64,000 bases of DNA from Longimicrobiales bacterium (GTDB taxonomy: Bacteria; Gemmatimonadota; Gemmatimonadetes; Longimicrobiales; Gaopeijiaceae). A model generated the notes under the pieces. The model made no database searches, was not told the DNA's origin, and saw only the letters and a program-made list of their open reading frames with translations. A program made the translations under genes and the position numbers. Below are positions 1-64,000 of this stretch, in pieces. How positions within the stretch are numbered: the first letter of the stretch is position 1; every line of letters starts with the position of its first letter. Location of the stretch: NCBI GenBank assembly GCA_965219445.1, contig CBDCNQ010000004.1:1120001-1184000 (forward strand), read 5' to 3'.

Positions 1-1346
1 AAGTGCAGATCCGCCCGGGGTGTCGGCTCCCTGCCCTGATCAGCGTTCTTCGCCTGGACCAGCTCGAGCAGCGTTGTCGTCGCTCCGCCATCGCGGAACA
101 GCACCCTCCGGATCGCGGCTTGTCCGCCATCCCGTAGGCCGTCGGCAGGCACATGAAACACCTGGCCGCTCGGGAGGTCGCCCCAGAGCACCCGGTTCGT
201 GAGCTGTGGGATCCGATCGTCCCGGTATGCCACTACACCTGTGGCCGCCGACCCCGACTGGAGTAGCGGATCGTTCTGGTCGAACTCAGCCACAGGGTAG
301 GTAATCCACGGCTCCCCCCTCGGGTTCGACAGCTCGACGCGAGTGTTACTCACCACTCGGTAGCTCCCCTCCCAGGTGTTCCAACCCAGGTCACCACCGG
401 CCGGCACGACGTTGAGCGTCTCCACGACGCTCTGTCCGATGTCGGCCATGAGGAGATCGCCAGTCACCACGTCCCAGTCGAACCCCTGCGGATTGCGAAC
501 CCCCGACGCGTAGATCTCACCCAGTGTGCGGTCGACACTGTCTCGCGCGTAGGGGTTGCCCTCAGGCACACCGTAGCGCCCGTTCGCACTGTTGGAGCCC
601 AACGGGTGGATCCGCAGGATCTTGCCGAACACCGAGCCGAGGTTCTGCGCGATGTCCAACTCGTCGCCCGCGGCGCCGCCGTCCGCCATGCCGATGTACA
701 GCAGTCCGAAATCCGGATCGCCCGCCGACGAGGTCGGGTTGAATCCGATCCGGCCGCCGTTGTGATTCTCGAAGGGCTGCTCCACCCGCAACAGCTCCCG
801 AGGCGGGCCACCGTCGTAGGTCGCCGCCGCCGGGTCGCGTGCGGTCCATTCGAGGAGCACGATGTCGTGGTCGTCGACGCCCCCGCCGGGAACGAAGTCG
901 GGCTCCGGAGTCGTATTGTCCGTATCGATCCACGTGTAGAGCTTCCCGTATCCCGCGGTGCCGGGCTCGTTGAAGTGCGGATGGAACGCGAAGCTCTGCA
1001 GCCCAACTTCCATGATCGGAACGACCTCGGGAGGCGTCTCCACCTCGACCTCCCACCTGGATTCGCGGGCGTCGAGGTATCGGGTCACGCTCCCGCCGTA
1101 GCTGATGGCGTAAACGAGGCCCCACATGTCGTTGACGAAAAGGCGGCCGGAGCCCGGCTGGTCGACGAGGACCATGGGCCGGGCGGGCGCTCCGTCGATG
1201 TCCGGAAGGGTTGCGAACTCCTCGAGCCCGACAATGATCGCGCCCTCGGACGCCGGAATCGGGTCCGGGAACGGGTCGTTGGTAATCTGAGCGACGGCGG
1301 GGCCGGCGATCAGCAATGCTGCGACGACGGGGTGGATCGTGGCCAA
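1..1346 (-). CDS. PQQ-dependent sugar dehydrogenase (glucose/sorbosone dehydrogenase family), 3' end runs off the window
   Basis: Not in the ORF track. Manual minus-strand translation from TTG 1346 (GAGGGG RBS) gives a signal peptide, then AFHPHF, NHNGG, LYIGMADGG, GKILRI, GNPY, EIYASGVRNP and DLGWN motifs, open to position 1. Confidence 0.85.
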   Translation of the reverse strand, partial: MATIHPVVAALLIAGPAVAQITNDPFPDPIPASEGAIIVGLEEFATLPDIDGAPARPMVLVDQPGSGRLFVNDMWGLVYAISYGGSVTRYLDARESRWEVEVETPPEVVPIMEVGLQSFAFHPHFNEPGTAGYGKLYTWIDTDNTTPEPDFVPGGGVDDHDIVLLEWTARDPAAATYDGGPPRELLRVEQPFENHNGGRIGFNPTSSAGDPDFGLLYIGMADGGAAGDELDIAQNLGSVFGKILRIHPLGSNSANGRYGVPEGNPYARDSVDRTLGEIYASGVRNPQGFDWDVVTGDLLMADIGQSVVETLNVVPAGGDLGWNTWEGSYRVVSNTRVELSNPRGEPWITYPVAEFDQNDPLLQSGSAATGVVAYRDDRIPQLTNRVLWGDLPSGQVFHVPADGLRDGGQAAIRRVLFRDGGATTTLLELVQAKNADQGREPTPRADLH

Positions 1347-1436
1347 ATAGGCCCCCCTCAACGGTATTCCTCGTAGGCTGCCCTCAACCAGCGCTCGGTG
1401 CCGTCGGACCGCGGGAGAAGTGCTCAATGGCGTCTC

Positions 1437-2198
1437 TCAGTTCCGAGTCAACGGAACGAACCGGACGGCAATAACATCACGTATCTCGACCTCACCCCCA
1501 GGCAGCTTCTCCACAACTTTCAGGATCTGGAAGGAGGACTGATCACCCACCGGAATGATCATCCGGGCACCAGGCTTCAGCTGGTCCACCAATGGCGGTG
1601 GGACGTCCTCGGCCCCCGCCGTGACGAGGATTCCGTCGAACGGGCCCTGCTCGGGCCATCCGAGGTATCCGTCACCGGCGCGGACGAACACGTTCGAGAC
1701 TCCAAGTCGGAGGAGTCGGTCCCCCGCTGAGCTCGCCAGCCCCGGAATGATCTCGATACTGTAGACCTCGGAGACCAACTCGGCCGCAACGGCTGCCTGA
1801 TATCCGGAACCCGTTCCGACCTCCAATATCCGGTCATCCGGCGCCGGCTGAAGGAGCTCTGTCATCAATCCGACGATGTAGGGCTGTGAAATCGTCTGCT
1901 CGAACTCGATCGGTAGGGGCGTATCACGGTAGGCAAGGGCCCTATACGGCGCAGGGACGTACTCGTGGCGAGGGACCCGTGACATGGCATCGAGAACCCG
2001 AGAGTCGGTGACTCCACGCGCCTCAATCTGTTCCTCCACCATCTGGCGCCGTGCCTCCTCGAAGTCGACGTCCTGGGGTGAGCCGGTGGACGAAGTGGCT
2101 TGGTCCGGCGTCGCTGGAAGACACAACACGTTCACGGCAATGATGAGGCCAACGCGTCGTGCGGTACGGCTGGAGAGATCTCCTAGGGAGATCGGCAT
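1437..2198 (-). CDS. pcm: Protein-L-isoaspartate O-methyltransferase
   Basis: VPRHEY, QTISQPYIV, ILEVGTGSGYQAA, GDGYLGW and VRFVPL motifs. Confidence 0.93.
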   Translation of the reverse strand: MPISLGDLSSRTARRVGLIIAVNVLCLPATPDQATSSTGSPQDVDFEEARRQMVEEQIEARGVTDSRVLDAMSRVPRHEYVPAPYRALAYRDTPLPIEFEQTISQPYIVGLMTELLQPAPDDRILEVGTGSGYQAAVAAELVSEVYSIEIIPGLASSAGDRLLRLGVSNVFVRAGDGYLGWPEQGPFDGILVTAGAEDVPPPLVDQLKPGARMIIPVGDQSSFQILKVVEKLPGGEVEIRDVIAVRFVPLTRN

Positions 2199-2314
2199 CT
2201 TTGGTCCCTCCTCGCTCCTAATCTCGCCCTTGTAGAGCGGCGCGTCGAGCTAGCCCTCGGAGTCCTCCGAATCCGACTCCCTCTCGACCTCGATCGAGCA
2301 GCACACGGGCCTGA

Positions 2315-3037
2315 TCAGCAACCGTCAACGGGTCGGGCCTCGGCGCCGCTCTCCAGGACCATGGGGACTTTGGAGTGGAGTGCACCCCGAAGCCACTGGC
2401 GCCACGACGCGCGCCGGACCAGGACCACCTGCACGGGAGACTCGATGCGGTTCACCACGAGGAAGTGGACGTCACCCAGTTCCTGGGGCCGTGGCAGCCG
2501 ATAGGACTGCTCGTTCAAGGTGAACTCGATTTCCGCCAGGCGATCGAACTCCTCGGCCGTGAGGACCCGCTCGATGTACACCTCGTCTTCTACCCGGTAC
2601 ACGCCCTCGCCCACGGGCTCGCCCCAATGGAAGTACCAAGGGTCGAACGCCTCGCCCCGCTCCCGCTTGAACGACTCGTCCACGGCGTAGTCCATCGCCT
2701 CGAGGGCGTCTTCGTCGGCCAGGGATTCGAGGTGGTGCTGGAGCTCGTGCGTAAGGGTCGCCCAGAGCTCACCCTCCCAGTCGAAGTCGGGATCCTCCTC
2801 GACCATCTTGCGGAAGGAGCCGTAGTAGAGGACCACCCGTGAGCGAGTGGTCTCGGGGCCCTGCCACTCCGAGTTGAAGGCCTGTGTGAGACATTCACCC
2901 AGTGTGACGACGCCCGGGAGTTCGGGATGGGTCTTCACCGCCTCGACAGTCGTGACGCCATCCACACCCTCTCGATACGCCTTGGGAACACTTTGGAAGG
3001 CTTCCTGGGCCACGCGGGAGAAGTCGTCGAAGGTCAT
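2315..3037 (-). CDS. Zincin-like metallopeptidase family protein
   Basis: C-terminal part of track ORF 2315..4087 starting MTFDDF; VVLYYGSF and TLTHELQHH (HExxH). The longer N-terminal extension is antisense to the next gene. Confidence 0.8.
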   Translation of the reverse strand: MTFDDFSRVAQEAFQSVPKAYREGVDGVTTVEAVKTHPELPGVVTLGECLTQAFNSEWQGPETTRSRVVLYYGSFRKMVEEDPDFDWEGELWATLTHELQHHLESLADEDALEAMDYAVDESFKRERGEAFDPWYFHWGEPVGEGVYRVEDEVYIERVLTAEEFDRLAEIEFTLNEQSYRLPRPQELGDVHFLVVNRIESPVQVVLVRRASWRQWLRGALHSKVPMVLESGAEARPVDGC

Positions 3038-3223
3038 CACGGGGATCAGCTTGGCCGAAGGGAACGCCAGGGTCAACGGGTGGATCGCTCCCCCGAGAGT
3101 CCGACCGAAGACCAGGCGATTAGGTTGCTTGCCCAGACTGCCCGCACCCCTCACCTTATCACCCCCGTGAAGGGACTCCTGGTGTGACTGTCCCCGGCGA
3201 ACCCGTTGAGAAGGAGACGGTTC

Positions 3224-4147
3224 ATGAGAATGCTCACCCGTGTCACAGCCGCGACGCTGACGGTGTTCTGCCTGGCCACACCGGTCCACGCACAGAGCAC
3301 CGCGTCCATCATCCCGGACGTTGTCTATGGCCATAAGGACGGGATGGCTCTGACGTTCGACGTCTTCATGCCACCTGGTGAGCCCAACGGAGCCGGAATC
3401 CTCAACATGGTGAGCGGCGGCTGGATTTCGCGGTGGAGGGCCCCTGAGCAGGCCCGGCAGGGGTACGAGGCGCTCTTGAACCAGGGGTTTACGGTCTTCT
3501 CCATTCGTCACGGAAGCAGCCCGAGGTTCAACGTCCCAGAAGCGTACGCCGATGTGAATCGCGCGGTGCGCTTTGTGCGCCTCAACGCCTCGACCTATGG
3601 AGTGGACCCGGCGCGCCTTGGCGTCTACGGAGGGAGTGCCGGTGGCCATCTCTCCCTCATGTTGGGCCTTGCGTCGGACGAGGGTGACCCCGAGGCGACG
3701 GACGAAGTGCTGCGTATGAGTAGTCGCGTCGCAGCGGTCGTCGCGTACTACCCCCCCGTGGATCTGCGCAAGCGGCCCATTCCGAGCGAGGATTTTCCCG
3801 CTACACTCCCGGAGAGTGGCCTCTTTTTCGCGCGCGGGGTGGTCGCGCCAGGTGCTGCTGACCGCTTCGTTGCGCTTGAGTTCGAAGACGAACTCGGCGC
3901 TTCGGTGTCGCCGATCGTGCACGTTTCCTCCGACGATCCGCCGACCCTGTTGGTTCATGGAGACGCAGACGCGCTCGTCGATCTCAACAACAGCGAGCTG
4001 ATCCACGCGGCCTTTCAGAGTAAAGGCGTTGAGACCGACCTCGTGGTCATCGAGGGTGCTGGTCACGGGTTTCGAACCGAGGAGCACCGCACGCTCGCCT
4101 CAGACGCGCTGGTCGCGTGGTTCGAGGAGCATTTGACAGCGCGTTAG
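3224..4147 (+). CDS. Secreted alpha/beta hydrolase (esterase/lipase)
   Basis: Signal peptide, SGGW oxyanion region, GGSAGGHL nucleophile, HGDAD and GAGHGF. Confidence 0.88.
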   Translation: MRMLTRVTAATLTVFCLATPVHAQSTASIIPDVVYGHKDGMALTFDVFMPPGEPNGAGILNMVSGGWISRWRAPEQARQGYEALLNQGFTVFSIRHGSSPRFNVPEAYADVNRAVRFVRLNASTYGVDPARLGVYGGSAGGHLSLMLGLASDEGDPEATDEVLRMSSRVAAVVAYYPPVDLRKRPIPSEDFPATLPESGLFFARGVVAPGAADRFVALEFEDELGASVSPIVHVSSDDPPTLLVHGDADALVDLNNSELIHAAFQSKGVETDLVVIEGAGHGFRTEEHRTLASDALVAWFEEHLTAR

Positions 4148-4175
4148 GAGCTAGACGCCAAACTGTCTGAGGTGG

Positions 4176-4580
4176 TCAATAGGTCTCCCACGTGCCTGGC
4201 GTCACGAGCTCGAGTAGATGTCCGTCGGGGTCTCGGAAGTAGAGGCTCCGGCCCCCTCTCTCCCATTCGATTTCGCTCTCGACCTCGACATCCTGCTCGA
4301 GCAGCCACTGCTCCCATTGCATCACATCACTCTCTTGGATGGCGAAGGCGAAATGAGACGTTCCCTCACCGTCGTGCCCCGGTAACACGCCTCCAGGCAC
4401 GTTCATAGCCTCGCTCGACGCCCCGTGCTTGAACAAGAGCAATATCTGCTTCCCTTCCACGTCGAGCGCAGCGATCCGCTCTTTCGAGATCAGTACTGGA
4501 AAACCGAAGAGGCGGTTGTAGAAAGCGGATGCTCGCGAAACGTCCTGCACGTACAGGCCGAACTCCAACATCCCTTGCAC
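4176..4580 (-). CDS. VOC/glyoxalase family protein
   Basis: HFAF and SLYFRDPDGHLLEL motifs. Confidence 0.88.
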   Translation of the reverse strand: MQGMLEFGLYVQDVSRASAFYNRLFGFPVLISKERIAALDVEGKQILLLFKHGASSEAMNVPGGVLPGHDGEGTSHFAFAIQESDVMQWEQWLLEQDVEVESEIEWERGGRSLYFRDPDGHLLELVTPGTWETY

Positions 4581-4613
4581 AGGTGGTCTATCCAGGTTCC
4601 CTCCTAAGCGCCG

Positions 4614-4925
4614 TTAGTCGGCGCCACTATGCCTCCGGATGTAACTGATGTTCGTGACCACCCCGATGGCACAGGCGATGGCAAACAGCACATGGGCGCC
4701 GACCACCACTCGTGACCCCCAGGTCGTATCGAACAGCACGTCCACCCCTAATGCGACCAGCACGAAAAAGAGGGCCATCACCGGAACGGGCATTAGCGAA
4801 ACGCCGCGAGTTCGCCCGGATTCGAGGGGGTTCTTTAGGTCCTCGACACCAGCCTGAGTCAGACTTGCAACCAGGTTCATGAACCACGTCAGCGCCACGA
4901 CGAGGATCAGAATCCAGGTGGACAC
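4614..4925 (-). CDS. Small membrane protein, unknown function
   Basis: Three hydrophobic segments; fits the minus-strand gene run. Confidence 0.6.
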   Translation of the reverse strand: MSTWILILVVALTWFMNLVASLTQAGVEDLKNPLESGRTRGVSLMPVPVMALFFVLVALGVDVLFDTTWGSRVVVGAHVLFAIACAIGVVTNISYIRRHSGAD

Positions 4926-4942
4926 GTGAGCCGACTCCTAAC

Positions 4943-5027
4943 GGGCCATCAGAGCCGAATCAGCTTGGGTCGGAACCCAGGAACCGGATCAGCTCCCGTG
5001 GGAACCCAAGAACCGAATCAGCTCCCG
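4943..5027. repeat. Degenerate 29-bp tandem repeat (2 near-perfect copies plus 1 partial) at a gene 3' end
   Basis: ggaacccaggaaccggatcagctcccg (4972-4998) vs ggaacccaagaaccgaatcagctcccg (5001-5027); agagccgaatcagct at 4951 is in the same 29-bp register. Confidence 0.8.
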
Positions 5028-6005
5028 GTTGAAGATCTCCGGCGCCTCCAGGTGCGGATTGTGCCCCACATTGGGAATCAATACCAGCTCGGCGTTCTGA
5101 AGCGCCTTCGCCACCTTGCCGGCGATCTCGGGAAAATCCGGACCATCCTCCGCGCCCCCGATGACCATCGCCCTCGTCGCCATCTGCGGCCAATCGTGCA
5201 CTACGGTATCGATCGAACGGGCGTTGCCGGCCATCGCCCGCACCAGATTCAGGCGGGGCCACTCACTGCTCAGCGCATTTCCGTAACGGATGCGGACATG
5301 TTCGAGGAACTCGGGCTTCCACTCCACTACACGGCCCATTTCTCCAGCCAGGGCCCTCTCGTACAGCTGTCGAAGGTCGGGCGGCGCACTCTCTCCACTC
5401 GGTTCGCGCCACGGTCGCCCTGCCCGTGAATCCGTGAGCCCGATTGCGTTCACCATCACGAGCTCGGTCGCGGTCTCCGGATACAGGAAGGCGAAACGAC
5501 TGGCCATTTGTCCGCCAAAGGAATGGCCCGCCACCGCTGCCTCGGAGATTCCGAGATGGTCTAGAATCGCCTTGGTGTTGGACGCGTGGAGGTTGATGTT
5601 GTACGGAAGAATCGGCTTGGACGAGCGGCCCCAACCGAGGCGGTCCTTCACCACCACGCGATACCCCTCGTTACGGAGCGCCTCGATCGTGTCCTTCCAG
5701 TACCATCCGTAATAGCCGCCCCCGTGTAACAGCATGACCGTGCGCCCATTCGGCTCGCCGACGGGCGCCACGTCCATATACGCGATCCGGACATCCTGCC
5801 CGAACAGATTCCGATCGAGGAATTGCACCGGATGCGGGTACGGGACGTCTTCGAGGTTGATCGAGACCGCTCCCCAGTGGGCCGGGGGCTCGGACGGGGG
5901 CGAAGCCGCCTGAGCCTGTAACGCTCGGCCGTAGGGCGCCATGGCGAGAGCAAGGAGCAGAAGTGTCGGCGATGGATACCGGACAAGCGTACGTCGGACG
6001 GTCAC
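4989..6005 (-). CDS. Secreted alpha/beta hydrolase
   Basis: GTG start after AAAGGAGG; LLHGG, DRLGWGRS, GHSFGG and VGHNPHLE motifs. Confidence 0.88.
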   Translation of the reverse strand: MTVRRTLVRYPSPTLLLLALAMAPYGRALQAQAASPPSEPPAHWGAVSINLEDVPYPHPVQFLDRNLFGQDVRIAYMDVAPVGEPNGRTVMLLHGGGYYGWYWKDTIEALRNEGYRVVVKDRLGWGRSSKPILPYNINLHASNTKAILDHLGISEAAVAGHSFGGQMASRFAFLYPETATELVMVNAIGLTDSRAGRPWREPSGESAPPDLRQLYERALAGEMGRVVEWKPEFLEHVRIRYGNALSSEWPRLNLVRAMAGNARSIDTVVHDWPQMATRAMVIGGAEDGPDFPEIAGKVAKALQNAELVLIPNVGHNPHLEAPEIFNRELIRFLGSHGS

Positions 6006-6081
6006 TCTTCCTCCTTTAAACCGCATCCGATTCGTTGATCGGAAAGATCTGCTCACAGGCCGAATCCTGAAGGCCGTTCGT

Positions 6082-6510
6082 TCAACCGTCCGAGGAGATC
6101 GTAATCTTGAAGCCGTCCGGGTCCGCAAGGCTGAAGGCTCGTGAACCCCAAGGCGTATCCGCCGGAGGTGACTCCAAGGTTCCACCCCGTTTCTCGATCC
6201 TTGCCGCGATCTCGTCCACGTCATCGGCGGTGGCCAGGTGTAGCCGAAACCCTTCACCCTTCACTCGGTCACGGCCCTTCGCCCAGTCGTCCTGGAGCAA
6301 GAAAAGGCCGATCCCCCCGGCAAGGAGACGGGCACCCCCGACCTTCCCCTCGTGTTCCCAGGTCTCCTCCACATGAAACCCGACCACGTCTCGATACCAT
6401 GGGAGGCTCACATCGATGTCTGAGACCGTCAACGCCGGTCGCACGCTACGCAACTCGAGAGTCTCGGGGCCGCCGTTGTCCCCACCGTCCAGCTCTGATT
6501 CGGTGCTCAC
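6082..6510 (-). CDS. VOC/glyoxalase family protein
   Basis: WYRDVVGF and PWGSRAFSLADPDGFKITI motifs. Confidence 0.85.
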   Translation of the reverse strand: MSTESELDGGDNGGPETLELRSVRPALTVSDIDVSLPWYRDVVGFHVEETWEHEGKVGGARLLAGGIGLFLLQDDWAKGRDRVKGEGFRLHLATADDVDEIAARIEKRGGTLESPPADTPWGSRAFSLADPDGFKITISSDG

Positions 6511-6591
6511 GCTAATCTCCGTTCATGCTCAGCTCGAGTCGGGCGCACGATCGGCGGCACCCCCGATTCCTTCCTCAAGGCTTCCGGCCAT

Positions 6592-6635
6592 CCCAACGGC
6601 GACCCAACGACGACCCAACGGCTACCCAGCGGCTA
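6592..6635. repeat. 11-bp tandem repeat, 4 copies
   Basis: cccaacggcga cccaacgacga cccaacggcta cccagcggcta; the last unit contains the TAG stop of the NHL gene. Confidence 0.8.
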
Positions 6636-7844
6636 CCGCCTGACGTACTTCGTCAGCCCGCCGTCCACTGCAGGCAGGGACCCCGGCCCTTCCGCCGCAT
6701 ACACATTTCCATCGCCGTCAACCGATACGCCTTCCCCGGCGACGTTCTGGGGCCGGTCTTCATAGGCGTGCCCCGGGATGAACGCGGTGACCACGTCGGC
6801 GGTGGCGCTCCCGATTCGGATGCCGGTACTCCAGCCGGGGTGGTTCGTGTCTCTCGTTTCGGAGTCGATCGCGTACAACATGTCATCATCGGTGATGAAT
6901 AGGCCGCTGATCCGGCTGAACTGGTAGTACGAGTCGAGGTAGTTCCCGTCCTGGTCGAAGATCTGGATCCGGTGGTTGCCCCGGTCGGCCACGAAGAGGC
7001 GGCCCCGCGAGTCGAACTCCAACGCGTGCGGGGTCCGGAACTCGCCGGTACCGGTCCCGATCTGCCCCCATTCCATGATGAACTCGCCGTCGGGGGTGTA
7101 CTTCAGGATCCGTCCGGTGGAGCCCGCGGGAGGGTCCTGACTCTGCCCGTTGTGCCCGTCCGCAACGAAGATGTTTCCGTTCGGCGCCGTGATCACATCG
7201 TTCGGCTGGTTGAGTTGGCCGGGACCACTTCCCGGCACGCCGGCCTGGCCGAGTCGCATCAGGACCTCGCCCTCCGGGCTGAATTTGATCACCTGATGAC
7301 CCTTCGTACCGGCCTCGTTCCCGGCGAAGTCGGTCACCCAGACGTTGCCGTCGTCGTCCACGTGAATTCCGTGGGGGGTGACGAACAGGCCCGCACCAAA
7401 GCTGGCCAACAACTCTCCGGTGTTATGGTCGTACTTGACGATCGGGTCCACGGGGTTGTTCTCGCAGTTGATCCCGGGTCCACCCGCCGAGCCCGATCCG
7501 CACCGGTCGTAGGCCCACACGTGCCCATCGGGTCCGATATCGGTGCCCGCCGTCGAGCCCCATTCGCGGCCGTCGGGCAGCAGTCCCCAGTTCGTCATCA
7601 CGGTCGGATTGGGGTTCGAGAGCATGTTCAGCGCCGGGTCGGTGACCATATCCGCCGGCGTGTTGGTGGTGCCCGGCGGCGGGAGCATGAAGGCTGGCGC
7701 CTCATCGCCGGCGGTCATTTCACTACTCATGACCACTTCATCTTCCATGGCCATTTCATCGTCGGCGGGCCCGGCACATCCCGCGATCAGTGTCAGGGAA
7801 AGAGCGAAGGGGATTACACGCATCGAGTGCTTGGAGAATGACAT
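6633..7844 (-). CDS. NHL-repeat lipoprotein (peptidyl-alpha-hydroxyglycine amidating lyase-like)
   Basis: Lipobox IAGC; NHL repeats PHGIHVDDDGNVWVTD, PNDVITAPNGNIFVADG and PHALEFDSRGRLFVADRGNHRIQIFD. Confidence 0.85.
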   Translation of the reverse strand: MSFSKHSMRVIPFALSLTLIAGCAGPADDEMAMEDEVVMSSEMTAGDEAPAFMLPPPGTTNTPADMVTDPALNMLSNPNPTVMTNWGLLPDGREWGSTAGTDIGPDGHVWAYDRCGSGSAGGPGINCENNPVDPIVKYDHNTGELLASFGAGLFVTPHGIHVDDDGNVWVTDFAGNEAGTKGHQVIKFSPEGEVLMRLGQAGVPGSGPGQLNQPNDVITAPNGNIFVADGHNGQSQDPPAGSTGRILKYTPDGEFIMEWGQIGTGTGEFRTPHALEFDSRGRLFVADRGNHRIQIFDQDGNYLDSYYQFSRISGLFITDDDMLYAIDSETRDTNHPGWSTGIRIGSATADVVTAFIPGHAYEDRPQNVAGEGVSVDGDGNVYAAEGPGSLPAVDGGLTKYVRR

Positions 7845-8013
7845 AGCGGCCTCACTTGAGGATATGTTTTTGACACGCCTATTGGATGCCGTGTCGACCC
7901 TGGACATAGTGAGTTCGCGCCGGAGGCTGCGCAAGAAGAGCGGGGGCTAACCCCCCCCCGAACACCCGGAGTAATGAGCGGCGTTCAGGGGGAATCGAAG
8001 GGCAGGCCGGCTA

Positions 8014-8451
8014 CTATTTGAAGAGCGCCTCGAAGTGGGCGATGCACGCGCCCCAACCGTGCTCATGACTCTCCTTCGCCTCCACAGCCGGGAAGCCCGT
8101 GTGGAGGAGGACGACCTCCGTCGCATCACCGCGGGCCTCGAACTCCACGGTAACGAGCGTCTCACCCATGCGGTTGTCCTCTTCCTTCCAATCCCACGTA
8201 TAGACCAAACGATTCGGCGCGTCGATTTCCTTGTAGGTGCCGACGGCCGTGTGCTCGGTTTCTCCGACACGCATTCTGATCGTGTACTCTCCTCCGACCC
8301 GGAAGTCGCTTGCGACGTCCTGGACCCCGCCCGGCTCGGGGCACGACCACTGCCTCATCAGGTCCGGCTGCGTCCACGCGTTCCAGACTGCCTGTTGATC
8401 CGCCTGAATCAGGCGAGTCATACGGAGGGAGTTCATGGTTTCGACACTCAT
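8014..8451 (-). CDS. SRPBCC/AHSA1 domain protein
   Basis: VWNAWT, DFRVGG, RLVYTW and HEHGW; overlaps the ArsR stop codon. Confidence 0.88.
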   Translation of the reverse strand: MSVETMNSLRMTRLIQADQQAVWNAWTQPDLMRQWSCPEPGGVQDVASDFRVGGEYTIRMRVGETEHTAVGTYKEIDAPNRLVYTWDWKEEDNRMGETLVTVEFEARGDATEVVLLHTGFPAVEAKESHEHGWGACIAHFEALFK

Positions 8452-8828
8452 TTGGGTTTTCCTCCTTCGTTGGGAAGCTGCTCGCTGGCTCCCCCCGTCC
8501 CCGGACCCTCCAGGAAGGTGGCCAGCGAATCCAGCTGCTGTGTCCAGAATTCGCGATGCGCTTCGATCCAGTCACTCGCAACCTCAATGGAGTCCGGGTC
8601 GAAGGAGCATCGGCGCACGCGGCCATCCTTCTCTCGCCGAATCAAGCCCGCCTCCCCCATGACCTTCAGATGTTTCGAGATGGCCATGAGAGAAACTTCG
8701 AACGGCTCTGCCAGATCGCTGACCGATGCGCTTCCCTTGGTGGCGAGCCGGGTCAGCATCGCACGACGAATGGGGTGCGCCAGCGCGGCGAATGTTCGGT
8801 CCAGTTTTTCGTCTGAGAAGGCTACCAC
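8448..8828 (-). CDS. ArsR/SmtB family transcriptional regulator
   Basis: FAALAHPIRR and SKHLKV...AGLI HTH; typical ArsR-SRPBCC pair. Confidence 0.9.
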   Translation of the reverse strand: MVAFSDEKLDRTFAALAHPIRRAMLTRLATKGSASVSDLAEPFEVSLMAISKHLKVMGEAGLIRREKDGRVRRCSFDPDSIEVASDWIEAHREFWTQQLDSLATFLEGPGTGGASEQLPNEGGKPK

Positions 8829-8927
8829 GCGCGGCTCCTATACTAAACTTGTTGGTTTACTATAGGCGCACAGCGGGTCTCCGGCAAGGGTGGGGGTGCG
8901 CTCTACCAGCAGAGCCTCGGACTAGCG

Positions 8928-8955
8928 AACGGGCCGGACCTCAAGGTCCGACCCG
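8928..8955. terminator. Hairpin, possible terminator
   Basis: acgggccggacc-tcaa-ggtccgacccgt, just downstream of the minus-strand gene ending at 8986. Confidence 0.45.
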
Positions 8956-8985
8956 TGCCTCCGCTGACGGTGCGCGGACGATAAG

Positions 8986-9550
8986 CTACTGAATCGTGGC
9001 AGTCCCGGCTGGGAAGCTGGCTAGGTTGCTGGGGATCGAATAGGTGACGTGGTCGGTGGCATTGGCTTCGATCGGGCCGGCCAGCGGCTTGAGCGTGAAC
9101 GGCGCTGCCGAGTCGTCCGGCTCAGGCTCGATCGAGATCACCGCGGTGCCACCGGCGAGATCAGTTGGAAAGACCAGCCCCATCGGGGCGTTCATGAGGA
9201 AGTCTTCCCCGGGGAACGGAGGTCCTGGCTGACTGCCGCTGAACGGGGCACTGAGGTCCGCAGCGTCCGTCGCGGTGAAGCGGCCGGTCGTGACCGGGGT
9301 CCCCTCGATCACGGCCCAACCCTCGAAGGCCCACCCCGCGGGGAGGGTCGGGAGGTCTAGCCCTTCGGCCGGGCTACCCGACGCGAGGGACAGGAACCAG
9401 ATACCACTGTTCTCGTTGGCGGCAGGGTCGTTCGTCGGTGTCGCGAGGATGAAAGACCCCGAGGCACCGGTGAAGTCGTCACCGAGCGCCGATCCGTCGC
9501 CCACCGAAAGGCCGGCTGCTCCGGTATGTTCGGTGAGGCCTGCGACGGGT
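8986..9550 (-). pseudogene. N-terminally truncated secreted protein (family often labelled 'anti-sigma factor')
   Basis: FILATPT, SGIWF, LPAGWAFEGW, PPFPGEDF and ISIEPEPD. The frame closes at a TAA near 9550 with no signal peptide or good start. Confidence 0.55.
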
Positions 9551-9603
9551 TACGGCAGCTACGACACACGTGATGGCGGGCACGACGCCCCTGGGAACCA
9601 CCG

Positions 9604-11393
9604 ATGACGGTTTCGCTACAGCGCACGCTTCTGGGCCTCGTTCTTCTGGTCCTCCTGGTAGGGCTCGTCCCGGCGGGTGTTCTCCTCGATCGCCGCTTGC
9701 TTGCCTCACTCGAGGACGGGGTGCGTGCCGAGCTGCTCGCCGCGCCACTCGTGCTCCAGGACAGGTTCCAGAACCAGGCCGGCGCACGCATGATGCACGC
9801 GCGTGAGATCTCGGCGAGCGAGGTGCTCGCCAGAGCCATCCGGACGGCGGATACTATGAGCGCGGTCGAGGAAGCTCTTCGCATATCCGACGCGTTTCCC
9901 GGTGAGTTGCCCATCGTGATCGGACCCGACGGAGCCAGCTGGGCCGGGCCGATGATGCCGGCTCAGGTCGTAGACCAGACGAAGGATGGAGCGGCACCGG
10001 TGCTTGTCGTGAAGACGCAGGAGGAGCTCGGAACAGTCGCGCTGGCTCCCGTCGGGATGCCCGAGCAGTGGGCGGGGGCAGCGGGTGTCTGGGTTCCGAT
10101 GGTGTCGCAAGAGGCGATACAGCTCTCGGCGCTGACCCGCTCCGATGTGCTCATCACGGCGCCCGATGGGGCTCCGGGTGCGTACACCGGCCGAGCCGAG
10201 CCGGCGATGGGGCTCTTCGGTCTTCTCTCTGGGCTACCGGACTCCGAGGAGGTCGCACAGCTCACGTGGGAGGGCGAGCGGTACCTCGTCGTGACGGCCG
10301 GCGTCCCGGGCGGCGCACGGGTGACGTTCGTACGGGCCCTCGCCGAAGAGCTCGCCATCGTTCCGGCGCTGCGCTCTGTCGGATTCCTGGTGTTGGCTCT
10401 TTCGGCGCTGTTCGCGCTCGTCGTGGGCGCTTGGCTCGCCGCTCGCTTCGCGCGCCCGGTGCATGCACTGGCTGAGGCGGCCCAACGAATCACCCATGGC
10501 AACTTCGAAGCGCCCGTGGAGCGTTCGGCCATTTCGGAGGTAGATCAGGTGGCGTCGGCCTTCGAAGTGATGCGCGATGCGCTCGCGGCCCGAATCGCCG
10601 AGCTGAGCGAAACCAACAAGGCGCTCGAGGACCGGCAGGCGCGGCTGGGCATGCTCCAGGCTCAGCTCGTCCAGAGAGACCGACTCTCGGCCGCGGCGCG
10701 CCTGCTCGCACAGCTTGCGCACGAGGTCCGCAATCCGGTCGCGAGCGTTCGGAACTGCCTCGAGATCCTCCGCAGGCGGGTGGCCGACGATCCGGAGGCG
10801 AGAGACTTTGCCGACCGCGCCATCGACGAGCTCCTCCGCATGCATGAGCTCGCCGAGCACATGCTCGACCTACATCGCCCGAGGAGCTGGGAGGGGGATT
10901 GCGACGCGGTTGTGGTGGCCGAGGAGGTCGCCGCACTGGTCCGCATCGGCCTCGGCGACCGGGATGTTGCGGTGACGGTTGGATCCAAGGGACCTGTGCA
11001 GGTGGCGATCCCGACCGACGCGCTCAAGCAGGTGCTGCTGAACCTGGTGCAGAACGCGCAGGCGCGCTTGGCGCGGCGGGAAACATCGACATCGTCGTAG
11101 AGGCTAGCGGGGAACGGGCCACGCTCCAGGTCACCGACGACGGGCCCGGCATCGACGACTCGGCACTTCCTCACCTGTTCGACCCGTTCTTCACGACCAA
11201 GGCCGACCTGCGGGGCGTGGGCCTGGGCCTTTTCACCGCCGACGGGCTCGCCCGGACGCACGGCGGGAGGATCATGGCAGGGAATCGGCCGGAGGGTGCG
11301 GGCGCGGTGCTCACAGTCGAGCTACCCCTGGCGTCCAGGTCCGAAGAACGGGTTGCACACACAGCTGGTCTGTCGGCGGAGACGACATCATGA
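9604..11393 (+). pseudogene. Sensor histidine kinase (HAMP-HisKA-HATPase) split by a frameshift near 11060
   Basis: H-box AHEVRNP and N-box QVLLNLVQNA are in ORF 9604..11100; G1/F/G2 boxes (DDGPG, FDPFFTTK, GVGLGL) are in another frame ending at 11393. Confidence 0.85.
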
Positions 11394-12736
11394 CCCCACG
11401 CCGCCTCCTTATCGTCGACGACGACCCGACGTTTCGCATGTCGACCGCCGCTCTCATGCGCGAGGACGGACATGAAGTCGAGGAGGCGGCCGACGGTCAG
11501 ACGGCGATCGAGCAGCTCAAGGAGTCCGACTTCGACCTGATTCTCCTCGACCTGCGCATGCCAGGGTTGGACGGGATCGGGATCGTCGAGGTACTTCGCA
11601 CGTGGGGCGAGGACACACCGATTCTCATGATCAGCGGATTTGGAACCGTCGATGCCGCCGTGGCTGCCCTCCATACGGGAGTAGACGACTTTCTCACGAA
11701 GCCCGTCGAACCCGACGTCCTGAGTGCGCGGGTGGATGCGTTGCTGGCGAGGCGACCATCGGTCCCATCAGCCGGTGCGGAGCCCCCTGGCGGACTCTTG
11801 GGCCGCTCGCCATCGATGCGGATGGTGTTCGAGATCATCGCGCGCGTCGCGCCTACCGACGCTACGGTGCTGGTGACCGGCGAGACCGGCACGGGCAAGG
11901 AGCTCGTGGCTCGAGCGATTCACCAGCTGTCGGACCCGAAAGATGGACCGTTCGTTGCGGTGAACTGCGCAGCCCTCGCCGAGGGTGTGCTCGAGTCCGA
12001 GCTCTTCGGGCACGTGCGAGGGGCTTTCACCGGCGCCGCACGTGACCGCAAGGGGCTTTTCGCCGCAGCGGACGGCGGGACACTGTTGCTCGACGAGATC
12101 GGTGATGTCTCACTCGGGATGCAGCATCGCCTGCTGCGGGTCCTACAGGAGCGGGAATTCACGCCCGTAGGCGCGGTGAAGCCCGTGTCGGTGGACGTCC
12201 GGATCATCGCCGCCACGAACCGCGACCTCCGGGCGGAGATGGAGGCCGGCCGCTTCCGCGACGACCTCTACTACCGGCTGAACGTCGTGCGCATCGACGT
12301 ACCACCGCTGAGGGAGCGCCGCGAGGACATCCCTCTCATCGCGGAGTCGTTCTTCCGCCTTGTCGACCTTCCGCCGCACGCCGCCTGCTCTCCGCTCGCG
12401 ATGCGTCACCTGCTAGCGTATCGCTGGCCCGGTAATGTCCGGCAGCTCCTGGCGGCCCTGGAGAGCGCCCGGATCCAGTCAGGCGGGCGTCGGATCGAGG
12501 CGCAGCACCTTCCCGGTGAGGTACGCGGGCAAGTCGCTCGCGAGGACGACCCGTATGAGCGGTACCGCCAGACCAGCGCGCCCGAACACGAGCGCGCCGC
12601 GATCACCAGGGCGCTCACCGAAACAGGAGGGGCCCGCAACACCGCAGCCGAGCGGCTCGGGATGAGCCGCACGACGCTGTGGCGGAAGATGAAGCAGTAC
12701 GGGTTGGAAGGACGGGACGTAGTGGACGCCGGGTAG
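11390..12736 (+). CDS. Sigma-54-dependent response regulator (NtrC family)
   Basis: Receiver domain, GETGTGKE, ESELFGH, GAFTGA and a Fis-type HTH. Confidence 0.95.
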   Translation: MTPRRLLIVDDDPTFRMSTAALMREDGHEVEEAADGQTAIEQLKESDFDLILLDLRMPGLDGIGIVEVLRTWGEDTPILMISGFGTVDAAVAALHTGVDDFLTKPVEPDVLSARVDALLARRPSVPSAGAEPPGGLLGRSPSMRMVFEIIARVAPTDATVLVTGETGTGKELVARAIHQLSDPKDGPFVAVNCAALAEGVLESELFGHVRGAFTGAARDRKGLFAAADGGTLLLDEIGDVSLGMQHRLLRVLQEREFTPVGAVKPVSVDVRIIAATNRDLRAEMEAGRFRDDLYYRLNVVRIDVPPLRERREDIPLIAESFFRLVDLPPHAACSPLAMRHLLAYRWPGNVRQLLAALESARIQSGGRRIEAQHLPGEVRGQVAREDDPYERYRQTSAPEHERAAITRALTETGGARNTAAERLGMSRTTLWRKMKQYGLEGRDVVDAG

Positions 12737-12801
12737 CTCGCTCCGGGGGCTCCCACGCGCTCCAAGTAGGTGTAAGTCCCTCGATCCCGAGGATTAGCCC
12801 A

Positions 12802-13440
12802 TTGTTAAGACTCGAAGCGAACCACGAGCCGGAGCTCAACAGGCGCGAGGCTTTCCAGGCCGCGGCGTCCCAGCTCGACGCCACCTTCGTGGCGGGAAGG
12901 CTGAGCTCCGGCGACAAGGTCCACCTCGAGCACGGCCCATGGAGGGTGATCCTCGACACCTACGTCGTGAATGGCCAGAGCCCCATTACGTATACACGAG
13001 TGCGGGCCTTATATGTAGCGAAGGAGGACTTCACCCTCCGCATCTCCCGGAGGAACGTCTTCACGCGGATCGCGGAGCTCTTCGGCTTCTACGGGCTCCC
13101 GATCGGTGATCGGGAATTCGAGCACAAATACACGATCAAGAGCTCCAACGAGCCACGCGGCCGGTCCCTCATGACGGACCGGCGGCTCCGGGACCTGATC
13201 AAGGGCCAACCGTCACTCCGGCTGGAGATCCGGCGGTGCCCGTGGGGGAAGCGCAGAAAGACGGGGGACGGGGTCCGGGCGGTGACGGTCGGGATCCCGG
13301 GCGTCATTAGGGAGCCGGACCGTCTGGTAGACTACGTCCTTCTCGTGGCCGCGACCCTGGACCAGCTCCTGAGGATCGGCGGGGCCTACAATGAGTCCGT
13401 GGCGAAGGGTCGCACCTACGCTCTTTGCCGACGCGTCTAG
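12802..13440 (+). CDS. Hypothetical protein (DUF3137-like)
   Basis: TTG start after GAGGA; TYTRVRA and IGDREFEHKYTIKSSNE. Start and family are uncertain. Confidence 0.55.
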   Translation: MLRLEANHEPELNRREAFQAAASQLDATFVAGRLSSGDKVHLEHGPWRVILDTYVVNGQSPITYTRVRALYVAKEDFTLRISRRNVFTRIAELFGFYGLPIGDREFEHKYTIKSSNEPRGRSLMTDRRLRDLIKGQPSLRLEIRRCPWGKRRKTGDGVRAVTVGIPGVIREPDRLVDYVLLVAATLDQLLRIGGAYNESVAKGRTYALCRRV

Positions 13441-13468
13441 CGCGACATTTGCTCGCTGGATACGCCCG

Positions 13469-14077
13469 TCAAAAAAAGGGCCGGAAGGCCGTGGAATCCG
13501 GCGTCACTGTGATCTCCCGGACGACGGGTGCCTCGTCCTCCAAGAATTCAGTAGAGGTGGTGAAGAAGCCGGCAGCGTAGAGGATCACCGTGACCGGGCC
13601 GTCGGTTTCGTTGAGCCAGTACCAGCCGTGGATCCCCGGAAAGGGCGCGACGTAGCTTCCGTGCCGGGCGAGCGTCTCCTCGGCGACCTCGAAGAACTCG
13701 GCCGTGCCCTCGGGTGAACCGTCAGCCTCGCTGTGCATCTCGGAGCGAACCCAGGAGGACGCGGTCCACGAATACACTATCGTTCGGCCCGCCTCGAGTC
13801 GATACTTGTATTCGACGAAACCGCCGGGCTCGAGCTCGAACGTCCTCAGATCCGTGCGATAGCTACTCCGGTAGGCGCTGAGGCCATCAGTACGTACGGG
13901 AATCGCACCGCTTCCGGGTTCCGAAAGGATGCGCAGCCCAAGAGCCTCGCCGATTCCCAGGGGATCGATGTCGTACTCGGCCGGCAGGACGGCGGCGACG
14001 AGAACAATGCCGGCCACCAGGAAGGCCGCCAGGGTCGCCCAAGCCAGTTTGGCTTTCGATGGGAGTTCAGGATTCAC
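13469..14077 (-). CDS. Membrane-anchored protein of the type found next to HupE/UreJ genes
   Basis: GTGA overlap with the upstream gene; VLPAEYDIDPLGIG, EYKY and PFPGIHGWYW. Confidence 0.75.
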   Translation of the reverse strand: MNPELPSKAKLAWATLAAFLVAGIVLVAAVLPAEYDIDPLGIGEALGLRILSEPGSGAIPVRTDGLSAYRSSYRTDLRTFELEPGGFVEYKYRLEAGRTIVYSWTASSWVRSEMHSEADGSPEGTAEFFEVAEETLARHGSYVAPFPGIHGWYWLNETDGPVTVILYAAGFFTTSTEFLEDEAPVVREITVTPDSTAFRPFF

Positions 14078-14784
14078 GACGCGTTCACGAAAAATCCGAC
14101 GATCTGATATCCCATGAGCATGAAACCTCCGGCCATGAGCAGAGAGTTCGTCACGAAGGCATGCTTCAGGAATCCGTCCCGTGTACGCCAGAAACTCAAG
14201 GCGATGAGAACGCCCATCAGCGCCAGGATCTGCCCGATTTCGACGCCGACGTTGAAGCTGAGCATGTTCGTGACTAGCCCCTCTTGCGAGATCGAGTACT
14301 CCTGAATCGTCGTCGCCAGACCGAATCCGTGGAAGAGACCGAACGTGAGGACCGCGATCTTGGTGTTCGGCTGGACGCCTAGGTAGCGGCGAAAGCCGTC
14401 CATATTGTCGAACGCCTTGTATACGACCGAGAGGCCGATGATGGCGTCGACGACGAATGGGTTCGCTTGCACCCCCCCGAGAACACCCACCAGCAGCGTA
14501 ATGCTGTGTCCCAGGGTGAAGAGACTCACGTATAAGACCACGTCCTGAAGACGATACAGGAAGAAGATGACGCCGACGAGGAAGAGCAGGTGGTCGTAGC
14601 CGGTGAACATGTGCTTTGCGCCGAGATACATGAACGGCCCGATCGCCGCACCCACGTTCGTGAGGAAGAACGAGGCGTCGTCCTGTGCCACCCCGTGGGC
14701 GGCAGCTGCGATGTCCACTTCCCACACGAAGAGGAGGGTGCACAGCAGGCCTGCGGACGCGCTCCACCGCCGCAAGACCTTCAC
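14074..14784 (-). CDS. HupE/UreJ family membrane protein (putative Ni/Co uptake)
   Basis: LGAKHMFTGYDHLLFL, FTLGHSITL, FGLFHGFG and FNVGVEIGQ. Confidence 0.88.
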   Translation of the reverse strand: MKVLRRWSASAGLLCTLLFVWEVDIAAAAHGVAQDDASFFLTNVGAAIGPFMYLGAKHMFTGYDHLLFLVGVIFFLYRLQDVVLYVSLFTLGHSITLLVGVLGGVQANPFVVDAIIGLSVVYKAFDNMDGFRRYLGVQPNTKIAVLTFGLFHGFGLATTIQEYSISQEGLVTNMLSFNVGVEIGQILALMGVLIALSFWRTRDGFLKHAFVTNSLLMAGGFMLMGYQIVGFFVNAS

Positions 14785-14908
14785 AGGGCTTTCTCGACGG
14801 AAAATCGGCCCTCGATGGGCGTGTTCACGAGAGTGAGAGGATCTAACATGCCGGATAAGATGCCTCCAACTCGTGCGAACCAGCAAGCGCCGCCGGGCTT
14901 GCCGGAGT

Positions 14909-15658
14909 TTAGAGCTCAGAATCTGAGCGGAACCGACCCTGTCGGAGAAAGTTCACGACCTCCTCAGCCACATCCCGGCGGTTCATGATGAACGTGTGCG
15001 TCGCGGAGACCACCATGAAGTCCGTCGCCCCGTCGACCCTGGCCCGGTCGACGCCCACCTTTCCATCATCCGGTCCTGGAATGAGCCACGAACCCAACGG
15101 GCTCAAGCTCCGATCACCGGTGACGATGCCGAGCGCGAATCGCACGGGCCCCAGCTGACTCGAGATGCCAGCGGAGTCGGTCCCGAGTTGCGAGCCGGCG
15201 GGACCCAAAAGGGACTGAAGCAGCGGAGAGTCGGCGAAGGCGTCGACGAACTCGCTCCCCTGGCTCGGGGGACTCAACATGACGACACGCCCGGCATGTG
15301 CCTGGGGCTTCTGGCCGAGGTAGCTCCGGACTAACAATCCGCCCATCGAGTGAGTGACGAAATGCACCTCGTCCGCCTCGTCCCCACAGCACCGCTCCAC
15401 TTCGGCCTGGAGCCGATCGACGAGTGCTTCCATGGATTCCGTCGTCGATGGATATCCAAAACTGACTACGCGAAAGCTGGCACTCTTGAGGCGCGACACC
15501 AGAATCGTCATCGAGGCGGGCGTACGGCCCAGGCCGTGCACAACGATCACAGACTCGGCCCCATCCGGGGGTGGAGCCGAGCAACCGGACAAGAGCCATA
15601 GAAGCGCGCAGGTCGGCGCGAGCTTCGGCCTACCCCAATGCGTGCGTAAGTGCTTCAA
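14909..15658 (-). CDS. Alpha/beta hydrolase (lipase-like lipoprotein)
   Basis: Lipobox LSGC; HGLGR, THSMGG, DDGKV and HTFIM. Confidence 0.85.
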   Translation of the reverse strand: MKHLRTHWGRPKLAPTCALLWLLSGCSAPPPDGAESVIVVHGLGRTPASMTILVSRLKSASFRVVSFGYPSTTESMEALVDRLQAEVERCCGDEADEVHFVTHSMGGLLVRSYLGQKPQAHAGRVVMLSPPSQGSEFVDAFADSPLLQSLLGPAGSQLGTDSAGISSQLGPVRFALGIVTGDRSLSPLGSWLIPGPDDGKVGVDRARVDGATDFMVVSATHTFIMNRRDVAEEVVNFLRQGRFRSDSEL

Positions 15659-16376
15659 AGCTCTCCTCGAAGGTGCTCGTGGTCACGATGATGGGAGATC
15701 CGACGGCCACATGGATGGTCGAAAAGGGTAGAGGCTGCATCTTCCGATCCCAGGAAGAGGATCGTAGAGATCTCGTCGCCGAAATGTGCATCGGTACGAT
15801 CGGCACACCACTCTGAAGTGCAATATGAAGCACGCCCTTCTTCAGTGTTCGCGCCGGTCCACGGGGTCCGTCCGGCGCGATGACTGTCGAGTACCCGTCC
15901 TTGAGGTACGTCACGAGCTCGTCCGCCGCCCGGCGTCCGTCATGCCCCGTTGATCCGAGAACGAATCGCTGCACACCGATCAGACTCAGCAGCACAGCGA
16001 CCGGCTTCGTGTACCAGGCCGGATGCTGCAGCCAGGCGTGCGGCCGCTGCCGAAGATAGGCCGGAAGACGGGGAGTCCACCCTTGAAAGGACAGGGGACC
16101 GGACTCGTGCCACTGGCAGAAGATGTAGTTCGAGTCGGCCGAGACGTTCTGCGTACCCGTTACCCGAACGGCAACGGTCAGACGCAGCAGCAGCAGGAAC
16201 GTGAACCAGAGGGACCCCAATACATACCCGTACACGAGGAAAGGAACCCGGAATACGAGCGGGACATTATCTATCCGATATCGACTGAACAGATCTCTTC
16301 TCCTCCGCCTTGATCTACCCCTGAAATCCGTTCGGGCACCGCGGTCCTCTCGGTGAGCTCCTGACCTCTCCATCAC
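15630..16376 (-). CDS. Lysophospholipid acyltransferase family (DUF374) protein
   Basis: WHE, PDGPRGP, SGVPIVP, SWD and PLPFS; start uncertain. Confidence 0.8.
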   Translation of the reverse strand: MMERSGAHREDRGARTDFRGRSRRRRRDLFSRYRIDNVPLVFRVPFLVYGYVLGSLWFTFLLLLRLTVAVRVTGTQNVSADSNYIFCQWHESGPLSFQGWTPRLPAYLRQRPHAWLQHPAWYTKPVAVLLSLIGVQRFVLGSTGHDGRRAADELVTYLKDGYSTVIAPDGPRGPARTLKKGVLHIALQSGVPIVPMHISATRSLRSSSWDRKMQPLPFSTIHVAVGSPIIVTTSTFEESFEALTHALG

Positions 16377-16386
16377 AGAGCAATCG

Positions 16387-19200
16387 TCAGGGATTCAGCC
16401 AGTAGTTCACCTTGATCAGGAAGATGTTGTCCGCGGGCGTCGCGAACATGTCGCTAACGTCACGGCCGACCCCGAACCCGCCGATCCAGGGATCGGTCCC
16501 GTTAACGCCGTCTCCCGTGAGTGAGCTGATCCGGCGCTGCTGCCACACGAGAAACAGCGTCGAGCCCTGTCGCCACTCCCAACGGAGCACCACGTTCCCG
16601 ATAAGGCTGCGGTAACTGAAGTCCGGATCCGACACTCCGAACGGCGCAGCGGGGCCGGTCCCGTCTGGATCGATGTCGTACGTTCCGCCAGGGCCCTGCG
16701 AGACCGTCCCGATGTCCGTCCCGTACTCCAGAAACTTGTACGCGCGCGGCCGTTCGAACTCCTTCAGCTCACCGTAGTCTCCGGTGGAAATGAAAGGCTC
16801 GACATAAACCTGCAGAGACAGCGTGGGGGTGAAGGTGACGTTCACTCTCGCCTCGATGGAGACCGTGGTCTGGTCGAGTCCGCCGAAGATGTAGCGGCTA
16901 CCGTACGTCTGGGTTGCGAGGGGGTCCGCCACCGACGAAACGTATTGAGCCGACGTATGGCCGTAGCTGAAGGACGGCCCGAATTGGATCGTGAGGCTCT
17001 CGCTAGGATTCATGGTCAGGTTGAAGCCGAAGCTGCGATTCCAGGAATCCCCGCTCTCGGTAGCCCACTGATAGTTGAGGCGCCCAACGGTCTCGCGCCT
17101 CCTGTCCGAGCGGACGTTCAGGCTGCCGGAGATGCGGCTGGGCGTGCGCGCCAGCGGCCCCCCACGTGTCAGGCGATCGTCGTCGTGTACGGGGTTGTAG
17201 CCGAATCTCCCTCCTCCACCCCAGTAGTTCAGGAACTGCACGTTGAAGCTACTGTTCACTTCGGTCCAGACCCGGTCGCCGGCGTAGTTCCACACCGCGT
17301 CCGGGCTTCCGCGAACGTCCCACTGCCTCAGGATCCGACCCGGGTCCGGGTGGCTGTAGCTGAAGTTCGTGTCGACGATGACCCGGTCCGAGGCGGACTG
17401 GAATCCGAGGTCGTTCACCTCGAAGCCCGGGCTGGCCGCCGCAACCGCAACCCTCGGACGGAACGCTCCGGCCTGCTTGTCGAACTGCACCATCGCATAG
17501 TATCCGGCCAGAGACGTCGCATCTGCATCGAGAGTCAGGTGGTCGGCGTCGGGGCGCTGATAGTACCGGGTGGAGGAACCTTGTGTAAGCGTGATCGCGG
17601 CCGGATCTCCTTGTACGTAGCTCCCCGAGAACATGGTACTGATCCGGTAAGTTCGACGCGACCACTCGTGGGCGAGGTCGGCACTCCCGGAGTAAGCCGC
17701 CGAGTGAAGCCGGCCATCCATTCCCGTCCCTGCCAGGTTACGGTTCGCGGCTGTGCCTAAAACCCCGAACCGGGTCTCTCCACCCCTGATCTGTCTTCGA
17801 ACCCTCCCCACCAGGTAGTTCGTTGCGGGTTCGACTACGGCCTCATCCCCTGCCTGGTTGGCGTCCACGTACGTTGCGGTTTCCCGGGCAGTGACGGCCT
17901 CGAGGAGACCGAGCGACCAACCGTCCCCCACCCTCCCCGTGACTTTGGCGGCGCCCAGGATTGTTGTGGCGGAGGCCGCATCGGAGAACACCGCATCGGA
18001 AGGAGCTGAGCCCGACGGAGATCGTCCGATCCGACGGGAGTAGAACAACTGGGGGGGGCGCCCCGTGCTCCCGCCCGGGCCCCCTTCTCCGATTTGGAAG
18101 ATATCCCCACCCTCCACAAAAAACGGACGACGCTCCTGAAACCGGGTCTCGAACGCCGTGAGGTTGATCACGGAGGGATCCACCTCCACCTGGCCAAAAT
18201 CGGGATTCACAGTGGCGTCCAGTGTCAGATTCGACGCCAGCCGGTACTTCAGGTCCAGCCCGGCTTCCCCGAAGTAGTCGGATCCGGTCCGAAAGGGGTT
18301 CGAGAAGCCGATACCCGGGGGCACCGCCAACTGAAGGTACTCTCCACGACCCGCCACATAGGGCAACAGCTCCAGCCTCTGGCCCGGCTCGATTCCCTCG
18401 ATCCCATCGAGGTGCGCGAACCGCGATGCCCCTCCCCGCTCCAGAGTCGGTGTAAAGGGGAACGCCGCTCGCTCCTGGTTACGGTGGATGTTTCTCTTTA
18501 TTTCGATGCCCCATACCTGCTCTCCATCGGGGCTGAAACGGAGTTGACTGAACGGAATCCGCATCTCCACCGACCACCCCGCGTCGGTAATCCGGGTGCC
18601 GACATCCCACACGGGATCCCACGAGGGGTCCCCGCCCCCGCCTCCGAATCCACCGCCGCCACCTCCTCCTCCGCGTCCGCCTACACTGGATGACACCGCA
18701 TCGCGAAACGAGCCCGATGGATTAACGCGAAACCGGTACCACGTCTCATGGTCGTGGTAGCTGTCGAGATTCACCAGGAGGTAGTCGAAGGCACCGCCAC
18801 CCATATCGCGCCGAGTGAGGCGCGTGGTGACCGGAGAGCGGTCGTAGAGCATCGCCCCGACATAGATCGCGTCATCGTCATAGGCCAAATGGACCTCGGT
18901 ACGCTCGGTTACGGGCTCTCCCTCCGCCGGGTTCTCCTGGATGAACCCCGTGAGTGCAGGCGCCTCTGTCCATACGGGCTCGTCAAGGCGACCGTCCACA
19001 TCGATGGCGGTTCGAACTCGGACGGCCCGCGCCCGAACAGCCGAATCGTGGTCATACTCAGTCTCAGTGGCGACCGTCTCTTCCTGAACTGGTTCGGTGT
19101 TCCCCTGACCGGATTCGACGATCTGTGCACGCAAGCCCACTGGAGTCGAAAGCAGGATGAGCGCGAGCGTGAGTGTGTCCCTGCGAACAATCATGTGCAT
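16387..19200 (-). CDS. Outer-membrane CBM9-like/DUF5916 domain protein
   Basis: Signal peptide, IDVDGRLDEPVW, WSVEMRIPFSQLRF, NPDFGQVE, ERRPFF and C-terminal KVNYW. Confidence 0.85.
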   Translation of the reverse strand: MHMIVRRDTLTLALILLSTPVGLRAQIVESGQGNTEPVQEETVATETEYDHDSAVRARAVRVRTAIDVDGRLDEPVWTEAPALTGFIQENPAEGEPVTERTEVHLAYDDDAIYVGAMLYDRSPVTTRLTRRDMGGGAFDYLLVNLDSYHDHETWYRFRVNPSGSFRDAVSSSVGGRGGGGGGGGFGGGGGDPSWDPVWDVGTRITDAGWSVEMRIPFSQLRFSPDGEQVWGIEIKRNIHRNQERAAFPFTPTLERGGASRFAHLDGIEGIEPGQRLELLPYVAGRGEYLQLAVPPGIGFSNPFRTGSDYFGEAGLDLKYRLASNLTLDATVNPDFGQVEVDPSVINLTAFETRFQERRPFFVEGGDIFQIGEGGPGGSTGRPPQLFYSRRIGRSPSGSAPSDAVFSDAASATTILGAAKVTGRVGDGWSLGLLEAVTARETATYVDANQAGDEAVVEPATNYLVGRVRRQIRGGETRFGVLGTAANRNLAGTGMDGRLHSAAYSGSADLAHEWSRRTYRISTMFSGSYVQGDPAAITLTQGSSTRYYQRPDADHLTLDADATSLAGYYAMVQFDKQAGAFRPRVAVAAASPGFEVNDLGFQSASDRVIVDTNFSYSHPDPGRILRQWDVRGSPDAVWNYAGDRVWTEVNSSFNVQFLNYWGGGGRFGYNPVHDDDRLTRGGPLARTPSRISGSLNVRSDRRRETVGRLNYQWATESGDSWNRSFGFNLTMNPSESLTIQFGPSFSYGHTSAQYVSSVADPLATQTYGSRYIFGGLDQTTVSIEARVNVTFTPTLSLQVYVEPFISTGDYGELKEFERPRAYKFLEYGTDIGTVSQGPGGTYDIDPDGTGPAAPFGVSDPDFSYRSLIGNVVLRWEWRQGSTLFLVWQQRRISSLTGDGVNGTDPWIGGFGVGRDVSDMFATPADNIFLIKVNYWLNP

Positions 19201-19331
19201 CTACCTGTCCGCAATGGGACGAGAGGGGTCTAATGGGCCACGAGTATACGTCATCCCATCCCACGGGGTTCCGACCGGACCGCTAACCGCGAGTCCGCTC
19301 AGTTTCCCCGAACTCCGGCTCACCTCCGCCT

Positions 19332-20894
19332 TCAGTTGATCCGCCCCCCGTGCTCCTCCCACTCACGATTGCGTAGCAGGAACTTCTGAATCTTCCCGGT
19401 TGAGGTCTTGGGCAGATCGCCGAACTCGATCGTCTTGGGCACCTTGAAGCCCGCGAGCTTCCCGCGACAGTGCTCGACGATATCGTCCTCCGAGGCCGTT
19501 TGTTGTGGCTTCAGGGTGACGAAGGCCTTCGGCACCTCACCCCATTTTTCGTGCGGGATGGGAACGACGGCACACTCCATTACGGCCGGATGCGAAACCA
19601 CGGTTTGTTCGACTTCAACCGTGCTGATGTTCTCCCCACCCGAGATGATGATGTCTTTTTTGCGGTCACGGAGTTCGATGGAGCGGTCGGGATGGAGCAC
19701 GGCGATGTCGCCGCTGTGGAACCAACCGCCCGCGAACGCCTTCTCGGTAGCCTCCGCATCGTCGAAGTAGCCCTTCATGACGATGTTTCCGCGCATGACG
19801 ACTTCACCCATGGTCTCGCCATCGGCCGGAATCGGCTGCATTTCGGCATCGACGACGCTCACTTCTCCAGTGCAGACGTTCGCAAACCCCTGTCGTGCCT
19901 TGTGGCGCGACTGCTCCTCCTCGGACCGATCCCCCAGACTCGGTGGCGCGACGTTGATCGTGCACGGGCCGTAGGTCTCCGTCAGGCCGTATGTATGCTC
20001 GAGCTCGAAGTTGAGGGCGGCCATCTGCGCAATGATCGTGGGCGACGGTGGTGCACCCGCGGTGAAGAGCCTCACCGGTCGCTCGAGTCGGTGTGCGGAC
20101 GGATCGTTGGCAAGCATGGTGAGCACCGTGGGTGCGGCGCAGAAATGCGTGACACCCTCATCGAACCGTCGCCACACGTCCGCCGGATCGATCCGCGGAA
20201 TGCAGACGCTCTTTGCGCCGACGGCCGCGACCCCCCAGGCGAACGTCCACCCGTTGCAGTGGAACATGGGCAACGTCCAGAGATACACGCTTTCCGCGGT
20301 CAGACGCTGGTCGAGGACCATCGCCAGCGCATTCAAATACGCACCGCGATGATGATACATGACGCCCTTCGGTCGGCCCGTGGTCCCGGACGTGTAGTTG
20401 ATCGTGATCGTCTCGTCCTCGTGAAACCCGCTCGTGGGCAACTCGTCATCCGTGCCCTGGGACAAGAGATCCTCGAGCCCGTCTCGGGTGTCGAGCAGCG
20501 TGACGCCGGAAAGCGTGCCGGGGATTTGGTCACGGAGTTCGGGAGAGTAGAACACCATGGTCGACCCCGATTGCCCGATGATGTACCCGATTTCGTCGGG
20601 CGACAGACGCGTGTTGATGCTCACGAGCGTTCCACCGGCGAGCGGCACTCCGAAGTGGGCAAGGAGCAATGGCTCCGAGTTCAACGCAAGAAACGCGACC
20701 CTGTCCCCCTTTTCGAGTCCTCGAGCCTTGAGCGCCGACGCGAAGCGCCTGGCGCGGGCGCGGAAGTCACGCCAGGTGTATTCGACCTCCCCGTCCACGA
20801 CGGCGGTGTGCTCCGCATACGCGTCGCCGGCGCGTTCCAGAAAATGCGTTGGGAGTAATTCTTGGCGGTAGACCTTCGTTTCTGGTTGGCTCAT
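19332..20894 (-). CDS. Acyl-CoA synthetase (AMP-binding enzyme)
   Basis: YTSGTTGRPKG, LPMFHCNGW, YGLTE, GWFHSGD and PKTSTGKIQK. Confidence 0.93.
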   Translation of the reverse strand: MSQPETKVYRQELLPTHFLERAGDAYAEHTAVVDGEVEYTWRDFRARARRFASALKARGLEKGDRVAFLALNSEPLLLAHFGVPLAGGTLVSINTRLSPDEIGYIIGQSGSTMVFYSPELRDQIPGTLSGVTLLDTRDGLEDLLSQGTDDELPTSGFHEDETITINYTSGTTGRPKGVMYHHRGAYLNALAMVLDQRLTAESVYLWTLPMFHCNGWTFAWGVAAVGAKSVCIPRIDPADVWRRFDEGVTHFCAAPTVLTMLANDPSAHRLERPVRLFTAGAPPSPTIIAQMAALNFELEHTYGLTETYGPCTINVAPPSLGDRSEEEQSRHKARQGFANVCTGEVSVVDAEMQPIPADGETMGEVVMRGNIVMKGYFDDAEATEKAFAGGWFHSGDIAVLHPDRSIELRDRKKDIIISGGENISTVEVEQTVVSHPAVMECAVVPIPHEKWGEVPKAFVTLKPQQTASEDDIVEHCRGKLAGFKVPKTIEFGDLPKTSTGKIQKFLLRNREWEEHGGRIN

Positions 20895-21164
20895 GGCCGC
20901 TGTCCGGTCAAAAAGGCTCGCACACTACGGAGGCAGTCGCGCGACGAACTCGTGTCCGAGACTCGCCCGGTCTGCTGAACGGTTAATCTGCCGACCGCGA
21001 GCGAAGCGCGCGACCCTGCTATGTCCCGCCACATGCGAAACGCGCCTGTCTCGTCCAGGCTGTACAAAGAAGGTTCGCCGCCCGAGACTGGGCCCCGGGG
21101 GATCGGCACCATCCTCTGGAGCCACACGATTGAGCGACTGCCCATTGAGAGAGGGGCCATACGC

Positions 21165-22655
21165 ATGTCATACGAGGAGCTGTGCTACAACGAGGTTCGA
21201 CAGACGTCGAGCCACAATGCGTTCCAGCGTCCGGAGAGTATCTATGACCAGGTGGTGTATTGGAGAGTCCGGTCGCTCGAGATCGATTTGCACCGCGGTA
21301 AGCCAGGGCGGCGTGCACTGAAGAAGGACTGGTACATCTATCATGTGGCGTTCATCGACCCCGATACCACGGTGGACCGCTTTAGCGGATTCCTTCAGAT
21401 CTGTCGCGGGATCCAACGAGCCATCCCACAGCACGAAGTGGTGACCGTTTTCCTTGACATCAAGGATCGTTTCCATACGACCGCGTCCGCGTCACAGTCG
21501 GCTGTAGTCTTCGATGGCCTTCTCATCGATGCTCTCGGAGAGGGCCACATCTACCGCCCACAGGACCTGCTGGCTCGCGAGCCCGGAGCGGTGTCGCTCC
21601 AGGCGGCGGTGGCCGCCCAGGGTTGGCCGACCCTGGAAGAATTGAGGGGGAAATTCCTGTTCGTGCTCACCGGAGGAGACGATGAGCTGGCCACGTACGC
21701 CGAATCCGGTACAGCGAACCGACGGGTGGCCTTCCTGTCCACTGGAATGTCGCATGCCAACGAAGTTCCAGCGGATCCACGCATCGTCTTCTACAATATG
21801 AACGGCCAGAATGTGCGTTTCGCGAAGAAGGTTCATGAGGCGGGCCTGGTTTCAAGGGCCTACTACGTCGACTCCAAGGCGCGGTGGCAGTCCGCAGTCG
21901 ATCACGACTGCCACCACATCGCGACCGATCATGTGAACACCCGCCTGGAGCCTTGGTCGAGGACCCGTCGGAGCACCGGTTTCCCCTTCCAGGCGCTGCG
22001 TGGCTACACGCCCTCCGTCACGGAGGCGGGTGAGGTATGCGGCTTGTGGGCGCGATCAGGGGATATCTGGCGTAAACGCGACAGTTTTCTCTACCATTAC
22101 CGGGACTGCTCAGACCGGATAGACAATCGGTATTCGTTCTATATCTCCGGCCCGAACTCGGCAGTCGACGATTGGGTCAAGGGCGGTGTGCTCGTGAGAT
22201 CGTCTCTGGCCAGGAACTCCCCATACTTTGGGGTATTCCGCGTGGGGGAGCACCACGGGCTCCGCATACAGTACCGCGTCTCCTCCAAAGGCCCGACCAT
22301 GGCCGAGGAGAGGAGGCTTGGCCCGGCGGGGCTCTTCGACCCTGACACACTCGTATTCGTCAGACTCAGCGTCAGTCGAGAAGGGCACCGCGTCCGGGGC
22401 TGGGGCTCTGTCGACGGACGCGCTTGGACCGAGCTGGGCCGCTACGAATTCCCCGAGCCGTTGAGGTATCAAGGAATCGGCGTGAGCTCGCACGGAGTCG
22501 CGAGGGGAGCGAAGTTCCTCTTCGGCGTGCCGGGTAACCGCCCTCGCCCCGAGTTCAATCGCCGGCGGTTTATCGGAAAGGGCGACGCAAAAGACAGAGG
22601 ATGGGTCGATTGGGACGGGAAGCGGCGTTGGAGGGTGAACCGCTTCGCTGATTGA
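21165..22655 (+). CDS. PI-PLC-like phosphodiesterase with a C-terminal beta-sandwich domain
   Basis: SSHNAF, VRSLEIDLH, WPTLEELRGKFLFVL and IATD; C-terminal SGDIW, KGGVLVRSSL and SVDGRAW. Confidence 0.7.
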   Translation: MSYEELCYNEVRQTSSHNAFQRPESIYDQVVYWRVRSLEIDLHRGKPGRRALKKDWYIYHVAFIDPDTTVDRFSGFLQICRGIQRAIPQHEVVTVFLDIKDRFHTTASASQSAVVFDGLLIDALGEGHIYRPQDLLAREPGAVSLQAAVAAQGWPTLEELRGKFLFVLTGGDDELATYAESGTANRRVAFLSTGMSHANEVPADPRIVFYNMNGQNVRFAKKVHEAGLVSRAYYVDSKARWQSAVDHDCHHIATDHVNTRLEPWSRTRRSTGFPFQALRGYTPSVTEAGEVCGLWARSGDIWRKRDSFLYHYRDCSDRIDNRYSFYISGPNSAVDDWVKGGVLVRSSLARNSPYFGVFRVGEHHGLRIQYRVSSKGPTMAEERRLGPAGLFDPDTLVFVRLSVSREGHRVRGWGSVDGRAWTELGRYEFPEPLRYQGIGVSSHGVARGAKFLFGVPGNRPRPEFNRRRFIGKGDAKDRGWVDWDGKRRWRVNRFAD

Positions 22656-22897
22656 CCAGGTTGCTAACATGCCGATGCTCCCGTAGCGTGGGCACTGGCC
22701 GAGAGTCGGTCGGGGTCGTGCCACGGTCGGGGCGTCCCGGAACAGGGACTCCACAACATCAACAGGTGCTGAGAGCCCAAGCAAATGCGTGGATTCTGGT
22801 TTGGCCTATCCTTCCTGGTCGTTTCGCCCGCCGTTGGGCTTGTGGGCCAGACACCCGATGATCCCCTCGTCCGTGTCATGGGCTTCGGTGACTTCAA

Positions 22898-23410
22898 CTA
22901 CGTGGCGACGTAGACCAGCATCTCCGTTTCCCCGCTTCGGAGGCCTCCCACGAGAAGGTCGTTCAGCCCGGACTGGTTCAGGGTGACCAGACGCTCCTGC
23001 AGGTTGTACGAGAGGGAGAGGCCGGCAACCACATCGTAGTCCATGTATCCCAAGGCACCGGTAGCGACCGCCGTTTCCCACGCCGTGCTGACCAGAATGG
23101 CGGGCTGAAAGCCCTCCATGATGTTTCGGATCGTGGTCGCAGGCACGGCGTCGCCGCTGGAGTCCATGCCGACCAGGACGTCCCGGAGTCCTACATGGAA
23201 CAGGGTGACGTCCTCCAGGCGGAGGCGGTTCTGTTGGATTTCCCGCTCGAAGTTGACCAGCGAGCGGTCGGCGAGATCCTGGAACTCCAGATCCTCGTTC
23301 CACTCGTCGAGCGCGAGGGCCAGGAGTATGCTCCCGACCACCAGCACCCGGGAAATCCAGGAGCCCCACCGCAGGGGGCCTTCGGTCTCGGACGGACTAA
23401 GGTTGGCCAA
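22898..23410 (-). CDS. Membrane-anchored hypothetical protein, possibly 3'-truncated
   Basis: N-terminal TM VVGSILLALALDEW followed by a helical region with AWETAVATG. Confidence 0.55.
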   Translation of the reverse strand: MANLSPSETEGPLRWGSWISRVLVVGSILLALALDEWNEDLEFQDLADRSLVNFEREIQQNRLRLEDVTLFHVGLRDVLVGMDSSGDAVPATTIRNIMEGFQPAILVSTAWETAVATGALGYMDYDVVAGLSLSYNLQERLVTLNQSGLNDLLVGGLRSGETEMLVYVAT

Positions 23411-23643
23411 TGGGCACTCAGCTGGTTCGAAGCCTATCTCCGTAAAGGGACTCACAGGACGCGGACCCGCACAGGAAGATGGAAGAAGGTGAGGCGTCGG
23501 GCCAGGGAGCCGGACGTTCGCGTGGAGCAATGCACTCACCCTTGGTGGGGGGAGCGAACGTCATGGTGGGAGGCGAGGCGATTTTCTTCGGACGGCTGAA
23601 GAGGGGGTCGAACGTATATCTCCCGGTGAGGTACAGTTTCTAG

Positions 23644-24315
23644 ATAAAACTGCTCGATACCGCACGCATACCGGGCGAGGGTCGTGAGCTCAGCCTCTAC
23701 CAACTGGGCGAGGACTTCGTGATCCGGATCGTAGACGGTCAGGAGCTGATGACCACTCGAGCCCACGGGTCCGAGGACGTGTTAGCCGAGATCGCGTGCA
23801 GAGAGGTCGCCCGTCGCGAGCGGCCCCGGGTGCTGATCGGTGGCCTAGGTATGGGCTTTACTCTGGCCTCGGCGCTGTGCCACCTCGGGCATGACGCGGA
23901 GGTTGTGGTAGCCGAGTTGGTGCCGGCGGTGGTCGAATGGAACCGGGGCCCCCTCGGAGAGAAGGCAGGTCATCCCCTCAGGGATGAACGGGTCACCGTC
24001 CACGAGGTCGACGTCTCGACTATCCTGAAGGCGCAACTGCGGAGCTTCGACGCCATCTTGTTGGACGTGGACAATGGCCCGGACGGACTGACGCGGGAGG
24101 GCAATCATTGGCTCTACTCGAGGGACGGACTGAGCGCAGCCTACCAAGCACTTCGGCCAAAAGGTGTGCTTGCGGTGTGGTCGGCCGGTCCTGACCGCGC
24201 GTTCAGCAAACGTTTGGGCAAGACCGGTTTCGAGGTCCACGAGGTCCCGGTGCGGGCACACCGCGGGAAGGGCGCCCGGCACCTCATCTGGGTTGCTCGA
24301 GCGCCTGAGCAGTAG
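23644..24315 (+). CDS. Spermidine synthase-like SAM-dependent methyltransferase, start region damaged
   Basis: [16 protein letters not shown] and ILLDVDNGP; homology-like sequence extends upstream ([11 protein letters not shown]) to an in-frame TAG at 23641. Confidence 0.8.
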
Positions 24316-24499
24316 AGAGCGGTTAGCCCTCCAGTCCCACCTCCACGAGAAAACGTTTGAAGCGTGGGCTTCCTCGCAAGGGATCGAAGACGGGCTCGAC
24401 CTTCAGGGCAGCCGTTCGTCTGGCAGGCGTCGACCCACCCACCCCTCTCCTCGCCCCACGCATTCGTGTACGTTGGGGCTCGCACCCGGTACCCGGACC

Positions 24500-26062
24500 A
24501 TGGAGCCTGCGATCACCCCCCATCCGACGGGCACTCCCCTCGGCATTCTTCGCGATGTCTTCGGCTACGAGGACTTCCGCCCCGGCCAGCTCGAGGTCAT
24601 CGAGGCCGTGGTCGAGGGCCGTGACTGCATCGCACTCATGCCCACCGGGGCGGGCAAATCCCTGACGTTCCAGGTGCCAGCCCGCTTGATGGACGGCACG
24701 GTGCTCGTGTTGTCTCCACTGATCTCCCTCATGAAGGACCAGGTCGATGCGCTCAATGATCTGGGCTTTCGGGCCGCTGCGATCAACTCCTCCCTGGAAC
24801 CGGGCGAGCGGGAGCGGAGGCTCCAGGACCTGAGAGCCGGAGAGTACGAGCTCGTTTATCTTGCCCCGGAGGGGCTCGACGGCCCTTTGAGCCGGGAGGC
24901 AGGAAACTGGCCGCTCTCGCTCCTCGTGGTGGACGAGGCCCACTGTATCAGCCAGTGGGGCCACGACTTCCGGCCGTCGTACCGGCGGCTGCAGAGGCTC
25001 CGGGAAGAGCTGCCCAACGTGCCAGTGCTCGCGCTCACCGCGACCGCCACAAACGCGGTGGCCCGTGACATCATTCGCCAACTCGACATGAGCAAGCCCG
25101 CGGGCTTCAAGGGCTCGTTCTTCCGCCCCAACCTGAACATTTATTGCCGGAAGAAGGGCACTGGACCCACGCGCCGCGAGATCGCAGGGCTGATCCAGGC
25201 TCGGCAGGGGCAGAGTGGCATCCTGTACTGCGCCTCGCGGAAGGCGGTCGACCAGATGGCCGACTTCCTCTGCAATCAGGGCGCGCGGGCGTTGCCGTAT
25301 CACGCGGGCATGGAGGACGGAGATCGGGCGGCAAATCAGGAGGCTTTTGCGCGCGACGACGCCGATGTGATCGTCGCTACCATTGCCTTCGGCATGGGCA
25401 TCGACAAGTCGAACGTGCGCTTCGTCATCCACCGAGACATGCCCAAGGACGTGGAGTCCTGGTATCAGGAGATGGGTCGCGCGGGTCGGGATGGTCTGGA
25501 TAGCGACTGCTTTCTGTTCTATTCGTGGGCCGACGTGAAGCTACAGGAGAGGTTCCTGAGTGACATCGACGACCCGGATCTCTACTGGGCGAAGATCGAG
25601 GCGGCCAAGGCCCTCTTCCGCTTGGTGGACGGCGGTGGATGCCGGCACAGGAAGATCCTGGGCCACTTCGCCGAGGAGATCGATGCGTGCGGTACGTCCT
25701 GTGATTGGTGCACGGGTGTGAAGGCCGAGGAACTGGCGGCGGAGGGGATGGGGGCGGCCGCGGTGGCAGCCCCTCGACGGCGATCGTCGCAGTCATACGA
25801 TCGAGTGGCGGAGTCCGCGCCACTCACTGATGAAGGTGAGGCCCTGTTTCAGACCCTAAGAGAGCTCCGCAAGTCGATCGCGGACCAGCAGGGTGTGCCG
25901 GCCTACATCGTCTTCAGCGATAAGACCCTTCGGACCATGGCAGAGGAGCGTCCATCCACGCCGGAAGAGTTCTTGGCTCTCTCGGGCGTTGGGCCGCTGA
26001 AGCTCGAGCGATACGGAGAGGCGTTCTTGGAGGCGGTGGGCGAGGCCCCCATCGGGCGGTAG
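24500..26062 (+). CDS. recQ: RecQ family ATP-dependent DNA helicase with HRDC domain
   Basis: [41 protein letters not shown], Zn-binding cysteines and [12 protein letters not shown]. Confidence 0.93.
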
Positions 26063-26109
26063 TGGCCACCTCTGTGGCGGCCACCCACAATTGACGATAC
26101 AGTACGCTC

Positions 26110-27027
26110 ATGCTGACTCGACGATCTTTCGTTCTGGCTTCTTTGGCGGCTCCCCTGGCGCGGTCGGTACGGCCGGTCGAGGCACAGTCAGCCCCGCCCG
26201 GCAAGATGCTGCTCAGCATTCACCAGAACACTTCCCGAGCGGCCGGATTCCGCGGATCGCTCGAAGGCTGGGCGAGAGCGGGTATCGAGTACGTCGAGCT
26301 GAACGCCGGCATGCTCGACGGTTTCCTCGAGAACGATACGTTACCTGCCGCGCGGCGGCTTCTGACCGATCTGGGACTGACACCGGTTTCCGCTGCGGCG
26401 GGCTTGCCGGATATCTGGATCCCGGGTCCGGCAAGAGCAGCATCGCTCGAGACGTGGAGAAGGCGCTGCGATCAGTTTGCCAGCCTTGGACTGCAGAAGA
26501 TCTACTCCTCGTCGAGCACGAGGCGGCCCGTCACCCCCGAAGACTTCGCGGCGACGCCAGACTGCATCCGTGAGACCGGAGAGATCGCCAGGGAGTACAA
26601 CCTCACGGCGATGATCGAATTCCTCCGCACGTCGAGCCACCTGGCAACGCTGACCTCAGCGCTCCAGGTGATCCGCGAGGCGGCGCATCCCAACGTCCGA
26701 CCCATGCTCGATTTTTTCCACTTCTGGTCGGGACTGAGCAAATTCGAAGATCTGGACCTGCTCGAGCCGGGTGAGCTCGCACATGCGCATTTCCAGGATC
26801 TGCTCGATGGGCCGCGCGAGTTGATCGATAACGATTCGAGGCTGATTCCCGGCGACGGCATCGCACCTGTGGTGCGCATCCTCCGAAAGCTGGCTGAAAA
26901 AGAGTACGACGGAGCGCTTTCGGTAGAGTTGTTCCGGGCGGAGCTGGTCAGGGGGGACCCGTTCCAGGTCGCTACCGAAATCCGCCGGAAATGCGAAGCT
27001 GTGATGCGCGAAGCACAGGTTCTCTAG
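26110..27027 (+). CDS. Sugar phosphate isomerase/epimerase (TIM barrel) with Tat signal
   Basis: TRRSF twin-arginine motif; IEF, DFFH, HFQD, PGDG and SVELF. Confidence 0.85.
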   Translation: MLTRRSFVLASLAAPLARSVRPVEAQSAPPGKMLLSIHQNTSRAAGFRGSLEGWARAGIEYVELNAGMLDGFLENDTLPAARRLLTDLGLTPVSAAAGLPDIWIPGPARAASLETWRRRCDQFASLGLQKIYSSSSTRRPVTPEDFAATPDCIRETGEIAREYNLTAMIEFLRTSSHLATLTSALQVIREAAHPNVRPMLDFFHFWSGLSKFEDLDLLEPGELAHAHFQDLLDGPRELIDNDSRLIPGDGIAPVVRILRKLAEKEYDGALSVELFRAELVRGDPFQVATEIRRKCEAVMREAQVL

Positions 27028-27094
27028 GCGGACTAGAACTGACCGGGGGCGGGGGCGGCCCGGCACTCTCCACCCACACGAGGAGTCCAGCCAG

Positions 27095-28882
27095 GTGGCC
27101 CATCCCCTTCGAGGTCCGGCGCGTAAAAGCGCGATTCAAAGAGTCACCTCCTGTGCTGTCGCGTCCCTCATCGGGCTCTTCAGTTTGTATTCCATCGCGG
27201 GCGCGCAGTCGCTCGTCGACAGCTATACGCCCGTGACCGAGGCCATGCTACTCAGCCCACCGGACGGCGAGTGGCTGATGTGGCGCCGAACCTACAACCA
27301 CTGGGGGTACAGCCCCCTCGACCAGATCAACACGTCGAACGTAGGCGACCTCCGCCTGGCATGGGCGTGGACCATGGAACCGGGCATGCAGGAAACGACC
27401 CCTTTGGTGCACGACGGGGTCATGTTTCTGCCTCAGGCGTGCGACTTCATCGAGGCGGTGGACGCGCGGGACGGAACGCCGCTCTGGGACTACCGCCGCG
27501 AGCGCGTCGAGCACGCGGCGACCCTGGCGTGCGCCAACCGCAACGCGGCGCTCTACGGCGACCGGCTCTTCCTCGCTACCCACGACGCCTATCTGGTCGC
27601 CCTCGACGCTCGCACAGGAGAGGTCGAGTGGGAGAAGCAGGTTGGGGATTGGACCGTGGGACAGCACTACTCCGGTGGGCCCCAGATCATCAAGGGTCAG
27701 GTCGTCGCGGGCATGTCCGGCTGCTATTTCATCAACACAGGCTGCTGGATCTCGGCCCACGACCTCGAGACGGGTGAGGAGTTGTGGCGCACGCGCACGA
27801 TCCCACAGCAAGGGGAGCCCGGAAGCGAAACCTGGGGAGCCCTTCCAGACGAGCAACGCCGGGGAGGCTCCGCCTGGATTGCCCCGAGCTACGATCCGGA
27901 GCTGAACCTGATCTATAGCGGAGTGGGCGTGCCGGTCCCGTGGGGATCGGTCCAACGAGACACAGGCGGCGGCGACGTCCTCTACACGAATTCGACGCTG
28001 GCCCTGAATGCCGACACGGGCGAGATGGTGTGGTACTTCCAACATCTGCCGGGGGACGAGTGGGACCAGGACCACCCCTTCGAGCGCATCCTGGTTGAGA
28101 CGGAGGTTTCACCCGACCCGGACGCAGTGGCGTGGCTGAATCCCGACATCACGCCGGGCGGCCGACGCAAGGTGGTCACCGGTGTTCCGGGCAAGCCGGG
28201 CCTCGTTTGGACACTAGACGCCGCTACGGGGGACTTCCTGTGGGCACGAGAGACGAGTTACCAGAACGTCATCGTGGATGTCGACATAGCGGGGCGGAAG
28301 GGAATCGCGAACCCAACCATCAGGCCCCAGGCGATCGAGGAGGAAACCCTCGTCTGTCCACACCTGGCAGGCGGCGGCATCAGCTGGCAAGCGGTGGCAT
28401 ACAGCCCAGAAACGAACGCCCTCTACACGCCGACCAACAACGCCTGCATGATCTACACGCTGAATCTGGTGGAGCCGACGATCGGTTTGCACCACGCCTC
28501 CGCGACTTCCCGGCGAGTGCAGGTGCCCAACTCCGACGAGCAGGTCGGTCAGCTCACGTCCGTGAACGTGGCCACGGGACGAACGCGTTGGCTGCATAGG
28601 CAAAGGGCGGGGATCGGCGGGTCCCTGCTCGCCACGGGCGGCGGGTTGGTTTTCGTCACCGACGACGCACGGCGCTTTCGCGCCTTCGACGCCGACACGG
28701 GTGAGATTCTGTGGGAGCAGATTCTCAACTCGACCGCCGGAGGGTACCCGGTCAGCTATAGCGTGGACGGTGTTCAATACATCGCCATCGCAGCCGGTGG
28801 GGGGGTAAACTACCGGAGCATCACCCCGGAGATCCGGCAGCGGGGCGGGGGTAATACACTCTTCGTGTTTCGGCTGCCCTGA
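27095..28882 (+). CDS. PQQ-dependent dehydrogenase (beta-propeller)
   Basis: YSPLDQIN, TPLVHDGVMF, repeated ALDAxTGxxxW docking motifs and YDPELNLIY. Confidence 0.9.
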   Translation: MAHPLRGPARKSAIQRVTSCAVASLIGLFSLYSIAGAQSLVDSYTPVTEAMLLSPPDGEWLMWRRTYNHWGYSPLDQINTSNVGDLRLAWAWTMEPGMQETTPLVHDGVMFLPQACDFIEAVDARDGTPLWDYRRERVEHAATLACANRNAALYGDRLFLATHDAYLVALDARTGEVEWEKQVGDWTVGQHYSGGPQIIKGQVVAGMSGCYFINTGCWISAHDLETGEELWRTRTIPQQGEPGSETWGALPDEQRRGGSAWIAPSYDPELNLIYSGVGVPVPWGSVQRDTGGGDVLYTNSTLALNADTGEMVWYFQHLPGDEWDQDHPFERILVETEVSPDPDAVAWLNPDITPGGRRKVVTGVPGKPGLVWTLDAATGDFLWARETSYQNVIVDVDIAGRKGIANPTIRPQAIEEETLVCPHLAGGGISWQAVAYSPETNALYTPTNNACMIYTLNLVEPTIGLHHASATSRRVQVPNSDEQVGQLTSVNVATGRTRWLHRQRAGIGGSLLATGGGLVFVTDDARRFRAFDADTGEILWEQILNSTAGGYPVSYSVDGVQYIAIAAGGGVNYRSITPEIRQRGGGNTLFVFRLP

Positions 28883-28964
28883 GGCGCCCAAAGAGGTCGC
28901 GTACCAAGCCCTGAAGGCCAGAACCGGAGTCCTGGCCGCTGAGGCTTTGCGATTCGCAGGGGAG

Positions 28965-29456
28965 CTAGTGCCCCTCCCCGTCATCGTCTGCAGACGGGCC
29001 ATAAATCGCCGGGACTTTACTGCCCATGGGACGCAGATGCGTGCTGAGTTGCCCCCGGTGGTGCACCGAGTCAAGGAAGAGGATCCAGGCCAGCTGCATG
29101 CGCGGCCCCTCCATGACCTCGTGCTCGCCAACGAGAAACTTCGCCGGGCTCATCCAGGTCTCCTCGTCCACGTTTCCCAGCCGTTCGATCAATTCTCCGA
29201 ACGTCTGGTCGAGTGTCGCAACCGCGTCGTCTACGCTTTCGAAGGGCACCTGGTTACGGTGATTGATCACGCCATCGTCGAGGAGCTCGATCAGGTCCTG
29301 GTTGTGCCCGATCATGTGTCCGATGAGATCTTCTGCGCTGCGTGCTTTAGGATCGGGGCGGTACCCCCTGCCCTCCTCGGGGACTGCGCCCACGACATTG
29401 CAGAAGAGTCCGCGCTCATGTCCCAGAATCCCTTGCAAAAACGCTGGAGTGCTCAT
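28965..29456 (-). CDS. DinB family protein
   Basis: YRPDPKARS and HHRGQLSTHLRPMGSKVPAIYGPSAD. Confidence 0.88.
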   Translation of the reverse strand: MSTPAFLQGILGHERGLFCNVVGAVPEEGRGYRPDPKARSAEDLIGHMIGHNQDLIELLDDGVINHRNQVPFESVDDAVATLDQTFGELIERLGNVDEETWMSPAKFLVGEHEVMEGPRMQLAWILFLDSVHHRGQLSTHLRPMGSKVPAIYGPSADDDGEGH

Positions 29457-29612
29457 GGAAACGTCCTTCCTGAAGATGAGTTGAGGATAAGAAGCAGGAG
29501 AATCTTACTTTCCCGGGACGGTTAGGCCAGCCCTGGCCCCTGGCGCGAATCCCCGGAACGCCCTCATTTCATCGCTCTCGCACGCCCCGGCACACCCATG
29601 AGGAGCCAACCT

Positions 29613-30485
29613 ATGAAGACTTTGCCCAAGCTCGGATATGTGGCCCTGATTTTAGCGGCCGGGAGCACGTTGCTGCCGGCCCAAGCGTTCGCCCAAGGAC
29701 GGTTCGACAATGTCGAGGTCGTGGCGCATCACGTGGCGGGGAGCGTCTACTACCTTGCAGGCCAGGGCGGGAACATCGGTGTGTCCGTGGGTGAGGACGG
29801 CGTCGTCATGATCGACGATCAGTTCGCTCCGCTCACCGACAAGATCGTCGCTGCCATCCGAGGCATCTCGAACGGGGACATCCGGTTTTTGATCAACACC
29901 CACGTCCACGGCGACCACACCGGGGGTAACGAGAACATGGGCAGGATGGGCGTGCTGATCCTCGCCAGGGATGAAGTGCGCGTTCGTCTCGCGGCCCAAT
30001 CTCCGGAAGACGCATTGCCCGTCCTGACCTACAGCGATGCGATCACGATCCACCTGAACGGAGGAGAGGTCTACGCCGCTCCCCTCCCTCCCGGCCATAC
30101 GGACGGCGACAGCTACATTCATTTCCGCGACGACGATGTGATCCACGTTGGGGACGTCTTCCGGACCGTGGCCTTCCCCGTCATCGATCGGAACAACGGC
30201 GGCACGCTCCAGGGGACGATCGACGCGCTGGCGATCCTGGCCGGACTAGGCGGCCCCAACACCATGTACGTTCCGGGACACGGTGAGGTCTCGACCCGGG
30301 AGGACGTCATGGAGTTTCGGGATATGGTCATGACGGTGAAGGACCGCGTCGCGGCCCTGATCGCGAACGGCGCCAGCTACGATGATGTGGCGGCCGCGCG
30401 CACAACCGCCCGGTGGGAGGCCCGTTGGGGCGACCCCGAGCGGTTTCTGACCGCCGTATACGCCGAGCTCAACGGAACGGAATGA
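29613..30485 (+). CDS. MBL-fold metallo-hydrolase (cyclase-like), secreted
   Basis: NTHVHGDHTGGN, GHTDGD and PGHG. Confidence 0.9.
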   Translation: MKTLPKLGYVALILAAGSTLLPAQAFAQGRFDNVEVVAHHVAGSVYYLAGQGGNIGVSVGEDGVVMIDDQFAPLTDKIVAAIRGISNGDIRFLINTHVHGDHTGGNENMGRMGVLILARDEVRVRLAAQSPEDALPVLTYSDAITIHLNGGEVYAAPLPPGHTDGDSYIHFRDDDVIHVGDVFRTVAFPVIDRNNGGTLQGTIDALAILAGLGGPNTMYVPGHGEVSTREDVMEFRDMVMTVKDRVAALIANGASYDDVAAARTTARWEARWGDPERFLTAVYAELNGTE

Positions 30486-30488
30486 ACT

Positions 30489-30522
30489 CGAGGCCCCGCA
30501 GCACGCTCGCTGCGGGGCCTCG
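30489..30522. terminator. Perfect 14-bp hairpin between convergent genes
   Basis: cgaggccccgcagc-acgctc-gctgcggggcctcg. Confidence 0.7.
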
Positions 30523-30543
30523 GCTGGCCGATCGAAATCGTCC

Positions 30544-31203
30544 CTAATTCGGCTGAGAAACGATCCGCAGATACGGCTTGGGTGCACTCCATCCCTCCGG
30601 GTACTTCTCTTCGGCCTCCTCATTGGAAACCGAGGGCACGATGATCACGTCTTCGCCCTGTTTCCAGTTGGCCGGGGTCGCGACCTGGTGGTTCGCCGTC
30701 AACTGAATCGAGTCCAGGACGCGAAGCACTTCATGGAAGTTGCGGCCCGTGGTCATAGGGTAGGTGAGCGTGAGTTTGACCTTCTTGTCTGGCCCGATCA
30801 CGAACAGCTTGCGCACGGTTTGGTTGTCGCCTGCCGTCCTCTCCCCGGCGCTTCCCTCCGCGTTGGGATGGAGCATGCCGAAGAGCTTGGCGATGCTCAG
30901 ATCGGTGTCTCCGATGAGCGGATAGCCGACCGCGTTTCCGGTGGTCTCCTCGATGTCTTTGGACCACTCGGCATGATCACCGACGGAGTCGACGCTCAAG
31001 CCGACAATCTTGCAGTTGCGCTTCTCGAACTCCGGCTGGAGGCCCGCCACCGAACCCAGCTCGGTCGTGCAGACCGGCGTGAAGTCCTTGGGATGCGAGA
31101 ACAGCACGGCCCAGCCGTCCCCGATCCAATCGTGGAAGTTGATCGTCCCTTGTGTGCTCTCAGCTGAGAAATCGGGTACCTCATCACCCAATTGTACGGA
31201 CAT
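30544..31203 (-). CDS. 1-Cys peroxiredoxin (Prx6 type)
   Basis: FSHPKDFTPVCTTEL, YPMTTGRNF and ATPANW. Confidence 0.95.
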   Translation of the reverse strand: MSVQLGDEVPDFSAESTQGTINFHDWIGDGWAVLFSHPKDFTPVCTTELGSVAGLQPEFEKRNCKIVGLSVDSVGDHAEWSKDIEETTGNAVGYPLIGDTDLSIAKLFGMLHPNAEGSAGERTAGDNQTVRKLFVIGPDKKVKLTLTYPMTTGRNFHEVLRVLDSIQLTANHQVATPANWKQGEDVIIVPSVSNEEAEEKYPEGWSAPKPYLRIVSQPN

Positions 31204-31328
31204 GGGATGTCTCCTTTTCAGATGTCTCCTTTAGACAGACCCCACTGGAACGTACGAGCGTACGACCGAGTGGAGCCTCTTGTCCAGAGGCTACACCACT
31301 TGTGCAGCGGCCACCCCACTGAAATCCC

Positions 31329-32477
31329 TCAACGGACGCGTGCCCGATAGACACTTTGGAAGCTGCCCGCCCCCACCCCCCGACAGAAATTCGCTTCGAT
31401 CGCCTCCTCCGAGCACTCGGCGAACACGTCGAGTTGGATTACTCCGGCCTGGAAATCGAGGCGTATGTATCCCCGTAACCCCGCCGCGAACCGGCTACCG
31501 TCAATGGGCCCCGCACCGGTGACCTTGCTGCCGCTGCCGGAAATGAGGTGCAGGACCGAGGAGCCCTCCTCGGATTCGTCGATGACCTGGAGCGAGTGAT
31601 CGTGCCCGGCCACGTAGATGACGGACCGCGAGGCCCGATCAAAGGCCCCGGACAGGCTATCGATAAGGGCTCGGTACCGAGGGGCGTTGAGATCCCCCCT
31701 CAACAAGCCCATGCGATTCGCCAACCACCTAGGGAAACTGGTATTCCCTCCGTGCGGCCCTCCCGTCCGCAGCGGATGGTGGCCCGCGACGATTACGGGG
31801 ACGTTCGACGCTTCGGACAGCAAGCGCTCCACTTCCCGAACCACGCCCTCCTTCGTGGAAGGGCTGCATCGCGAGGCGGCCGACGGGCCCAGCATCCACC
31901 ATGGAGTGTCCAGCAAGACGAGCGCGGCCAGAACGTCCCCACGGGAATCCTCCAGATCCTCGCGCTCGGGGCCGGGACACCCAGCCTGAGGCATGAGGCT
32001 CACGTCAGTGCCGTTACGGTTGAACCCTCTGAGCGCCTGTTCTTGGTTCACTATACGCTCGAGTCCCTCCTCCTCTCCCGTGTCGCCCCAATCGTGGTTT
32101 CCCGCTAGGAAGATTCCCTTGGCCGACGTCCCCGAGACCACCTCGACCTGCGCCTCCAGGAGCCGGAAGTCCTCGGGGTGCCCCTCCCGCAGTCCCTCGT
32201 CGTAGACGTTGTCCCCGAGAAAGACCACCGTAGTCGGAACACCACGCTCGTCGAGCGCAGCTACGGCCGTCTTCATGCGTTGAAGGACGGGGTTGTCGTC
32301 GAACTCCTCACCTCCAGCGTCCCCCACCAGGAGGAGAACCGCGTCCTGATCGTCTGACCCCTGATCGAAACACTGTGATAAGGGTGTTACGCAGTCACTG
32401 TAAAACTGATAGGTGGCGCATGTCGTCGCGACAGCCCATCCGAGGGCGAGCAAGAGCGTCCAGGCCGCCAGCCTCAC
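31329..32477 (-). CDS. Calcineurin-like metallophosphoesterase, secreted
   Basis: GDAG, LGDNVY, GNHDW, GHHP and GHDH; GTG start overlaps the upstream TGA. Confidence 0.88.
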   Translation of the reverse strand: MRLAAWTLLLALGWAVATTCATYQFYSDCVTPLSQCFDQGSDDQDAVLLLVGDAGGEEFDDNPVLQRMKTAVAALDERGVPTTVVFLGDNVYDEGLREGHPEDFRLLEAQVEVVSGTSAKGIFLAGNHDWGDTGEEEGLERIVNQEQALRGFNRNGTDVSLMPQAGCPGPEREDLEDSRGDVLAALVLLDTPWWMLGPSAASRCSPSTKEGVVREVERLLSEASNVPVIVAGHHPLRTGGPHGGNTSFPRWLANRMGLLRGDLNAPRYRALIDSLSGAFDRASRSVIYVAGHDHSLQVIDESEEGSSVLHLISGSGSKVTGAGPIDGSRFAAGLRGYIRLDFQAGVIQLDVFAECSEEAIEANFCRGVGAGSFQSVYRARVR

Positions 32478-32695
32478 CGTCCTTCCGCCCAGGCCTCCCT
32501 GTTCGCCTCCAGCAGCGACACGATGATCACGTCGTCGTCCATCGTGGATGTACCGGACGCGCATGCGCCCAGCATTGCCAGAGCCGCAAGACCACCCAGC
32601 ACCGGTAAAGCCCGTGCGGCGGCGAGCCGCCCTGGGCCGAGCCCCGAGGTCCGGCACCTTGGGCCGACATGCGGCGACCTGAACGGACGAGACAT
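32474..32695 (-). CDS. Short lipoprotein-like ORF, possible remnant of a longer gene
   Basis: Lipobox LGAC followed by only ~28 residues; its TGA overlaps the downstream GTG. Confidence 0.4.
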   Translation of the reverse strand: MSRPFRSPHVGPRCRTSGLGPGRLAAARALPVLGGLAALAMLGACASGTSTMDDDVIIVSLLEANREAWAEGR

Positions 32696-32883
32696 ATCGA
32701 ATCTCCCTGAGGTCGAAGCGTCGGATGAAGGGATCTTATCCCAGGAAAACATTGGAAGGTCCAAGGACGCCTATACCCGCCCCATCTAGCTCCCACCCTT
32801 CGGCGGTGCAAGATCATGTAGCGCACCGTCCGGAGAGCGGATAGTCTTGGCCACCCTACTTCGCAACCCTGGAGAAAGAACCT

Positions 32884-33957
32884 ATGAAATACCGCCCCCT
32901 CGCCAACACCGGTGTTTTCGTATCGGAGCTGTGCCTCGGCGCCATGACCTTCGGCAGCCAGTGGGAGATGATCGGCGCCCTCAATCAGAAAGACGCCGAC
33001 GGGCTCGTGCATCGCTCGCTCGACGAGGGGATCAACTTCTTCGACACGGCCGACGTCTACTCGACCGGTGAGTCCGAAGAGATTCTCGGTCGGTCGTTGA
33101 AGGGCAAGCGTCACGACGTCGTGATCGCCACCAAGGTGCGCGGCCGCATGGGTCCCGGCGCGAACGAGGTCGGACTCTCGCGGCTGCACATCATGCAGGC
33201 CGCCGAAGCGAGTCTGAAACGTCTTGGCACCGACTACATCGACCTCTATCAGATCCACCGATCCGATCCCGAAACCGAGATCGAAGAGACGCTTATCGCG
33301 CTGACTGATCTCGTCCGGGCCGGCAAGGTCCGCTACATCGGGTGCTCCAACATGGAGGCGTGGCAGTTGATGCAGGCGCTGGGAATTTCGGAGCAGCGCG
33401 GCCTCGAGGCGTTCAAGTGTACCCAGTCCTATTACTCGTTGGCCGGACGGGAGTTGGAACAGCAGACCATTCCGCTGATCCAGGACCAGGGGCTCGGCCT
33501 CCTGGTCTGGAGCCCGCTCGCCGGCGGATTTCTTTCCGGAAAATTCACGCGAGAGGGCGGCCCGGAGGGCACGCGCCGAGCCACCTTCGACTTTCCGCCG
33601 ATAGACAAGGAGCAGGGCTTCGACATCGTGGATGTGATGCGGCCCATTGCTGAGACCCACGGCGCCTCCGTCGCCCGGGTGGCGCTCGCTTGGCTGCTCC
33701 ACAAGGAAGCCGTGACCAGTGTGATCATTGGGGCAAGACGGATGGACCAACTCGAGGACAACTTCGGATCGGTCGATCTGACACTCACCGCCGAAGAGGT
33801 CGAGCGACTCGACGAAGTGAGCAAGATCCCTCTGGGATATCCTGCGTGGATGGGCGCGCTCGGAGACGACCGGCGGCCGGGAGAATCGCGTGACCTCGCG
33901 CGGCTGTTGGGGAACGAGGAGGAAGCGGTGAAGGAGGCGGAAGCGGGGGCGGAGTAA
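32884..33957 (+). CDS. Aldo/keto reductase
   Basis: LCLGAMTFG, FFDTADVY, SLKRLGTDYIDLYQIH and WSPLAGG. Confidence 0.95.
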   Translation: MKYRPLANTGVFVSELCLGAMTFGSQWEMIGALNQKDADGLVHRSLDEGINFFDTADVYSTGESEEILGRSLKGKRHDVVIATKVRGRMGPGANEVGLSRLHIMQAAEASLKRLGTDYIDLYQIHRSDPETEIEETLIALTDLVRAGKVRYIGCSNMEAWQLMQALGISEQRGLEAFKCTQSYYSLAGRELEQQTIPLIQDQGLGLLVWSPLAGGFLSGKFTREGGPEGTRRATFDFPPIDKEQGFDIVDVMRPIAETHGASVARVALAWLLHKEAVTSVIIGARRMDQLEDNFGSVDLTLTAEEVERLDEVSKIPLGYPAWMGALGDDRRPGESRDLARLLGNEEEAVKEAEAGAE

Positions 33958-34093
33958 CATCCTCTAGCTTGGCACGCGCGATGCCACGACGAACTCGGTC
34001 TGTGAGCAGGGATCGAGTTGCCAGGTTCCCGATCCGCTCGGTACTCTCACCGTCGGCTTCTTCTGGTATACCTGCAAATAAGAGGGGACCACC

Positions 34094-34888
34094 ATGTCAA
34101 TCCGTACTTCCCCACGCCATGTGGCGATGCTCCTGGCCCTCTGCACGGTTGCAGTGGTTGCCTCGGCCGTGCAACAAGCTCATGCCCAGACTCTGGTCGA
34201 GTCCAGCGCTGAAGCACGGTTTCAACTGGATCTCGAGGTGCCCCAGGCGGTGCTCATGCGATTTCTTCCATCGGGCTGGACGACCAACGTTTCCACTCGG
34301 GGAGCGGCTATGGACGCGAACCTCCGTGCCATCTTCATCGAGCGCATGACGATCAACGGGCCCGACGGGAGTCCCTTGGGGGACGGCTCGAACCTGCTGG
34401 TCTATCTCACCGTTCCGGTGACGAATCCGGAGGGAGACAACGTCCAACTCGTCATCGGTGGCATCACGGAGGACCCGGCCGACGCACCTGGGCCCTTTGG
34501 CGTCTATCTGCCGGCGACCACACATACCTTGAAACGCACAACAACCAGCGGATCGGGCCCCATCATCGAGACGCAGGATTGGGTCTTTGCCGCGGCGACG
34601 GGTGAGCATTTGGAGATGCACATCACGTTCGAGCGGGGTGTGGGGAACAGTCGCCCCGCAAGGGACAGGCTGTTTTACTCGGCAAAGAACCCGGATTTCT
34701 ATCAGATCTCCAGGTCACGGCAAGTTCTGGATATCTTACGAAACGTGACGACGACACCACGCGACCGGGTCCGGGAGTTCTCGTTCACGGCCGGGGGCGG
34801 TAGCTACGCAGGGCTGTTCGACGGCACCGAGAGGCTCTTGAGCTGGGACAACATCGTGTGGCTGAACCAGGAAGTGCTTCTGCCGTAA
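34094..34888 (+). CDS. Secreted hypothetical protein
   Basis: GAGGGG RBS, signal peptide ending AHA, beta-rich mature region. Confidence 0.7.
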   Translation: MSIRTSPRHVAMLLALCTVAVVASAVQQAHAQTLVESSAEARFQLDLEVPQAVLMRFLPSGWTTNVSTRGAAMDANLRAIFIERMTINGPDGSPLGDGSNLLVYLTVPVTNPEGDNVQLVIGGITEDPADAPGPFGVYLPATTHTLKRTTTSGSGPIIETQDWVFAAATGEHLEMHITFERGVGNSRPARDRLFYSAKNPDFYQISRSRQVLDILRNVTTTPRDRVREFSFTAGGGSYAGLFDGTERLLSWDNIVWLNQEVLLP

Positions 34889-34926
34889 CTTGCGCCCGCT
34901 TTGGCCGACAATTGATGGGGAGGGAA

Positions 34927-36522
34927 ATGAGCTTCATTGGAAGACTTGGCGTCTTCGTGCTTCTTTGCATGACGTCCGCGTGTCGGCAGAGCTCCGGAGA
35001 AGCCTCGGTGAGCGAGCCCACTCTGGCGATTCTCATGGTGGTCGATCAGCTCCGACCCGATCTCCTCGAGCGGTATGACGCTCTCTTCGTGGGAGGTTTC
35101 CGGAGGCTCCTGGACGAGGGCTATCACTTCACAAACGCGACCCACGACCATTCGTTGACAGAGACGGGTCCCGGACACACATCGCTGGCCACCGGGGTCC
35201 ATCCGACTCGCCACGGGATCGTGGGGAACTCGTGGTCTGAGTTCATTGAGGGCGAGTGGCGCCGAATCTACTCGATGGAGGATCTGAATAGTCCGATTCT
35301 GGGAAATCCAGAGCTTCGAGGACGGTCCTCGGCGAACATCGGCCGTCGAGGTCTTCCGGACTGGATCGTGGACCATGATCCGCGGTCACGCGTGGTGTCG
35401 ATCTCCAGGAAGGATCGCGCGGCGATCGGGATGGCGGCGAAGGCCGTAGGGGAGGTCTACTGGCTCACCGACCGAGGCAGCGAGTTCATCACCTCCGACT
35501 TTTACCACTCCGAGTACCCGGCTTGGGTAGCGGAATTCAACGCGACCACCATGCCGCTCCTCTACTCCGACACGATATGGGAGAGCAGACTTCCGCCTGA
35601 AGCCCTGTCTCTGAGTCGTCCGGACACCTCGCGATTCGAGTTGGATGGGGTTCATAGCGCCTTTCCCCATCTAGCGAGCGAGACCGTGGATGCCACTGAT
35701 CCAGGTGCGTTGAATTACTGGAGGTTCCGGTTTACTCCGTTCCCGGACCGAGCAGTGCTCTCCCTTGCTTCCCAAGCCATTCGGGAACTCCGGCTAGGAC
35801 AGCGAGAAAGTGTGGACTACTTGGGAATCTCCCTTTCTCAGACGGATCTCATGGGGCACATCTTCGGACCCCACAGCCGAGAGCAGCTCGATAACCTTCT
35901 CAGGCTCGATTTGGAGCTGGACCGGTTCTTCTCACTGCTCGATGAGACTGTCGGTGCGGGGGGCTGGGTCGTTGCGGTTTCCGCAGACCATGGCGTTATG
36001 GAGATTCCGGAACATCTCGTCGAGAGGGGAATCGACGCCACGCGGATCAGCCGGGGAGAACGCAGGGACCTACGGGAGTACATTCAACGGACGGTCGACG
36101 GCCTGGGTGAGGACGACGTTCAAGAAGACGCGGTAAAGGAGGCTCTCATGGCGTGGCCGCACGTCGCTGCCGCCTACACCTTCTCCGAGGTGGAGAACGG
36201 AGTGCCGGCTGATTCGTTCCAGGTGTTTTTCGCTCACTCCCACTCGAGGACCCGGGTTGTGCCCCCGGCTGGGTCGGCCGGTGTCTACGTGCGCTTCGAG
36301 CCGAATGTGCTTGCCTTGAGCAGGAACTCAGCAAGCCACGGCACCCCGTATTACTATGACCGCCACGTCCCCGTGATCTTTTTCGGAGGAGCGATCGGGC
36401 CCGGCGTGTCGAACGATCCGGTTGCGACGGTGGATGTCGCTCCGACGCTCGCTCGGCTCATCGGCACGCCAGCCCCGGACGACCTCGACGGCAGAGTGTT
36501 GGAGAGCGTGCTCGATCACTAG
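34927..36522 (+). CDS. Alkaline phosphatase superfamily protein (PafA/NPP type)
   Basis: VVDQLR, TGPGH, SRKDRAA, DLMGH, ADHG and HGTPYYYD. Confidence 0.88.
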   Translation: MSFIGRLGVFVLLCMTSACRQSSGEASVSEPTLAILMVVDQLRPDLLERYDALFVGGFRRLLDEGYHFTNATHDHSLTETGPGHTSLATGVHPTRHGIVGNSWSEFIEGEWRRIYSMEDLNSPILGNPELRGRSSANIGRRGLPDWIVDHDPRSRVVSISRKDRAAIGMAAKAVGEVYWLTDRGSEFITSDFYHSEYPAWVAEFNATTMPLLYSDTIWESRLPPEALSLSRPDTSRFELDGVHSAFPHLASETVDATDPGALNYWRFRFTPFPDRAVLSLASQAIRELRLGQRESVDYLGISLSQTDLMGHIFGPHSREQLDNLLRLDLELDRFFSLLDETVGAGGWVVAVSADHGVMEIPEHLVERGIDATRISRGERRDLREYIQRTVDGLGEDDVQEDAVKEALMAWPHVAAAYTFSEVENGVPADSFQVFFAHSHSRTRVVPPAGSAGVYVRFEPNVLALSRNSASHGTPYYYDRHVPVIFFGGAIGPGVSNDPVATVDVAPTLARLIGTPAPDDLDGRVLESVLDH

Positions 36523-36564
36523 CTGGGATCGGGATGCACGGGCTTCACGACCCGAGTAGGGGCC

Positions 36565-38076
36565 TCACTCCACCCACGAAAGAACCTCCTCGAACGTCTC
36601 CACGGAGATTCCGAGCGCCAACTGGTCGACCAGAGCGCGCTGGACTCGGCTCCACTCCGCATCCCATTCGTCGTAGTCGAAGAGGCGGGCATTTCGGTTG
36701 TTCAGCTGGAGCTGCCACGGGTCTCCGTCGAACTCGCCCTCGCGAAACGACCCTTCCTGATGTGCAGTGATGGTGAATTCCGCCACAGCCCGGCCGTCCA
36801 GGTTCATGAGGAGTACCTCCGCCTCGGCCCGCACGACACGCTCCCCCGAAATGATCCGGTAGGTCACCGTGTCACCGATCTCGTACGTGACCCTTCTCTG
36901 GCTCGAGGTTCTGCTCGAATTCTGATCGGAGTTCCGGCCTCCGCCCCAACCGCGGCCTCGGCACTCGTCCCGGTCCAGTCCGACCCCACGACCTCGGTCC
37001 TGCCCACGGCCCGGTCCGACACATTCGTCACGGGTCGCATCTCGATCCCGATCCCGACTCCGATCCACATTCTGCCTGCGGATCACAGCGGTGCGCTCTT
37101 CGACCCTGAAGTCCTCGTCCGAGATCCTGATCGAGGTGACTTCGACCATGACGCCGTAGTCCGCACCGATGAGGTTCAGGGCCCGCCCGACCAAGGCCGG
37201 GGACTGTGGAATCCGCCCGCGCAGCAGCCCGCGAAGTTCCCGCCTTAGAATGTTGGCGTCCGCCATTTGCACGAACGGCGGTGCGTCCCGCCAATACCCG
37301 GTCTCCATGCCCTCGTCGAGTTCGATCTCGAGCTCGCTACCGACTATGTCACGCACCCGGCCGGTCGCGGACACGGGTAGAGCAGCGACGACCACCGTCC
37401 CCATCTCCAACGCCCGATCCTGAAGATCACGCACTTCCAGGACGATCGCCCGAGGTGTCGAACGGCGTACGGACAGAGCCCGCTCGGCGATGCCGTACGC
37501 GGCTCTTGGCCTTCGGTCTCCTAGCTCGACCTCAGCCCAGTCGATGAGGACGCGCGTTTGGGCGTCCAAAGACGCCTCCCTTTGGTCCCGCGACGGCGAG
37601 AACTCGCCCCGCGCGGAAGCGAAAGCCCGGACGGCGTTCCGCCATCGACCCTCACGCGAGGCGTCCTCACCCTCGGCCATATACCACTCGATAGCCCGGT
37701 CGTATGCCGTCCGGCGAGCCACCCGGTAATCCGCGGGTTCCGTGAGCCGCATCCCGACCGAGCGCACACGTGACATGAGTCGATCGATCGCCTGGAACTG
37801 CCCAGCAGCCGCGACGAGCTCACCCCGGCCATCGAGACGATCGGCTTCCTCCAAAGCGAGCATCACGGCCGAATCGCCCACGATCAGCAGCTGGTCCCTC
37901 GCCTCCTGAAGTGCTGGGTCTTTCTCCACCGCGTCCGCATACCGATACGCGGCCTCCATATACCGACCCTGGGCCTGAAGGTCGATGCCCTCGTTGAAAC
38001 GGTCCTCTGCAGACGCGCAAGCCGTCGCGAGGAGTATCGGCGATACGAGAAGCAAGCGTCTGAGCGTCGTGGCCAT
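36565..38076 (-). CDS. TPR-like helical lipoprotein, unknown function
   Basis: Lipobox ATAC, helical repeats and an R/G/D-rich insertion. Confidence 0.7.
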   Translation of the reverse strand: MATTLRRLLLVSPILLATACASAEDRFNEGIDLQAQGRYMEAAYRYADAVEKDPALQEARDQLLIVGDSAVMLALEEADRLDGRGELVAAAGQFQAIDRLMSRVRSVGMRLTEPADYRVARRTAYDRAIEWYMAEGEDASREGRWRNAVRAFASARGEFSPSRDQREASLDAQTRVLIDWAEVELGDRRPRAAYGIAERALSVRRSTPRAIVLEVRDLQDRALEMGTVVVAALPVSATGRVRDIVGSELEIELDEGMETGYWRDAPPFVQMADANILRRELRGLLRGRIPQSPALVGRALNLIGADYGVMVEVTSIRISDEDFRVEERTAVIRRQNVDRSRDRDRDATRDECVGPGRGQDRGRGVGLDRDECRGRGWGGGRNSDQNSSRTSSQRRVTYEIGDTVTYRIISGERVVRAEAEVLLMNLDGRAVAEFTITAHQEGSFREGEFDGDPWQLQLNNRNARLFDYDEWDAEWSRVQRALVDQLALGISVETFEEVLSWVE

Positions 38077-38295
38077 AGTCGATCTCTCTTTAGCCGGTAG
38101 AAATAATCGTCTGCGATTTGGTCTCCCCTCTAGTCTCGGAGTCCAGCACGGGCAGCGCAACGATTTTTCCTACCCCCACGACCCTCGTCCGTCACAACCT
38201 CCGCCCCCCGCTCGTTATCCCATTGGACGGGGGTGGCGAGGCCCTTGCCCCGGGTAGAGTGCTCGGGTCTAATCCCTACGAAGGAATGACGCCCC

Positions 38296-38841
38296 GTGCG
38301 AGCCGAGCGTCACGCTACTTTCGGGGATCCGAGCCGCGTGAATTTTGAAGCGACATTCGAGGAGCTGTACCCGAGCCTCTTCCGGTATTGCCACCGATTG
38401 ACCGGCGATCCGGATCTGGCCGACGACCTCGCCCAGGAGGCGTTCGTGCGGCTGTACGACCGTCGGGTGAAGGGGACAGACGAAGGATTGCGGGCATGGC
38501 TCTTTCGTACGGCCACGCACCTGGTGCGGGATCGGCACCGGGTAAATGAGAACCGACGGAGGCTTCTCGAAGCCTATCCGGTCGAACCGGGCACCTCAGA
38601 GCCGGCCGACGAGGCGGTGCAACGACGAGAGAAGGTGGCCCCCGTGCGCGACGCACTGGCACACCTCAGCGAACGAGAACGGGAGATGCTGCTCATGCGG
38701 CACGCAGGCTTCAGCTATCGCGAGGTCGCTGAAGCAGTCGAGGTCGCGCCGAGCTCGGTGGGCACGCTGTTGGCGCGTGCCGAAAGGAATTTCGTGAATG
38801 TCTATAAGCCTCCAGGGGAGAGTGATGACGCATCCCGATGA
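38296..38841 (+). CDS. ECF RNA polymerase sigma factor
   Basis: DDLAQEAF, AWLF and GFSYREVAE region 4. Confidence 0.9.
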   Translation: MRAERHATFGDPSRVNFEATFEELYPSLFRYCHRLTGDPDLADDLAQEAFVRLYDRRVKGTDEGLRAWLFRTATHLVRDRHRVNENRRRLLEAYPVEPGTSEPADEAVQRREKVAPVRDALAHLSEREREMLLMRHAGFSYREVAEAVEVAPSSVGTLLARAERNFVNVYKPPGESDDASR

Positions 38842-39679
38842 CGGACGGCTTCGTGCCCTGATCGACGAGGAGTTGGCCGACGCGGACGCGAGGGCCGTGC
38901 GGCTGCACCTGGAGGACTGTGAGGCCTGCCGGAGCCGGATGGCCGAGCTCGAACGGCGCGCCGTGCTGGTCAGCCGGGCACTGGAGCAGCTCGACACGGC
39001 TGCACCGACCTCCGCAGCGCGTGACGCTGTGCTCGAACGCATCGGGTCGTCGCCCCGTGGGGAGCGGGTCGGCCCCATCTGGCAAGTCACTCCCGTGGAG
39101 GGACCCAGGTCGGAGAGCCGTGCGAGACCGTTCCGCACACCGCTCGCCCGCGCCGCCGTGCTGGTGCTGCTGCTCGGCGCCGGTGTCGTAACGGCACTGC
39201 CGGCCTCACCTGTACGGGGATGGATCGTCGCCGGTTGGGCCCGGACCATCGATCTCTTAGATTCCCCCGACAATGCGGGGACGCCGGTCGGTCCCAGCGA
39301 CGCCACCCTCCCGACTCCGGACGGAAACGTTGGGGCCCAGGACGGCACGCTCGCGGGAGTTCGACTCGATGCCCCCGGAGAAGAAATCTCGATCGAGCTT
39401 CGCGGGATGGGCTCCGGCGGTTTGATCGTGGTGCGTATCGTCCCGGGTGGAGAGGCCGGCGCTTTCGCCGACGACCCGGCCACCTTCCGGACCGGCGAGG
39501 GCCGCATTGAGGTTTTGGACGCGGCAGACCTTGTCTTCGTGGATATCCCTCAGGACGCCGCTGCCGCATCGATTGAGGTGAACGGTGGTATATACCTCAG
39601 AAAGGAAGGCGACCAGATCGACGTGACTGGTCCCGTCGAGGCGAGAACGGCGGAGGAAATCCACCTGAGGGTTCGATAG
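38825..39679 (+). CDS. Zinc-finger (zf-HC2) anti-sigma factor
   Basis: HLEDCEAC (HxxxCxxC), one TM segment, overlaps the sigma gene. Confidence 0.85.
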   Translation: MTHPDDGRLRALIDEELADADARAVRLHLEDCEACRSRMAELERRAVLVSRALEQLDTAAPTSAARDAVLERIGSSPRGERVGPIWQVTPVEGPRSESRARPFRTPLARAAVLVLLLGAGVVTALPASPVRGWIVAGWARTIDLLDSPDNAGTPVGPSDATLPTPDGNVGAQDGTLAGVRLDAPGEEISIELRGMGSGGLIVVRIVPGGEAGAFADDPATFRTGEGRIEVLDAADLVFVDIPQDAAAASIEVNGGIYLRKEGDQIDVTGPVEARTAEEIHLRVR

Positions 39680-39716
39680 CCTGCGGGATTGAACCTGGAG
39701 GAATCCTGGTAGACCA

Positions 39717-42044
39717 ATGATGTCCCCCCTCATGCTCGCGGCAACGCTTCTGGTCATGCAGGTGCCGGCCGACGGAGTGACGCCTGACGGAGCCGTCCCG
39801 GGGGGGGAGATACCCGGTGACGAGATCGTCTCCGGAGTGATCGAGGGGGTCGTGCGCACCTACGAGGGGACGAACGTGCGCCCCCTCCCCTTTGCCATCA
39901 TTCAGGCGTCGCTCCCGGGGGAGTTGCGGACCACCCTGGCCGACAGCCTGGGGAGATACCGCTTAGAGGCGGTGCCGCAGGGGACGGTGCTCTTGCGGAT
40001 CAGCCATGTCGGCCACCGTTCTGCGCGCGTGAACGTGGCGGTACCGGACGGCGAAACCGTCCTCCTCGACATCGATCTCGAATGGAACCCCATCGCCATT
40101 ACGGCCATCAGGGTCCTGGCCGATCGGATCCCCTCGCCAAGAGCGCCAGCGCAATTGGACACGCCCATTCCCAGAGTCGAGGTGATCGCTCTCGGGGTGA
40201 GCGCAGGAATGGCCGAGGCTGGACTCGGCGAGGCGGCGGCAGCCCTGCCCGGCAACGATCCGGCCGATCCCTCGGACGTCCTGTTTATGCGCGGCTCGAC
40301 GACCGATCTGAAGCTCGTGCTGCTCGACGGAGCGCCCGTCTATACGCCGTTCCACCTCGGTGGTCTGCTCAGCAGTTTCGATGCATCAGCGCTCGGAGCG
40401 GCAGTTTTGCATACCGGGGGCGCTCCCGCGCGCTACGACGGGGGGCTGTCCTACATCCTGGACCTGAGGACTCGCCCTCCCCAGCGTGACCGGTTCCACG
40501 TGCGTGGAGGCCTCGACCTCATCAGCGGGAATATCGCGGCGGAAGGACCGATCGGGGACCGTGTGGGTGTCGCGGCCTCCAGCCGAAGCCTGCACGACTA
40601 CGGCGCCGCGGTCTTGGGTGGTGGGCACACGCCGTACGGGTATCGGGACGCTCTTGGGCGAGTCGATGCGAGCCTGGGTGCCGGACACGTCCTAAGCGCC
40701 ACTGCATTCTGGAATCAGGAGTCCGTCCTCCTGAATCTGAACCGAACCGACTCGGACCCGAGTGCGTCGTTCGTAGTCCCCGAGAGTGCGACATGGGGCA
40801 ATCAAGCGCTTGTCATCGCCTACCGCGGGAGAGTGGCCGACGTCACCCTCGACGTGACGGCGTCCGCAAGCGGATACCGGGCCAAGCTTCCACTGCGGCC
40901 ACCCCCGGACGCCCAAACTCCGGCCGTGGAGAACGACGGGCTCCTTGCTGGTGCGGAGACCGAGCGGTTGCGTCTGGCCCTCGACGGTTCCGCCCCACTG
41001 GGCGTATCCCGGCTCCGATTTGGAGCCACGCTGGACCGGACAGAGAGCCTCTACTCGGCCCGCCGCTTCGCGGATGTCGGGACGGGCACCGGAGTCGATA
41101 CGAAGGCAGACGGGCTCGCAGCGGGAGTGTATGCGGACGGTGTACGGGGCTTGGCTCCGGGCCTCGACCTTCGGGTCGGCTTGCGCGCTGACGCGTTCTC
41201 GACGGAACGAGGAGTCCGCCTCGCACCCCGGGTCGCTTTCCTCTGGAGTCTGAGTGCCGAGGCGCTCCTGACGGTGGCAGCCGGTCGGTACCACCAGTTT
41301 TCGCGTGTATCAGATCAGCGGGTGGACTTCACGGTGTCGGACGGAGCGCTCGGGGCCCCCGGGGGAACGCTCCTCTCGGTCGCGACAGCGGACCACGTAG
41401 CTGTGTCGCTGGATCAGCAGCTGACCGATCGCGTACGCCTCGGCATCCAAGGCTTCTGGAAAGGGTTCACCGGCCTGGGAGTGTCCGGAAGTGAAGTCCT
41501 CCACAGCCCCGGCATCGACCTCCAAGTGCTCCACGAGGGGGCTCCGATCACGGCATGGGTCGGATACAACCTGTCCTGGTTCTGGTCCGGGGGAAGCGGA
41601 CTAGGCGGAACCTCGAACTTCGCCGGCCGGCAGCTTCTCAGCGCTGGCTTGAGGGGGTCACCCGAGGGACGGATCGGGGGAGCGGTGAGCATAGGATACA
41701 GCGCGGGCCTGCCCTACACGAGTATCCCGTTCGGGAGCAGAACCGCCGAGGATGCCACCCTTTCACCAGCGACTGCCCTTCCGGGTGAACTCGCGCAAGA
41801 GGATCCGGCGTTCTCGGGGCGCCCCGATGACGGATTCCTGCGCCTCGACGTCGAGTTGTTCACTCGTTTCAACGCACGGATCCTCGGACAAGACTTCGAC
41901 GTCCGACCCTACCTCCGGGTGATCAACGCGCTCGACCAGCGCGACGCGCTCTTCTTCTACTTCGAGCCGTGGCGCGATGCTGAGCTTCGCCCGCTCGCAG
42001 AGCGTAGTCTCCTCCCCGTTCTCGGTATGGAGTGGCGTTTCTGA
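39717..42044 (+). CDS. TonB-dependent receptor
   Basis: N-terminal carboxypeptidase-regulatory-like domain, plug (RGS...LLDGAPVY, GGAPARY) and terminal MEWRF. Confidence 0.85.
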   Translation: MMSPLMLAATLLVMQVPADGVTPDGAVPGGEIPGDEIVSGVIEGVVRTYEGTNVRPLPFAIIQASLPGELRTTLADSLGRYRLEAVPQGTVLLRISHVGHRSARVNVAVPDGETVLLDIDLEWNPIAITAIRVLADRIPSPRAPAQLDTPIPRVEVIALGVSAGMAEAGLGEAAAALPGNDPADPSDVLFMRGSTTDLKLVLLDGAPVYTPFHLGGLLSSFDASALGAAVLHTGGAPARYDGGLSYILDLRTRPPQRDRFHVRGGLDLISGNIAAEGPIGDRVGVAASSRSLHDYGAAVLGGGHTPYGYRDALGRVDASLGAGHVLSATAFWNQESVLLNLNRTDSDPSASFVVPESATWGNQALVIAYRGRVADVTLDVTASASGYRAKLPLRPPPDAQTPAVENDGLLAGAETERLRLALDGSAPLGVSRLRFGATLDRTESLYSARRFADVGTGTGVDTKADGLAAGVYADGVRGLAPGLDLRVGLRADAFSTERGVRLAPRVAFLWSLSAEALLTVAAGRYHQFSRVSDQRVDFTVSDGALGAPGGTLLSVATADHVAVSLDQQLTDRVRLGIQGFWKGFTGLGVSGSEVLHSPGIDLQVLHEGAPITAWVGYNLSWFWSGGSGLGGTSNFAGRQLLSAGLRGSPEGRIGGAVSIGYSAGLPYTSIPFGSRTAEDATLSPATALPGELAQEDPAFSGRPDDGFLRLDVELFTRFNARILGQDFDVRPYLRVINALDQRDALFFYFEPWRDAELRPLAERSLLPVLGMEWRF

Positions 42045-42154
42045 CGTTTCGTGTGTCTGACGTCACGAATCACTTCGGCAGTTCGTTTCTCTGGTGTGGT
42101 GTCCCGGAAGTTCCCTGGACACCGATCCGGTTCCTTTCGACTTGGAGAAACGAG

Positions 42155-43000
42155 ATGCGCCTCCCCAAACCGTCATCGTTCCTCACCTGCCCAGTGCCTC
42201 TAACGCGCTCCAAGCTGCTCACACGCGCAATACTGCTCACCGTGATCCTGGGTACGACCGTCCTGTGGATGACTCCGGTGCGTTCCCGAGCCCAGGTCAT
42301 TTCGCTCAAGACTGTCCCGGTGGCAACGGGCGATCAGTTCCTGCTCCTTCCTTCCGAGCGGCTCGGAATGGGAGGCATGTCTATCGCACTCGACGACATG
42401 CTGCTCGATCCCTTCGTGAACCCGGCGAAGGGCGCGCTCATCAGCGAGTCGGTCCTTCTGGGAACTCCGACGTTCTACGGAATCTCCAACGCAAGTGGCG
42501 CCGGCCGGTCCCTCCCGGTTAGCGCGCTCTTCCGCTCGAACCGCGGGTTCGGCGCCATCTCGTTCGCCCTACAGCAACTCGAGTCGGGTCAGCAGCAGGA
42601 TGTCATCTTCTTCGCGACCGACGTGTTTTGGGCGGGACCGCAACAACGCCTCAGCGAGTCGTCGGCCACCAATCTGTACCTGAATGGATCGGTCGGGAGG
42701 GAGCTCGGTGACAGTGGCTTTTCCGTAGGCGCGGGGGTCTCGTGGGCGGGCCTGAACGCTCTCGACGGTGTGGAGCACCTCTACGCCCTGAGCAACGGGA
42801 TCGACCAGTCAGGTCACCAGGCCGATTTCCGTGCGGGCTTGTTCTGGGATCGGCGGGAGGAGCACCATCTACCCATCCGGCCTGACCCGGGGCCACCAGC
42901 TGGTCCTGGGAAGTTTGGTCGTTGCCGTCAACCTAGGCGCTTATGGATTCCTGCTATGGCGGCGCTCCGCGGGTATATCCTCGGCGGAGGCCCATCGTGA
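42155..43000 (+). pseudogene. Probable outer-membrane protein, apparently C-terminally truncated
   Basis: Signal peptide, MGGMSIALDD...DPFVNPA and beta-strands until ~42850, then Pro/Arg-rich non-protein-like sequence. Confidence 0.5.
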
Positions 43001-43018
43001 ATAAGCAAGAGTCCCGCC

Positions 43019-45166
43019 CTAACGACTCGGCAGCTTGAAGACGTACAAGGCGTTCCCATTCTGGGGATGCCGGATTTCAGGCGTCACCGCGCGCGGCACA
43101 CCGCGCGGGCTCCCGCCCCCCACGCCAGTGCTGATGGCGATGTACTGTTCCCCATCCACCTCGAAGGACACCGGGAAGCCTTGGACCGACGTCCCGAGCC
43201 TGGTCTGCCACAGAACCTCACCGTTCCGAACGTCGTAGGCACGGAAGTAACGGTCGAGGTCACCCGGGAAGACGAGGCCGCCCCCAGTGCTCAGCGTGGC
43301 CGTGAGAAAGGCCGCCCGCTGTTCGACGCTCCACAGCTCTTCCATCGTATCGATTTCGTAGGCGCCGAGTTTACCCAAGCGACCGTTGGTTCCGGGCATA
43401 TCATTGAAGCGTCGGGACGCGCTCGAGCCGCCCGAACCGGGCTCGAGCACCATCGGTCGCCCCTGGATCTCCAGGCAACTCTGTGAGAGCGGAACGATGA
43501 GCGCGTTCACTTCGGGGCTATAGGACATCGACGGCCAGTTGTGGCCGCCTGCGGTGCTCGGGCACACGGCCACCCAGTCGCCGATCCCAGCCGAAGCGAT
43601 GTCTTCGCGGTAGCGGACCACGCCCGTCCGCGGATCGATGAAGTCGAAAATGTTCTGGTAGATCGACTCCTTGTGCGCCAGGTACTCTCCCCTCTCCCGA
43701 TCCAGCTTCCAGAGGATTCCGTGTTTCCCCATCGCGAACAGCAGGCGCTGGCCGTTGCGATCGATCAGGACCTGCTCGAAGGCCTCGTCCAGGTCGAGCG
43801 ATTCACCGGGAACGTGCTGGCGGTACCAGACGATGGAGCCGTCGTCCGGATCGATTGCCAGGGTGGAGTTGGAATAGAGCGCCGCGTCCTGAACCGTGAG
43901 GCCGCGGCTCGCGGCCACCCACGGCTTGGGCTGGGCGGTTCCCCAGTAGATGAGCCCGAGTTCGGGATCGTAGCTGCCGGTGTTCCACACGTCGACGCCC
44001 CCGCGGAGCTCCAACGGCAGATCACCCCAGGTGTCGCCCCCGGGCTCTCCCGGACGGGCGACCGTGAAGGTCCGCCACACTTCCTCGCCAGTGACGGCGT
44101 CGTGCGCCGTGATGAAGCAGCTCTCCTCGAAGAAGCGGGTGCACCCATTGATGCCGTTGAGTACCTTTCCCTGGACGACGATCGGACCGGCCGAGTTGGT
44201 GAAGCCCTGGTGATGGTCGGCGATCTGAGTCTCCCACACCGTCTCCCCAGTGCGGGCGTCTAGCGCTACCATGTAGGCGTCCCTGGTCGGGACGAAGATG
44301 TTCTCGCCGTAGATCGCCAGGTTGCGGAGTTGATTGAAACCACCGCGTGAAAAGTCGTCCGCGAATTCGCGCCTGTATTCCCAGAGCAGGGTGCCGTCGG
44401 TCCCGTCGAGCGCCTGAATGACGTTGCCCGGATTGGCGAGGTAAACGATGCCGTCATGCACCAGGGGCGTCGGCTGGTTGGTCCCGTCGCCCATCGCCCA
44501 CACCCACGCGAGCCTCAAACCGTCCACGTTGCTCCGGTTGATCTGGTCGAGCGGGCTGAAGCCCTGCGAATCGTATGTGCGCCGGTAGTTGATCCAATCG
44601 CCGTCGTCGGGATTGAGGAGATCCTGTTCGCTAACCGGCTCGAAGTCGGCGATCTCATGGAAGGTCCGAGTCACGCCCCTGGGCCCGGACGGATCGTCAT
44701 CGGCGGCCGCCCGCCGGCCCGCGTCGGCGGCCGCAGATACCTCGGCCACGGCACCCGTCAGCATGGACCCCACGGTCGTCTCGCGATTCGCTTGGACCAC
44801 CCGGCCGTCCCACTCCAAACCGTTGGCCGCTAGCACGTAGACCGTAATCGCATCGTATTCGGCCTCCCTCAACGAGTTAGGAGCCTCGGGAGGCATCGTA
44901 CGAACCGTCGCACGGAATTCGTTGAGCGTGCGCTCCGTCCAAACCGCACGGAAGTTGGGACCCGCCAACTCGGGCGCTTCGAACGATCCTCCGAGTGAGC
45001 CGAGGTGACAGGCCGCGCACACGCTTTCATAAGCGGCTTGGCCTGTGGTGTGCACCTCTTCGGTCAGCGAGAGAGGGGCCGCGTCCTGGGCGCTCAGCAG
45101 CGACCCCGGCGGCAGGAGAAACAGCGCAGCCGCGGCCCAAGCAAAAGATTTGGTAAAGCTCTTCAT
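43019..45166 (-). CDS. PQQ-dependent dehydrogenase with N-terminal cytochrome c
   Basis: Signal peptide, CAACH heme motif, axial Met (TMPP), then a PQQ propeller (SPLDQIN, YDPELGLIYWG). Confidence 0.9.
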   Translation of the reverse strand: MKSFTKSFAWAAAALFLLPPGSLLSAQDAAPLSLTEEVHTTGQAAYESVCAACHLGSLGGSFEAPELAGPNFRAVWTERTLNEFRATVRTMPPEAPNSLREAEYDAITVYVLAANGLEWDGRVVQANRETTVGSMLTGAVAEVSAAADAGRRAAADDDPSGPRGVTRTFHEIADFEPVSEQDLLNPDDGDWINYRRTYDSQGFSPLDQINRSNVDGLRLAWVWAMGDGTNQPTPLVHDGIVYLANPGNVIQALDGTDGTLLWEYRREFADDFSRGGFNQLRNLAIYGENIFVPTRDAYMVALDARTGETVWETQIADHHQGFTNSAGPIVVQGKVLNGINGCTRFFEESCFITAHDAVTGEEVWRTFTVARPGEPGGDTWGDLPLELRGGVDVWNTGSYDPELGLIYWGTAQPKPWVAASRGLTVQDAALYSNSTLAIDPDDGSIVWYRQHVPGESLDLDEAFEQVLIDRNGQRLLFAMGKHGILWKLDRERGEYLAHKESIYQNIFDFIDPRTGVVRYREDIASAGIGDWVAVCPSTAGGHNWPSMSYSPEVNALIVPLSQSCLEIQGRPMVLEPGSGGSSASRRFNDMPGTNGRLGKLGAYEIDTMEELWSVEQRAAFLTATLSTGGGLVFPGDLDRYFRAYDVRNGEVLWQTRLGTSVQGFPVSFEVDGEQYIAISTGVGGGSPRGVPRAVTPEIRHPQNGNALYVFKLPSR

Positions 45167-45234
45167 AGGAGTGCGTCCAGTAAGTCGACGGATCCGGTCT
45201 TGGGCGGGCTCGGCGCGCTCGCGGCGGCCCAGCT

Positions 45235-45741
45235 CCGGCGGTTGTGCTGCCGCAGGGCGCGCTCTTCCGCAAGGGTGCCGAGGGCGCCATTCGGCAGCAC
45301 CTCTTGGAGCGTGATCTTATCGAAGCAGTCATTGGGTTGGGCCCGAACATCTTCTATGGCACTGGGCTCGCGCCCGCGATTGTCGTCCTTCGGCGGGCGA
45401 AGACTGCCACGCGGAAGGGACAGGTGCTGATAGTGGACGCTTCGACCATGTTCCGGAAAGGTCGAGCTCAGAACTTTCTCGATCCCGAGCACCGCGAGCA
45501 CATCGTTGCCTGGGTGCACGCTTTCAAGGATGTAGCGGATCGCGCCAAAGTTGTCAGCCTGCGTGAGATCACGGCTGAAGATTGGACGCTCAACATCTCG
45601 CGCTACGTGCTGCCGCCTATCGGGGAGGAGATCCCACCGTTGCCAGAGGCGATCGCGGCCTTCAAGCAGGCGCTCTCTGAATGCCGAGGGGCCGAGGACC
45701 GCCTGCGGGAGGTCATGACCGACGGAAACTGGCTCGCATGA
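45235..45741 (+). pseudogene. hsdM: Type I R-M methyltransferase subunit M1, C-terminal fragment only
   Basis: AVVLPQGALFR, EAVIGLGPNIFYGTG and WTLNISRYV; SAM-binding and NPP motifs are missing; TGA overlaps the ATG of M2. Confidence 0.85.
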
Positions 45742-47249
45742 GCACATCCGCTGAACACATGAGCCAGCAGGACCTTGAGTCCTACCTCTGGGGCGCCGCG
45801 AAGCTCTTGCGGGGCCTGATCGATGCCGGCGACTACAAGCAGTACGTCTTCCCGTTGCTCTTCTTCAAGCGCCTGTCGGACGTGTGGGACGAGGAGTACC
45901 AACGCGCGCGCGACGAGACGGGTAACGCTCGGGCCACTGCCGATGACCGTTTCGTGATCCCCGACGGCGCACACTGGTCCGACGTCCGCAGTGCGTCTCG
46001 CGACGTGGGCCGGGCACTGCTTAAGGCCTTCCGCGCCATTGAGGCGGCCAACCCGGAGCGCCTGAACGGCGTCTTCGGGAATGCCTCGTGGACAGACAAG
46101 GCGCAGATGCCCGACGAGACGCTGAAGAATCTCATCGAGCACTTTTCACAGCACACCTTGAGCTTGGCCAAGGTCCCAGAGGACGAGCTGGGCAACGGCT
46201 ACGAGTACCTCATCAAGCAGTTCGCCGCCGACAGCGGCCACACCGCGCAGGAATTTTACACCAACCGCACCGTGGTCCATCTCATGACGCAGATGCTTGA
46301 GCCGCAACCGGGTGATCGCATCTACGATCCAACGGCCGGCACGGCCGGCATGCTCATCTCGTCGCTGGCGGAGGTGAAACGCCGAGGCGGTGACGCGCGC
46401 ACGCTGGGGCTATACGGCCAGGAGCTGATCCACATCACGGCCGCCATTGCCCGGATGAACTTGGTCCTGCACGGCGTGGAAGACTTCGAGATCGTCGCGG
46501 GCAACACGTTGAGCCAGCCAGCATTCATCGACCGCGACCACCTACGGACTTTCGACGTGGTCCTCGCCAATCCGCCGTACTCGATCAAGAAGTGGAACCG
46601 CGAGGCGTGGCAGCACGACCCCTGGGGCCGCAACTTCCTCGGGACGCCGCCGCAGGGCCGCGCCGACTACGCCTTCTTCCAGCACATCCTCAAGAGCCTC
46701 GACCCACAGACCGGCCGCTGCGCAATTCTCTTCCCGCATGGTGTGCTCTTCCGCAACGAAGAAGCGGCGATGCGGCGACAGCTTGTCGAGTTGGACCTTC
46801 TCGAGTGTGTGCTCGGCCTCGGACCGAACCTCTTCTATAACTCGCCCATGGAAGCCTGCGTGGTGGTGTGCCGAACACGGAAGCCCTCCGGCCGCGAGGG
46901 AAAGGTCTTGTTCATCGACGCTGTGCATGACGTGGCACGGGAGCGGGCCCAGAGCTTCCTCAAGGCCGAACATCAGCAGCGCATTCTCACCGCCTATCAG
47001 GCGTTTACCGATGACCCCGGCTTCGCCAAGGTCGCGACGGCGACGGAAATCCTCCAGAAGGACGGCAACCTGTCGATCTCACGCTACGTGCGGCCAGTTG
47101 CCGGTGCAGCCGACGACGCCAGCCCAGGCGGCGATCTGCGGAGCGCTTGGGCCGAGTTCGAAGCGAGCGGCCGCGATTTCTGGCCGCAGATGGACGCGCT
47201 CGTAGACATACTGGATGGCGTTGCCACAGAGGAGACGTCCGATGCTTAA
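45738..47249 (+). CDS. hsdM: Type I R-M methyltransferase subunit M2 (NPPY)
   Basis: LWGAAKLLRG, EFYT, YDPTAGTAGML, LYGQE, ANPPY and FPHGVLFR. Confidence 0.95.
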   Translation: MSTSAEHMSQQDLESYLWGAAKLLRGLIDAGDYKQYVFPLLFFKRLSDVWDEEYQRARDETGNARATADDRFVIPDGAHWSDVRSASRDVGRALLKAFRAIEAANPERLNGVFGNASWTDKAQMPDETLKNLIEHFSQHTLSLAKVPEDELGNGYEYLIKQFAADSGHTAQEFYTNRTVVHLMTQMLEPQPGDRIYDPTAGTAGMLISSLAEVKRRGGDARTLGLYGQELIHITAAIARMNLVLHGVEDFEIVAGNTLSQPAFIDRDHLRTFDVVLANPPYSIKKWNREAWQHDPWGRNFLGTPPQGRADYAFFQHILKSLDPQTGRCAILFPHGVLFRNEEAAMRRQLVELDLLECVLGLGPNLFYNSPMEACVVVCRTRKPSGREGKVLFIDAVHDVARERAQSFLKAEHQQRILTAYQAFTDDPGFAKVATATEILQKDGNLSISRYVRPVAGAADDASPGGDLRSAWAEFEASGRDFWPQMDALVDILDGVATEETSDA

Positions 47250-48423
47250 ATCGGCGTCCAAGAACGGGTGGATCAAGCACCGCTTCGATGAGATGGCGGT
47301 CGTGGTCAATGACCGCATCGATGACCCTGCCAAAGCCGACGTTGAGTACTACGTCGGCCTTGAGCATCTCGACTCTGAGTCACTCGCCATCCGTCGATGG
47401 GGAGCACCCTCTGACGTAGGTGCAACCAAACTGCGATTTCGGGCTGGTGACATCATCTTCGGTCGGCGGCGGGTGTACCAACGCAAGCTGGCGGTGGCCG
47501 ACTTTGACGGCATTTGTTCGGCGCACGCCATGGTACTCCGGGCGAAGCCAGCCGTCGCGTTGCCTGAGTTCCTACCATTTTTCATGCAGAGCGACCTCTT
47601 TATGGAGAGGGCGAGGGAGATTTCTGTCGGATCCCTGTCGCCGACAATCAACTGGAAGACCTTGGCGAAGGAAGAGTTCGCCCTGCCGCCGCTGGGAGAG
47701 CAGCGGCGGATTGCTGAGGTTCTAGGTGCAGCGGAGTCGGTGGTTGAGTCGCTACGTAACCTGAGACGATCGCTCCACGCTGTAGAAATCGGACACCTTG
47801 AGGACGTCATGCTCGGAATGCCTAATAGTGCACTTGTACCTGTGGCGACACTACTCCGCGAGCCGCCGCGAAACGGCATCTCCCCGAGTGTAAACTCCGA
47901 TGGAGAAGGCCTCAAGACAGTGAGTATCAGCGCGGTCAGTGACGGGATCTTCGATCCAACCGGGTGCATCAAACATGCGAAGATCGATGCTGACGTTGCC
48001 TGCCAGTTCTTTGTAAAGCGCGGGGATGCCTTTGTCATTCGTGGCAACGGGAATCGTCAACTTTGCGGCAAGGTGGGCCTCAGCGACGAATCCCACGATG
48101 AACTCTTCTACCCGGATCTTCTAATTCGGCTTCGTTTTGACACGAACAAAATTCTCCCGCAGTTCGCAGTAGCACAGTGGAACTTGCCCAGCGTCCATAG
48201 GCGGCTTAGTGCTAAAGCTAAGTCATCAAATGGGATCTGGAAGGTCAATGGACAAGACATCCGTGCTCACCATCTCTTCGCCCCTGCTCCTGCGGAACAG
48301 CGGAGCATGATGGGAGATCTCGCCACGCTTCGGGCGGGTCTTTGGAATGTCCGGGCACGCGAAGGAGCCGCTCAGCGTATCAAAGGGATATTAACGACAG
48401 AGGTTGGGTCAATAGGTGTGTAA
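47242..48423 (+). CDS. hsdS: Type I R-M specificity subunit
   Basis: Two TRDs with PPLGEQRRIA and PAPAEQR conserved regions; the last codons and stop lie inside the IS256 repeat. Confidence 0.9.
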   Translation: MLKSASKNGWIKHRFDEMAVVVNDRIDDPAKADVEYYVGLEHLDSESLAIRRWGAPSDVGATKLRFRAGDIIFGRRRVYQRKLAVADFDGICSAHAMVLRAKPAVALPEFLPFFMQSDLFMERAREISVGSLSPTINWKTLAKEEFALPPLGEQRRIAEVLGAAESVVESLRNLRRSLHAVEIGHLEDVMLGMPNSALVPVATLLREPPRNGISPSVNSDGEGLKTVSISAVSDGIFDPTGCIKHAKIDADVACQFFVKRGDAFVIRGNGNRQLCGKVGLSDESHDELFYPDLLIRLRFDTNKILPQFAVAQWNLPSVHRRLSAKAKSSNGIWKVNGQDIRAHHLFAPAPAEQRSMMGDLATLRAGLWNVRAREGAAQRIKGILTTEVGSIGV

Positions 48424-48428
48424 ATGTT

Positions 48429-49673
48429 TCAGGCGGCGTTTTTCCGCTGTTGGGTTGAGACGGGCTTTCCGTCTTCGAACTTTCTTCCTTCAAATACGTC
48501 CTTGAGGAGGTGAGGAGCGTCGAGCCTTCTGAAGCGCTTCTCCGCCACCAAGAGCAGCTTCCAGATCAGCGCCGTAGCGCTCTCGACCCGCTTGAAGCGC
48601 TTCGCCGCCGTTGTCCTGAGCCGTACTGCGGCAAAGGGGCTCTCGACCACGTTCGTCGTGCGTAGATGCTTCCAGTGGTCCTCGGGGAAGTCGTAGAACG
48701 CCACCATCCGCTCCCAGTCGTCCTCGAGTACATCCACCGCCTTCGGATACCACGGTCTGTAGCGCCTGGCGAACGCCTCACGGGCCTTCAGCGCCTCGGA
48801 CCGCCTCGGTGCGTAGACCACGGTCCTGAGAAGGTCCTTCGCCTCGCTCTGCTCCCGCTGAGGCAGCCGGTCCAGCACGTTCCTCATCTTGTGGTTCCAG
48901 CACCGTTGCTCGCCCGCCTCAGGCCATACCTGCCGTACTGCGCCCCAGATCGCCGCGTTGCCGTCCGCCATCAAAAGCCGGGGCGCCTCGATGCCGCGTG
49001 CCTTCAGATCCCGCAACACCTCGGACCAGGACTCGACCGACTCTCGGTAGCCCGATCTCAGGGCCAACACCTCCTTCGTACCATCTCGCATCGCACCGAG
49101 AACCACCAGCAGCGCTGCCTTGTCCCGCTCGAGCCCCGCCTTCACGTAGATCCCGTCCGCCCAGACGTAGACGACCTCACGGTCGGCCAGCGAGCGCTTC
49201 GACCATTCCTCGAATTTCCTTGTCCATCCCGCCCGCAGCCGCCAAATCGAAGACTTCGACAACGGGGCCCCCTCGCCCAGCAGGCCCCGCATCGCCAGCT
49301 CGAAGTCTCCCTCCGCCAGCCCGTGCAGATACAGCTCCGGAAGCAGAGCACCCACCTCCTTCGTCCGTCGTGCGAACAACGGCAACACCCGACTCTCGAA
49401 CCGCTCCTCAATGCCTCGAACCCGGGGCCGTCGGAGCATGATCGTGCCCGAGCTCATCGCCAGCCGCCGAGCCTTGCCGTAGCCGTTGCGGTAGCCTGGC
49501 GCCGGGTCTACGACCGTCTTCCGCTCCGACTTCTCCCGGCCGAGCAACTCCGTCACTTCCTCCTCCAGAATCCGCTGGACCATCTCCTGGGCCTTCTCAC
49601 GAACCAGCGCTTCCAAGCACTCCCACGTCGGCGTGCTGGACTCACTCTCGGGTCCCACCATATTCTTCCTCAC
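48429..49673 (-). CDS. IS256 family transposase
   Basis: YRNGY, RPRVR, WADGIY (D), MADG (D), QRCWNH and TTNVVE (E). Confidence 0.95.
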   Translation of the reverse strand: MRKNMVGPESESSTPTWECLEALVREKAQEMVQRILEEEVTELLGREKSERKTVVDPAPGYRNGYGKARRLAMSSGTIMLRRPRVRGIEERFESRVLPLFARRTKEVGALLPELYLHGLAEGDFELAMRGLLGEGAPLSKSSIWRLRAGWTRKFEEWSKRSLADREVVYVWADGIYVKAGLERDKAALLVVLGAMRDGTKEVLALRSGYRESVESWSEVLRDLKARGIEAPRLLMADGNAAIWGAVRQVWPEAGEQRCWNHKMRNVLDRLPQREQSEAKDLLRTVVYAPRRSEALKAREAFARRYRPWYPKAVDVLEDDWERMVAFYDFPEDHWKHLRTTNVVESPFAAVRLRTTAAKRFKRVESATALIWKLLLVAEKRFRRLDAPHLLKDVFEGRKFEDGKPVSTQQRKNAA

Positions 49674-49766
49674 GAGGCATCGTTCCTTTCCCCCGGGCGC
49701 TCACCCGGGATTCGCTGGTTAACTTCTTACTACCTAGCGGAAAGGTACGTCGCCTCTTTTTTTACA

Positions 49767-51666
49767 ATCGGGATAGGGGAGGACCGGCGATCCCGGTCCT
49801 TCCCCTCCCACACCACCAGGCATGCGGGTCCGCACCTGGCGGTTCGGTGAGTTGAGGTCAGTACGGCGTGAGCCGGGGCACACCCAGCTCGTCGAAGTAC
49901 GCCCCTGGCAAGGCCGTGTGCAGGGCGTGGTGCGCGGCCACGTGCCACCAGCTTCGCGCGAACCGAGCAGCTCGCCAGGCGAGGTTCTCGCTCACACCGC
50001 GAGCCCTCAACTCCCGGTACGCTGTCCTTCCCCGTTTCCACTGGCGTAATTGCAACGTACGCAGCCGGCGGTGGATCCATTGGTCCAGGTCTCGGAAAAC
50101 CCCCGGTGTATCCGCTAAGCCGAAGTATGCCTTCCACCCCAGCACGTAGCGCCGTAGCTCTTCTGCCACCTGTTGCAGGCTCCGCCCGCCACTCCGGCTT
50201 GTAATCTGCCGGACTCGCTCCTTGAACTTCGTCAGGGCCTTCTTGCTGACCCGGCGCTTCACGACCTTCCCTGCCGCTACCCAGAAGCTGTAGCCCAGGA
50301 ACTGTCGATCCCACACTCGCGCCACCGCGCTCTTTTCCTCGTTGACCTGAAGCCGAAGTTTCCCGTACAAGTGCCTCAGCGCCTGCATCACACGTTGTCC
50401 TGCCCGCCTCGACCGCACGTATACATTGCAGTCATCGGCGTACCGGACAAACGCGTGTCCGCGTAGCTCCAACTCCTTGTCCACTTCGTCCAGGAGCACG
50501 TTCGCCAGCAACGGCGACAACGGTCCGCCCTGAGGCGTCCCCATGTGCCGCTCCATCACCACCCCGTTCGCCATGACTCCGGCTTCCAGGTAGCGACGGA
50601 GGATCCGCAGCATCGCCTTATCCTCGATCCGCTTTGCCAGCCGCCCCATCAGCACGTCGTGGTTCACCCGGTCGAAAAACTTCTCCAGGTCCACATCCAC
50701 CACCCATCGTCTCCCCTCCTGGATGTAGTGCTGCGCTTCGCGCACCGCATCGTGCGCTCGGCGCCCAGGCCGGAAGCCGTGGCTGTGCCGACTGAACGTC
50801 GGGTCGAACCTCGGTTGCATCACCTGCAGGATGGCTTGTTGGATGAACCGGTCCAGCACGGTCGGAATCCCCAACTCCCGGACCCCTCCCCCACTCTTCG
50901 GTATCTCCTGCCTTCGTACCGGCTTCGGTTGGTAGGTCCCCGCCAGCAACCGCTGTCGGATCTCCCCCCAGTGCCTGCGCAAGTACTCTGGCAGCTCCTC
51001 CACGTTCATCCCGTCGATGCCCGGACTGCCCTTATTCTGCCGCACGCGTTTCAACGCTCCTACGAGGTTGGCACGCCCGACCACCTCCTGCATCAGGAGA
51101 TGCTCGCTTCCTGAGCGCTCGTCTCCATGGGCCACCGTTCCGGCTTCGCCACTCCCCTCTACCTTCGGGGCTTCACCCCTATCCTCCAGTGGGAGCTCCA
51201 GTTGCCTGGACTCCTGGCGCATGGCCTTGCCGAGGTCCACGGTCGTCACGCTCTCCTCTCCGTTCGGCCCTTCGTCCGACAAAGCTGGGTCCAAGCGCAT
51301 CATGCACTTCGTCGGCCTACTATGGCCTCTGCTGACTTCTCGCTCCGCCGGCAGGCCCAACAGCGCAGTGCCGGCGTCACCCTTTCAGGCGTCAGGCGAG
51401 ACCTCCCCGGGTAAGAACGATGACCTTCCCCGCACAATCGCCGGATCTACGCCGCTTCCCCTTGGTCGCAGGAGCTTCGCGGTCAGTGGTCCGCTCGCCC
51501 CGGTCCGCAGCGCCTCGTATCCGGTTCCTGTTCGTCGACTCACGGGTTCGTTTCACGCTTCGTTCAGCGTACGCCTCACGACGAACGCCTTGCGCTTCCC
51601 TTCGGTCCCTGCGACCAGGTTCCGGGAGGACTTTCACCTCCAAGTCATCGCCCATGCCGGGCCCAC
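49767..51666 (-). mobile_element. Group II intron, bacterial class C (IIC), 1900 nt
   Basis: 5' GTGGGCCCGGCATGGG; D5 GAACCGCCAGGTGCGGACCCGCATGCCTGGTGGTGT with a CGC triad; D6 hairpin ending CTATCCCGAT. Removing it restores the IS256 repeat. Confidence 0.92.
49858..51222 (-). CDS. ltrA: Group II intron reverse transcriptase/maturase, no endonuclease domain
   Basis: PGIDG, RELGIPTVLDR, DLEKFFD, GTPQGGPLSPLLAN, RYADD, FLG and GWKAYF; start uncertain. Confidence 0.95.
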   Translation of the reverse strand: MRQESRQLELPLEDRGEAPKVEGSGEAGTVAHGDERSGSEHLLMQEVVGRANLVGALKRVRQNKGSPGIDGMNVEELPEYLRRHWGEIRQRLLAGTYQPKPVRRQEIPKSGGGVRELGIPTVLDRFIQQAILQVMQPRFDPTFSRHSHGFRPGRRAHDAVREAQHYIQEGRRWVVDVDLEKFFDRVNHDVLMGRLAKRIEDKAMLRILRRYLEAGVMANGVVMERHMGTPQGGPLSPLLANVLLDEVDKELELRGHAFVRYADDCNVYVRSRRAGQRVMQALRHLYGKLRLQVNEEKSAVARVWDRQFLGYSFWVAAGKVVKRRVSKKALTKFKERVRQITSRSGGRSLQQVAEELRRYVLGWKAYFGLADTPGVFRDLDQWIHRRLRTLQLRQWKRGRTAYRELRARGVSENLAWRAARFARSWWHVAAHHALHTALPGAYFDELGVPRLTPY

Positions 51667-51686
51667 CACCCTTCTATGGGGCTGGC

Positions 51687-51692
51687 GGTCAA
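51687..51692 (-). promoter_or_regulatory. -35 box (TTGACC) of the IS110 circle-junction promoter; -10 CATCAT is at 53265-53260
   Basis: Joining the right end to the left end through AAGG gives TTGACC-N17-CATCAT. Confidence 0.7.
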
Positions 51693-51844
51693 GACGCACC
51701 TTCCCCACGCGCCGTCGGCTCATTTTTTGACCGTCGGCGTCCGCATGGTTTGGATTGCCCGGTCGACGACTCAGGGTGGGGAGGGGTGCGCTCGCAGGGT
51801 CCGCATCGCAGTCCGGAAGACGTTCACAGCCGTCGCGTTCTCCG

Positions 51845-52000
51845 CTCTGGAGCGGGAACCATCCTTCTATCTGGGACTCTGTGGCCCATCGCTTCGTTCG
51901 GCTCTCCAGGGGTGCATAGCCTTTGAGTGGGGGCTTGGGCTCTCTGCCCCGGCCCACGGTGTGTATGGATGCTGTCCCCTGTAACCGGTTCGCTTCCGTT
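51845..52000 (-). ncRNA. Predicted bridge RNA/seekRNA core (target- and donor-binding loops); ends approximate
   Basis: Loop 1: cagggg..gcat-cca[TACACACC]gtggg..cccac[TCAAAGG]ct-atgc-a-cccctg. Loop 2: gaac[gaagcga]tggg..ccca[gATAGAAGGatg]gttc. The guides match the target and donor. Confidence 0.8.
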
Positions 52001-52058
52001 TCGTCGGACCCCATGTTGTGACCGCTTTCGACCCCACGCTCGCCGATCCCAGGCCGGT

Positions 52059-53114
52059 TTACTCCGTCGCTTCCAGTCTCTTGGGGTCGTACGCTTCGCC
52101 CGTGCGCCACACCGCTAGCACGATCGAGGCGAGCTGACGCGCGATCGTCAGCTTCGCCAGATTCGGCTTCGTGCCCCCCTCCAGGAGTCGCTCGTAGTGG
52201 CGGTACAAGGGCTCGTCCTCGGCCCGACCGATCACCGTCGTCGCTGCGCCCTTGAACACACGCTTCAGCGTGTGGTTGAAGTTCCGATTCAGCCCCCGCG
52301 TCTGCTGTACCGGTTCCCTTACCCACCGCCCACCCGGACCCCGCACCCAGTCCGACGAGCTCCGCATCACGACGCCCAGTCCGCAGTACGCCCAGAACCT
52401 GCTCCGGCTCTGGAACCGGTACGGCGTCACCACCACCGGCAGGAGCTCCGCCGTCCGGATCGGACCCAGACCCGGGCACGTCTTCAGCACATGCCACTCT
52501 CGATGCTTGCGTGCTTCCGCCAGCAACGCCTTCTCGGCCTTCGCCCTCAATGCCACGAGTGCGTCGTGCTCCTCGTACAGCAACCCGGCCGTCGTCCTGC
52601 TCGCTTCCGGCAGCTTGGCCAACCACTCCTCCCGGTCGCGCTTTAAGTAGACCGAGCGCCCCGCGCCGTAGGCCACTCCTCTCGAGCGCAGCACGCTCTT
52701 GAGCCGGTTCTTCACCCGCACCGTGTCGCCGACCAAGAAGTCGTAGCTCTTCGCCCGTTCCCCCAGCCGCCTGAACTGGCCCCGGTTCTTGTAGACCGTC
52801 GTCTCCAGTGATCCGATCCGCAGCTTCTCCGCCAGGGCAAACGCGTCCAGCTTGTCGGTCTTCGGGCCCCGGCTCTTGCCGACCCCCGCCACCGTCAGCT
52901 CCTCCACGTGCGGCTTCAGCACCTCGTACAGCCACCCCGACAGCGTCCCTTCTTCCAGGCATAAGTGCCGGTTCCTCGGAATCCCTCGCAGCACCTCGAT
53001 CAGCGCCCGCGCGTTCGTCTCCACCACCTGCGAGCCCAAGCGCTTGCCGCTGGGGCCTACAATCCCCAGCGTGCAGCTCGACGCGTGTGCGTCGAGTCCG
53101 ATATACCTCTCCAT
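52059..53114 (-). CDS. IS110 family DEDD recombinase/transposase
   Basis: GAGGAGG RBS; YIGLD, LEEG, KTDKLDA, CPGLG, AYCGL..RSS and ARQL. Confidence 0.95.
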   Translation of the reverse strand: MERYIGLDAHASSCTLGIVGPSGKRLGSQVVETNARALIEVLRGIPRNRHLCLEEGTLSGWLYEVLKPHVEELTVAGVGKSRGPKTDKLDAFALAEKLRIGSLETTVYKNRGQFRRLGERAKSYDFLVGDTVRVKNRLKSVLRSRGVAYGAGRSVYLKRDREEWLAKLPEASRTTAGLLYEEHDALVALRAKAEKALLAEARKHREWHVLKTCPGLGPIRTAELLPVVVTPYRFQSRSRFWAYCGLGVVMRSSSDWVRGPGGRWVREPVQQTRGLNRNFNHTLKRVFKGAATTVIGRAEDEPLYRHYERLLEGGTKPNLAKLTIARQLASIVLAVWRTGEAYDPKRLEATE

Positions 53115-53309
53115 GGGCATCCTCCTCTTGGGTAGGACGGGTTGGGTTGCTTGCTTGCGCGAATAATGATGAACGCGCACCCGCTCCCGGAGGAGAACGC
53201 CTCTTCGTCTTCGGGCTGCTTCGCTGCTGATCGGTACCGGTAGCGGTCGCCATGCCCCTATGATGCCTTTGATCCTAGCTCCCTTGGCGACACACAGGGT
53301 GTGGCCTGG

Positions 53310-56279
53310 ATGGGTAGCTTCAACGAAGCCAATACGGTCGAAGCTTTCATCCGAGACCGTCTATGTGGCGGTACCACACATCACACCGCCGTCCGCTCCG
53401 GCCTGGCCCATCGTCACAGTCAAGTGTCCGGTCTTGGCTGGCACTACCTCGCACCACAGAATCTGTCACGCCAGCCGCACGAAGTCCTCGTTGAGGATCG
53501 TCTCCGTGAGGCGTTGATTCGACTGAACCCGGAAATTGCCGAACAGCCTGACCGTGCGGACGACGTCCTGTACAAGCTCCGCGCCATCATCATGGGCGTA
53601 CGTAGCGACGGGCTTGTCAAGGCCAACGAGGGGTTTGCGGCTTGGCTGACCGGCGAGCGGTCGATGCCGTTTGGCGAGCATGGCGAGCACGTGACCGTCC
53701 GGCTGATTGACTTCGAGGACCTCAAGCGCAATCAATACGTCGTCACCACCCAGTTCACCTACCGTGCCGGCGCGACCGAGAAGCGGGCGGATCTCGTCCT
53801 GCTGGTCAACGGCATTCCCCTGGCGGTAATCGAAGCGAAGACTCCCGTCCGGGCCAGCCAAAGCTGGTTCGACGGCGCACTCCAGATCCATGACGACTAC
53901 GAACGCAATGTCCCGGAGCTGTTCGTTCCAAACGTCATCTCCATCGCCACTGAAGGCAAAGAGTTCCGGTACGGGTCCATCGGTCTGCCGGTTGAACTGT
54001 GGGGACCATGGCGCATCGAGGCGGACGCTGAGACACCGGCCCTTGTGCGCATCGCCCAAGCCGTCGACTCGATGCTACGGCCGAATGTCGTTCTGGATCT
54101 ACTGGCCAACTTCACAGCGTACGCCACGGACAAGAATAAGCGCCGCATCAAGATAGTTGCGCGCCATCAGCAGTACGAGGCCATCAATCGAATCATGGAG
54201 CGTGTGGTCGCGGGCCACCCGAAAAAGGGTCTCATTTGGCATTTTCAAGGTTCGGGCAAGTCCCTCCTGATGCTCTTCGCCGCCCGCAAGTTGCGACTGC
54301 ATGCGGCGCTCAAGAATCCCACCGTGATGGTCGTGGTCGATCGCGTCGACCTCGACAGCCAGATTTCGAGCACGTTCTACGCCGCCGACACACCGAACTT
54401 GGTGAAGGCCGACAGTCGGGTCGAACTGCAGCGCCTGCTGACGCAGGACACTCGAAAGATCATCATCACGACGATCTTCAAGTTTGCGGAGGCCGAGGGT
54501 GTCCTGAACGACCGCGGCAACATCATCGCGATGGTCGACGAAGCCCATCGCACGCAGGAAGGCGATCTTGGCCGCACGATGCGCGAGGCGCTACCAAACG
54601 CTTTTCTGTTCGGCCTGACCGGCACACCGATCAACCGCGCTGACCGCAACACGTTTTACGCCTTTGGGGCCGAGGAGGACCAAGCTGGCTACATGAGCCG
54701 CTACGGTTTCGAGGAATCGATCCGCGACGGCGCCACGATGCCGCTCCACTTCGAGCCGCGGTTACTGGATCTGCACATCGACAAGGAAGCCATCGACCAG
54801 GCGTTCACGCAGCTCACGGGTCGCCTAAGCGACCTGGACAGGGACCAGTTGGCGAAGACTGCCGCGAAGATGGCGGTACTGGTGAAGTCCCCGGAACGGA
54901 TCCAGACGGTCTGCGCCGACATCGCGCGGCACTTCCAAGAGAAGGTCGCGCCGCACGGCTTCGGCGCCCAGGTGGTCACCTTCGACCGCGAAAGCTGTGT
55001 GCTCTACAAGGAAATGCTCGACGAGCACCTGCCGTCTGAGATGTCGGACATCGTGATGACGGTCAACAGCGGCGAGGACCAATATGCCGCGTACCGTCGC
55101 GACCGCGACGCCGAAGAGAAGCTGCTTTACCGATTTCGCGATCCAGCCGACCCACTGAAGATCTTGATCGTCACCTCGAAACTGCTGACGGGGTTCGACG
55201 CGCCTATTCTTCAGGCGATGTACCTCGACAAGCCGCTTCGAGACCATACGCTGCTACAGGCGATCTGCCGCACGAATCGGCCCTTCGGTGAGGTCAAGAC
55301 GCACGGGCTCATCGTTGACTATCTTGGGGTCTTCGACGATGTGGCGCAGGCGATTCAGTTCGACGAGGAAGGAATCACCAGGGTCATCAAGAACATCAGC
55401 GAGTTGGCTGGTCGTCTGCCCGAGGCTGTGCAGAAGTGCCTCGCGTACTTCCCGGACGTCGATCGGATCGTTACCGGTTACGAGGGCCTCGTGGCGGCGC
55501 AGGCCTGCTTACCGACCAACGACGTGCGAGATCACTTCGCCGCCGACTACAGCTACCTGGCGCGATTGTGGGAGGCCCTCTCACCGGATCCTGTCCTGAG
55601 TGCGCACGAGACCGACTACCGCTGGCTCACGCAGGTCTACGAGTCTGTGCGACCTTCGACGGGCACGGGCCGCCTTCTGTGGCATGCACTTGGCCCGAAG
55701 ACCATTGAGCTGATTCACGAGCACGTCCACGTTGACGCCATCAGAGACGACCTCGAAACGCTCGTGCTCGACGCCGATCTCCTTGAGGCTGTGCTCGGCG
55801 CGCCCGATCCAGGGAAAAAAGCGAAGGAGATCGAGATCAAGGTCTCGCGGTGGCTTCGGAAGCGTCTGCACGACCCTCGGTTCAAAGAGCTTGGAGAACG
55901 GCTGGAGGCGCTCAAGGAGAGACATGAGCGGGGACTGCTCACGAGTGTTGAGTTCTTGAAGGAACTGCTTAATCTCGCGCGGGATGTCGTGTCAGCCGAT
56001 CGCACGGTGCCTCCGATGGAACGCGAAGAGCAAGGGAAGGCGGCTCTTACCCAGCTCTTTGAAGAGGCGAGAAATCCCGACACTCCGATCATCGTCGAGC
56101 GCGTTGTGACCGACATCGACGAGATCGTGCGGTACGTTCGGTTCGACGGCTGGCAGAGTACGCATGCGGGCGAACGCGAGGTCAAGCTAGCCCTTCGAAA
56201 AACGCTCTTCAAGTACAAGCTCCATCAAGATCAGGAGCTGTTCAACAGAGCGTACGGCTACATCAGAGAGTATTACTAA
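53310..56279 (+). CDS. hsdR: Type I restriction endonuclease subunit R
   Basis: ADLVLLVNGIPLAVIEAK, WHFQGSGKS, VDEAHR, GLTGTP, LLTGFDAP and QAICRTNR. Confidence 0.95.
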   Translation: MGSFNEANTVEAFIRDRLCGGTTHHTAVRSGLAHRHSQVSGLGWHYLAPQNLSRQPHEVLVEDRLREALIRLNPEIAEQPDRADDVLYKLRAIIMGVRSDGLVKANEGFAAWLTGERSMPFGEHGEHVTVRLIDFEDLKRNQYVVTTQFTYRAGATEKRADLVLLVNGIPLAVIEAKTPVRASQSWFDGALQIHDDYERNVPELFVPNVISIATEGKEFRYGSIGLPVELWGPWRIEADAETPALVRIAQAVDSMLRPNVVLDLLANFTAYATDKNKRRIKIVARHQQYEAINRIMERVVAGHPKKGLIWHFQGSGKSLLMLFAARKLRLHAALKNPTVMVVVDRVDLDSQISSTFYAADTPNLVKADSRVELQRLLTQDTRKIIITTIFKFAEAEGVLNDRGNIIAMVDEAHRTQEGDLGRTMREALPNAFLFGLTGTPINRADRNTFYAFGAEEDQAGYMSRYGFEESIRDGATMPLHFEPRLLDLHIDKEAIDQAFTQLTGRLSDLDRDQLAKTAAKMAVLVKSPERIQTVCADIARHFQEKVAPHGFGAQVVTFDRESCVLYKEMLDEHLPSEMSDIVMTVNSGEDQYAAYRRDRDAEEKLLYRFRDPADPLKILIVTSKLLTGFDAPILQAMYLDKPLRDHTLLQAICRTNRPFGEVKTHGLIVDYLGVFDDVAQAIQFDEEGITRVIKNISELAGRLPEAVQKCLAYFPDVDRIVTGYEGLVAAQACLPTNDVRDHFAADYSYLARLWEALSPDPVLSAHETDYRWLTQVYESVRPSTGTGRLLWHALGPKTIELIHEHVHVDAIRDDLETLVLDADLLEAVLGAPDPGKKAKEIEIKVSRWLRKRLHDPRFKELGERLEALKERHERGLLTSVEFLKELLNLARDVVSADRTVPPMEREEQGKAALTQLFEEARNPDTPIIVERVVTDIDEIVRYVRFDGWQSTHAGEREVKLALRKTLFKYKLHQDQELFNRAYGYIREYY

Positions 56280-56319
56280 ACTCAAGCGAGGCTGCAGGAT
56301 CGTCCAAGGTAGTGTGGGC

Positions 56320-56700
56320 TCAGCCGATGGCCATGGCACCATAGCCGAGGCTCGAACCGATGGAGGCTGTTGGCACCAGTGCCGAGCGCACCCAGAGCGG
56401 CGCGTAGTGCCGCGCATACTGGATAGCATGCCCCGCCTCGTGCGTGGTCACGCCGACGGCGGCGATGGAATCCGACGCATAGACCGGCTCGGAGAGCGCC
56501 AGCTTTCTTCGTCACCGGGTTGGAGTGGTCGGACAGCACGCCGTGGGCGCGGACAATCTGCACGTCGGTGATGCCTGCCCCGCGCAGGAGGGCCGCTGCG
56601 GCCTGGGCGTCCGTGAACCCGCGCCGACCCTGGACCTTCGCACAGTAGTTGAAGGTGCGCTTGACCCGCGCACTCGCCCAGGGCGAGAGTCCCAATCCGG
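56320..56700 (-). pseudogene. Zinc metallopeptidase (YugP-like) remnant
   Basis: ARVKRTF..GVLSDHSNPVTK, a +1 frameshift near 56505, then LALSEPVYASDSIAAVGVTTHEAGHAIQ and a premature TGA. Confidence 0.75.
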
Positions 56701-56714
56701 GGAGGGCGGGTTGA

Positions 56715-56972
56715 TTACTGACGATCCTAGGGGTCGAGCGCAGGGGGTTCCTGCTAAGTGCGACGCTCGGGCTCGCGATGTGGAACGCGATGAACTCGCT
56801 CGTGACGGGCGGCGTGGTGTTCGCGGTGGGTTACGGAGCCGGGTGGCCGGCCAGCCGGAAGGACCCCGACATGCTTGGCGTGCTACGCTCGGGGACGCGC
56901 TACCCGGCTCGCTTCGACCCTGGCAAGTGGGCCGACGAGCCCTGGCATCTAGTGATCCGGAGCGGGCGATGA
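56715..56972 (+). pseudogene. VirB3/TrbD-like type IV secretion protein remnant
   Basis: LLTILGVERRGFLLSATLGLAMWN...RKDPDML...YPARFDP; no start codon; ATGA overlap with the next fragment. Confidence 0.65.
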
Positions 56973-57250
56973 GGATCTCCGCGGAGCTCAGGGACTACGA
57001 GGCGGCCGGTTCGCTGACCTAGGAGCTGCCCTACTGGGGCTGGCTCGAGGACGGCTGTACCTGCCCGACGCGCTCCGGCGAGCTGATCGCGGTCGGACGT
57101 CTGGAGCCCGCGGTCGTGGATGGGCGTTCACCCGAGCAGATCGACCGTGTGCTGGGCCGCTGGCAGCGTCTGCTCTCGGGGTTGGACGACCATACGCGTC
57201 TCTACTTCTATCTACTCCGCCGGCCGGCCTCGCCCGAGGCCGCGGACATC
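56969..57250 (+). pseudogene. VirB4/TrbE-like ATPase N-terminal remnant
   Basis: MRISAELRDYEAAGSLT*ELPYWGWL...LSGLDDHTRLYFYLLRR with an in-frame TAG at ~57020; truncated. Confidence 0.6.
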
Positions 57251-57829
57251 GCGGGCTCCGGCATCGTAGCGGGTCGTTCCCGGCCTCCCCCCAATTTGGA
57301 CCTCCACGGTCCGACCAAACGGCTACGCTCACGCCGGCAACGCCTCGTATCGGGTGCGGCCAACCCCTGCCGCAGCGGCCCGTTCGTTTTGTATATCCGA
57401 AGTGATCCACAGCGTATCGGTGACCGGCTAACCGCCAGCGTAGTAACGGGTTACTGAATAATTCGCCGGTTCAACCCAGACTGCACGATCTGCCGCACTT
57501 GCCGTTGGCCGTTGGCTGATTGCAGCGTACCGAAATAGCGAGAAAACGGCATCGAATGTCGGGAATCCGGGTCGCATCGGGTCCCGTGTCAGCAGTTCGT
57601 CGTGAGTTCCTCACGCTGGCCAAGGTCACGTGGGTGGCCCCCCGTATGACGGCCCACACCTACGCGGGACTCTTCAGCGATCACAAGTGGACGATAGGTC
57701 AGTGGTGGTACGGGAAGGCAGACTGCTGCATCGACCGATGGGCCGGGAACGGGCGCGGCGCCCACACGATCGTTCACGAGGTCTTCCGCCTGTTCAGATT
57801 TCGGCGCCCGGACACACCGCCCGACAGAG

Positions 57830-57950
57830 GCGTCGTCGCCGAGCCATGCGCGGAGCTTCTTCACGACAGTGCGCACGCGATTGGTATCGTCCGAGCCCCG
57901 GCGCCCCCACACTTGGCGGAGGAGCGCGTCCGTGGTCACCCCCGCATGGT
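57830..57950 (-). pseudogene. OmpR-type winged-helix domain fragment
   Basis: VTTDALLRQVWG...RVRTVVKKLRAWLGDDA. Confidence 0.55.
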
Positions 57951-58069
57951 CGTGGGTAGCCAACAAGCAATGCTCCCTCCTCGATCAGCAACGCCAGCAC
58001 CGACCGCAACTTCGTTAGGTCCTAAGCCGGGGGCGGTCCCGGGCAGCTCCGGGCGGGGCACCGTCCGCT

Positions 58070-59176
58070 TCAGCGGCGCACGGCCTCGAGCAGGAGCTGC
58101 CCGACCTCCTGGTTCTCCTTCAGTCCACCGAAGCGCTCCGCACCAGGACCCACGGCGAAGAGCGGAACGAACGCGGCCGAGTGGTCCTCGGTGGTGTACT
58201 GCAGGCTGTCGGTGCGGCGCTCGGCCGTGGGGAGGCCGATGCCGCCGGTCTCGTGGTCCGCGGTCACGACGACGAGCGTCTGGGGGCTCCGGCGGCGGAA
58301 GTCGAGCGCCAATCGCACCGCGTCGTCGAAGGCGAGCATCTCCCGGACGAGGATCTCGCGCCCGGCGTTCCGATGAGCCTCTGTGTCGGTGCCCTCGCTT
58401 TCCACCATCAGGAAGAACCCCCCGGGGCGGCCCTCCAGCATCTCGAGCGCGACGGACATCATGGCCGCAAGGCTGGGAGACCGCTCCACTGCGGGCGCCA
58501 TCTCGCCCTCGGCGAAGAGGCCGAGGAGAGCGGTCTCCTGATCGGTACGGACGGCTTCCAGCTCTGCGACGGACTCGACGATCTCGTACCGCTCCCTGGC
58601 CGGAGTCCAGAGATCGACGCCCGCCCGCTCCTCCGCAATGTCCAACAGCCCTCGTCCGCCCCCCATGAGCACGTCCACGGGCAGGTCGATCATCTGCCGG
58701 AAGATGCTCACTTGCTCCGTGCGTGAGAGGGCATGGGCGCCGAAGGCTGCCGGAGTGGCATCGGTGATGTACGTCGTCGTGACGAGCCCCGTCCCCATCC
58801 CTTGCCGCTTGGCGGCTTCCAGTACGGTTTCCAGGGAGGTCGAGTCGGGCCCGACGGCAACGGCTCCAAAGAACGTTCGGGTGCCGGTCGACAGCGCAGT
58901 GGCGCCCGCCGCGCTTCCCGTCACGACATGATCGTGGCCTCTGGTATCGACGAGGCCTGTCACGGGGAACTCCCGCACCGCCAGCTGGTTCCGGGCGAAG
59001 TGGGCAAGCGTCCAGTGCTCGACGCCCGCCCCGTCGGCGATCATCACGATGAGGTTTCGGGGCGCCAGCCCGCTCGGAGCGTCGGGGGTGCAGGCCGACA
59101 CCCAAAGCGCGGCGAGCGCGACGAGCCCGAGCGAAGGACGGGAAGATGCGGTCATTGAAAAGGTCCTTAGGCTCAT
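58070..59176 (-). CDS. Alkaline phosphatase (PhoA family), lipoprotein
   Basis: MIADGAG, VTGSAAGATA, TDATPA, FFLMVE, DTEAH and VTADHETGG. Confidence 0.9.
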   Translation of the reverse strand: MSLRTFSMTASSRPSLGLVALAALWVSACTPDAPSGLAPRNLIVMIADGAGVEHWTLAHFARNQLAVREFPVTGLVDTRGHDHVVTGSAAGATALSTGTRTFFGAVAVGPDSTSLETVLEAAKRQGMGTGLVTTTYITDATPAAFGAHALSRTEQVSIFRQMIDLPVDVLMGGGRGLLDIAEERAGVDLWTPARERYEIVESVAELEAVRTDQETALLGLFAEGEMAPAVERSPSLAAMMSVALEMLEGRPGGFFLMVESEGTDTEAHRNAGREILVREMLAFDDAVRLALDFRRRSPQTLVVVTADHETGGIGLPTAERRTDSLQYTTEDHSAAFVPLFAVGPGAERFGGLKENQEVGQLLLEAVRR

Positions 59177-59437
59177 CCTAGATCCACGCGCCGTCCTTGA
59201 TCGACCCAGACACTCAGGGGTTGGCGCTCTCGCTTCCTCCCCGCCAATCCGCTCCTCCGGTGGCGGAGTCCGCGGGTCCTGGCGCAAAGCGTCCTTTCCC
59301 GGGGCCTCCCGAGCACGCGGTCGGGCCCGCCGTCCGGAGGCTCTGAGTCGTTCCTATGCCGCGTGCGAGAATGTAGCAGGCCGGCTGTCACGAGCCCGAG
59401 AGCTTCTTGCATCGGCGCTTGCCAGCCCCCCGGCCGG

Positions 59438-60277
59438 CTAGGCGGTCGCCCTGGCCCCGGCGCGGCGGCGGAGCCACTCCACCGCGCACAAGAGCAGTAC
59501 GGCAAAGCCGATCAGGAAGGTCGCCGCGGCCAGGATCGCAGGACTGATCTGCTCGCGCACGCCGGCCCACATCTGTCGCGGGATCGTGCGCTGCGCCTCG
59601 CCGGCCATGAACAGCACCACCACCACTTCGTCGAACGAGACGGCGAAGGCGAACAGCGCGCCCGAGACGACGCCGGGTGCGATCAGCGGCAGCTCCACTC
59701 GGCGGAACGTGCGCCACGGGCCGGCTCCCAACCCGTTGGCGGCACGCGTCAGGTTGCGGTCGAAGGATGCGAGAGTGGCGGTTACGGTGATGACGACGAA
59801 CGGCGTGCCGAGAGCCGCGTGGGCCAGGATCAATCCCAGGTGGGTCTGCGCGAGGCCGAGCGCCGAGTAGAAGAAAAACATGCCGGTCGCCGAGATGACG
59901 AGCGGCGTGACCATGGGCGAGAGGAGGAGCCCCATCGCGAGACGGCGCGCCGGCATGGCGCGGTTCGCGAGCCCGAGGGCGGCCAGCGTGCCCAGGCCGG
60001 TCGCCAGCAGGGTGGCCGCCGTGCCGATGAACAGACTGTTCGCGAGGGCGCGCCGCCACACCGGGTCGCTGGTCACCTGGCGGTACCAGCGGAGCGAGAA
60101 CGCCTCGGCGTCGAGGCGCAGCATGCCCTCGGTGAACGTGAAATACGGCTCGACGTTGAAGCTGAGCGGCACCATGACCACCAGCGGCACGAGCAGGAAC
60201 GCGAAGATCCCTACGCAGGCCGCGAGGTAGGCCGCGCGCCCCACGCCCACGCCGACGCCGAGCCCCTCCGCCCTCAT
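59438..60277 (-). CDS. Polyamine/opine-type ABC transporter permease (PotC-like)
   Basis: FSLRWY, EAA-like loop AANGLGA and FAVSFDEVVV. Confidence 0.9.
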   Translation of the reverse strand: MRAEGLGVGVGVGRAAYLAACVGIFAFLLVPLVVMVPLSFNVEPYFTFTEGMLRLDAEAFSLRWYRQVTSDPVWRRALANSLFIGTAATLLATGLGTLAALGLANRAMPARRLAMGLLLSPMVTPLVISATGMFFFYSALGLAQTHLGLILAHAALGTPFVVITVTATLASFDRNLTRAANGLGAGPWRTFRRVELPLIAPGVVSGALFAFAVSFDEVVVVLFMAGEAQRTIPRQMWAGVREQISPAILAAATFLIGFAVLLLCAVEWLRRRAGARATA

Positions 60278-61458
60278 CCCAGCCTCATCCGCTCCACCCC
60301 GACCACCCGGTCGTAGACGAGGTAGAGCGCCGCCACCGACAGGAGCAGGATCCCGCCCAGCGCGCTCGCCAGTCCCCAGTTCAGGGAGGTCTGCATGTGG
60401 TAGGCGATGAAGTTCGAGATCAGCTGGCCGCTTTGGCCGCCCACGAGCGCCGGGGTGATGTAGTAGCCGATGGCCAGGATGAAGACCAGCAGCGAGCCGG
60501 CGCCGACGCCCGGCACGGTCTGGGGCCAGTAGACGCGCCAAAAGGCCCGGGGGAAGCCGGCGCCCAGCGAGGCGGCGGCGGCCATCTGCCGCCGGGGGAT
60601 GGAGCGCATCACCGAGTAGAGGGGCAGGACCATGAACGGGAGCAGGATGTGGGTCATGGCCACGAGCGTGCCGGTCATGTTGTGGACCAGGGCGATGCGT
60701 CCGTCGTCGGCGACGAGCCCGGCCCAGACGAGCAGGTCGTTGATGACGCCCTGCGTCTGCAGCAGGACGATCCAGGATGTGGTGCGGACCAAGAGCGACG
60801 TCCAGAACGGCACGAGCACGAGCGCGAGCAGCCAACCGGCGCGCCGCACGGGGGCGTGCGCGATGAGGTAGGCGATGGGATAGCCCAGGAACAGGCAGAA
60901 CACCGTGACGGCTAGGCTGACGGCGAACGTGCGCCCGAACAGCCGTACGTAGATACGCTCGTCCGCCGGGCGGAGCTCGATAGAGCCGTCGGGCGCTCGG
61001 TCCAGATCGACGGCGTGCAGGTAGTGGCGCGCCGTCAGCCGGTCGCCGGCCGTGCGGACGGCGCGCCAGGTCCCCGGATCGCCCCACTCGGGGTCGATGT
61101 CGAGGAACGCCTCCGGCCCCGCGCCGGCCGGCATGTCACGGAACTCGCGCGCCGTCCGGACCAGGACGCTCCTGAGGCCGCCCTGCACTCGGTTGATCCG
61201 CGTGGCGACGCGGCCGAGCGTTCCTTCGTCCGCCGCGCGAGCGAGCTCCGTGGCGGCCGCGGCGTAGACGGCCTCGGGGGGCGGCTCCCGGCCGTCCCAC
61301 TCGCCGAGCAGGGCCAGCGTCTGGGGCATGACGTCCGCCACCGTCGGATCGTAGACGCTCCTGACGAGCATCATCGCTACCGGCAGGGCGAACGTGACCG
61401 TGATGAACGCAGCGAGCGGCAGGACCAGCCCGCCGGCCCTGAGCCGCGCTCGGATCAC
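60274..61458 (-). CDS. Polyamine/opine-type ABC transporter permease (PotB-like)
   Basis: LGYPIAY, PFWTSLLVRT, LPFMVLPLY and GYYITPALVGG. Confidence 0.9.
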   Translation of the reverse strand: MIRARLRAGGLVLPLAAFITVTFALPVAMMLVRSVYDPTVADVMPQTLALLGEWDGREPPPEAVYAAAATELARAADEGTLGRVATRINRVQGGLRSVLVRTAREFRDMPAGAGPEAFLDIDPEWGDPGTWRAVRTAGDRLTARHYLHAVDLDRAPDGSIELRPADERIYVRLFGRTFAVSLAVTVFCLFLGYPIAYLIAHAPVRRAGWLLALVLVPFWTSLLVRTTSWIVLLQTQGVINDLLVWAGLVADDGRIALVHNMTGTLVAMTHILLPFMVLPLYSVMRSIPRRQMAAAASLGAGFPRAFWRVYWPQTVPGVGAGSLLVFILAIGYYITPALVGGQSGQLISNFIAYHMQTSLNWGLASALGGILLLSVAALYLVYDRVVGVERMRLG

Positions 61459-62546
61459 TGCGCCAGCCAGGCGCTGAACCGCTCGTTCATCTCGTCCATG
61501 TGGTCGCTCCACCACAGCCAGTCGCTCTGTAGAACTCGCGCCATGTTATCCGGGTGCGTCGGCATGTGGGGATTCATGTCGACGCCGGTCTCGACGTGCG
61601 TCCCCACGAGCGGCAGACCCGACCGTCGGGCGGGGCTGTAGGCGATGTGGCCGCCGACGGCGGCCATCGACTCCGCGGTGGTGGCAAAGCGGACCAACTC
61701 GAGCGCGGCCTCGAGGTTCCTGGTGCCGGCGACGATGCCCAGCTGGCCCGTATCGAGCACCTGGCCGTCCCAGACAATCACAAAGGGCTGGCTCTCGAGC
61801 ACCTGGGCGTTGAAGATGCGGCCGTTGTAGGCCGTCGTCATCGCCACCTCGCCGTCGGCGAGCATCTGCGGCGGCTGCGCCCCGGCCTCCCACCACACCA
61901 CCTCATCCTTGATGGTGCCGAGCTTGCCCAAGGCCCGCTCCACCCCCTCGGGCGTGTCGAGCACGGCGTATACCTCTTCGAGGGGCACGCCGTCAGCCAT
62001 CAGCGCGAACTCCAGATTGACGAGAGGGGTGCGGCGCATCCCGCGGCGGCCGGGAAAGCGCTCCAGATCGAAGAAGTCCTCGATCGTCCGGGGCTTCTCG
62101 CCCGGCGTACGCGCGTCGTTGTAGGCGTAGACGGTGGAATAGAGCACCATGCCCACGCTGCATTCCAAGAGCGTCTCGGGAAGGAAGTCGTCCGTGGCCG
62201 GCGTGCCGTCGGGAGCGGGCGGGAGCTGGGCGGCGTCGATCCCCTCGAGCAGGCCCTCGTCGCAGCCGCTGACCGCGTCGGCAATTTCAAGGTCGACGAC
62301 GTCCCAGTGCACGTTGCCCGACTCCACCTGGGCGCGCACCTGGGCCAGGCCGCCGTTGTAGTCCTCCAGGCGCACCTCGATTCCGGTCTCGGCCATGAAG
62401 GGCTCGAGGTAGCCCTTCCTGATGGCCTCGCCGTAGGAGCCGCCCCAGGAAACGACGGTCAGCGAGTCCGCGGGCTCGCCGCCGCAGCCCAGGGCCAGGG
62501 CCGCGATGGCGGCCGCACCGATGGTCCATCCGTGTTTGCCTGTCAT
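61455..62546 (-). CDS. ABC transporter substrate-binding lipoprotein (PotD/PotF-like)
   Basis: Lipobox ALGC; VSWGGSY, WDVVD, DFFDLERFPGRRG and AYNGR. Confidence 0.9.
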   Translation of the reverse strand: MTGKHGWTIGAAAIAALALGCGGEPADSLTVVSWGGSYGEAIRKGYLEPFMAETGIEVRLEDYNGGLAQVRAQVESGNVHWDVVDLEIADAVSGCDEGLLEGIDAAQLPPAPDGTPATDDFLPETLLECSVGMVLYSTVYAYNDARTPGEKPRTIEDFFDLERFPGRRGMRRTPLVNLEFALMADGVPLEEVYAVLDTPEGVERALGKLGTIKDEVVWWEAGAQPPQMLADGEVAMTTAYNGRIFNAQVLESQPFVIVWDGQVLDTGQLGIVAGTRNLEAALELVRFATTAESMAAVGGHIAYSPARRSGLPLVGTHVETGVDMNPHMPTHPDNMARVLQSDWLWWSDHMDEMNERFSAWLAQ

Positions 62547-63667
62547 GGCGTGTCCTCCTCGTCTTCGGGGTCGAGCACCCTGCAGTCGGTCGGGGTCCAG
62601 CCGATGCGGACGCGGTCGCCTTCCAGAACGGCGCCGTGGCCGACCATGTTGGGAATCTTGACGATGAAGTCCGAGTGGCCGCAGACATCGACTCTCAAGC
62701 GAAGATGGTCGCCCAGAAACGTGATGTCCTCGAGGCGGGCGTCGAACTCGTTGGTGTAGAGGCCCGGCGTCGGCGCGATGGCGACCCGCTCGGGCCGGAT
62801 CGAGATCGTCGTGCGGTCGCCGGGCCCGCATTCGGCGACGCGGAACGCCTGGACGAGCTGGCCGCCGACGTCGACGTCGCATATCGCGTCCCGGACGGCG
62901 ACAACCGTGCCGGCCAGGCGGTTGTTCTCGCCGATGAAGCGAGCGACGAATGAGCGCTCCGGCTCCTCGTAGAGCGTTTCGGGCGAGGCGGCCTGCTCGA
63001 TGCGGCCGGCGCGGAAGACCGCGACCCGGTCCGACATGACCATCGCCTCGTTCTGGTCGTGCGTGACGTAGAGGACCGTGACGCCCAGGTCGGCGTGGAT
63101 GCGGCGGATCTCGTACTGCAGCTCCTCCCTTAGCCGCCGGTCGAGTGCGCCGAGCGGCTCGTCCATCAGCACGAGCTCGGGCTCGAACACCAGCGCTCGG
63201 GCAATGGCCACCCTCTGCTGCTGGCCACCCGAGAGCTGGCTCGGCCGCCGGTGCTCGAGCCCCTCGAGCCGCACCAGCTCCAGGGCGCGGCCGACCCGCT
63301 CGCGGCGAGCCGCAGGATCGAGCCCGCGCACCTCGAGCGGGAACGACAGGTTCCCGCCCACGGTCATGTGAGGAAACAGCGCGTAGTTCTGGAACACCAT
63401 GCCGATGCCCCGGCGCCGGGGTGCCACCTCGTTCATGGCCCGGCCGTCGATGCGGATCGTGCCCGAGGTAGGCTCCTCGAACCCGGCGAGCATCATCAGG
63501 CAAGTCGTCTTGCCCGACCCCGAGGGGCCGAGCAGCGTGAGGAACTCGCCCTTTTGGACCGTCAGGTCGAGGTCGCTTACGACCTCGGTCCGCCCGTTGA
63601 AGCTCTTGGTGACACGTTCGAACTCGACATGGTCAGGACCGTCGGGCGGCTGGCGTCTTGGCCGCAT
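62543..63667 (-). CDS. ABC transporter ATP-binding protein (PotA-like)
   Basis: GPSGSGKT, FQNYALFPHM, LSGGQQQR, MDEP, VTHDQ and a TOBE domain; start uncertain. Confidence 0.92.
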   Translation of the reverse strand: MRPRRQPPDGPDHVEFERVTKSFNGRTEVVSDLDLTVQKGEFLTLLGPSGSGKTTCLMMLAGFEEPTSGTIRIDGRAMNEVAPRRRGIGMVFQNYALFPHMTVGGNLSFPLEVRGLDPAARRERVGRALELVRLEGLEHRRPSQLSGGQQQRVAIARALVFEPELVLMDEPLGALDRRLREELQYEIRRIHADLGVTVLYVTHDQNEAMVMSDRVAVFRAGRIEQAASPETLYEEPERSFVARFIGENNRLAGTVVAVRDAICDVDVGGQLVQAFRVAECGPGDRTTISIRPERVAIAPTPGLYTNEFDARLEDITFLGDHLRLRVDVCGHSDFIVKIPNMVGHGAVLEGDRVRIGWTPTDCRVLDPEDEEDTP

Positions 63668-63810
63668 CCTGCGGGTTCCCTCCCGCAGCTCACTACTTAG
63701 AGTCGTCCCACCCTGAGTTGTCCCACCTTCGCGCCGCTCTCGCACAACGGTGCCCTTTATCCTTTAGATCCCGGGTCCCGGGGGCGGACTCACCCTCGGG
63801 TCGACGGTCG

Positions 63811-64000
63811 TCAATCTTCGAGTTCTTCGAAGGTCAGATTGAGGATCGGATAGTCGGACCAGGCCCGGTAGTCGAAGTGCCACCACTCGTAAGGATAGAT
63901 CGTGAATCCCTGCTTCTCCATCGCCGTTCTGAGCCGGTTCCTGCTCTCCCGCTCCCGCACGCTCAGGCCCGGATAGTCGGGATAGGAGCGTTCGGTGAAC
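63811..64000 (-). CDS. D-alanyl-D-alanine dipeptidase (M15/VanX-DdpX family), C-terminal part
   Basis: Manual translation FTERSYPDY...LRTAMEKQGFTIYPYEWWHFDY...*. Confidence 0.85.
   Translation of the reverse strand, partial: FTERSYPDYPGLSVRERESRNRLRTAMEKQGFTIYPYEWWHFDYRAWSDYPILNLTFEELED

Follow-up and report, generated by a model that had tools for sequence, protein, structure and literature searches.

A single IS256 terminal repeat split by an IS110-family element and a group II intron in a Longimicrobiales genome

Background

The closest precedent for the arrangement described here is that of IS4321 and IS5075 in the ends of Tn21, for which Partridge and Hall (2003) are reportedly the source. 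These are insertions of IS1111-type elements in the terminal repeat of another element, at one position and in one orientation; the available part of one report terms the Tn21-end site a safe harbour and records occasional look-alike off-targets (PMC8269217). In IS1111 members, according to the accessible text of a second report, the non-coding end lies 3' of the gene and the target guides come in the order top before bottom (PMC11187229). We analysed a 64,000-nucleotide stretch of a Longimicrobiales genome (the window), in which an element of this type shares the left terminal repeat (IRL) of an IS256 copy with a group II intron.

Results

Architecture of the nest and order of insertion

One IS256 IRL is split by both an IS110-family element and a group II intron, and the nest was confirmed. 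The three pieces of the IRL lie on the minus strand, all at the coordinates that a sequence-only reading of the window had given:

48400..49766, minus strand: IS256 body, with inner IRL from the conserved TGTAAA, transposase and right terminal repeat (IRR)
48400-48424, minus strand: IS256 IRR
48429-49673, minus strand: IS256 transposase, intact (NF033543)
49767..51666, minus strand: class IIC group II intron, 1,900 nt
51667..51670, minus strand: IS256 IRL bp 16-19 (GGTG), which opens the IS110 right target and is also the intron IBS1
51671..53266, minus strand: IS110-family element, IS1111 type, 1,596 bp with one AG core counted in
53267..53281, minus strand: outer part of the IS256 IRL (bp 1-15), whose last bases are the AG core of the IS110 insertion

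The transposase is of the Mutator-type DDE kind (NF033543, 295 bits for a cut-off of 150; PF00872), and the window IS256 body is identical to that of 15 of the 23 other aligned copies. An intact left end, which the same reading expected to exist, occurs naturally in the relative G043, in 14/14 IS256 copies fetched (43 matched). It matches the window IRR at 20 of 25 nt, the figure previously obtained by joining the three pieces. The IRL is cut after bp 15 by IS110, then after bp 19 by the intron. Relatives (G041 copies, L031 and L033) fix the crossover core as AG, so that IS110 extends from 53266 to 51671 and the middle piece is GGTG (51670-51667), 4 nt long. The two insertion points are therefore 4 bp apart, and not 3 bp as first proposed.

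The order of insertion suggested earlier, IS256, then IS110, then the intron, is supported by the copies compared: the genome contains 21 of the predicted IS256::IS110 junctions that lack the intron, and no intron was found in an IS110-free IRL of this genome. In runs X1 and X2 the intron-free junction appears as a 1,900-base skip at depths of 146 and 127, the single-copy depth in X1 being about 5, and in run X4 the intact IRL is a contig loose end. One IS256 left flank occurs with an empty IRL in one genome and with an IS110-filled IRL in a different one, and the two are identical at 595 of 600 nt; in a second empty/filled pair of flanks, 175 nt are shared exactly.

The insertion lies in a type I restriction-modification locus, with the following features:

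45244-45741, plus strand: hsdM fragment, N-terminally truncated
45681-47249, plus strand: complete hsdM
47215..48423, plus strand: hsdS
48395-48399 and 53288-53292: 5-bp repeat enclosing the insertion and six extra bases
53282..53287, plus strand: six extra bases beside the IRL, not in the empty allele
53310..56279, plus strand: hsdR, ORF intact; presumed ATG start, the ORF call beginning at 53301

The last codons and the stop of hsdS are now supplied by the IS256 IRR, and hsdR is separated from hsdM-hsdS by 4.9 kb. An empty allele of the hsdS-hsdR junction exists, as run X4 skips 48393-53288; among 200 family genomes, no orthologue with an uninterrupted junction was found. The location in a defence locus, pointed out earlier, is correct; no sign was found that it matters, as the genome has about 28 IS256 left ends, of which this is one, and the setting looks incidental. 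Other IS256 copies, which have the subterminal TGTAAA, are flanked by 8-9 bp target duplications, in place of which the window copy has the 5-bp repeat plus the six extra bases. The same six bases flank the IRL at G000:C4:110844, and they are probably a retained circle spacer.

The absence of a normal duplication is one reason to ask whether the junction of the three tiers, or its location within the restriction locus, might be a repeat-collapse artefact of assembly. Each of the three elements is repeated in high copy number, flanks are permuted among many IS256 copies and even from one contig to another, and none of the read contigs listed crosses the IS110-intron or the intron-IS256 junction. 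We nevertheless consider an artefact very improbable. The intron boundaries are exact, with flanks that fit the IBS1/IBS3 preferences of the other 12 copies, and the intron allele is unique, differing from every other copy at 5 positions or more. In addition, contigs of X1 and X2 continue from hsdS into the IRR without differences and run X4 directly links the two outer flanks, which places both flanks at one locus.

The IS110 element and its predicted bridge RNA

The features of the IS110 element are as follows:

52059..53114, minus strand: DEDD recombinase ORF, 351 aa, intact
51845..51995, minus strand: predicted bridge/seek RNA core, approximate limits
51964-51958, minus strand: predicted top-strand target guide
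51926-51920, minus strand: predicted bottom-strand target guide
51870-51863, minus strand: predicted donor guide

The recombinase matches PF01548 and PF02371 above cut-off and NF033542 with 112 bits (E 4e-32), below the cut-off of 140. Non-coding ends measure 388 nt downstream of the gene (52058-51671) and 152 nt upstream (53266-53115). IS1111 elements are recognized by near-perfect subterminal repeats of 11-13 bp with extensions of 7 and 3 bp; here a 12-bp match that needs two 1-nt bulges is found at the expected 7/3 offsets, and its left and right parts change together in L083 and L095. By its recombinase, its long downstream non-coding end and the order of its predicted target guides, the element is a member of the IS110 family and of its IS1111 group.

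In the predicted bridge RNA there is a guide for each of the target strands, top before bottom. Both are unpaired in a fold that is no more stable than those of shuffled sequences (z -0.76). In relatives, which are not independent of one another in either covariation test, the bottom guide and the target agree at 51 of 60 non-core positions over 12 distinct guides (mean 21 and maximum 46 in 20,000 shuffles). For the top guide, agreement reached 68/90 over 15 guides at the best of three registers (shuffled 41, maximum 59, 10,000 shuffles); a first test at fixed register was weak (41/105 compared to 32, P = 0.036), and the register was relaxed afterwards. An alternative top guide downstream, adjoining the bottom guide, was rejected: it lies in a conserved stem and does not change with the targets.

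A promoter is predicted across the IS110 circle junction, its 17-nt spacing between -35 and -10 being kept in 10/10 of the loci printed (11 tried). A promoter scan of the linear locus gave 0 sites, and no circle joint was present among the read contigs listed. One RNA run has contigs on the intron and none on IS110, a gap in contig cover that is uninformative.

IS110 is programmed to one position of the IRL

The genome contains 24 IS110 left ends, 23 of which are at the same base of an IS256 IRL; the one off-target site and the bottom-strand guide match along 9 nt. The same IS110 allele is found in the main IS256 type and in a type that differs from it at 154 columns. All 22 of the IS110 right-end/IRL junctions have the same orientation, which bears out the co-orientation noticed in the window and is explained by the guides, since these fix it. 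Taken as sequence evidence, the copy census and the guide covariation show IS110 to be a specialist, programmed to a single IRL position. The idea that two RNA-guided elements hit the repeat holds for IS110; for the intron it is an overstatement, as only one of the 13 copies is here and the 12 others mostly follow strong hairpins at other places.

The intron is a generalist

The intron and its site comprise the following features:

49858..51360, minus strand: RT/maturase ORF, start codon uncertain
51490-51483, minus strand: putative EBS1 loop
51677..51707, minus strand: weak hairpin within the right end of IS110, separated from the intron by 10 nt
51692-51687, minus strand: -35-like TTGACC of the predicted circle-junction promoter, inside that hairpin

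The RT/maturase matches TIGR04416 with 422 bits, and an endonuclease domain was not found in it. The 3' end has two hairpins (domain V and domain VI) and a terminal CGAT, and the intron matches RF02001 and RF01998 of Rfam. Judged by its sequence, it is a class IIC intron, the class that is marked by a CGC triad.

Of 13 intron copies in the genome, one is in an IS256 IRL. Hairpins within the top 10% of the background precede nine of the 12 other sites. Among all 13 sites, 11 have an IBS1 that ends in GTG and 12 have a pyrimidine as the +1 base. From this distribution the intron is a generalist, not aimed at IS256. At the window site the hairpin does not stand out (its stability is equalled or exceeded at 31% of background sites); the site folds at -7.9 kcal/mol with IS110, compared to an average of -4.6 for 19 flanks without it. 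The intron probably made use of this weak IS110-end hairpin and of the GGTG of the IRL. Its insertion at an IS110 right end was not seen again in any of 300 other genomes of the order (most without this IS110), in 19 matches from five close relatives, or in 9 metagenome loci. A possible recurrence at L085, where an IS110 homologue is next to an RT, was discarded, the nesting being the reverse, with IS110 inside the intron.

Three successive insertions, a guided IS110 and then a one-off generalist intron, would explain the locus, a reading to which we give a probability of roughly 0.8. IS256 would first have entered the hsdS-hsdR junction. The bridge RNA would then have steered the IS1111-type IS110, in a single fixed orientation, to bp 9-22 of the IRL, for recombination at the AG core after bp 15, with a chemistry that we infer from IS621 and ISEc11. 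This entry would part the IRL tip from the subterminal transposase-binding site. Later, and a single time, the class IIC intron would have reverse-spliced 4 nt downstream, with EBS1 pairing to the GGTG of the IRL and the IS110 right-end hairpin probably replacing a terminator. With its IRL permanently split, the copy would probably be immobile in cis; all three enzymes are intact and may act in trans. The triple nest was present in no other genome searched.

Empty targets and the possible escape of IS256

Intact 14-nt IS110 targets are absent from this genome (0 found), and its IS110-free IRLs are all altered (5/5), as are those of the relative G041 (10/10). IS110 would thus have filled every intact target here, so that only altered IRLs stay empty. 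Such saturation is not general, since in G043, whose one IS110 has intact guides, 45 intact targets are empty, and in G007 5 are empty beside 4 filled ones. Genome-wide programmed targeting with only altered sites empty is a stronger feature of this genome, and was absent from the sequence-only reading.

The altered empty IRLs may be by-products rather than escape alleles, that is, scars of imprecise excision, products of junction recombination between copies, or consensus errors from reads of filled copies. We give this explanation somewhat less than even credence. Two of the three main-type free IRLs look like mixtures of left-target and IS110 right-end sequence, the third is short by one base, and all three have flanks that are unmatched or come from different original insertions; imprecise junctions are seen in filled copies as well (C5:1030810, L022/L142). 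In G041, however, one altered allele is common to 8 of the 10 free copies, 5 of which have perfect 8-9 bp duplications, which argues that the allele multiplied as such, and it recurs in G007 (L134). Two free copies here also have single changes and duplications of their own. Scars and escape are moreover compatible, as only changed sites would remain empty.

A tentative and rather doubtful extension is that of an arms race over the left end between IS256 and IS110, the latter acting as an RNA-guided hyperparasite. Resistant IRLs would spread where IS110 is active, and IS110 would re-tune its guides; in one relative, the guides are changed and the element sits in an IRR-like end. Since the guide is aimed at a site that overlaps the conserved transposase-binding motif, few escape positions would be left to IS256 (mostly bp 12-15). 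Filled copies might then travel as composites, with an IS256 circle promoter switching on IS110.

Mobility of filled copies

The window IS256 had been thought immobilized. This is likely for the window copy, because the intron would keep its IRL split even after loss of IS110, and may or may not hold for the IS256::IS110 composites, which keep the outer 15 bp of the IRL. IS110 itself may not be locked in by the intron, as one report finds that excision can proceed with the donor loop alone (PMC13626964). Such a composite could move as a unit, with the IRR as donor end, the 15-bp IRL stub as passive partner and IS110 hitch-hiking. The window copy may then have come with IS110 already inside, and the 6-bp spacer would give a -35/-10 pair, 17 nt apart, across the IS256 circle junction, from which the IS110 recombinase and bridge RNA would be read.

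We hold movement of this kind to be unlikely, even though most of the identical main-type IS256 copies carry IS110 and yet have 8-9 bp duplications. The six foreign bases at the window IRL match the flank of an IS110-filled copy, with a 9-nt shared suffix (0.003 such pairs expected among 378), and their absence from the empty allele would fit a poorly processed left end. In ISCth4, of the IS256 family, a junction with only 14 bp of the left end integrates in vitro and spacers are 6-8 bp long, according to the available text; the same text also argues, against such movement, that the subterminal site is the point from which attack on the recipient end is measured, and here 1.6 kb lie between that site and the tip (PMC7780238). 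Also against movement as a unit, IS110 alleles are far more diverse than those of the host IS256 (22 distinct of 23, compared to 8 of 24), and 12 IS110 and 46 IS256 columns distinguish the putative donor copy from the window. Imperfect duplications also surround IS110-free copies in G043, and linkage of IS110 and IS256 variants in G041, with 4 copies only, gave no clear signal.

Two candidate tests were set aside: imperfect target duplications are not diagnostic of composite movement, and co-segregation of IS110 and IS256 variants is uninformative because the alleles are mosaic. Use of the IS110 right end as a new IS256 left end was found in 0 of 22 matches examined.

Comparison with known systems

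Our literature search found no published case of an IS110/IS1111 element in an IS256 end, or of the triple nest. By itself, the nest is a curiosity in a genome rich in IS elements. Compared to IS4321/IS5075, the target is the IRL of a small IS256-family IS and not a Tn3-family repeat, the core is AG, and the element resides in Gemmatimonadota (Longimicrobiales relatives). Near-saturation with only altered sites left empty is not reported for IS4321/IS5075 in the available part of their description (PMC8269217). IS110 parasitism of transposon ends is thereby extended from Tn21 to the IS256 family, which raises a testable population question: are other insertion sequences held in check by RNA-guided elements, and does resistance become selected in them as a result?

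The element resembles the seekRNA systems of ISEc11, ISKpn4 and ISPa11 and the bridge recombinase IS621 in its DEDD recombinase and its predicted guides for both target strands. As in the available accounts of these systems, the donor guide matches the element's own end and a circle-junction promoter is predicted (PMC11187229, PMC11208160). The 3' non-coding end and the guide order are those of IS1111 members. On sequence evidence, it differs in its new target specificity and its imperfect subterminal repeats (two 1-nt bulges). It would provide a natural bridge recombinase whose target is defined (14 nt, with an AG core) and for which one genome offers some two dozen filled sites, and the natural variants of the empty target form a ready-made mismatch-tolerance series.

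The intron is comparable to the class IIC introns behind terminator or attC hairpins, as these appear in the accessible part of their description: it has no endonuclease domain, its 5' exon match is short, and most of its sites are behind stem-loops (PMC4424553). At the window site, in contrast, an IS end supplies the hairpin, a weak one, and a second IS supplies the exon match. Finally, the IS256 copies share with ISCth4 the signs of transposing by copy-out paste-in given in the available text, namely the subterminal TGTAAA, 8-bp duplications, a circle spacer of 6-8 bp that derives from the flank, and a -35/-10 pair divided between the two ends (PMC7780238). They differ from ISCth4 in the window, where the left end is split and a spacer-like 6 bp was apparently kept after integration.

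The nest and its boundaries

The window corresponds to G000:C4:1120001-1184000 of the source genome, G000 (4.56 Mb, 5 contigs). On its plus strand an hsdM fragment, hsdM, hsdS and hsdR follow in that order, with 4.9 kb of minus-strand mobile DNA between hsdS and hsdR. What the sequence-only reading observed, IS110 and a group II intron both lying within one terminal repeat of an IS256, is confirmed apart from a correction of 1 nt; its interpretation, a parasite hierarchy that immobilises the IS256, is partly supported. The left inverted repeat (IRL) does occur in three pieces on the minus strand, all at the positions claimed when the window sequence was checked; the middle piece, however, taken to be 3 nt long, is 4 nt (GGTG) according to the junctions of relatives. 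The window sequence by itself does not fix the IS110 boundary, which may fall anywhere within AAGG. In relatives with other flanks, AG is the sole sequence common to both junctions, which places the element as follows.

Components of the nest
53266-51671, minus strand: IS110, inserted after IRL bp 15, with ends set by the AG junctions of relatives
Between IS110 and intron, minus strand: IRL bp 16-19, GGTG, with the IS110 boundary corrected from relatives
51666-49767, minus strand: group II intron, with the IS256-family motif TGTAAA directly after it

The closest relatives of this IS110 are found in Longimicrobiales (Gemmatimonadota) MAGs. The intact IRL equals the right inverted repeat (IRR) at 20 of 25 nt and, as predicted, is present in relatives, namely in 14 of 14 copies fetched from the relative G043 (43 matched). 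Intron-free IS256::IS110 composites were likewise expected, and 21 of the 22 IS110 right-end/IRL junctions in G000 are of this kind, the last being the window copy.

Read support was sought in assembled contigs only, from 4 of 24 listed runs. The intron-free junction had a depth of 146 in run X1 and 127 in run X2, compared to about 5 for hsdS in X1; contigs of both runs cross from hsdS into the IRR with 0 differences. Run X4 contains the IRL in intact form, and one of its contigs passes directly from 48393 to 53288, the empty site. Intron junctions of the window copy were absent among the contig rows listed for the four runs.

IS110 targets the IS256 end

Among 24 IS110 left ends in G000, 23 (one a broken remnant) share the same IRL base; the remaining one, at C2:336726, is off-target. 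IS110 is lacking from five IS256 left ends that retain the inner part, and the target of each is changed differently (1 insertion, 1 deletion, 3 substitutions); the exact 14-nt target has no occurrence in the G000 genome.

The non-coding end of IS110, 388 nt downstream of the recombinase gene, has a predicted internal loop in which 7 nt complementary to the right target half precede 7 nt that copy the left half; farther along, the right end of IS110 itself is copied as well. This guide order is the IS1111 order, as given in the part of PMC11187229 consulted. Covariation was scored with one row per distinct guide across homologous loci, after dropping those that had no detectable end, carried an additional AAG at the junction or contained an internal tandem junction; the relatives are not independent of one another. 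Across 12 distinct guides, the bottom-strand guide agreed with the flanks at 51 of 60 positions outside the core; shuffles averaged 21, and 0 of 20,000 reached 51. For the top-strand guide, one fixed register gave 41 of 105 positions (P = 0.036), and the best of three registers 68 of 90, compared to 41 in shuffles given the same freedom.

A single IS110 allele occurs in two IS256 types 154 columns apart. Moreover, a common left flank (595/600 nt) adjoins an empty IS256 in the relative G007 and an IS110-filled one in G000, and a second flank pair (175 nt, exact) is empty in the relative G006 and filled in G007. We conclude that IS110 was gained or lost at resident IS256 ends.

The IS256 target duplications in G000 are 8-9 bp long, and many are swapped among copies, a sign of inter-copy recombination or, at some copies, of mis-joins. 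They are permuted on C2-C5 even across contigs (for instance, C3:152179, C3:162158 and C4:1221680 form a cycle). The IS110, IS256 and intron alleles of G000 are mosaics, reflecting extensive repeat recombination or some mis-joins.

Tandem duplications of the IS110 3' part, including the bridge RNA end, were seen at G000:C5:1612735-1613245 (one extra copy) and in L025, a locus of the relative G042, at 3554-4841 (two); each time the right end is joined to AG within the recombinase gene. They resemble the RNA-only mini-circles described for ISPpu9 in the portion of PMC12288879 consulted. At loci L031, L033, L034 and L169-L177, in Gemmatimonadota and metagenome contigs, relatives of this IS110 (roughly 80% identical, a value obtained for L031-L034) have another common motif, beside short hairpins, as their target.

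Possible escape of left ends

Occupancy of the IRL differs among relatives. G041 has 5 filled, 10 free and 0 intact targets, one core-destroying allele being found in 8 free copies, 5 of these with perfect duplications; in G042 two targets are filled and the single free one is altered. G043 carries 45 targets that are intact and empty, together with a single complete IS110 whose guides are unchanged and whose recombinase bears three private substitutions. For G007 the counts are 4 filled, 5 intact and 3 altered. The G043 and G007 counts speak against a general rule that only altered sites stay empty. The pattern fits escape of IRLs where IS110 is active, though a sample of five genomes falls short of proof. 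Some altered free IRLs of G000 resemble hybrids between the target and the IS110 right end; scarring or consensus errors may account for them.

In G044, 7 intact targets accompany one IS110 (loci L029 / L151, 95% identical) with both target guides changed and its left junction at an IS256 IRR-like end, a case of natural reprogramming.

The intron as a late arrival

The intron has class IIC features, with a reverse transcriptase (RT) lacking the endonuclease domain. At 11 of 13 sites of full copies in G000, IBS1 ends in GTG, and +1 is a pyrimidine at 12 of 13. Several sites (C2:107443, C3:41351) follow a terminator together with what may be the 3' end of a tRNA or tmRNA. Of the 12 sites other than that of the window, nine lie behind hairpins in the top tenth of a background of 3,000 matched sites; terminator motifs are insertion sites of IIC introns in the section of PMC4424553 consulted. 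At the window site, the hairpin of the IS110 right end stops 10 nt upstream of the intron, within the range of other sites; it scores -7.9 kcal/mol, equalled or bettered by 31% of the background, compared to a mean of -4.6 kcal/mol for the same site when IS110 is absent. The window copy alone sits at such an IS junction; with 13 insertions, 22 junctions and some 9,900 comparable sites, the probability of one such hit by chance is estimated at roughly 3%. The landing is thus mildly unusual and does not amount to targeting. No further triple turned up in the other genomes of the order, close relatives or metagenome loci searched.

Intron-free composites are the rule, none of the IS110-free IRLs in the G000 census contains an intron, and the intron interrupts the right target half of IS110 after 4 of 7 nt; the intron was therefore the last to arrive.

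Intron copies at G000:C3:364525 and C5:914323 have identical flanks, from a duplicated region or a repeated target. The reverse nesting occurs in a deltaproteobacterial MAG (L085, 2028-4804), where an IS110 homologue has inserted into a group II intron and separates the domain I match of that intron from its RT gene.

Mobility of IS256 and the restriction locus

In the pages of PMC7780238 consulted, the ISCth4 transposase contacts bp 7-11 and 14-25 of the donor end, a junction with just 14 bp of left end still integrates, and circle formation is argued to be measured from a subterminal site. A left end interrupted at bp 15 would, by analogy, be unable to act as donor. Excision of IS621 occurs, far less efficiently than insertion (PMC13626964, in part). 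Precise IS110 loss could thus occasionally free a composite. Group II introns are not known to exit from DNA precisely, so the window IRL would stay split even after IS110 loss.

Six bases beside the window IRL have no counterpart in the empty allele and agree with the flank of filled copy C4:110844 (9-nt common suffix, 0.003 expected). Six is the size of the IS256 circle spacer, and in the window sequence a 6-bp spacer sets IRR TTGACC and IRL TAGGAT 17 nt apart. These bases are a hint of odd left-end handling. They are compatible with, and no proof of, arrival of the window IS256 as a composite with IS110.

The hsdS frame is kept, the gene ending within the IRR, and hsdR is intact and separated from the upstream hsd genes. 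The first hsdM was already a fragment, and G000 has two further hsdM-hsdR sets. The locus may plausibly have lost its restriction activity. Nothing indicates that its defence role made it a target. The hsdM fragment (45244-45741) starts abruptly, beside the beginning of an unrelated gene for a PQQ dehydrogenase; an N-terminal part of hsdM with 46% identity is located at G000:C5:1331320, near another intron copy. The window also encodes a phosphoinositide phospholipase C-like protein (21021-22655) and two PQQ-dependent dehydrogenases (27095-28882 and 43019-45166), one fused to cytochrome c; the remainder scanned appears to be ordinary metabolism and transport.

Comparison with known systems

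Nested introns are known, as is IIC insertion behind hairpins. Neither an IS256-end target of an IS110/IS1111 element nor such a triple was found in the largely open-access literature searched; supplementary target tables may list one. What makes the locus valuable is the programmed relation of IS110 to IS256, along with the possible escape alleles, rather than the intron, which is a one-off. An IS1111 element inside the end of another element is already known, since the terminal repeats of Tn21 are targets of IS5075 and IS4321, according to the part of PMC8269217 consulted (for seekRNAs and bridge RNAs see also PMC11208160, in part).

Follow-up and report, generated by a model that had tools for sequence, protein, structure and literature searches.

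Positions 51854-51981, on the minus strand of the window (the whole stretch of 64,000 nucleotides analysed here), very probably encode the bridge RNA with which an IS110-family recombinase element targets the left terminal repeat of an IS256 insertion sequence resident in the same genome. The assignment is based on the ends of the element, a two-domain fold, guide matches to the target and to both donor ends, site-specific occupancy and covariation between guides and flanks. The observation reported in an earlier note on the same DNA is thereby confirmed and its interpretation supported, the RNA, the circular form and the recombination being what the sequence leads us to expect. The window's genome (G000) was compared with other genomes, designated G005, G061, G062, G063 and G064.

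In the window, three nested elements on the minus strand separate hsdR from hsdS in a type I restriction operon. The outermost is an IS256 with 26-bp terminal repeats, which carries an IS256-family transposase gene of 414 aa (48429-49673, minus strand; NF033543 295 bits, cut-off 150; PF00872) and whose right terminal repeat (48400-48425, plus strand, read from the sequence) is unoccupied. Its left repeat is interrupted twice, after bp 15 by the IS110-family element and after bp 19 by a group II intron. Read along the minus strand, the order is bp 1-15 of the repeat (53267-53281), the last 6-7 bases of which are the left target; the 1,596-bp IS110-family element (51671-53266), with boundaries common to the G000 copies; bp 16-19, which start the right target (51667-51670); the 1,900-bp intron with its RT gene (49767-51666; Rfam, TIGR04416); and bp 20-26 (49760-49766), both short repeat pieces being recognised by sequence. 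Excision of the element (53266-51671) and the intron (51666-49767) restores GAGCTAGGATCAAAG|GGTGTGTAAAA, and the right repeat reads TCAATAGGTGTGTA, with two mismatches at site positions 5-6. The parted hsdS and hsdR lie at window positions 47215-48423 and 53301-56279, and the hsdS frame ends within the IS256 right repeat. The window composite lacks a flanking duplication proper to it; the 8 bp on its left are identical to the duplication at C4:110843 of G000.

The bridge-RNA core comprises a target-binding followed by a donor-binding domain, and its limits are those of the consensus fold of 25 homologs, which gives the extent of the core and not the ends of the RNA. Each domain consists of a stem, a large internal loop and a hairpin, and all four guides are unpaired, in agreement with the earlier placement of the guides in loops between stems. 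On the minus strand, the right-target guide TACACACC (51965-51958), a complement of the top strand, comes first, followed by the left-target guide TCAAAGG (51926-51920), the right-donor guide ACGAAGC (51897-51891) and the left-donor guide ATAGAAGG (51870-51863). The first, second and fourth, which are assigned by guide match and covariation, are the three strings that the earlier note had located, at the same coordinates. It had also called the remaining donor guide weak, which is real (5/7 to the donor, with mismatches at the two A's, and weak covariation) but typical of the family. In the consensus, 95% of cells pair and 14 of the 27 pairs show two-sided changes; the covariation score, computed on a structure derived from the same 25-sequence alignment, is 0.377 against 0.177 for shuffled alignments (0/500), with slid controls at or below 0.122. 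The RNA folding proposed as a check is thus borne out by the homologs and not by the window RNA alone, which folds no better than shuffles (z -0.67; longer piece, z +1.12). Rfam recognised the intron only and gave no family for the bridge RNA. When the 382-nt non-coding region was shuffled 20,000 times by mononucleotide, both target strings occurred together in a fraction of 0.0002.

Covariation of the guides with the flanks, which had likewise been suggested as a check, was scored in a set reduced from 160 loci to 127 RNA hits, 118 parsed, 117 kept (L194, with a wrong anchor, was left out) and finally 98 representatives. Since the homologs are related and the anchors were trained, the shuffle counts are inflated, and with that reading both target guides matched their own flanks better than in any of 10,000 shuffles: the left-target guide at 6.30 of 8 positions against 4.20 (n=56; 0/10,000), or 4.34 against 2.68 of the 6 non-junction positions, and the right-target guide at 5.44 of 7 against 3.18 (n=80; 0/10,000), taken as the best of three registers for own and shuffled pairs alike. 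The left-donor guide matched its own end at 6.89 of 7 positions against 5.84 (n=80; 0/10,000), a test that is partly circular, as the right-end profile was trained on guide-matched sites. The right-donor guide stays barely above the shuffles (5.04 against 4.92; 27/10,000, with an anchor that overlaps the tested bases) because the left end of the element hardly varies, and it covaries in single cases (GATAC with GTATC; L057, L062). All four guides are unchanged across 22 full-length copies in the window's genome. Three pairing offsets are seen for the right guide (10, 24 and 26 of the 66 cases that are clear), the register varying by 2 nt among homologs, so that the geometry looks looser than the fixed scheme of IS621 (PMC11208158), whose model leaves this variation unexplained. 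A loose target, GGATA(A/G)|G-N5-6-AA(A/G)C, is common to many family members in varied contexts (L021, L023, L183, L184, L190, L228, L248, L256 and others have a target of the GGATA(A/G) type).

Occupancy in the window's genome follows the guides closely. Where the earlier note had expected other copies to share the site, 23 of 24 element left ends lie at one base, bp 15/16 of the IS256 left repeat, in one orientation, and not in unrelated sequences; the remaining one occupies a near-cognate site, TCAAAG|GTGTGAC, outside IS256 (C2:336725). The exact empty 14-mer has no occurrence in G000, and the five IS256 left repeats that are empty are all altered inside it (Fisher test of 22 rejoinable filled sites against 5 empty ones, p=1.2e-5, the copies not being independent). 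None of the 29 IS256 right repeats is occupied, as would follow from the proposal of the earlier note that the mismatch in this repeat explains the choice of the left one. Filled sites rejoin to the empty sequence, which indicates insertion without target duplication. TCAAA was considered as a duplication of host sequence and rejected, as it belongs to the IS256 repeat, the first base of which lies 15 bp ahead of the insertion. Two of the empty left repeats (C4:1221680 and C4:199261) are hybrids of the left target and the element right end (TC|GAAG and TCA|GAAG); they may be scars of imprecise excision that the guide no longer matches, point mutation being the alternative.

Repeated independent insertion is the simplest reading of this pattern, although the element alleles look mosaic, which suggests that copies recombine too. 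An improbable alternative is that the element entered an IS256 repeat once and was from then on carried along as a passenger, either by transposing IS256 copies or through recombination among copies, so that the guide would be a fossil match. The mosaic alleles speak for it, as does the closeness of the five occupied copies of G062 in both of their parts (0-6 and 1-7 substitutions, the distances of L155, whose body is truncated, being left out). Matching 8-9-bp duplications on the own two flanks of 8 of 23 composites also favour it, but they are also expected if IS256 landed first. Passenger and carrier distances, in contrast, are unrelated (rho -0.09 over 17 copies, the pairs not being independent), and two passengers with no substitution between them sit in IS256s that are 144 substitutions apart; recombination between copies could add to this incongruence, given the mosaic alleles. 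In 12 of the 17 full-IS256 composites the IS256 bodies are identical, with passengers that differ by 0-23 substitutions. Spread of a passenger is further opposed by the near-cognate copies outside IS256 (the one in G000 and L139 in G062), by the retention of the full 351-aa frame in 17 of 23 G000 copies and by a separate lineage at the same base, described below. IS256 flanking duplications are swapped between several G000 copies, a sign of genome rearrangement between copies.

Among the related genomes, G062 has five filled left repeats (TCAAAG|A...) and ten empty ones; the latter are all variants, of which eight carry T at the base before the junction (TCAAAT|G) and two resemble the right repeat. 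Most of the empty repeats share the IS256 lineage of the filled ones, and five have their own flanking duplication. In G061, the only element found (L019, a 95% relative) has a left guide changed to TCACTAGG and follows the outer 15 bp of an IS256 right repeat, with one mismatch to this guide and a right flank that is unrelated, rearranged sequence. The eight left repeats read in this genome are all empty, seven of them with a perfect 14-mer, and nine intact right repeats are empty as well. This single, rearranged copy fits the view that the match of the left guide sets the choice of end. A second lineage is represented by L179 (987-2602), which has 69% protein identity, lies on a separate branch and is 83% identical in DNA to L037, an element with different guides. 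The right guide of L179 is identical to that of the window element, its left guide matches, and it occupies the same base in an IS256 left repeat. A tree of 21 proteins, built without the frameshifted L206 and L037 and with three short rows skipped, rejects a single clade for the four IS256-targeting rows (p-AU 0.0022); these rows had been chosen by their guide sequence and named as a group ahead of the first tree. For the guides of L179, convergent retargeting appears to be the likeliest origin, with transfer of the loop or ancestral retention as less likely ones.

These comparisons also bear on the idea that targeting depends mainly on protein, through a preference of the recombinase, recruitment by the IS256 transposase or DNA structure, the RNA matches being secondary. 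The flexible register and the imperfect right-donor guide can be counted for it, and a 2026 preprint on ISPpu10 is said to describe an extra layer of specificity beyond pairing. It is nevertheless very unlikely, since proteins that are about 80% identical use other targets, with guides that change in step, and since in both G000 and G062 empty repeats differ from occupied ones by single changes within the 14-mer. Still less credible is a misplaced boundary, by which the outer 15 bp would belong to the IS110 element and the target match would be a match to its own end: an identical 15 bp (a variant third base being allowed) does precede 23 of 24 element left ends, but these bases run on into the inner half of the repeat in the 42 empty copies of G064, mirror the right repeat and are absent from the off-target copy. 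The earlier note had held that the 14-nt site exists only after removal of the IS110 element and the intron; this is true at the window locus, while in G064 the exact left repeat is found intact 42 times, beside one full element, so that the reconstructed empty site is real and saturation is not universal.

[quoted passage not shown] The left end, GCATCAT (53260-53266), is the right donor, is conserved in homologs and contains a -10-like hexamer, and the right end, ATAGAAG (51671-51677), is the left donor by sequence. Inside them, an imperfect left sub-terminal inverted repeat of 10 bp with a 1-nt bulge (53248-53258) and its right counterpart (51678-51687) were read from the sequence. A -35-like hexamer, TTGACC (51687-51692), would stand 17 nt from CATCAT once the ends are joined, and the joined ends ATAGAAG|GCATCAT are predicted to give a promoter-like TTGACC-17-CATCAT. 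No promoter was found in a scan of the linear element, as is expected while the junction is not joined. The exact circle junction has no match in the window's genome, and the circle (go-back) joint was not seen in four public runs, of which the RNA run gave no coverage of the non-coding region and the raw-read run covered the intron only, so that these runs speak neither for nor against expression; part of the element is present in 20 of the 24 public runs listed.

The recombinase gene (52059-53114, minus strand, 351 aa from the ATG) matches Pfam PF01548 with 39.5 bits and PF02371 with 32.2 bits, both above the cut-off, and NF033542 of NCBIfam with 112, below its cut-off of 140; the product is a divergent member of the IS110 family by these profile matches. 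Residues D8, E54, D87, D90 and S253 are invariant in 16 of 16 aligned homologs, and a weak alignment to IS621 suggests catalytic roles for them. The predicted model (mean pLDDT 85.6) finds its best fold matches in the IS621 and ISCro4 chains (E 1e-13 to 3e-12, 18-20% identity). The nearest public relatives, 95-99% identical, are in records labelled Longimicrobiales, the closest in the plasmid collection searched are at most 27% identical, and 24 pattern matches in the viral contigs searched include no relative of the element. Around the ATG frame, the non-coding sequence measures 388 bp downstream against 152 bp upstream. A 1-nt deletion near the stop codon, shared by five of 23 G000 copies (C2:522577, C3:162173, C4:326809, C5:1611141 and C5:1629065), lengthens the frame, which then has 400 aa and reaches the RNA region.

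By its features the element would work like a bridge recombinase and is of the IS110 family in the broad sense: it has DEDD and Tnp domains with a catalytic serine, a two-loop guide RNA and oriented, site-specific insertion without duplication. It also shares with IS1111 the long non-coding region downstream of the gene and the order in which the complement of the top strand comes ahead of the match to the bottom strand. The criterion given for IS1111 in PMC11187229 is near-perfect sub-terminal repeats of 11-13 bp, 7 bp and 3 bp from the ends; the repeats here are 10 bp long, contain a bulge and are set 8 and 7 bp in from the ends, although the wider range of 7-17 bp given by Durrant et al. 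(PMC11208160) would accommodate their length. In the alignment, the IS1111 motif GL-P----S(T)G is replaced by GLGVVMRSSS, with no P and no G after the serine. IS621-group tests fail as well, with an RNA in the right end and a junction AG|G in place of a left-end RNA and a CT core. The element is therefore filed in neither the IS1111 nor the IS621 group.

Targeting of the inverted repeats of other mobile elements is a known habit of such elements. IS4321/IS5075 reportedly target the terminal repeats of Tn21 (Partridge and Hall 2003), and IS1383 is said to target those of IS1384 (Muller et al. 2001). Like these IS110/IS1111 elements, the present one uses the inverted repeat of another element; it differs in that the target is an IS256-family end, only one end of the two is used and the guide RNA was mapped by covariation. 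The IS1111 elements with a seekRNA, ISEc11, ISKpn4 and ISPa11 (Siddiquee et al. 2024, PMC11187229), resemble it in a guide RNA downstream of the gene, the same guide order, a junction promoter (here predicted), the lack of target duplication and a recombinase size of 330-350 aa (here 351 aa); the imperfect sub-terminal repeats, at 8 and 7 rather than 7 and 3 bp from the ends, and the motif set it apart. With IS621 and ISCro4 (PMC11208160, PMC11208158; PDB 8wt6, 8wt9, 9t56) it shares the fold with DEDD and serine, two internal loops, four guides and a donor loop matching its own junction, while it differs from them by the 18-20% identity, the RNA in the right and not the left end, the reversed guide order, the junction AG|G instead of CT and a right-guide register that varies among members. 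ISEc21 (PMC11187229) shows RNA-guided insertion into a conserved part of another IS and natural retargeting in a relative; unlike here, its target is the coding region of an IS3 transposase and its RNA lies upstream of the gene.

Novelty was therefore overstated in the earlier note, since IS110/IS1111 elements that target inverted repeats are already in print, and both the bridge-RNA mechanism and the habit of targeting the repeats of other elements are known. The part of the claim that stands is the guide against an IS256 end: the literature search, which covered sources other than ISfinder and most subscription papers, yielded no paper on an IS110 element aimed at an IS256 end, one 2026 preprint checked has no mention of IS256, and the supplements of PMC11208160 and PMC11187229, searched except for one scanned file in each, gave no match for the motifs of the element or for 'IS256'. 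Within that literature, the IS256-end target, a divergent clade that departs from the end geometry and motif of IS1111, and the signs of saturation and escape appear to be new.

The probable GG core proposed in the earlier note holds in part. Of the 46 representatives that have both ends, 24 carry G at each side of the two junctions, and for that reason GG was rejected as a fixed core. In 10 of the 46 the left flank ends in AA while the element ends in AG, and in five the base after the right end is not G. These two groups and the G062 cases all fit a strand transfer that maps between two G's, neither of which would be strictly needed in the target, so that there would be no obligatory shared base.

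By analogy with IS621 and ISEc11 (PMC11208160, PMC11187229 and PMC13626964), the ends would join into a circle, ATAGAAG|GCATCAT, thereby creating the TTGACC-17-CATCAT promoter, which would drive transcription of the recombinase and the RNA. Pairing would then hold the two strands of TCAAAG|GGTGTGTA in the target loop and the junction in the donor loop, and the DEDD/Ser enzyme would join target and donor without target duplication, insertion being favoured over excision; the right repeat would be rejected because it mismatches the left guide. A 2026 preprint (10.64898/2026.08.31.748434) describes copy-out circles for IS621 and also half-match insertions; the rise in copy number and the near-cognate copies would be in keeping with these. 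The insert parts bp 1-15 of the IS256 repeat from bp 16-26 and so probably cripples that end. The IS256-family transposase of ISCth4 binds its repeat at bp 1-12 and 14-25 (PMC7780238), so that with 1.6 kb inserted after bp 15 the end should no longer serve as a donor; that study also reports that integration is still possible for a left end of 14 bp, so the IS256 need not be fully immobilised. The element may thus be regarded as a parasite for which IS256 copies are a renewable supply of landing sites.

A more far-reaching reading is possible, although we would lean against it. The element would represent an IS110 subfamily of its own that lacks an obligatory core and has a right-guide register able to slide. 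Its guides would have evolved twice against the same base of the IS256 left repeat, and it would silence IS256 copies by splitting that repeat. An arms race would have followed, in which changes at bp 12-15 allow escape and spread (the eight TCAAAT|G copies of G062), some of them as excision scars, and one guide change redirects the element to the right repeat. The system offers a natural, multi-genome read-out of bridge-RNA specificity, comprising blocking changes, tolerated changes and retargeting of guides. If active, the recombinase, which is divergent (18-20% identity to IS621/ISCro4) and has a purine junction instead of CT, could widen the sequences open to bridge editing. The system also makes it possible to test directly if RNA-guided elements limit how far other insertion sequences spread in their host.

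Several rearranged or decayed forms accompany the element. Tandem duplications of its last ~460-500 bp (bridge RNA and right end) occur in G000 (C5:1612735-1613235) and in L121 of G063; they are joined at short matches inside the gene and amount to one extra copy in G000 and two in G063. Decayed fragments of related elements in G000 consist of a donor-loop piece and a left end after GGATAG (C5:1023333-1023415 and C2:661546-661605). G005, which belongs to the same genus (L093, L105, L114), has 15 matches to a 40%-identical relative, many of them clustered within tens of kb.

Finally, the intron at the IS256 repeat is an incidental late arrival, judging from its other copies. Only the window copy, one of 13, lies in an IS256 repeat, 4 nt into the right target, and targeting of the IS256 repeat by the intron was rejected on this count. 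Public contigs skip exactly its 1,900 bases. The 45 nt upstream of each intron copy form stem-loops of -9 to -34 kcal/mol (values without a shuffle control), and the intron is presumably of class IIC, for which upstream stem-loops are expected. In the window, the IS110 right end forms a hairpin just upstream of the insertion point (51667-51711); the IS110 element would thus have created the landing site of the intron, and the likely order of arrival is IS256, then the IS110 element, then the intron.
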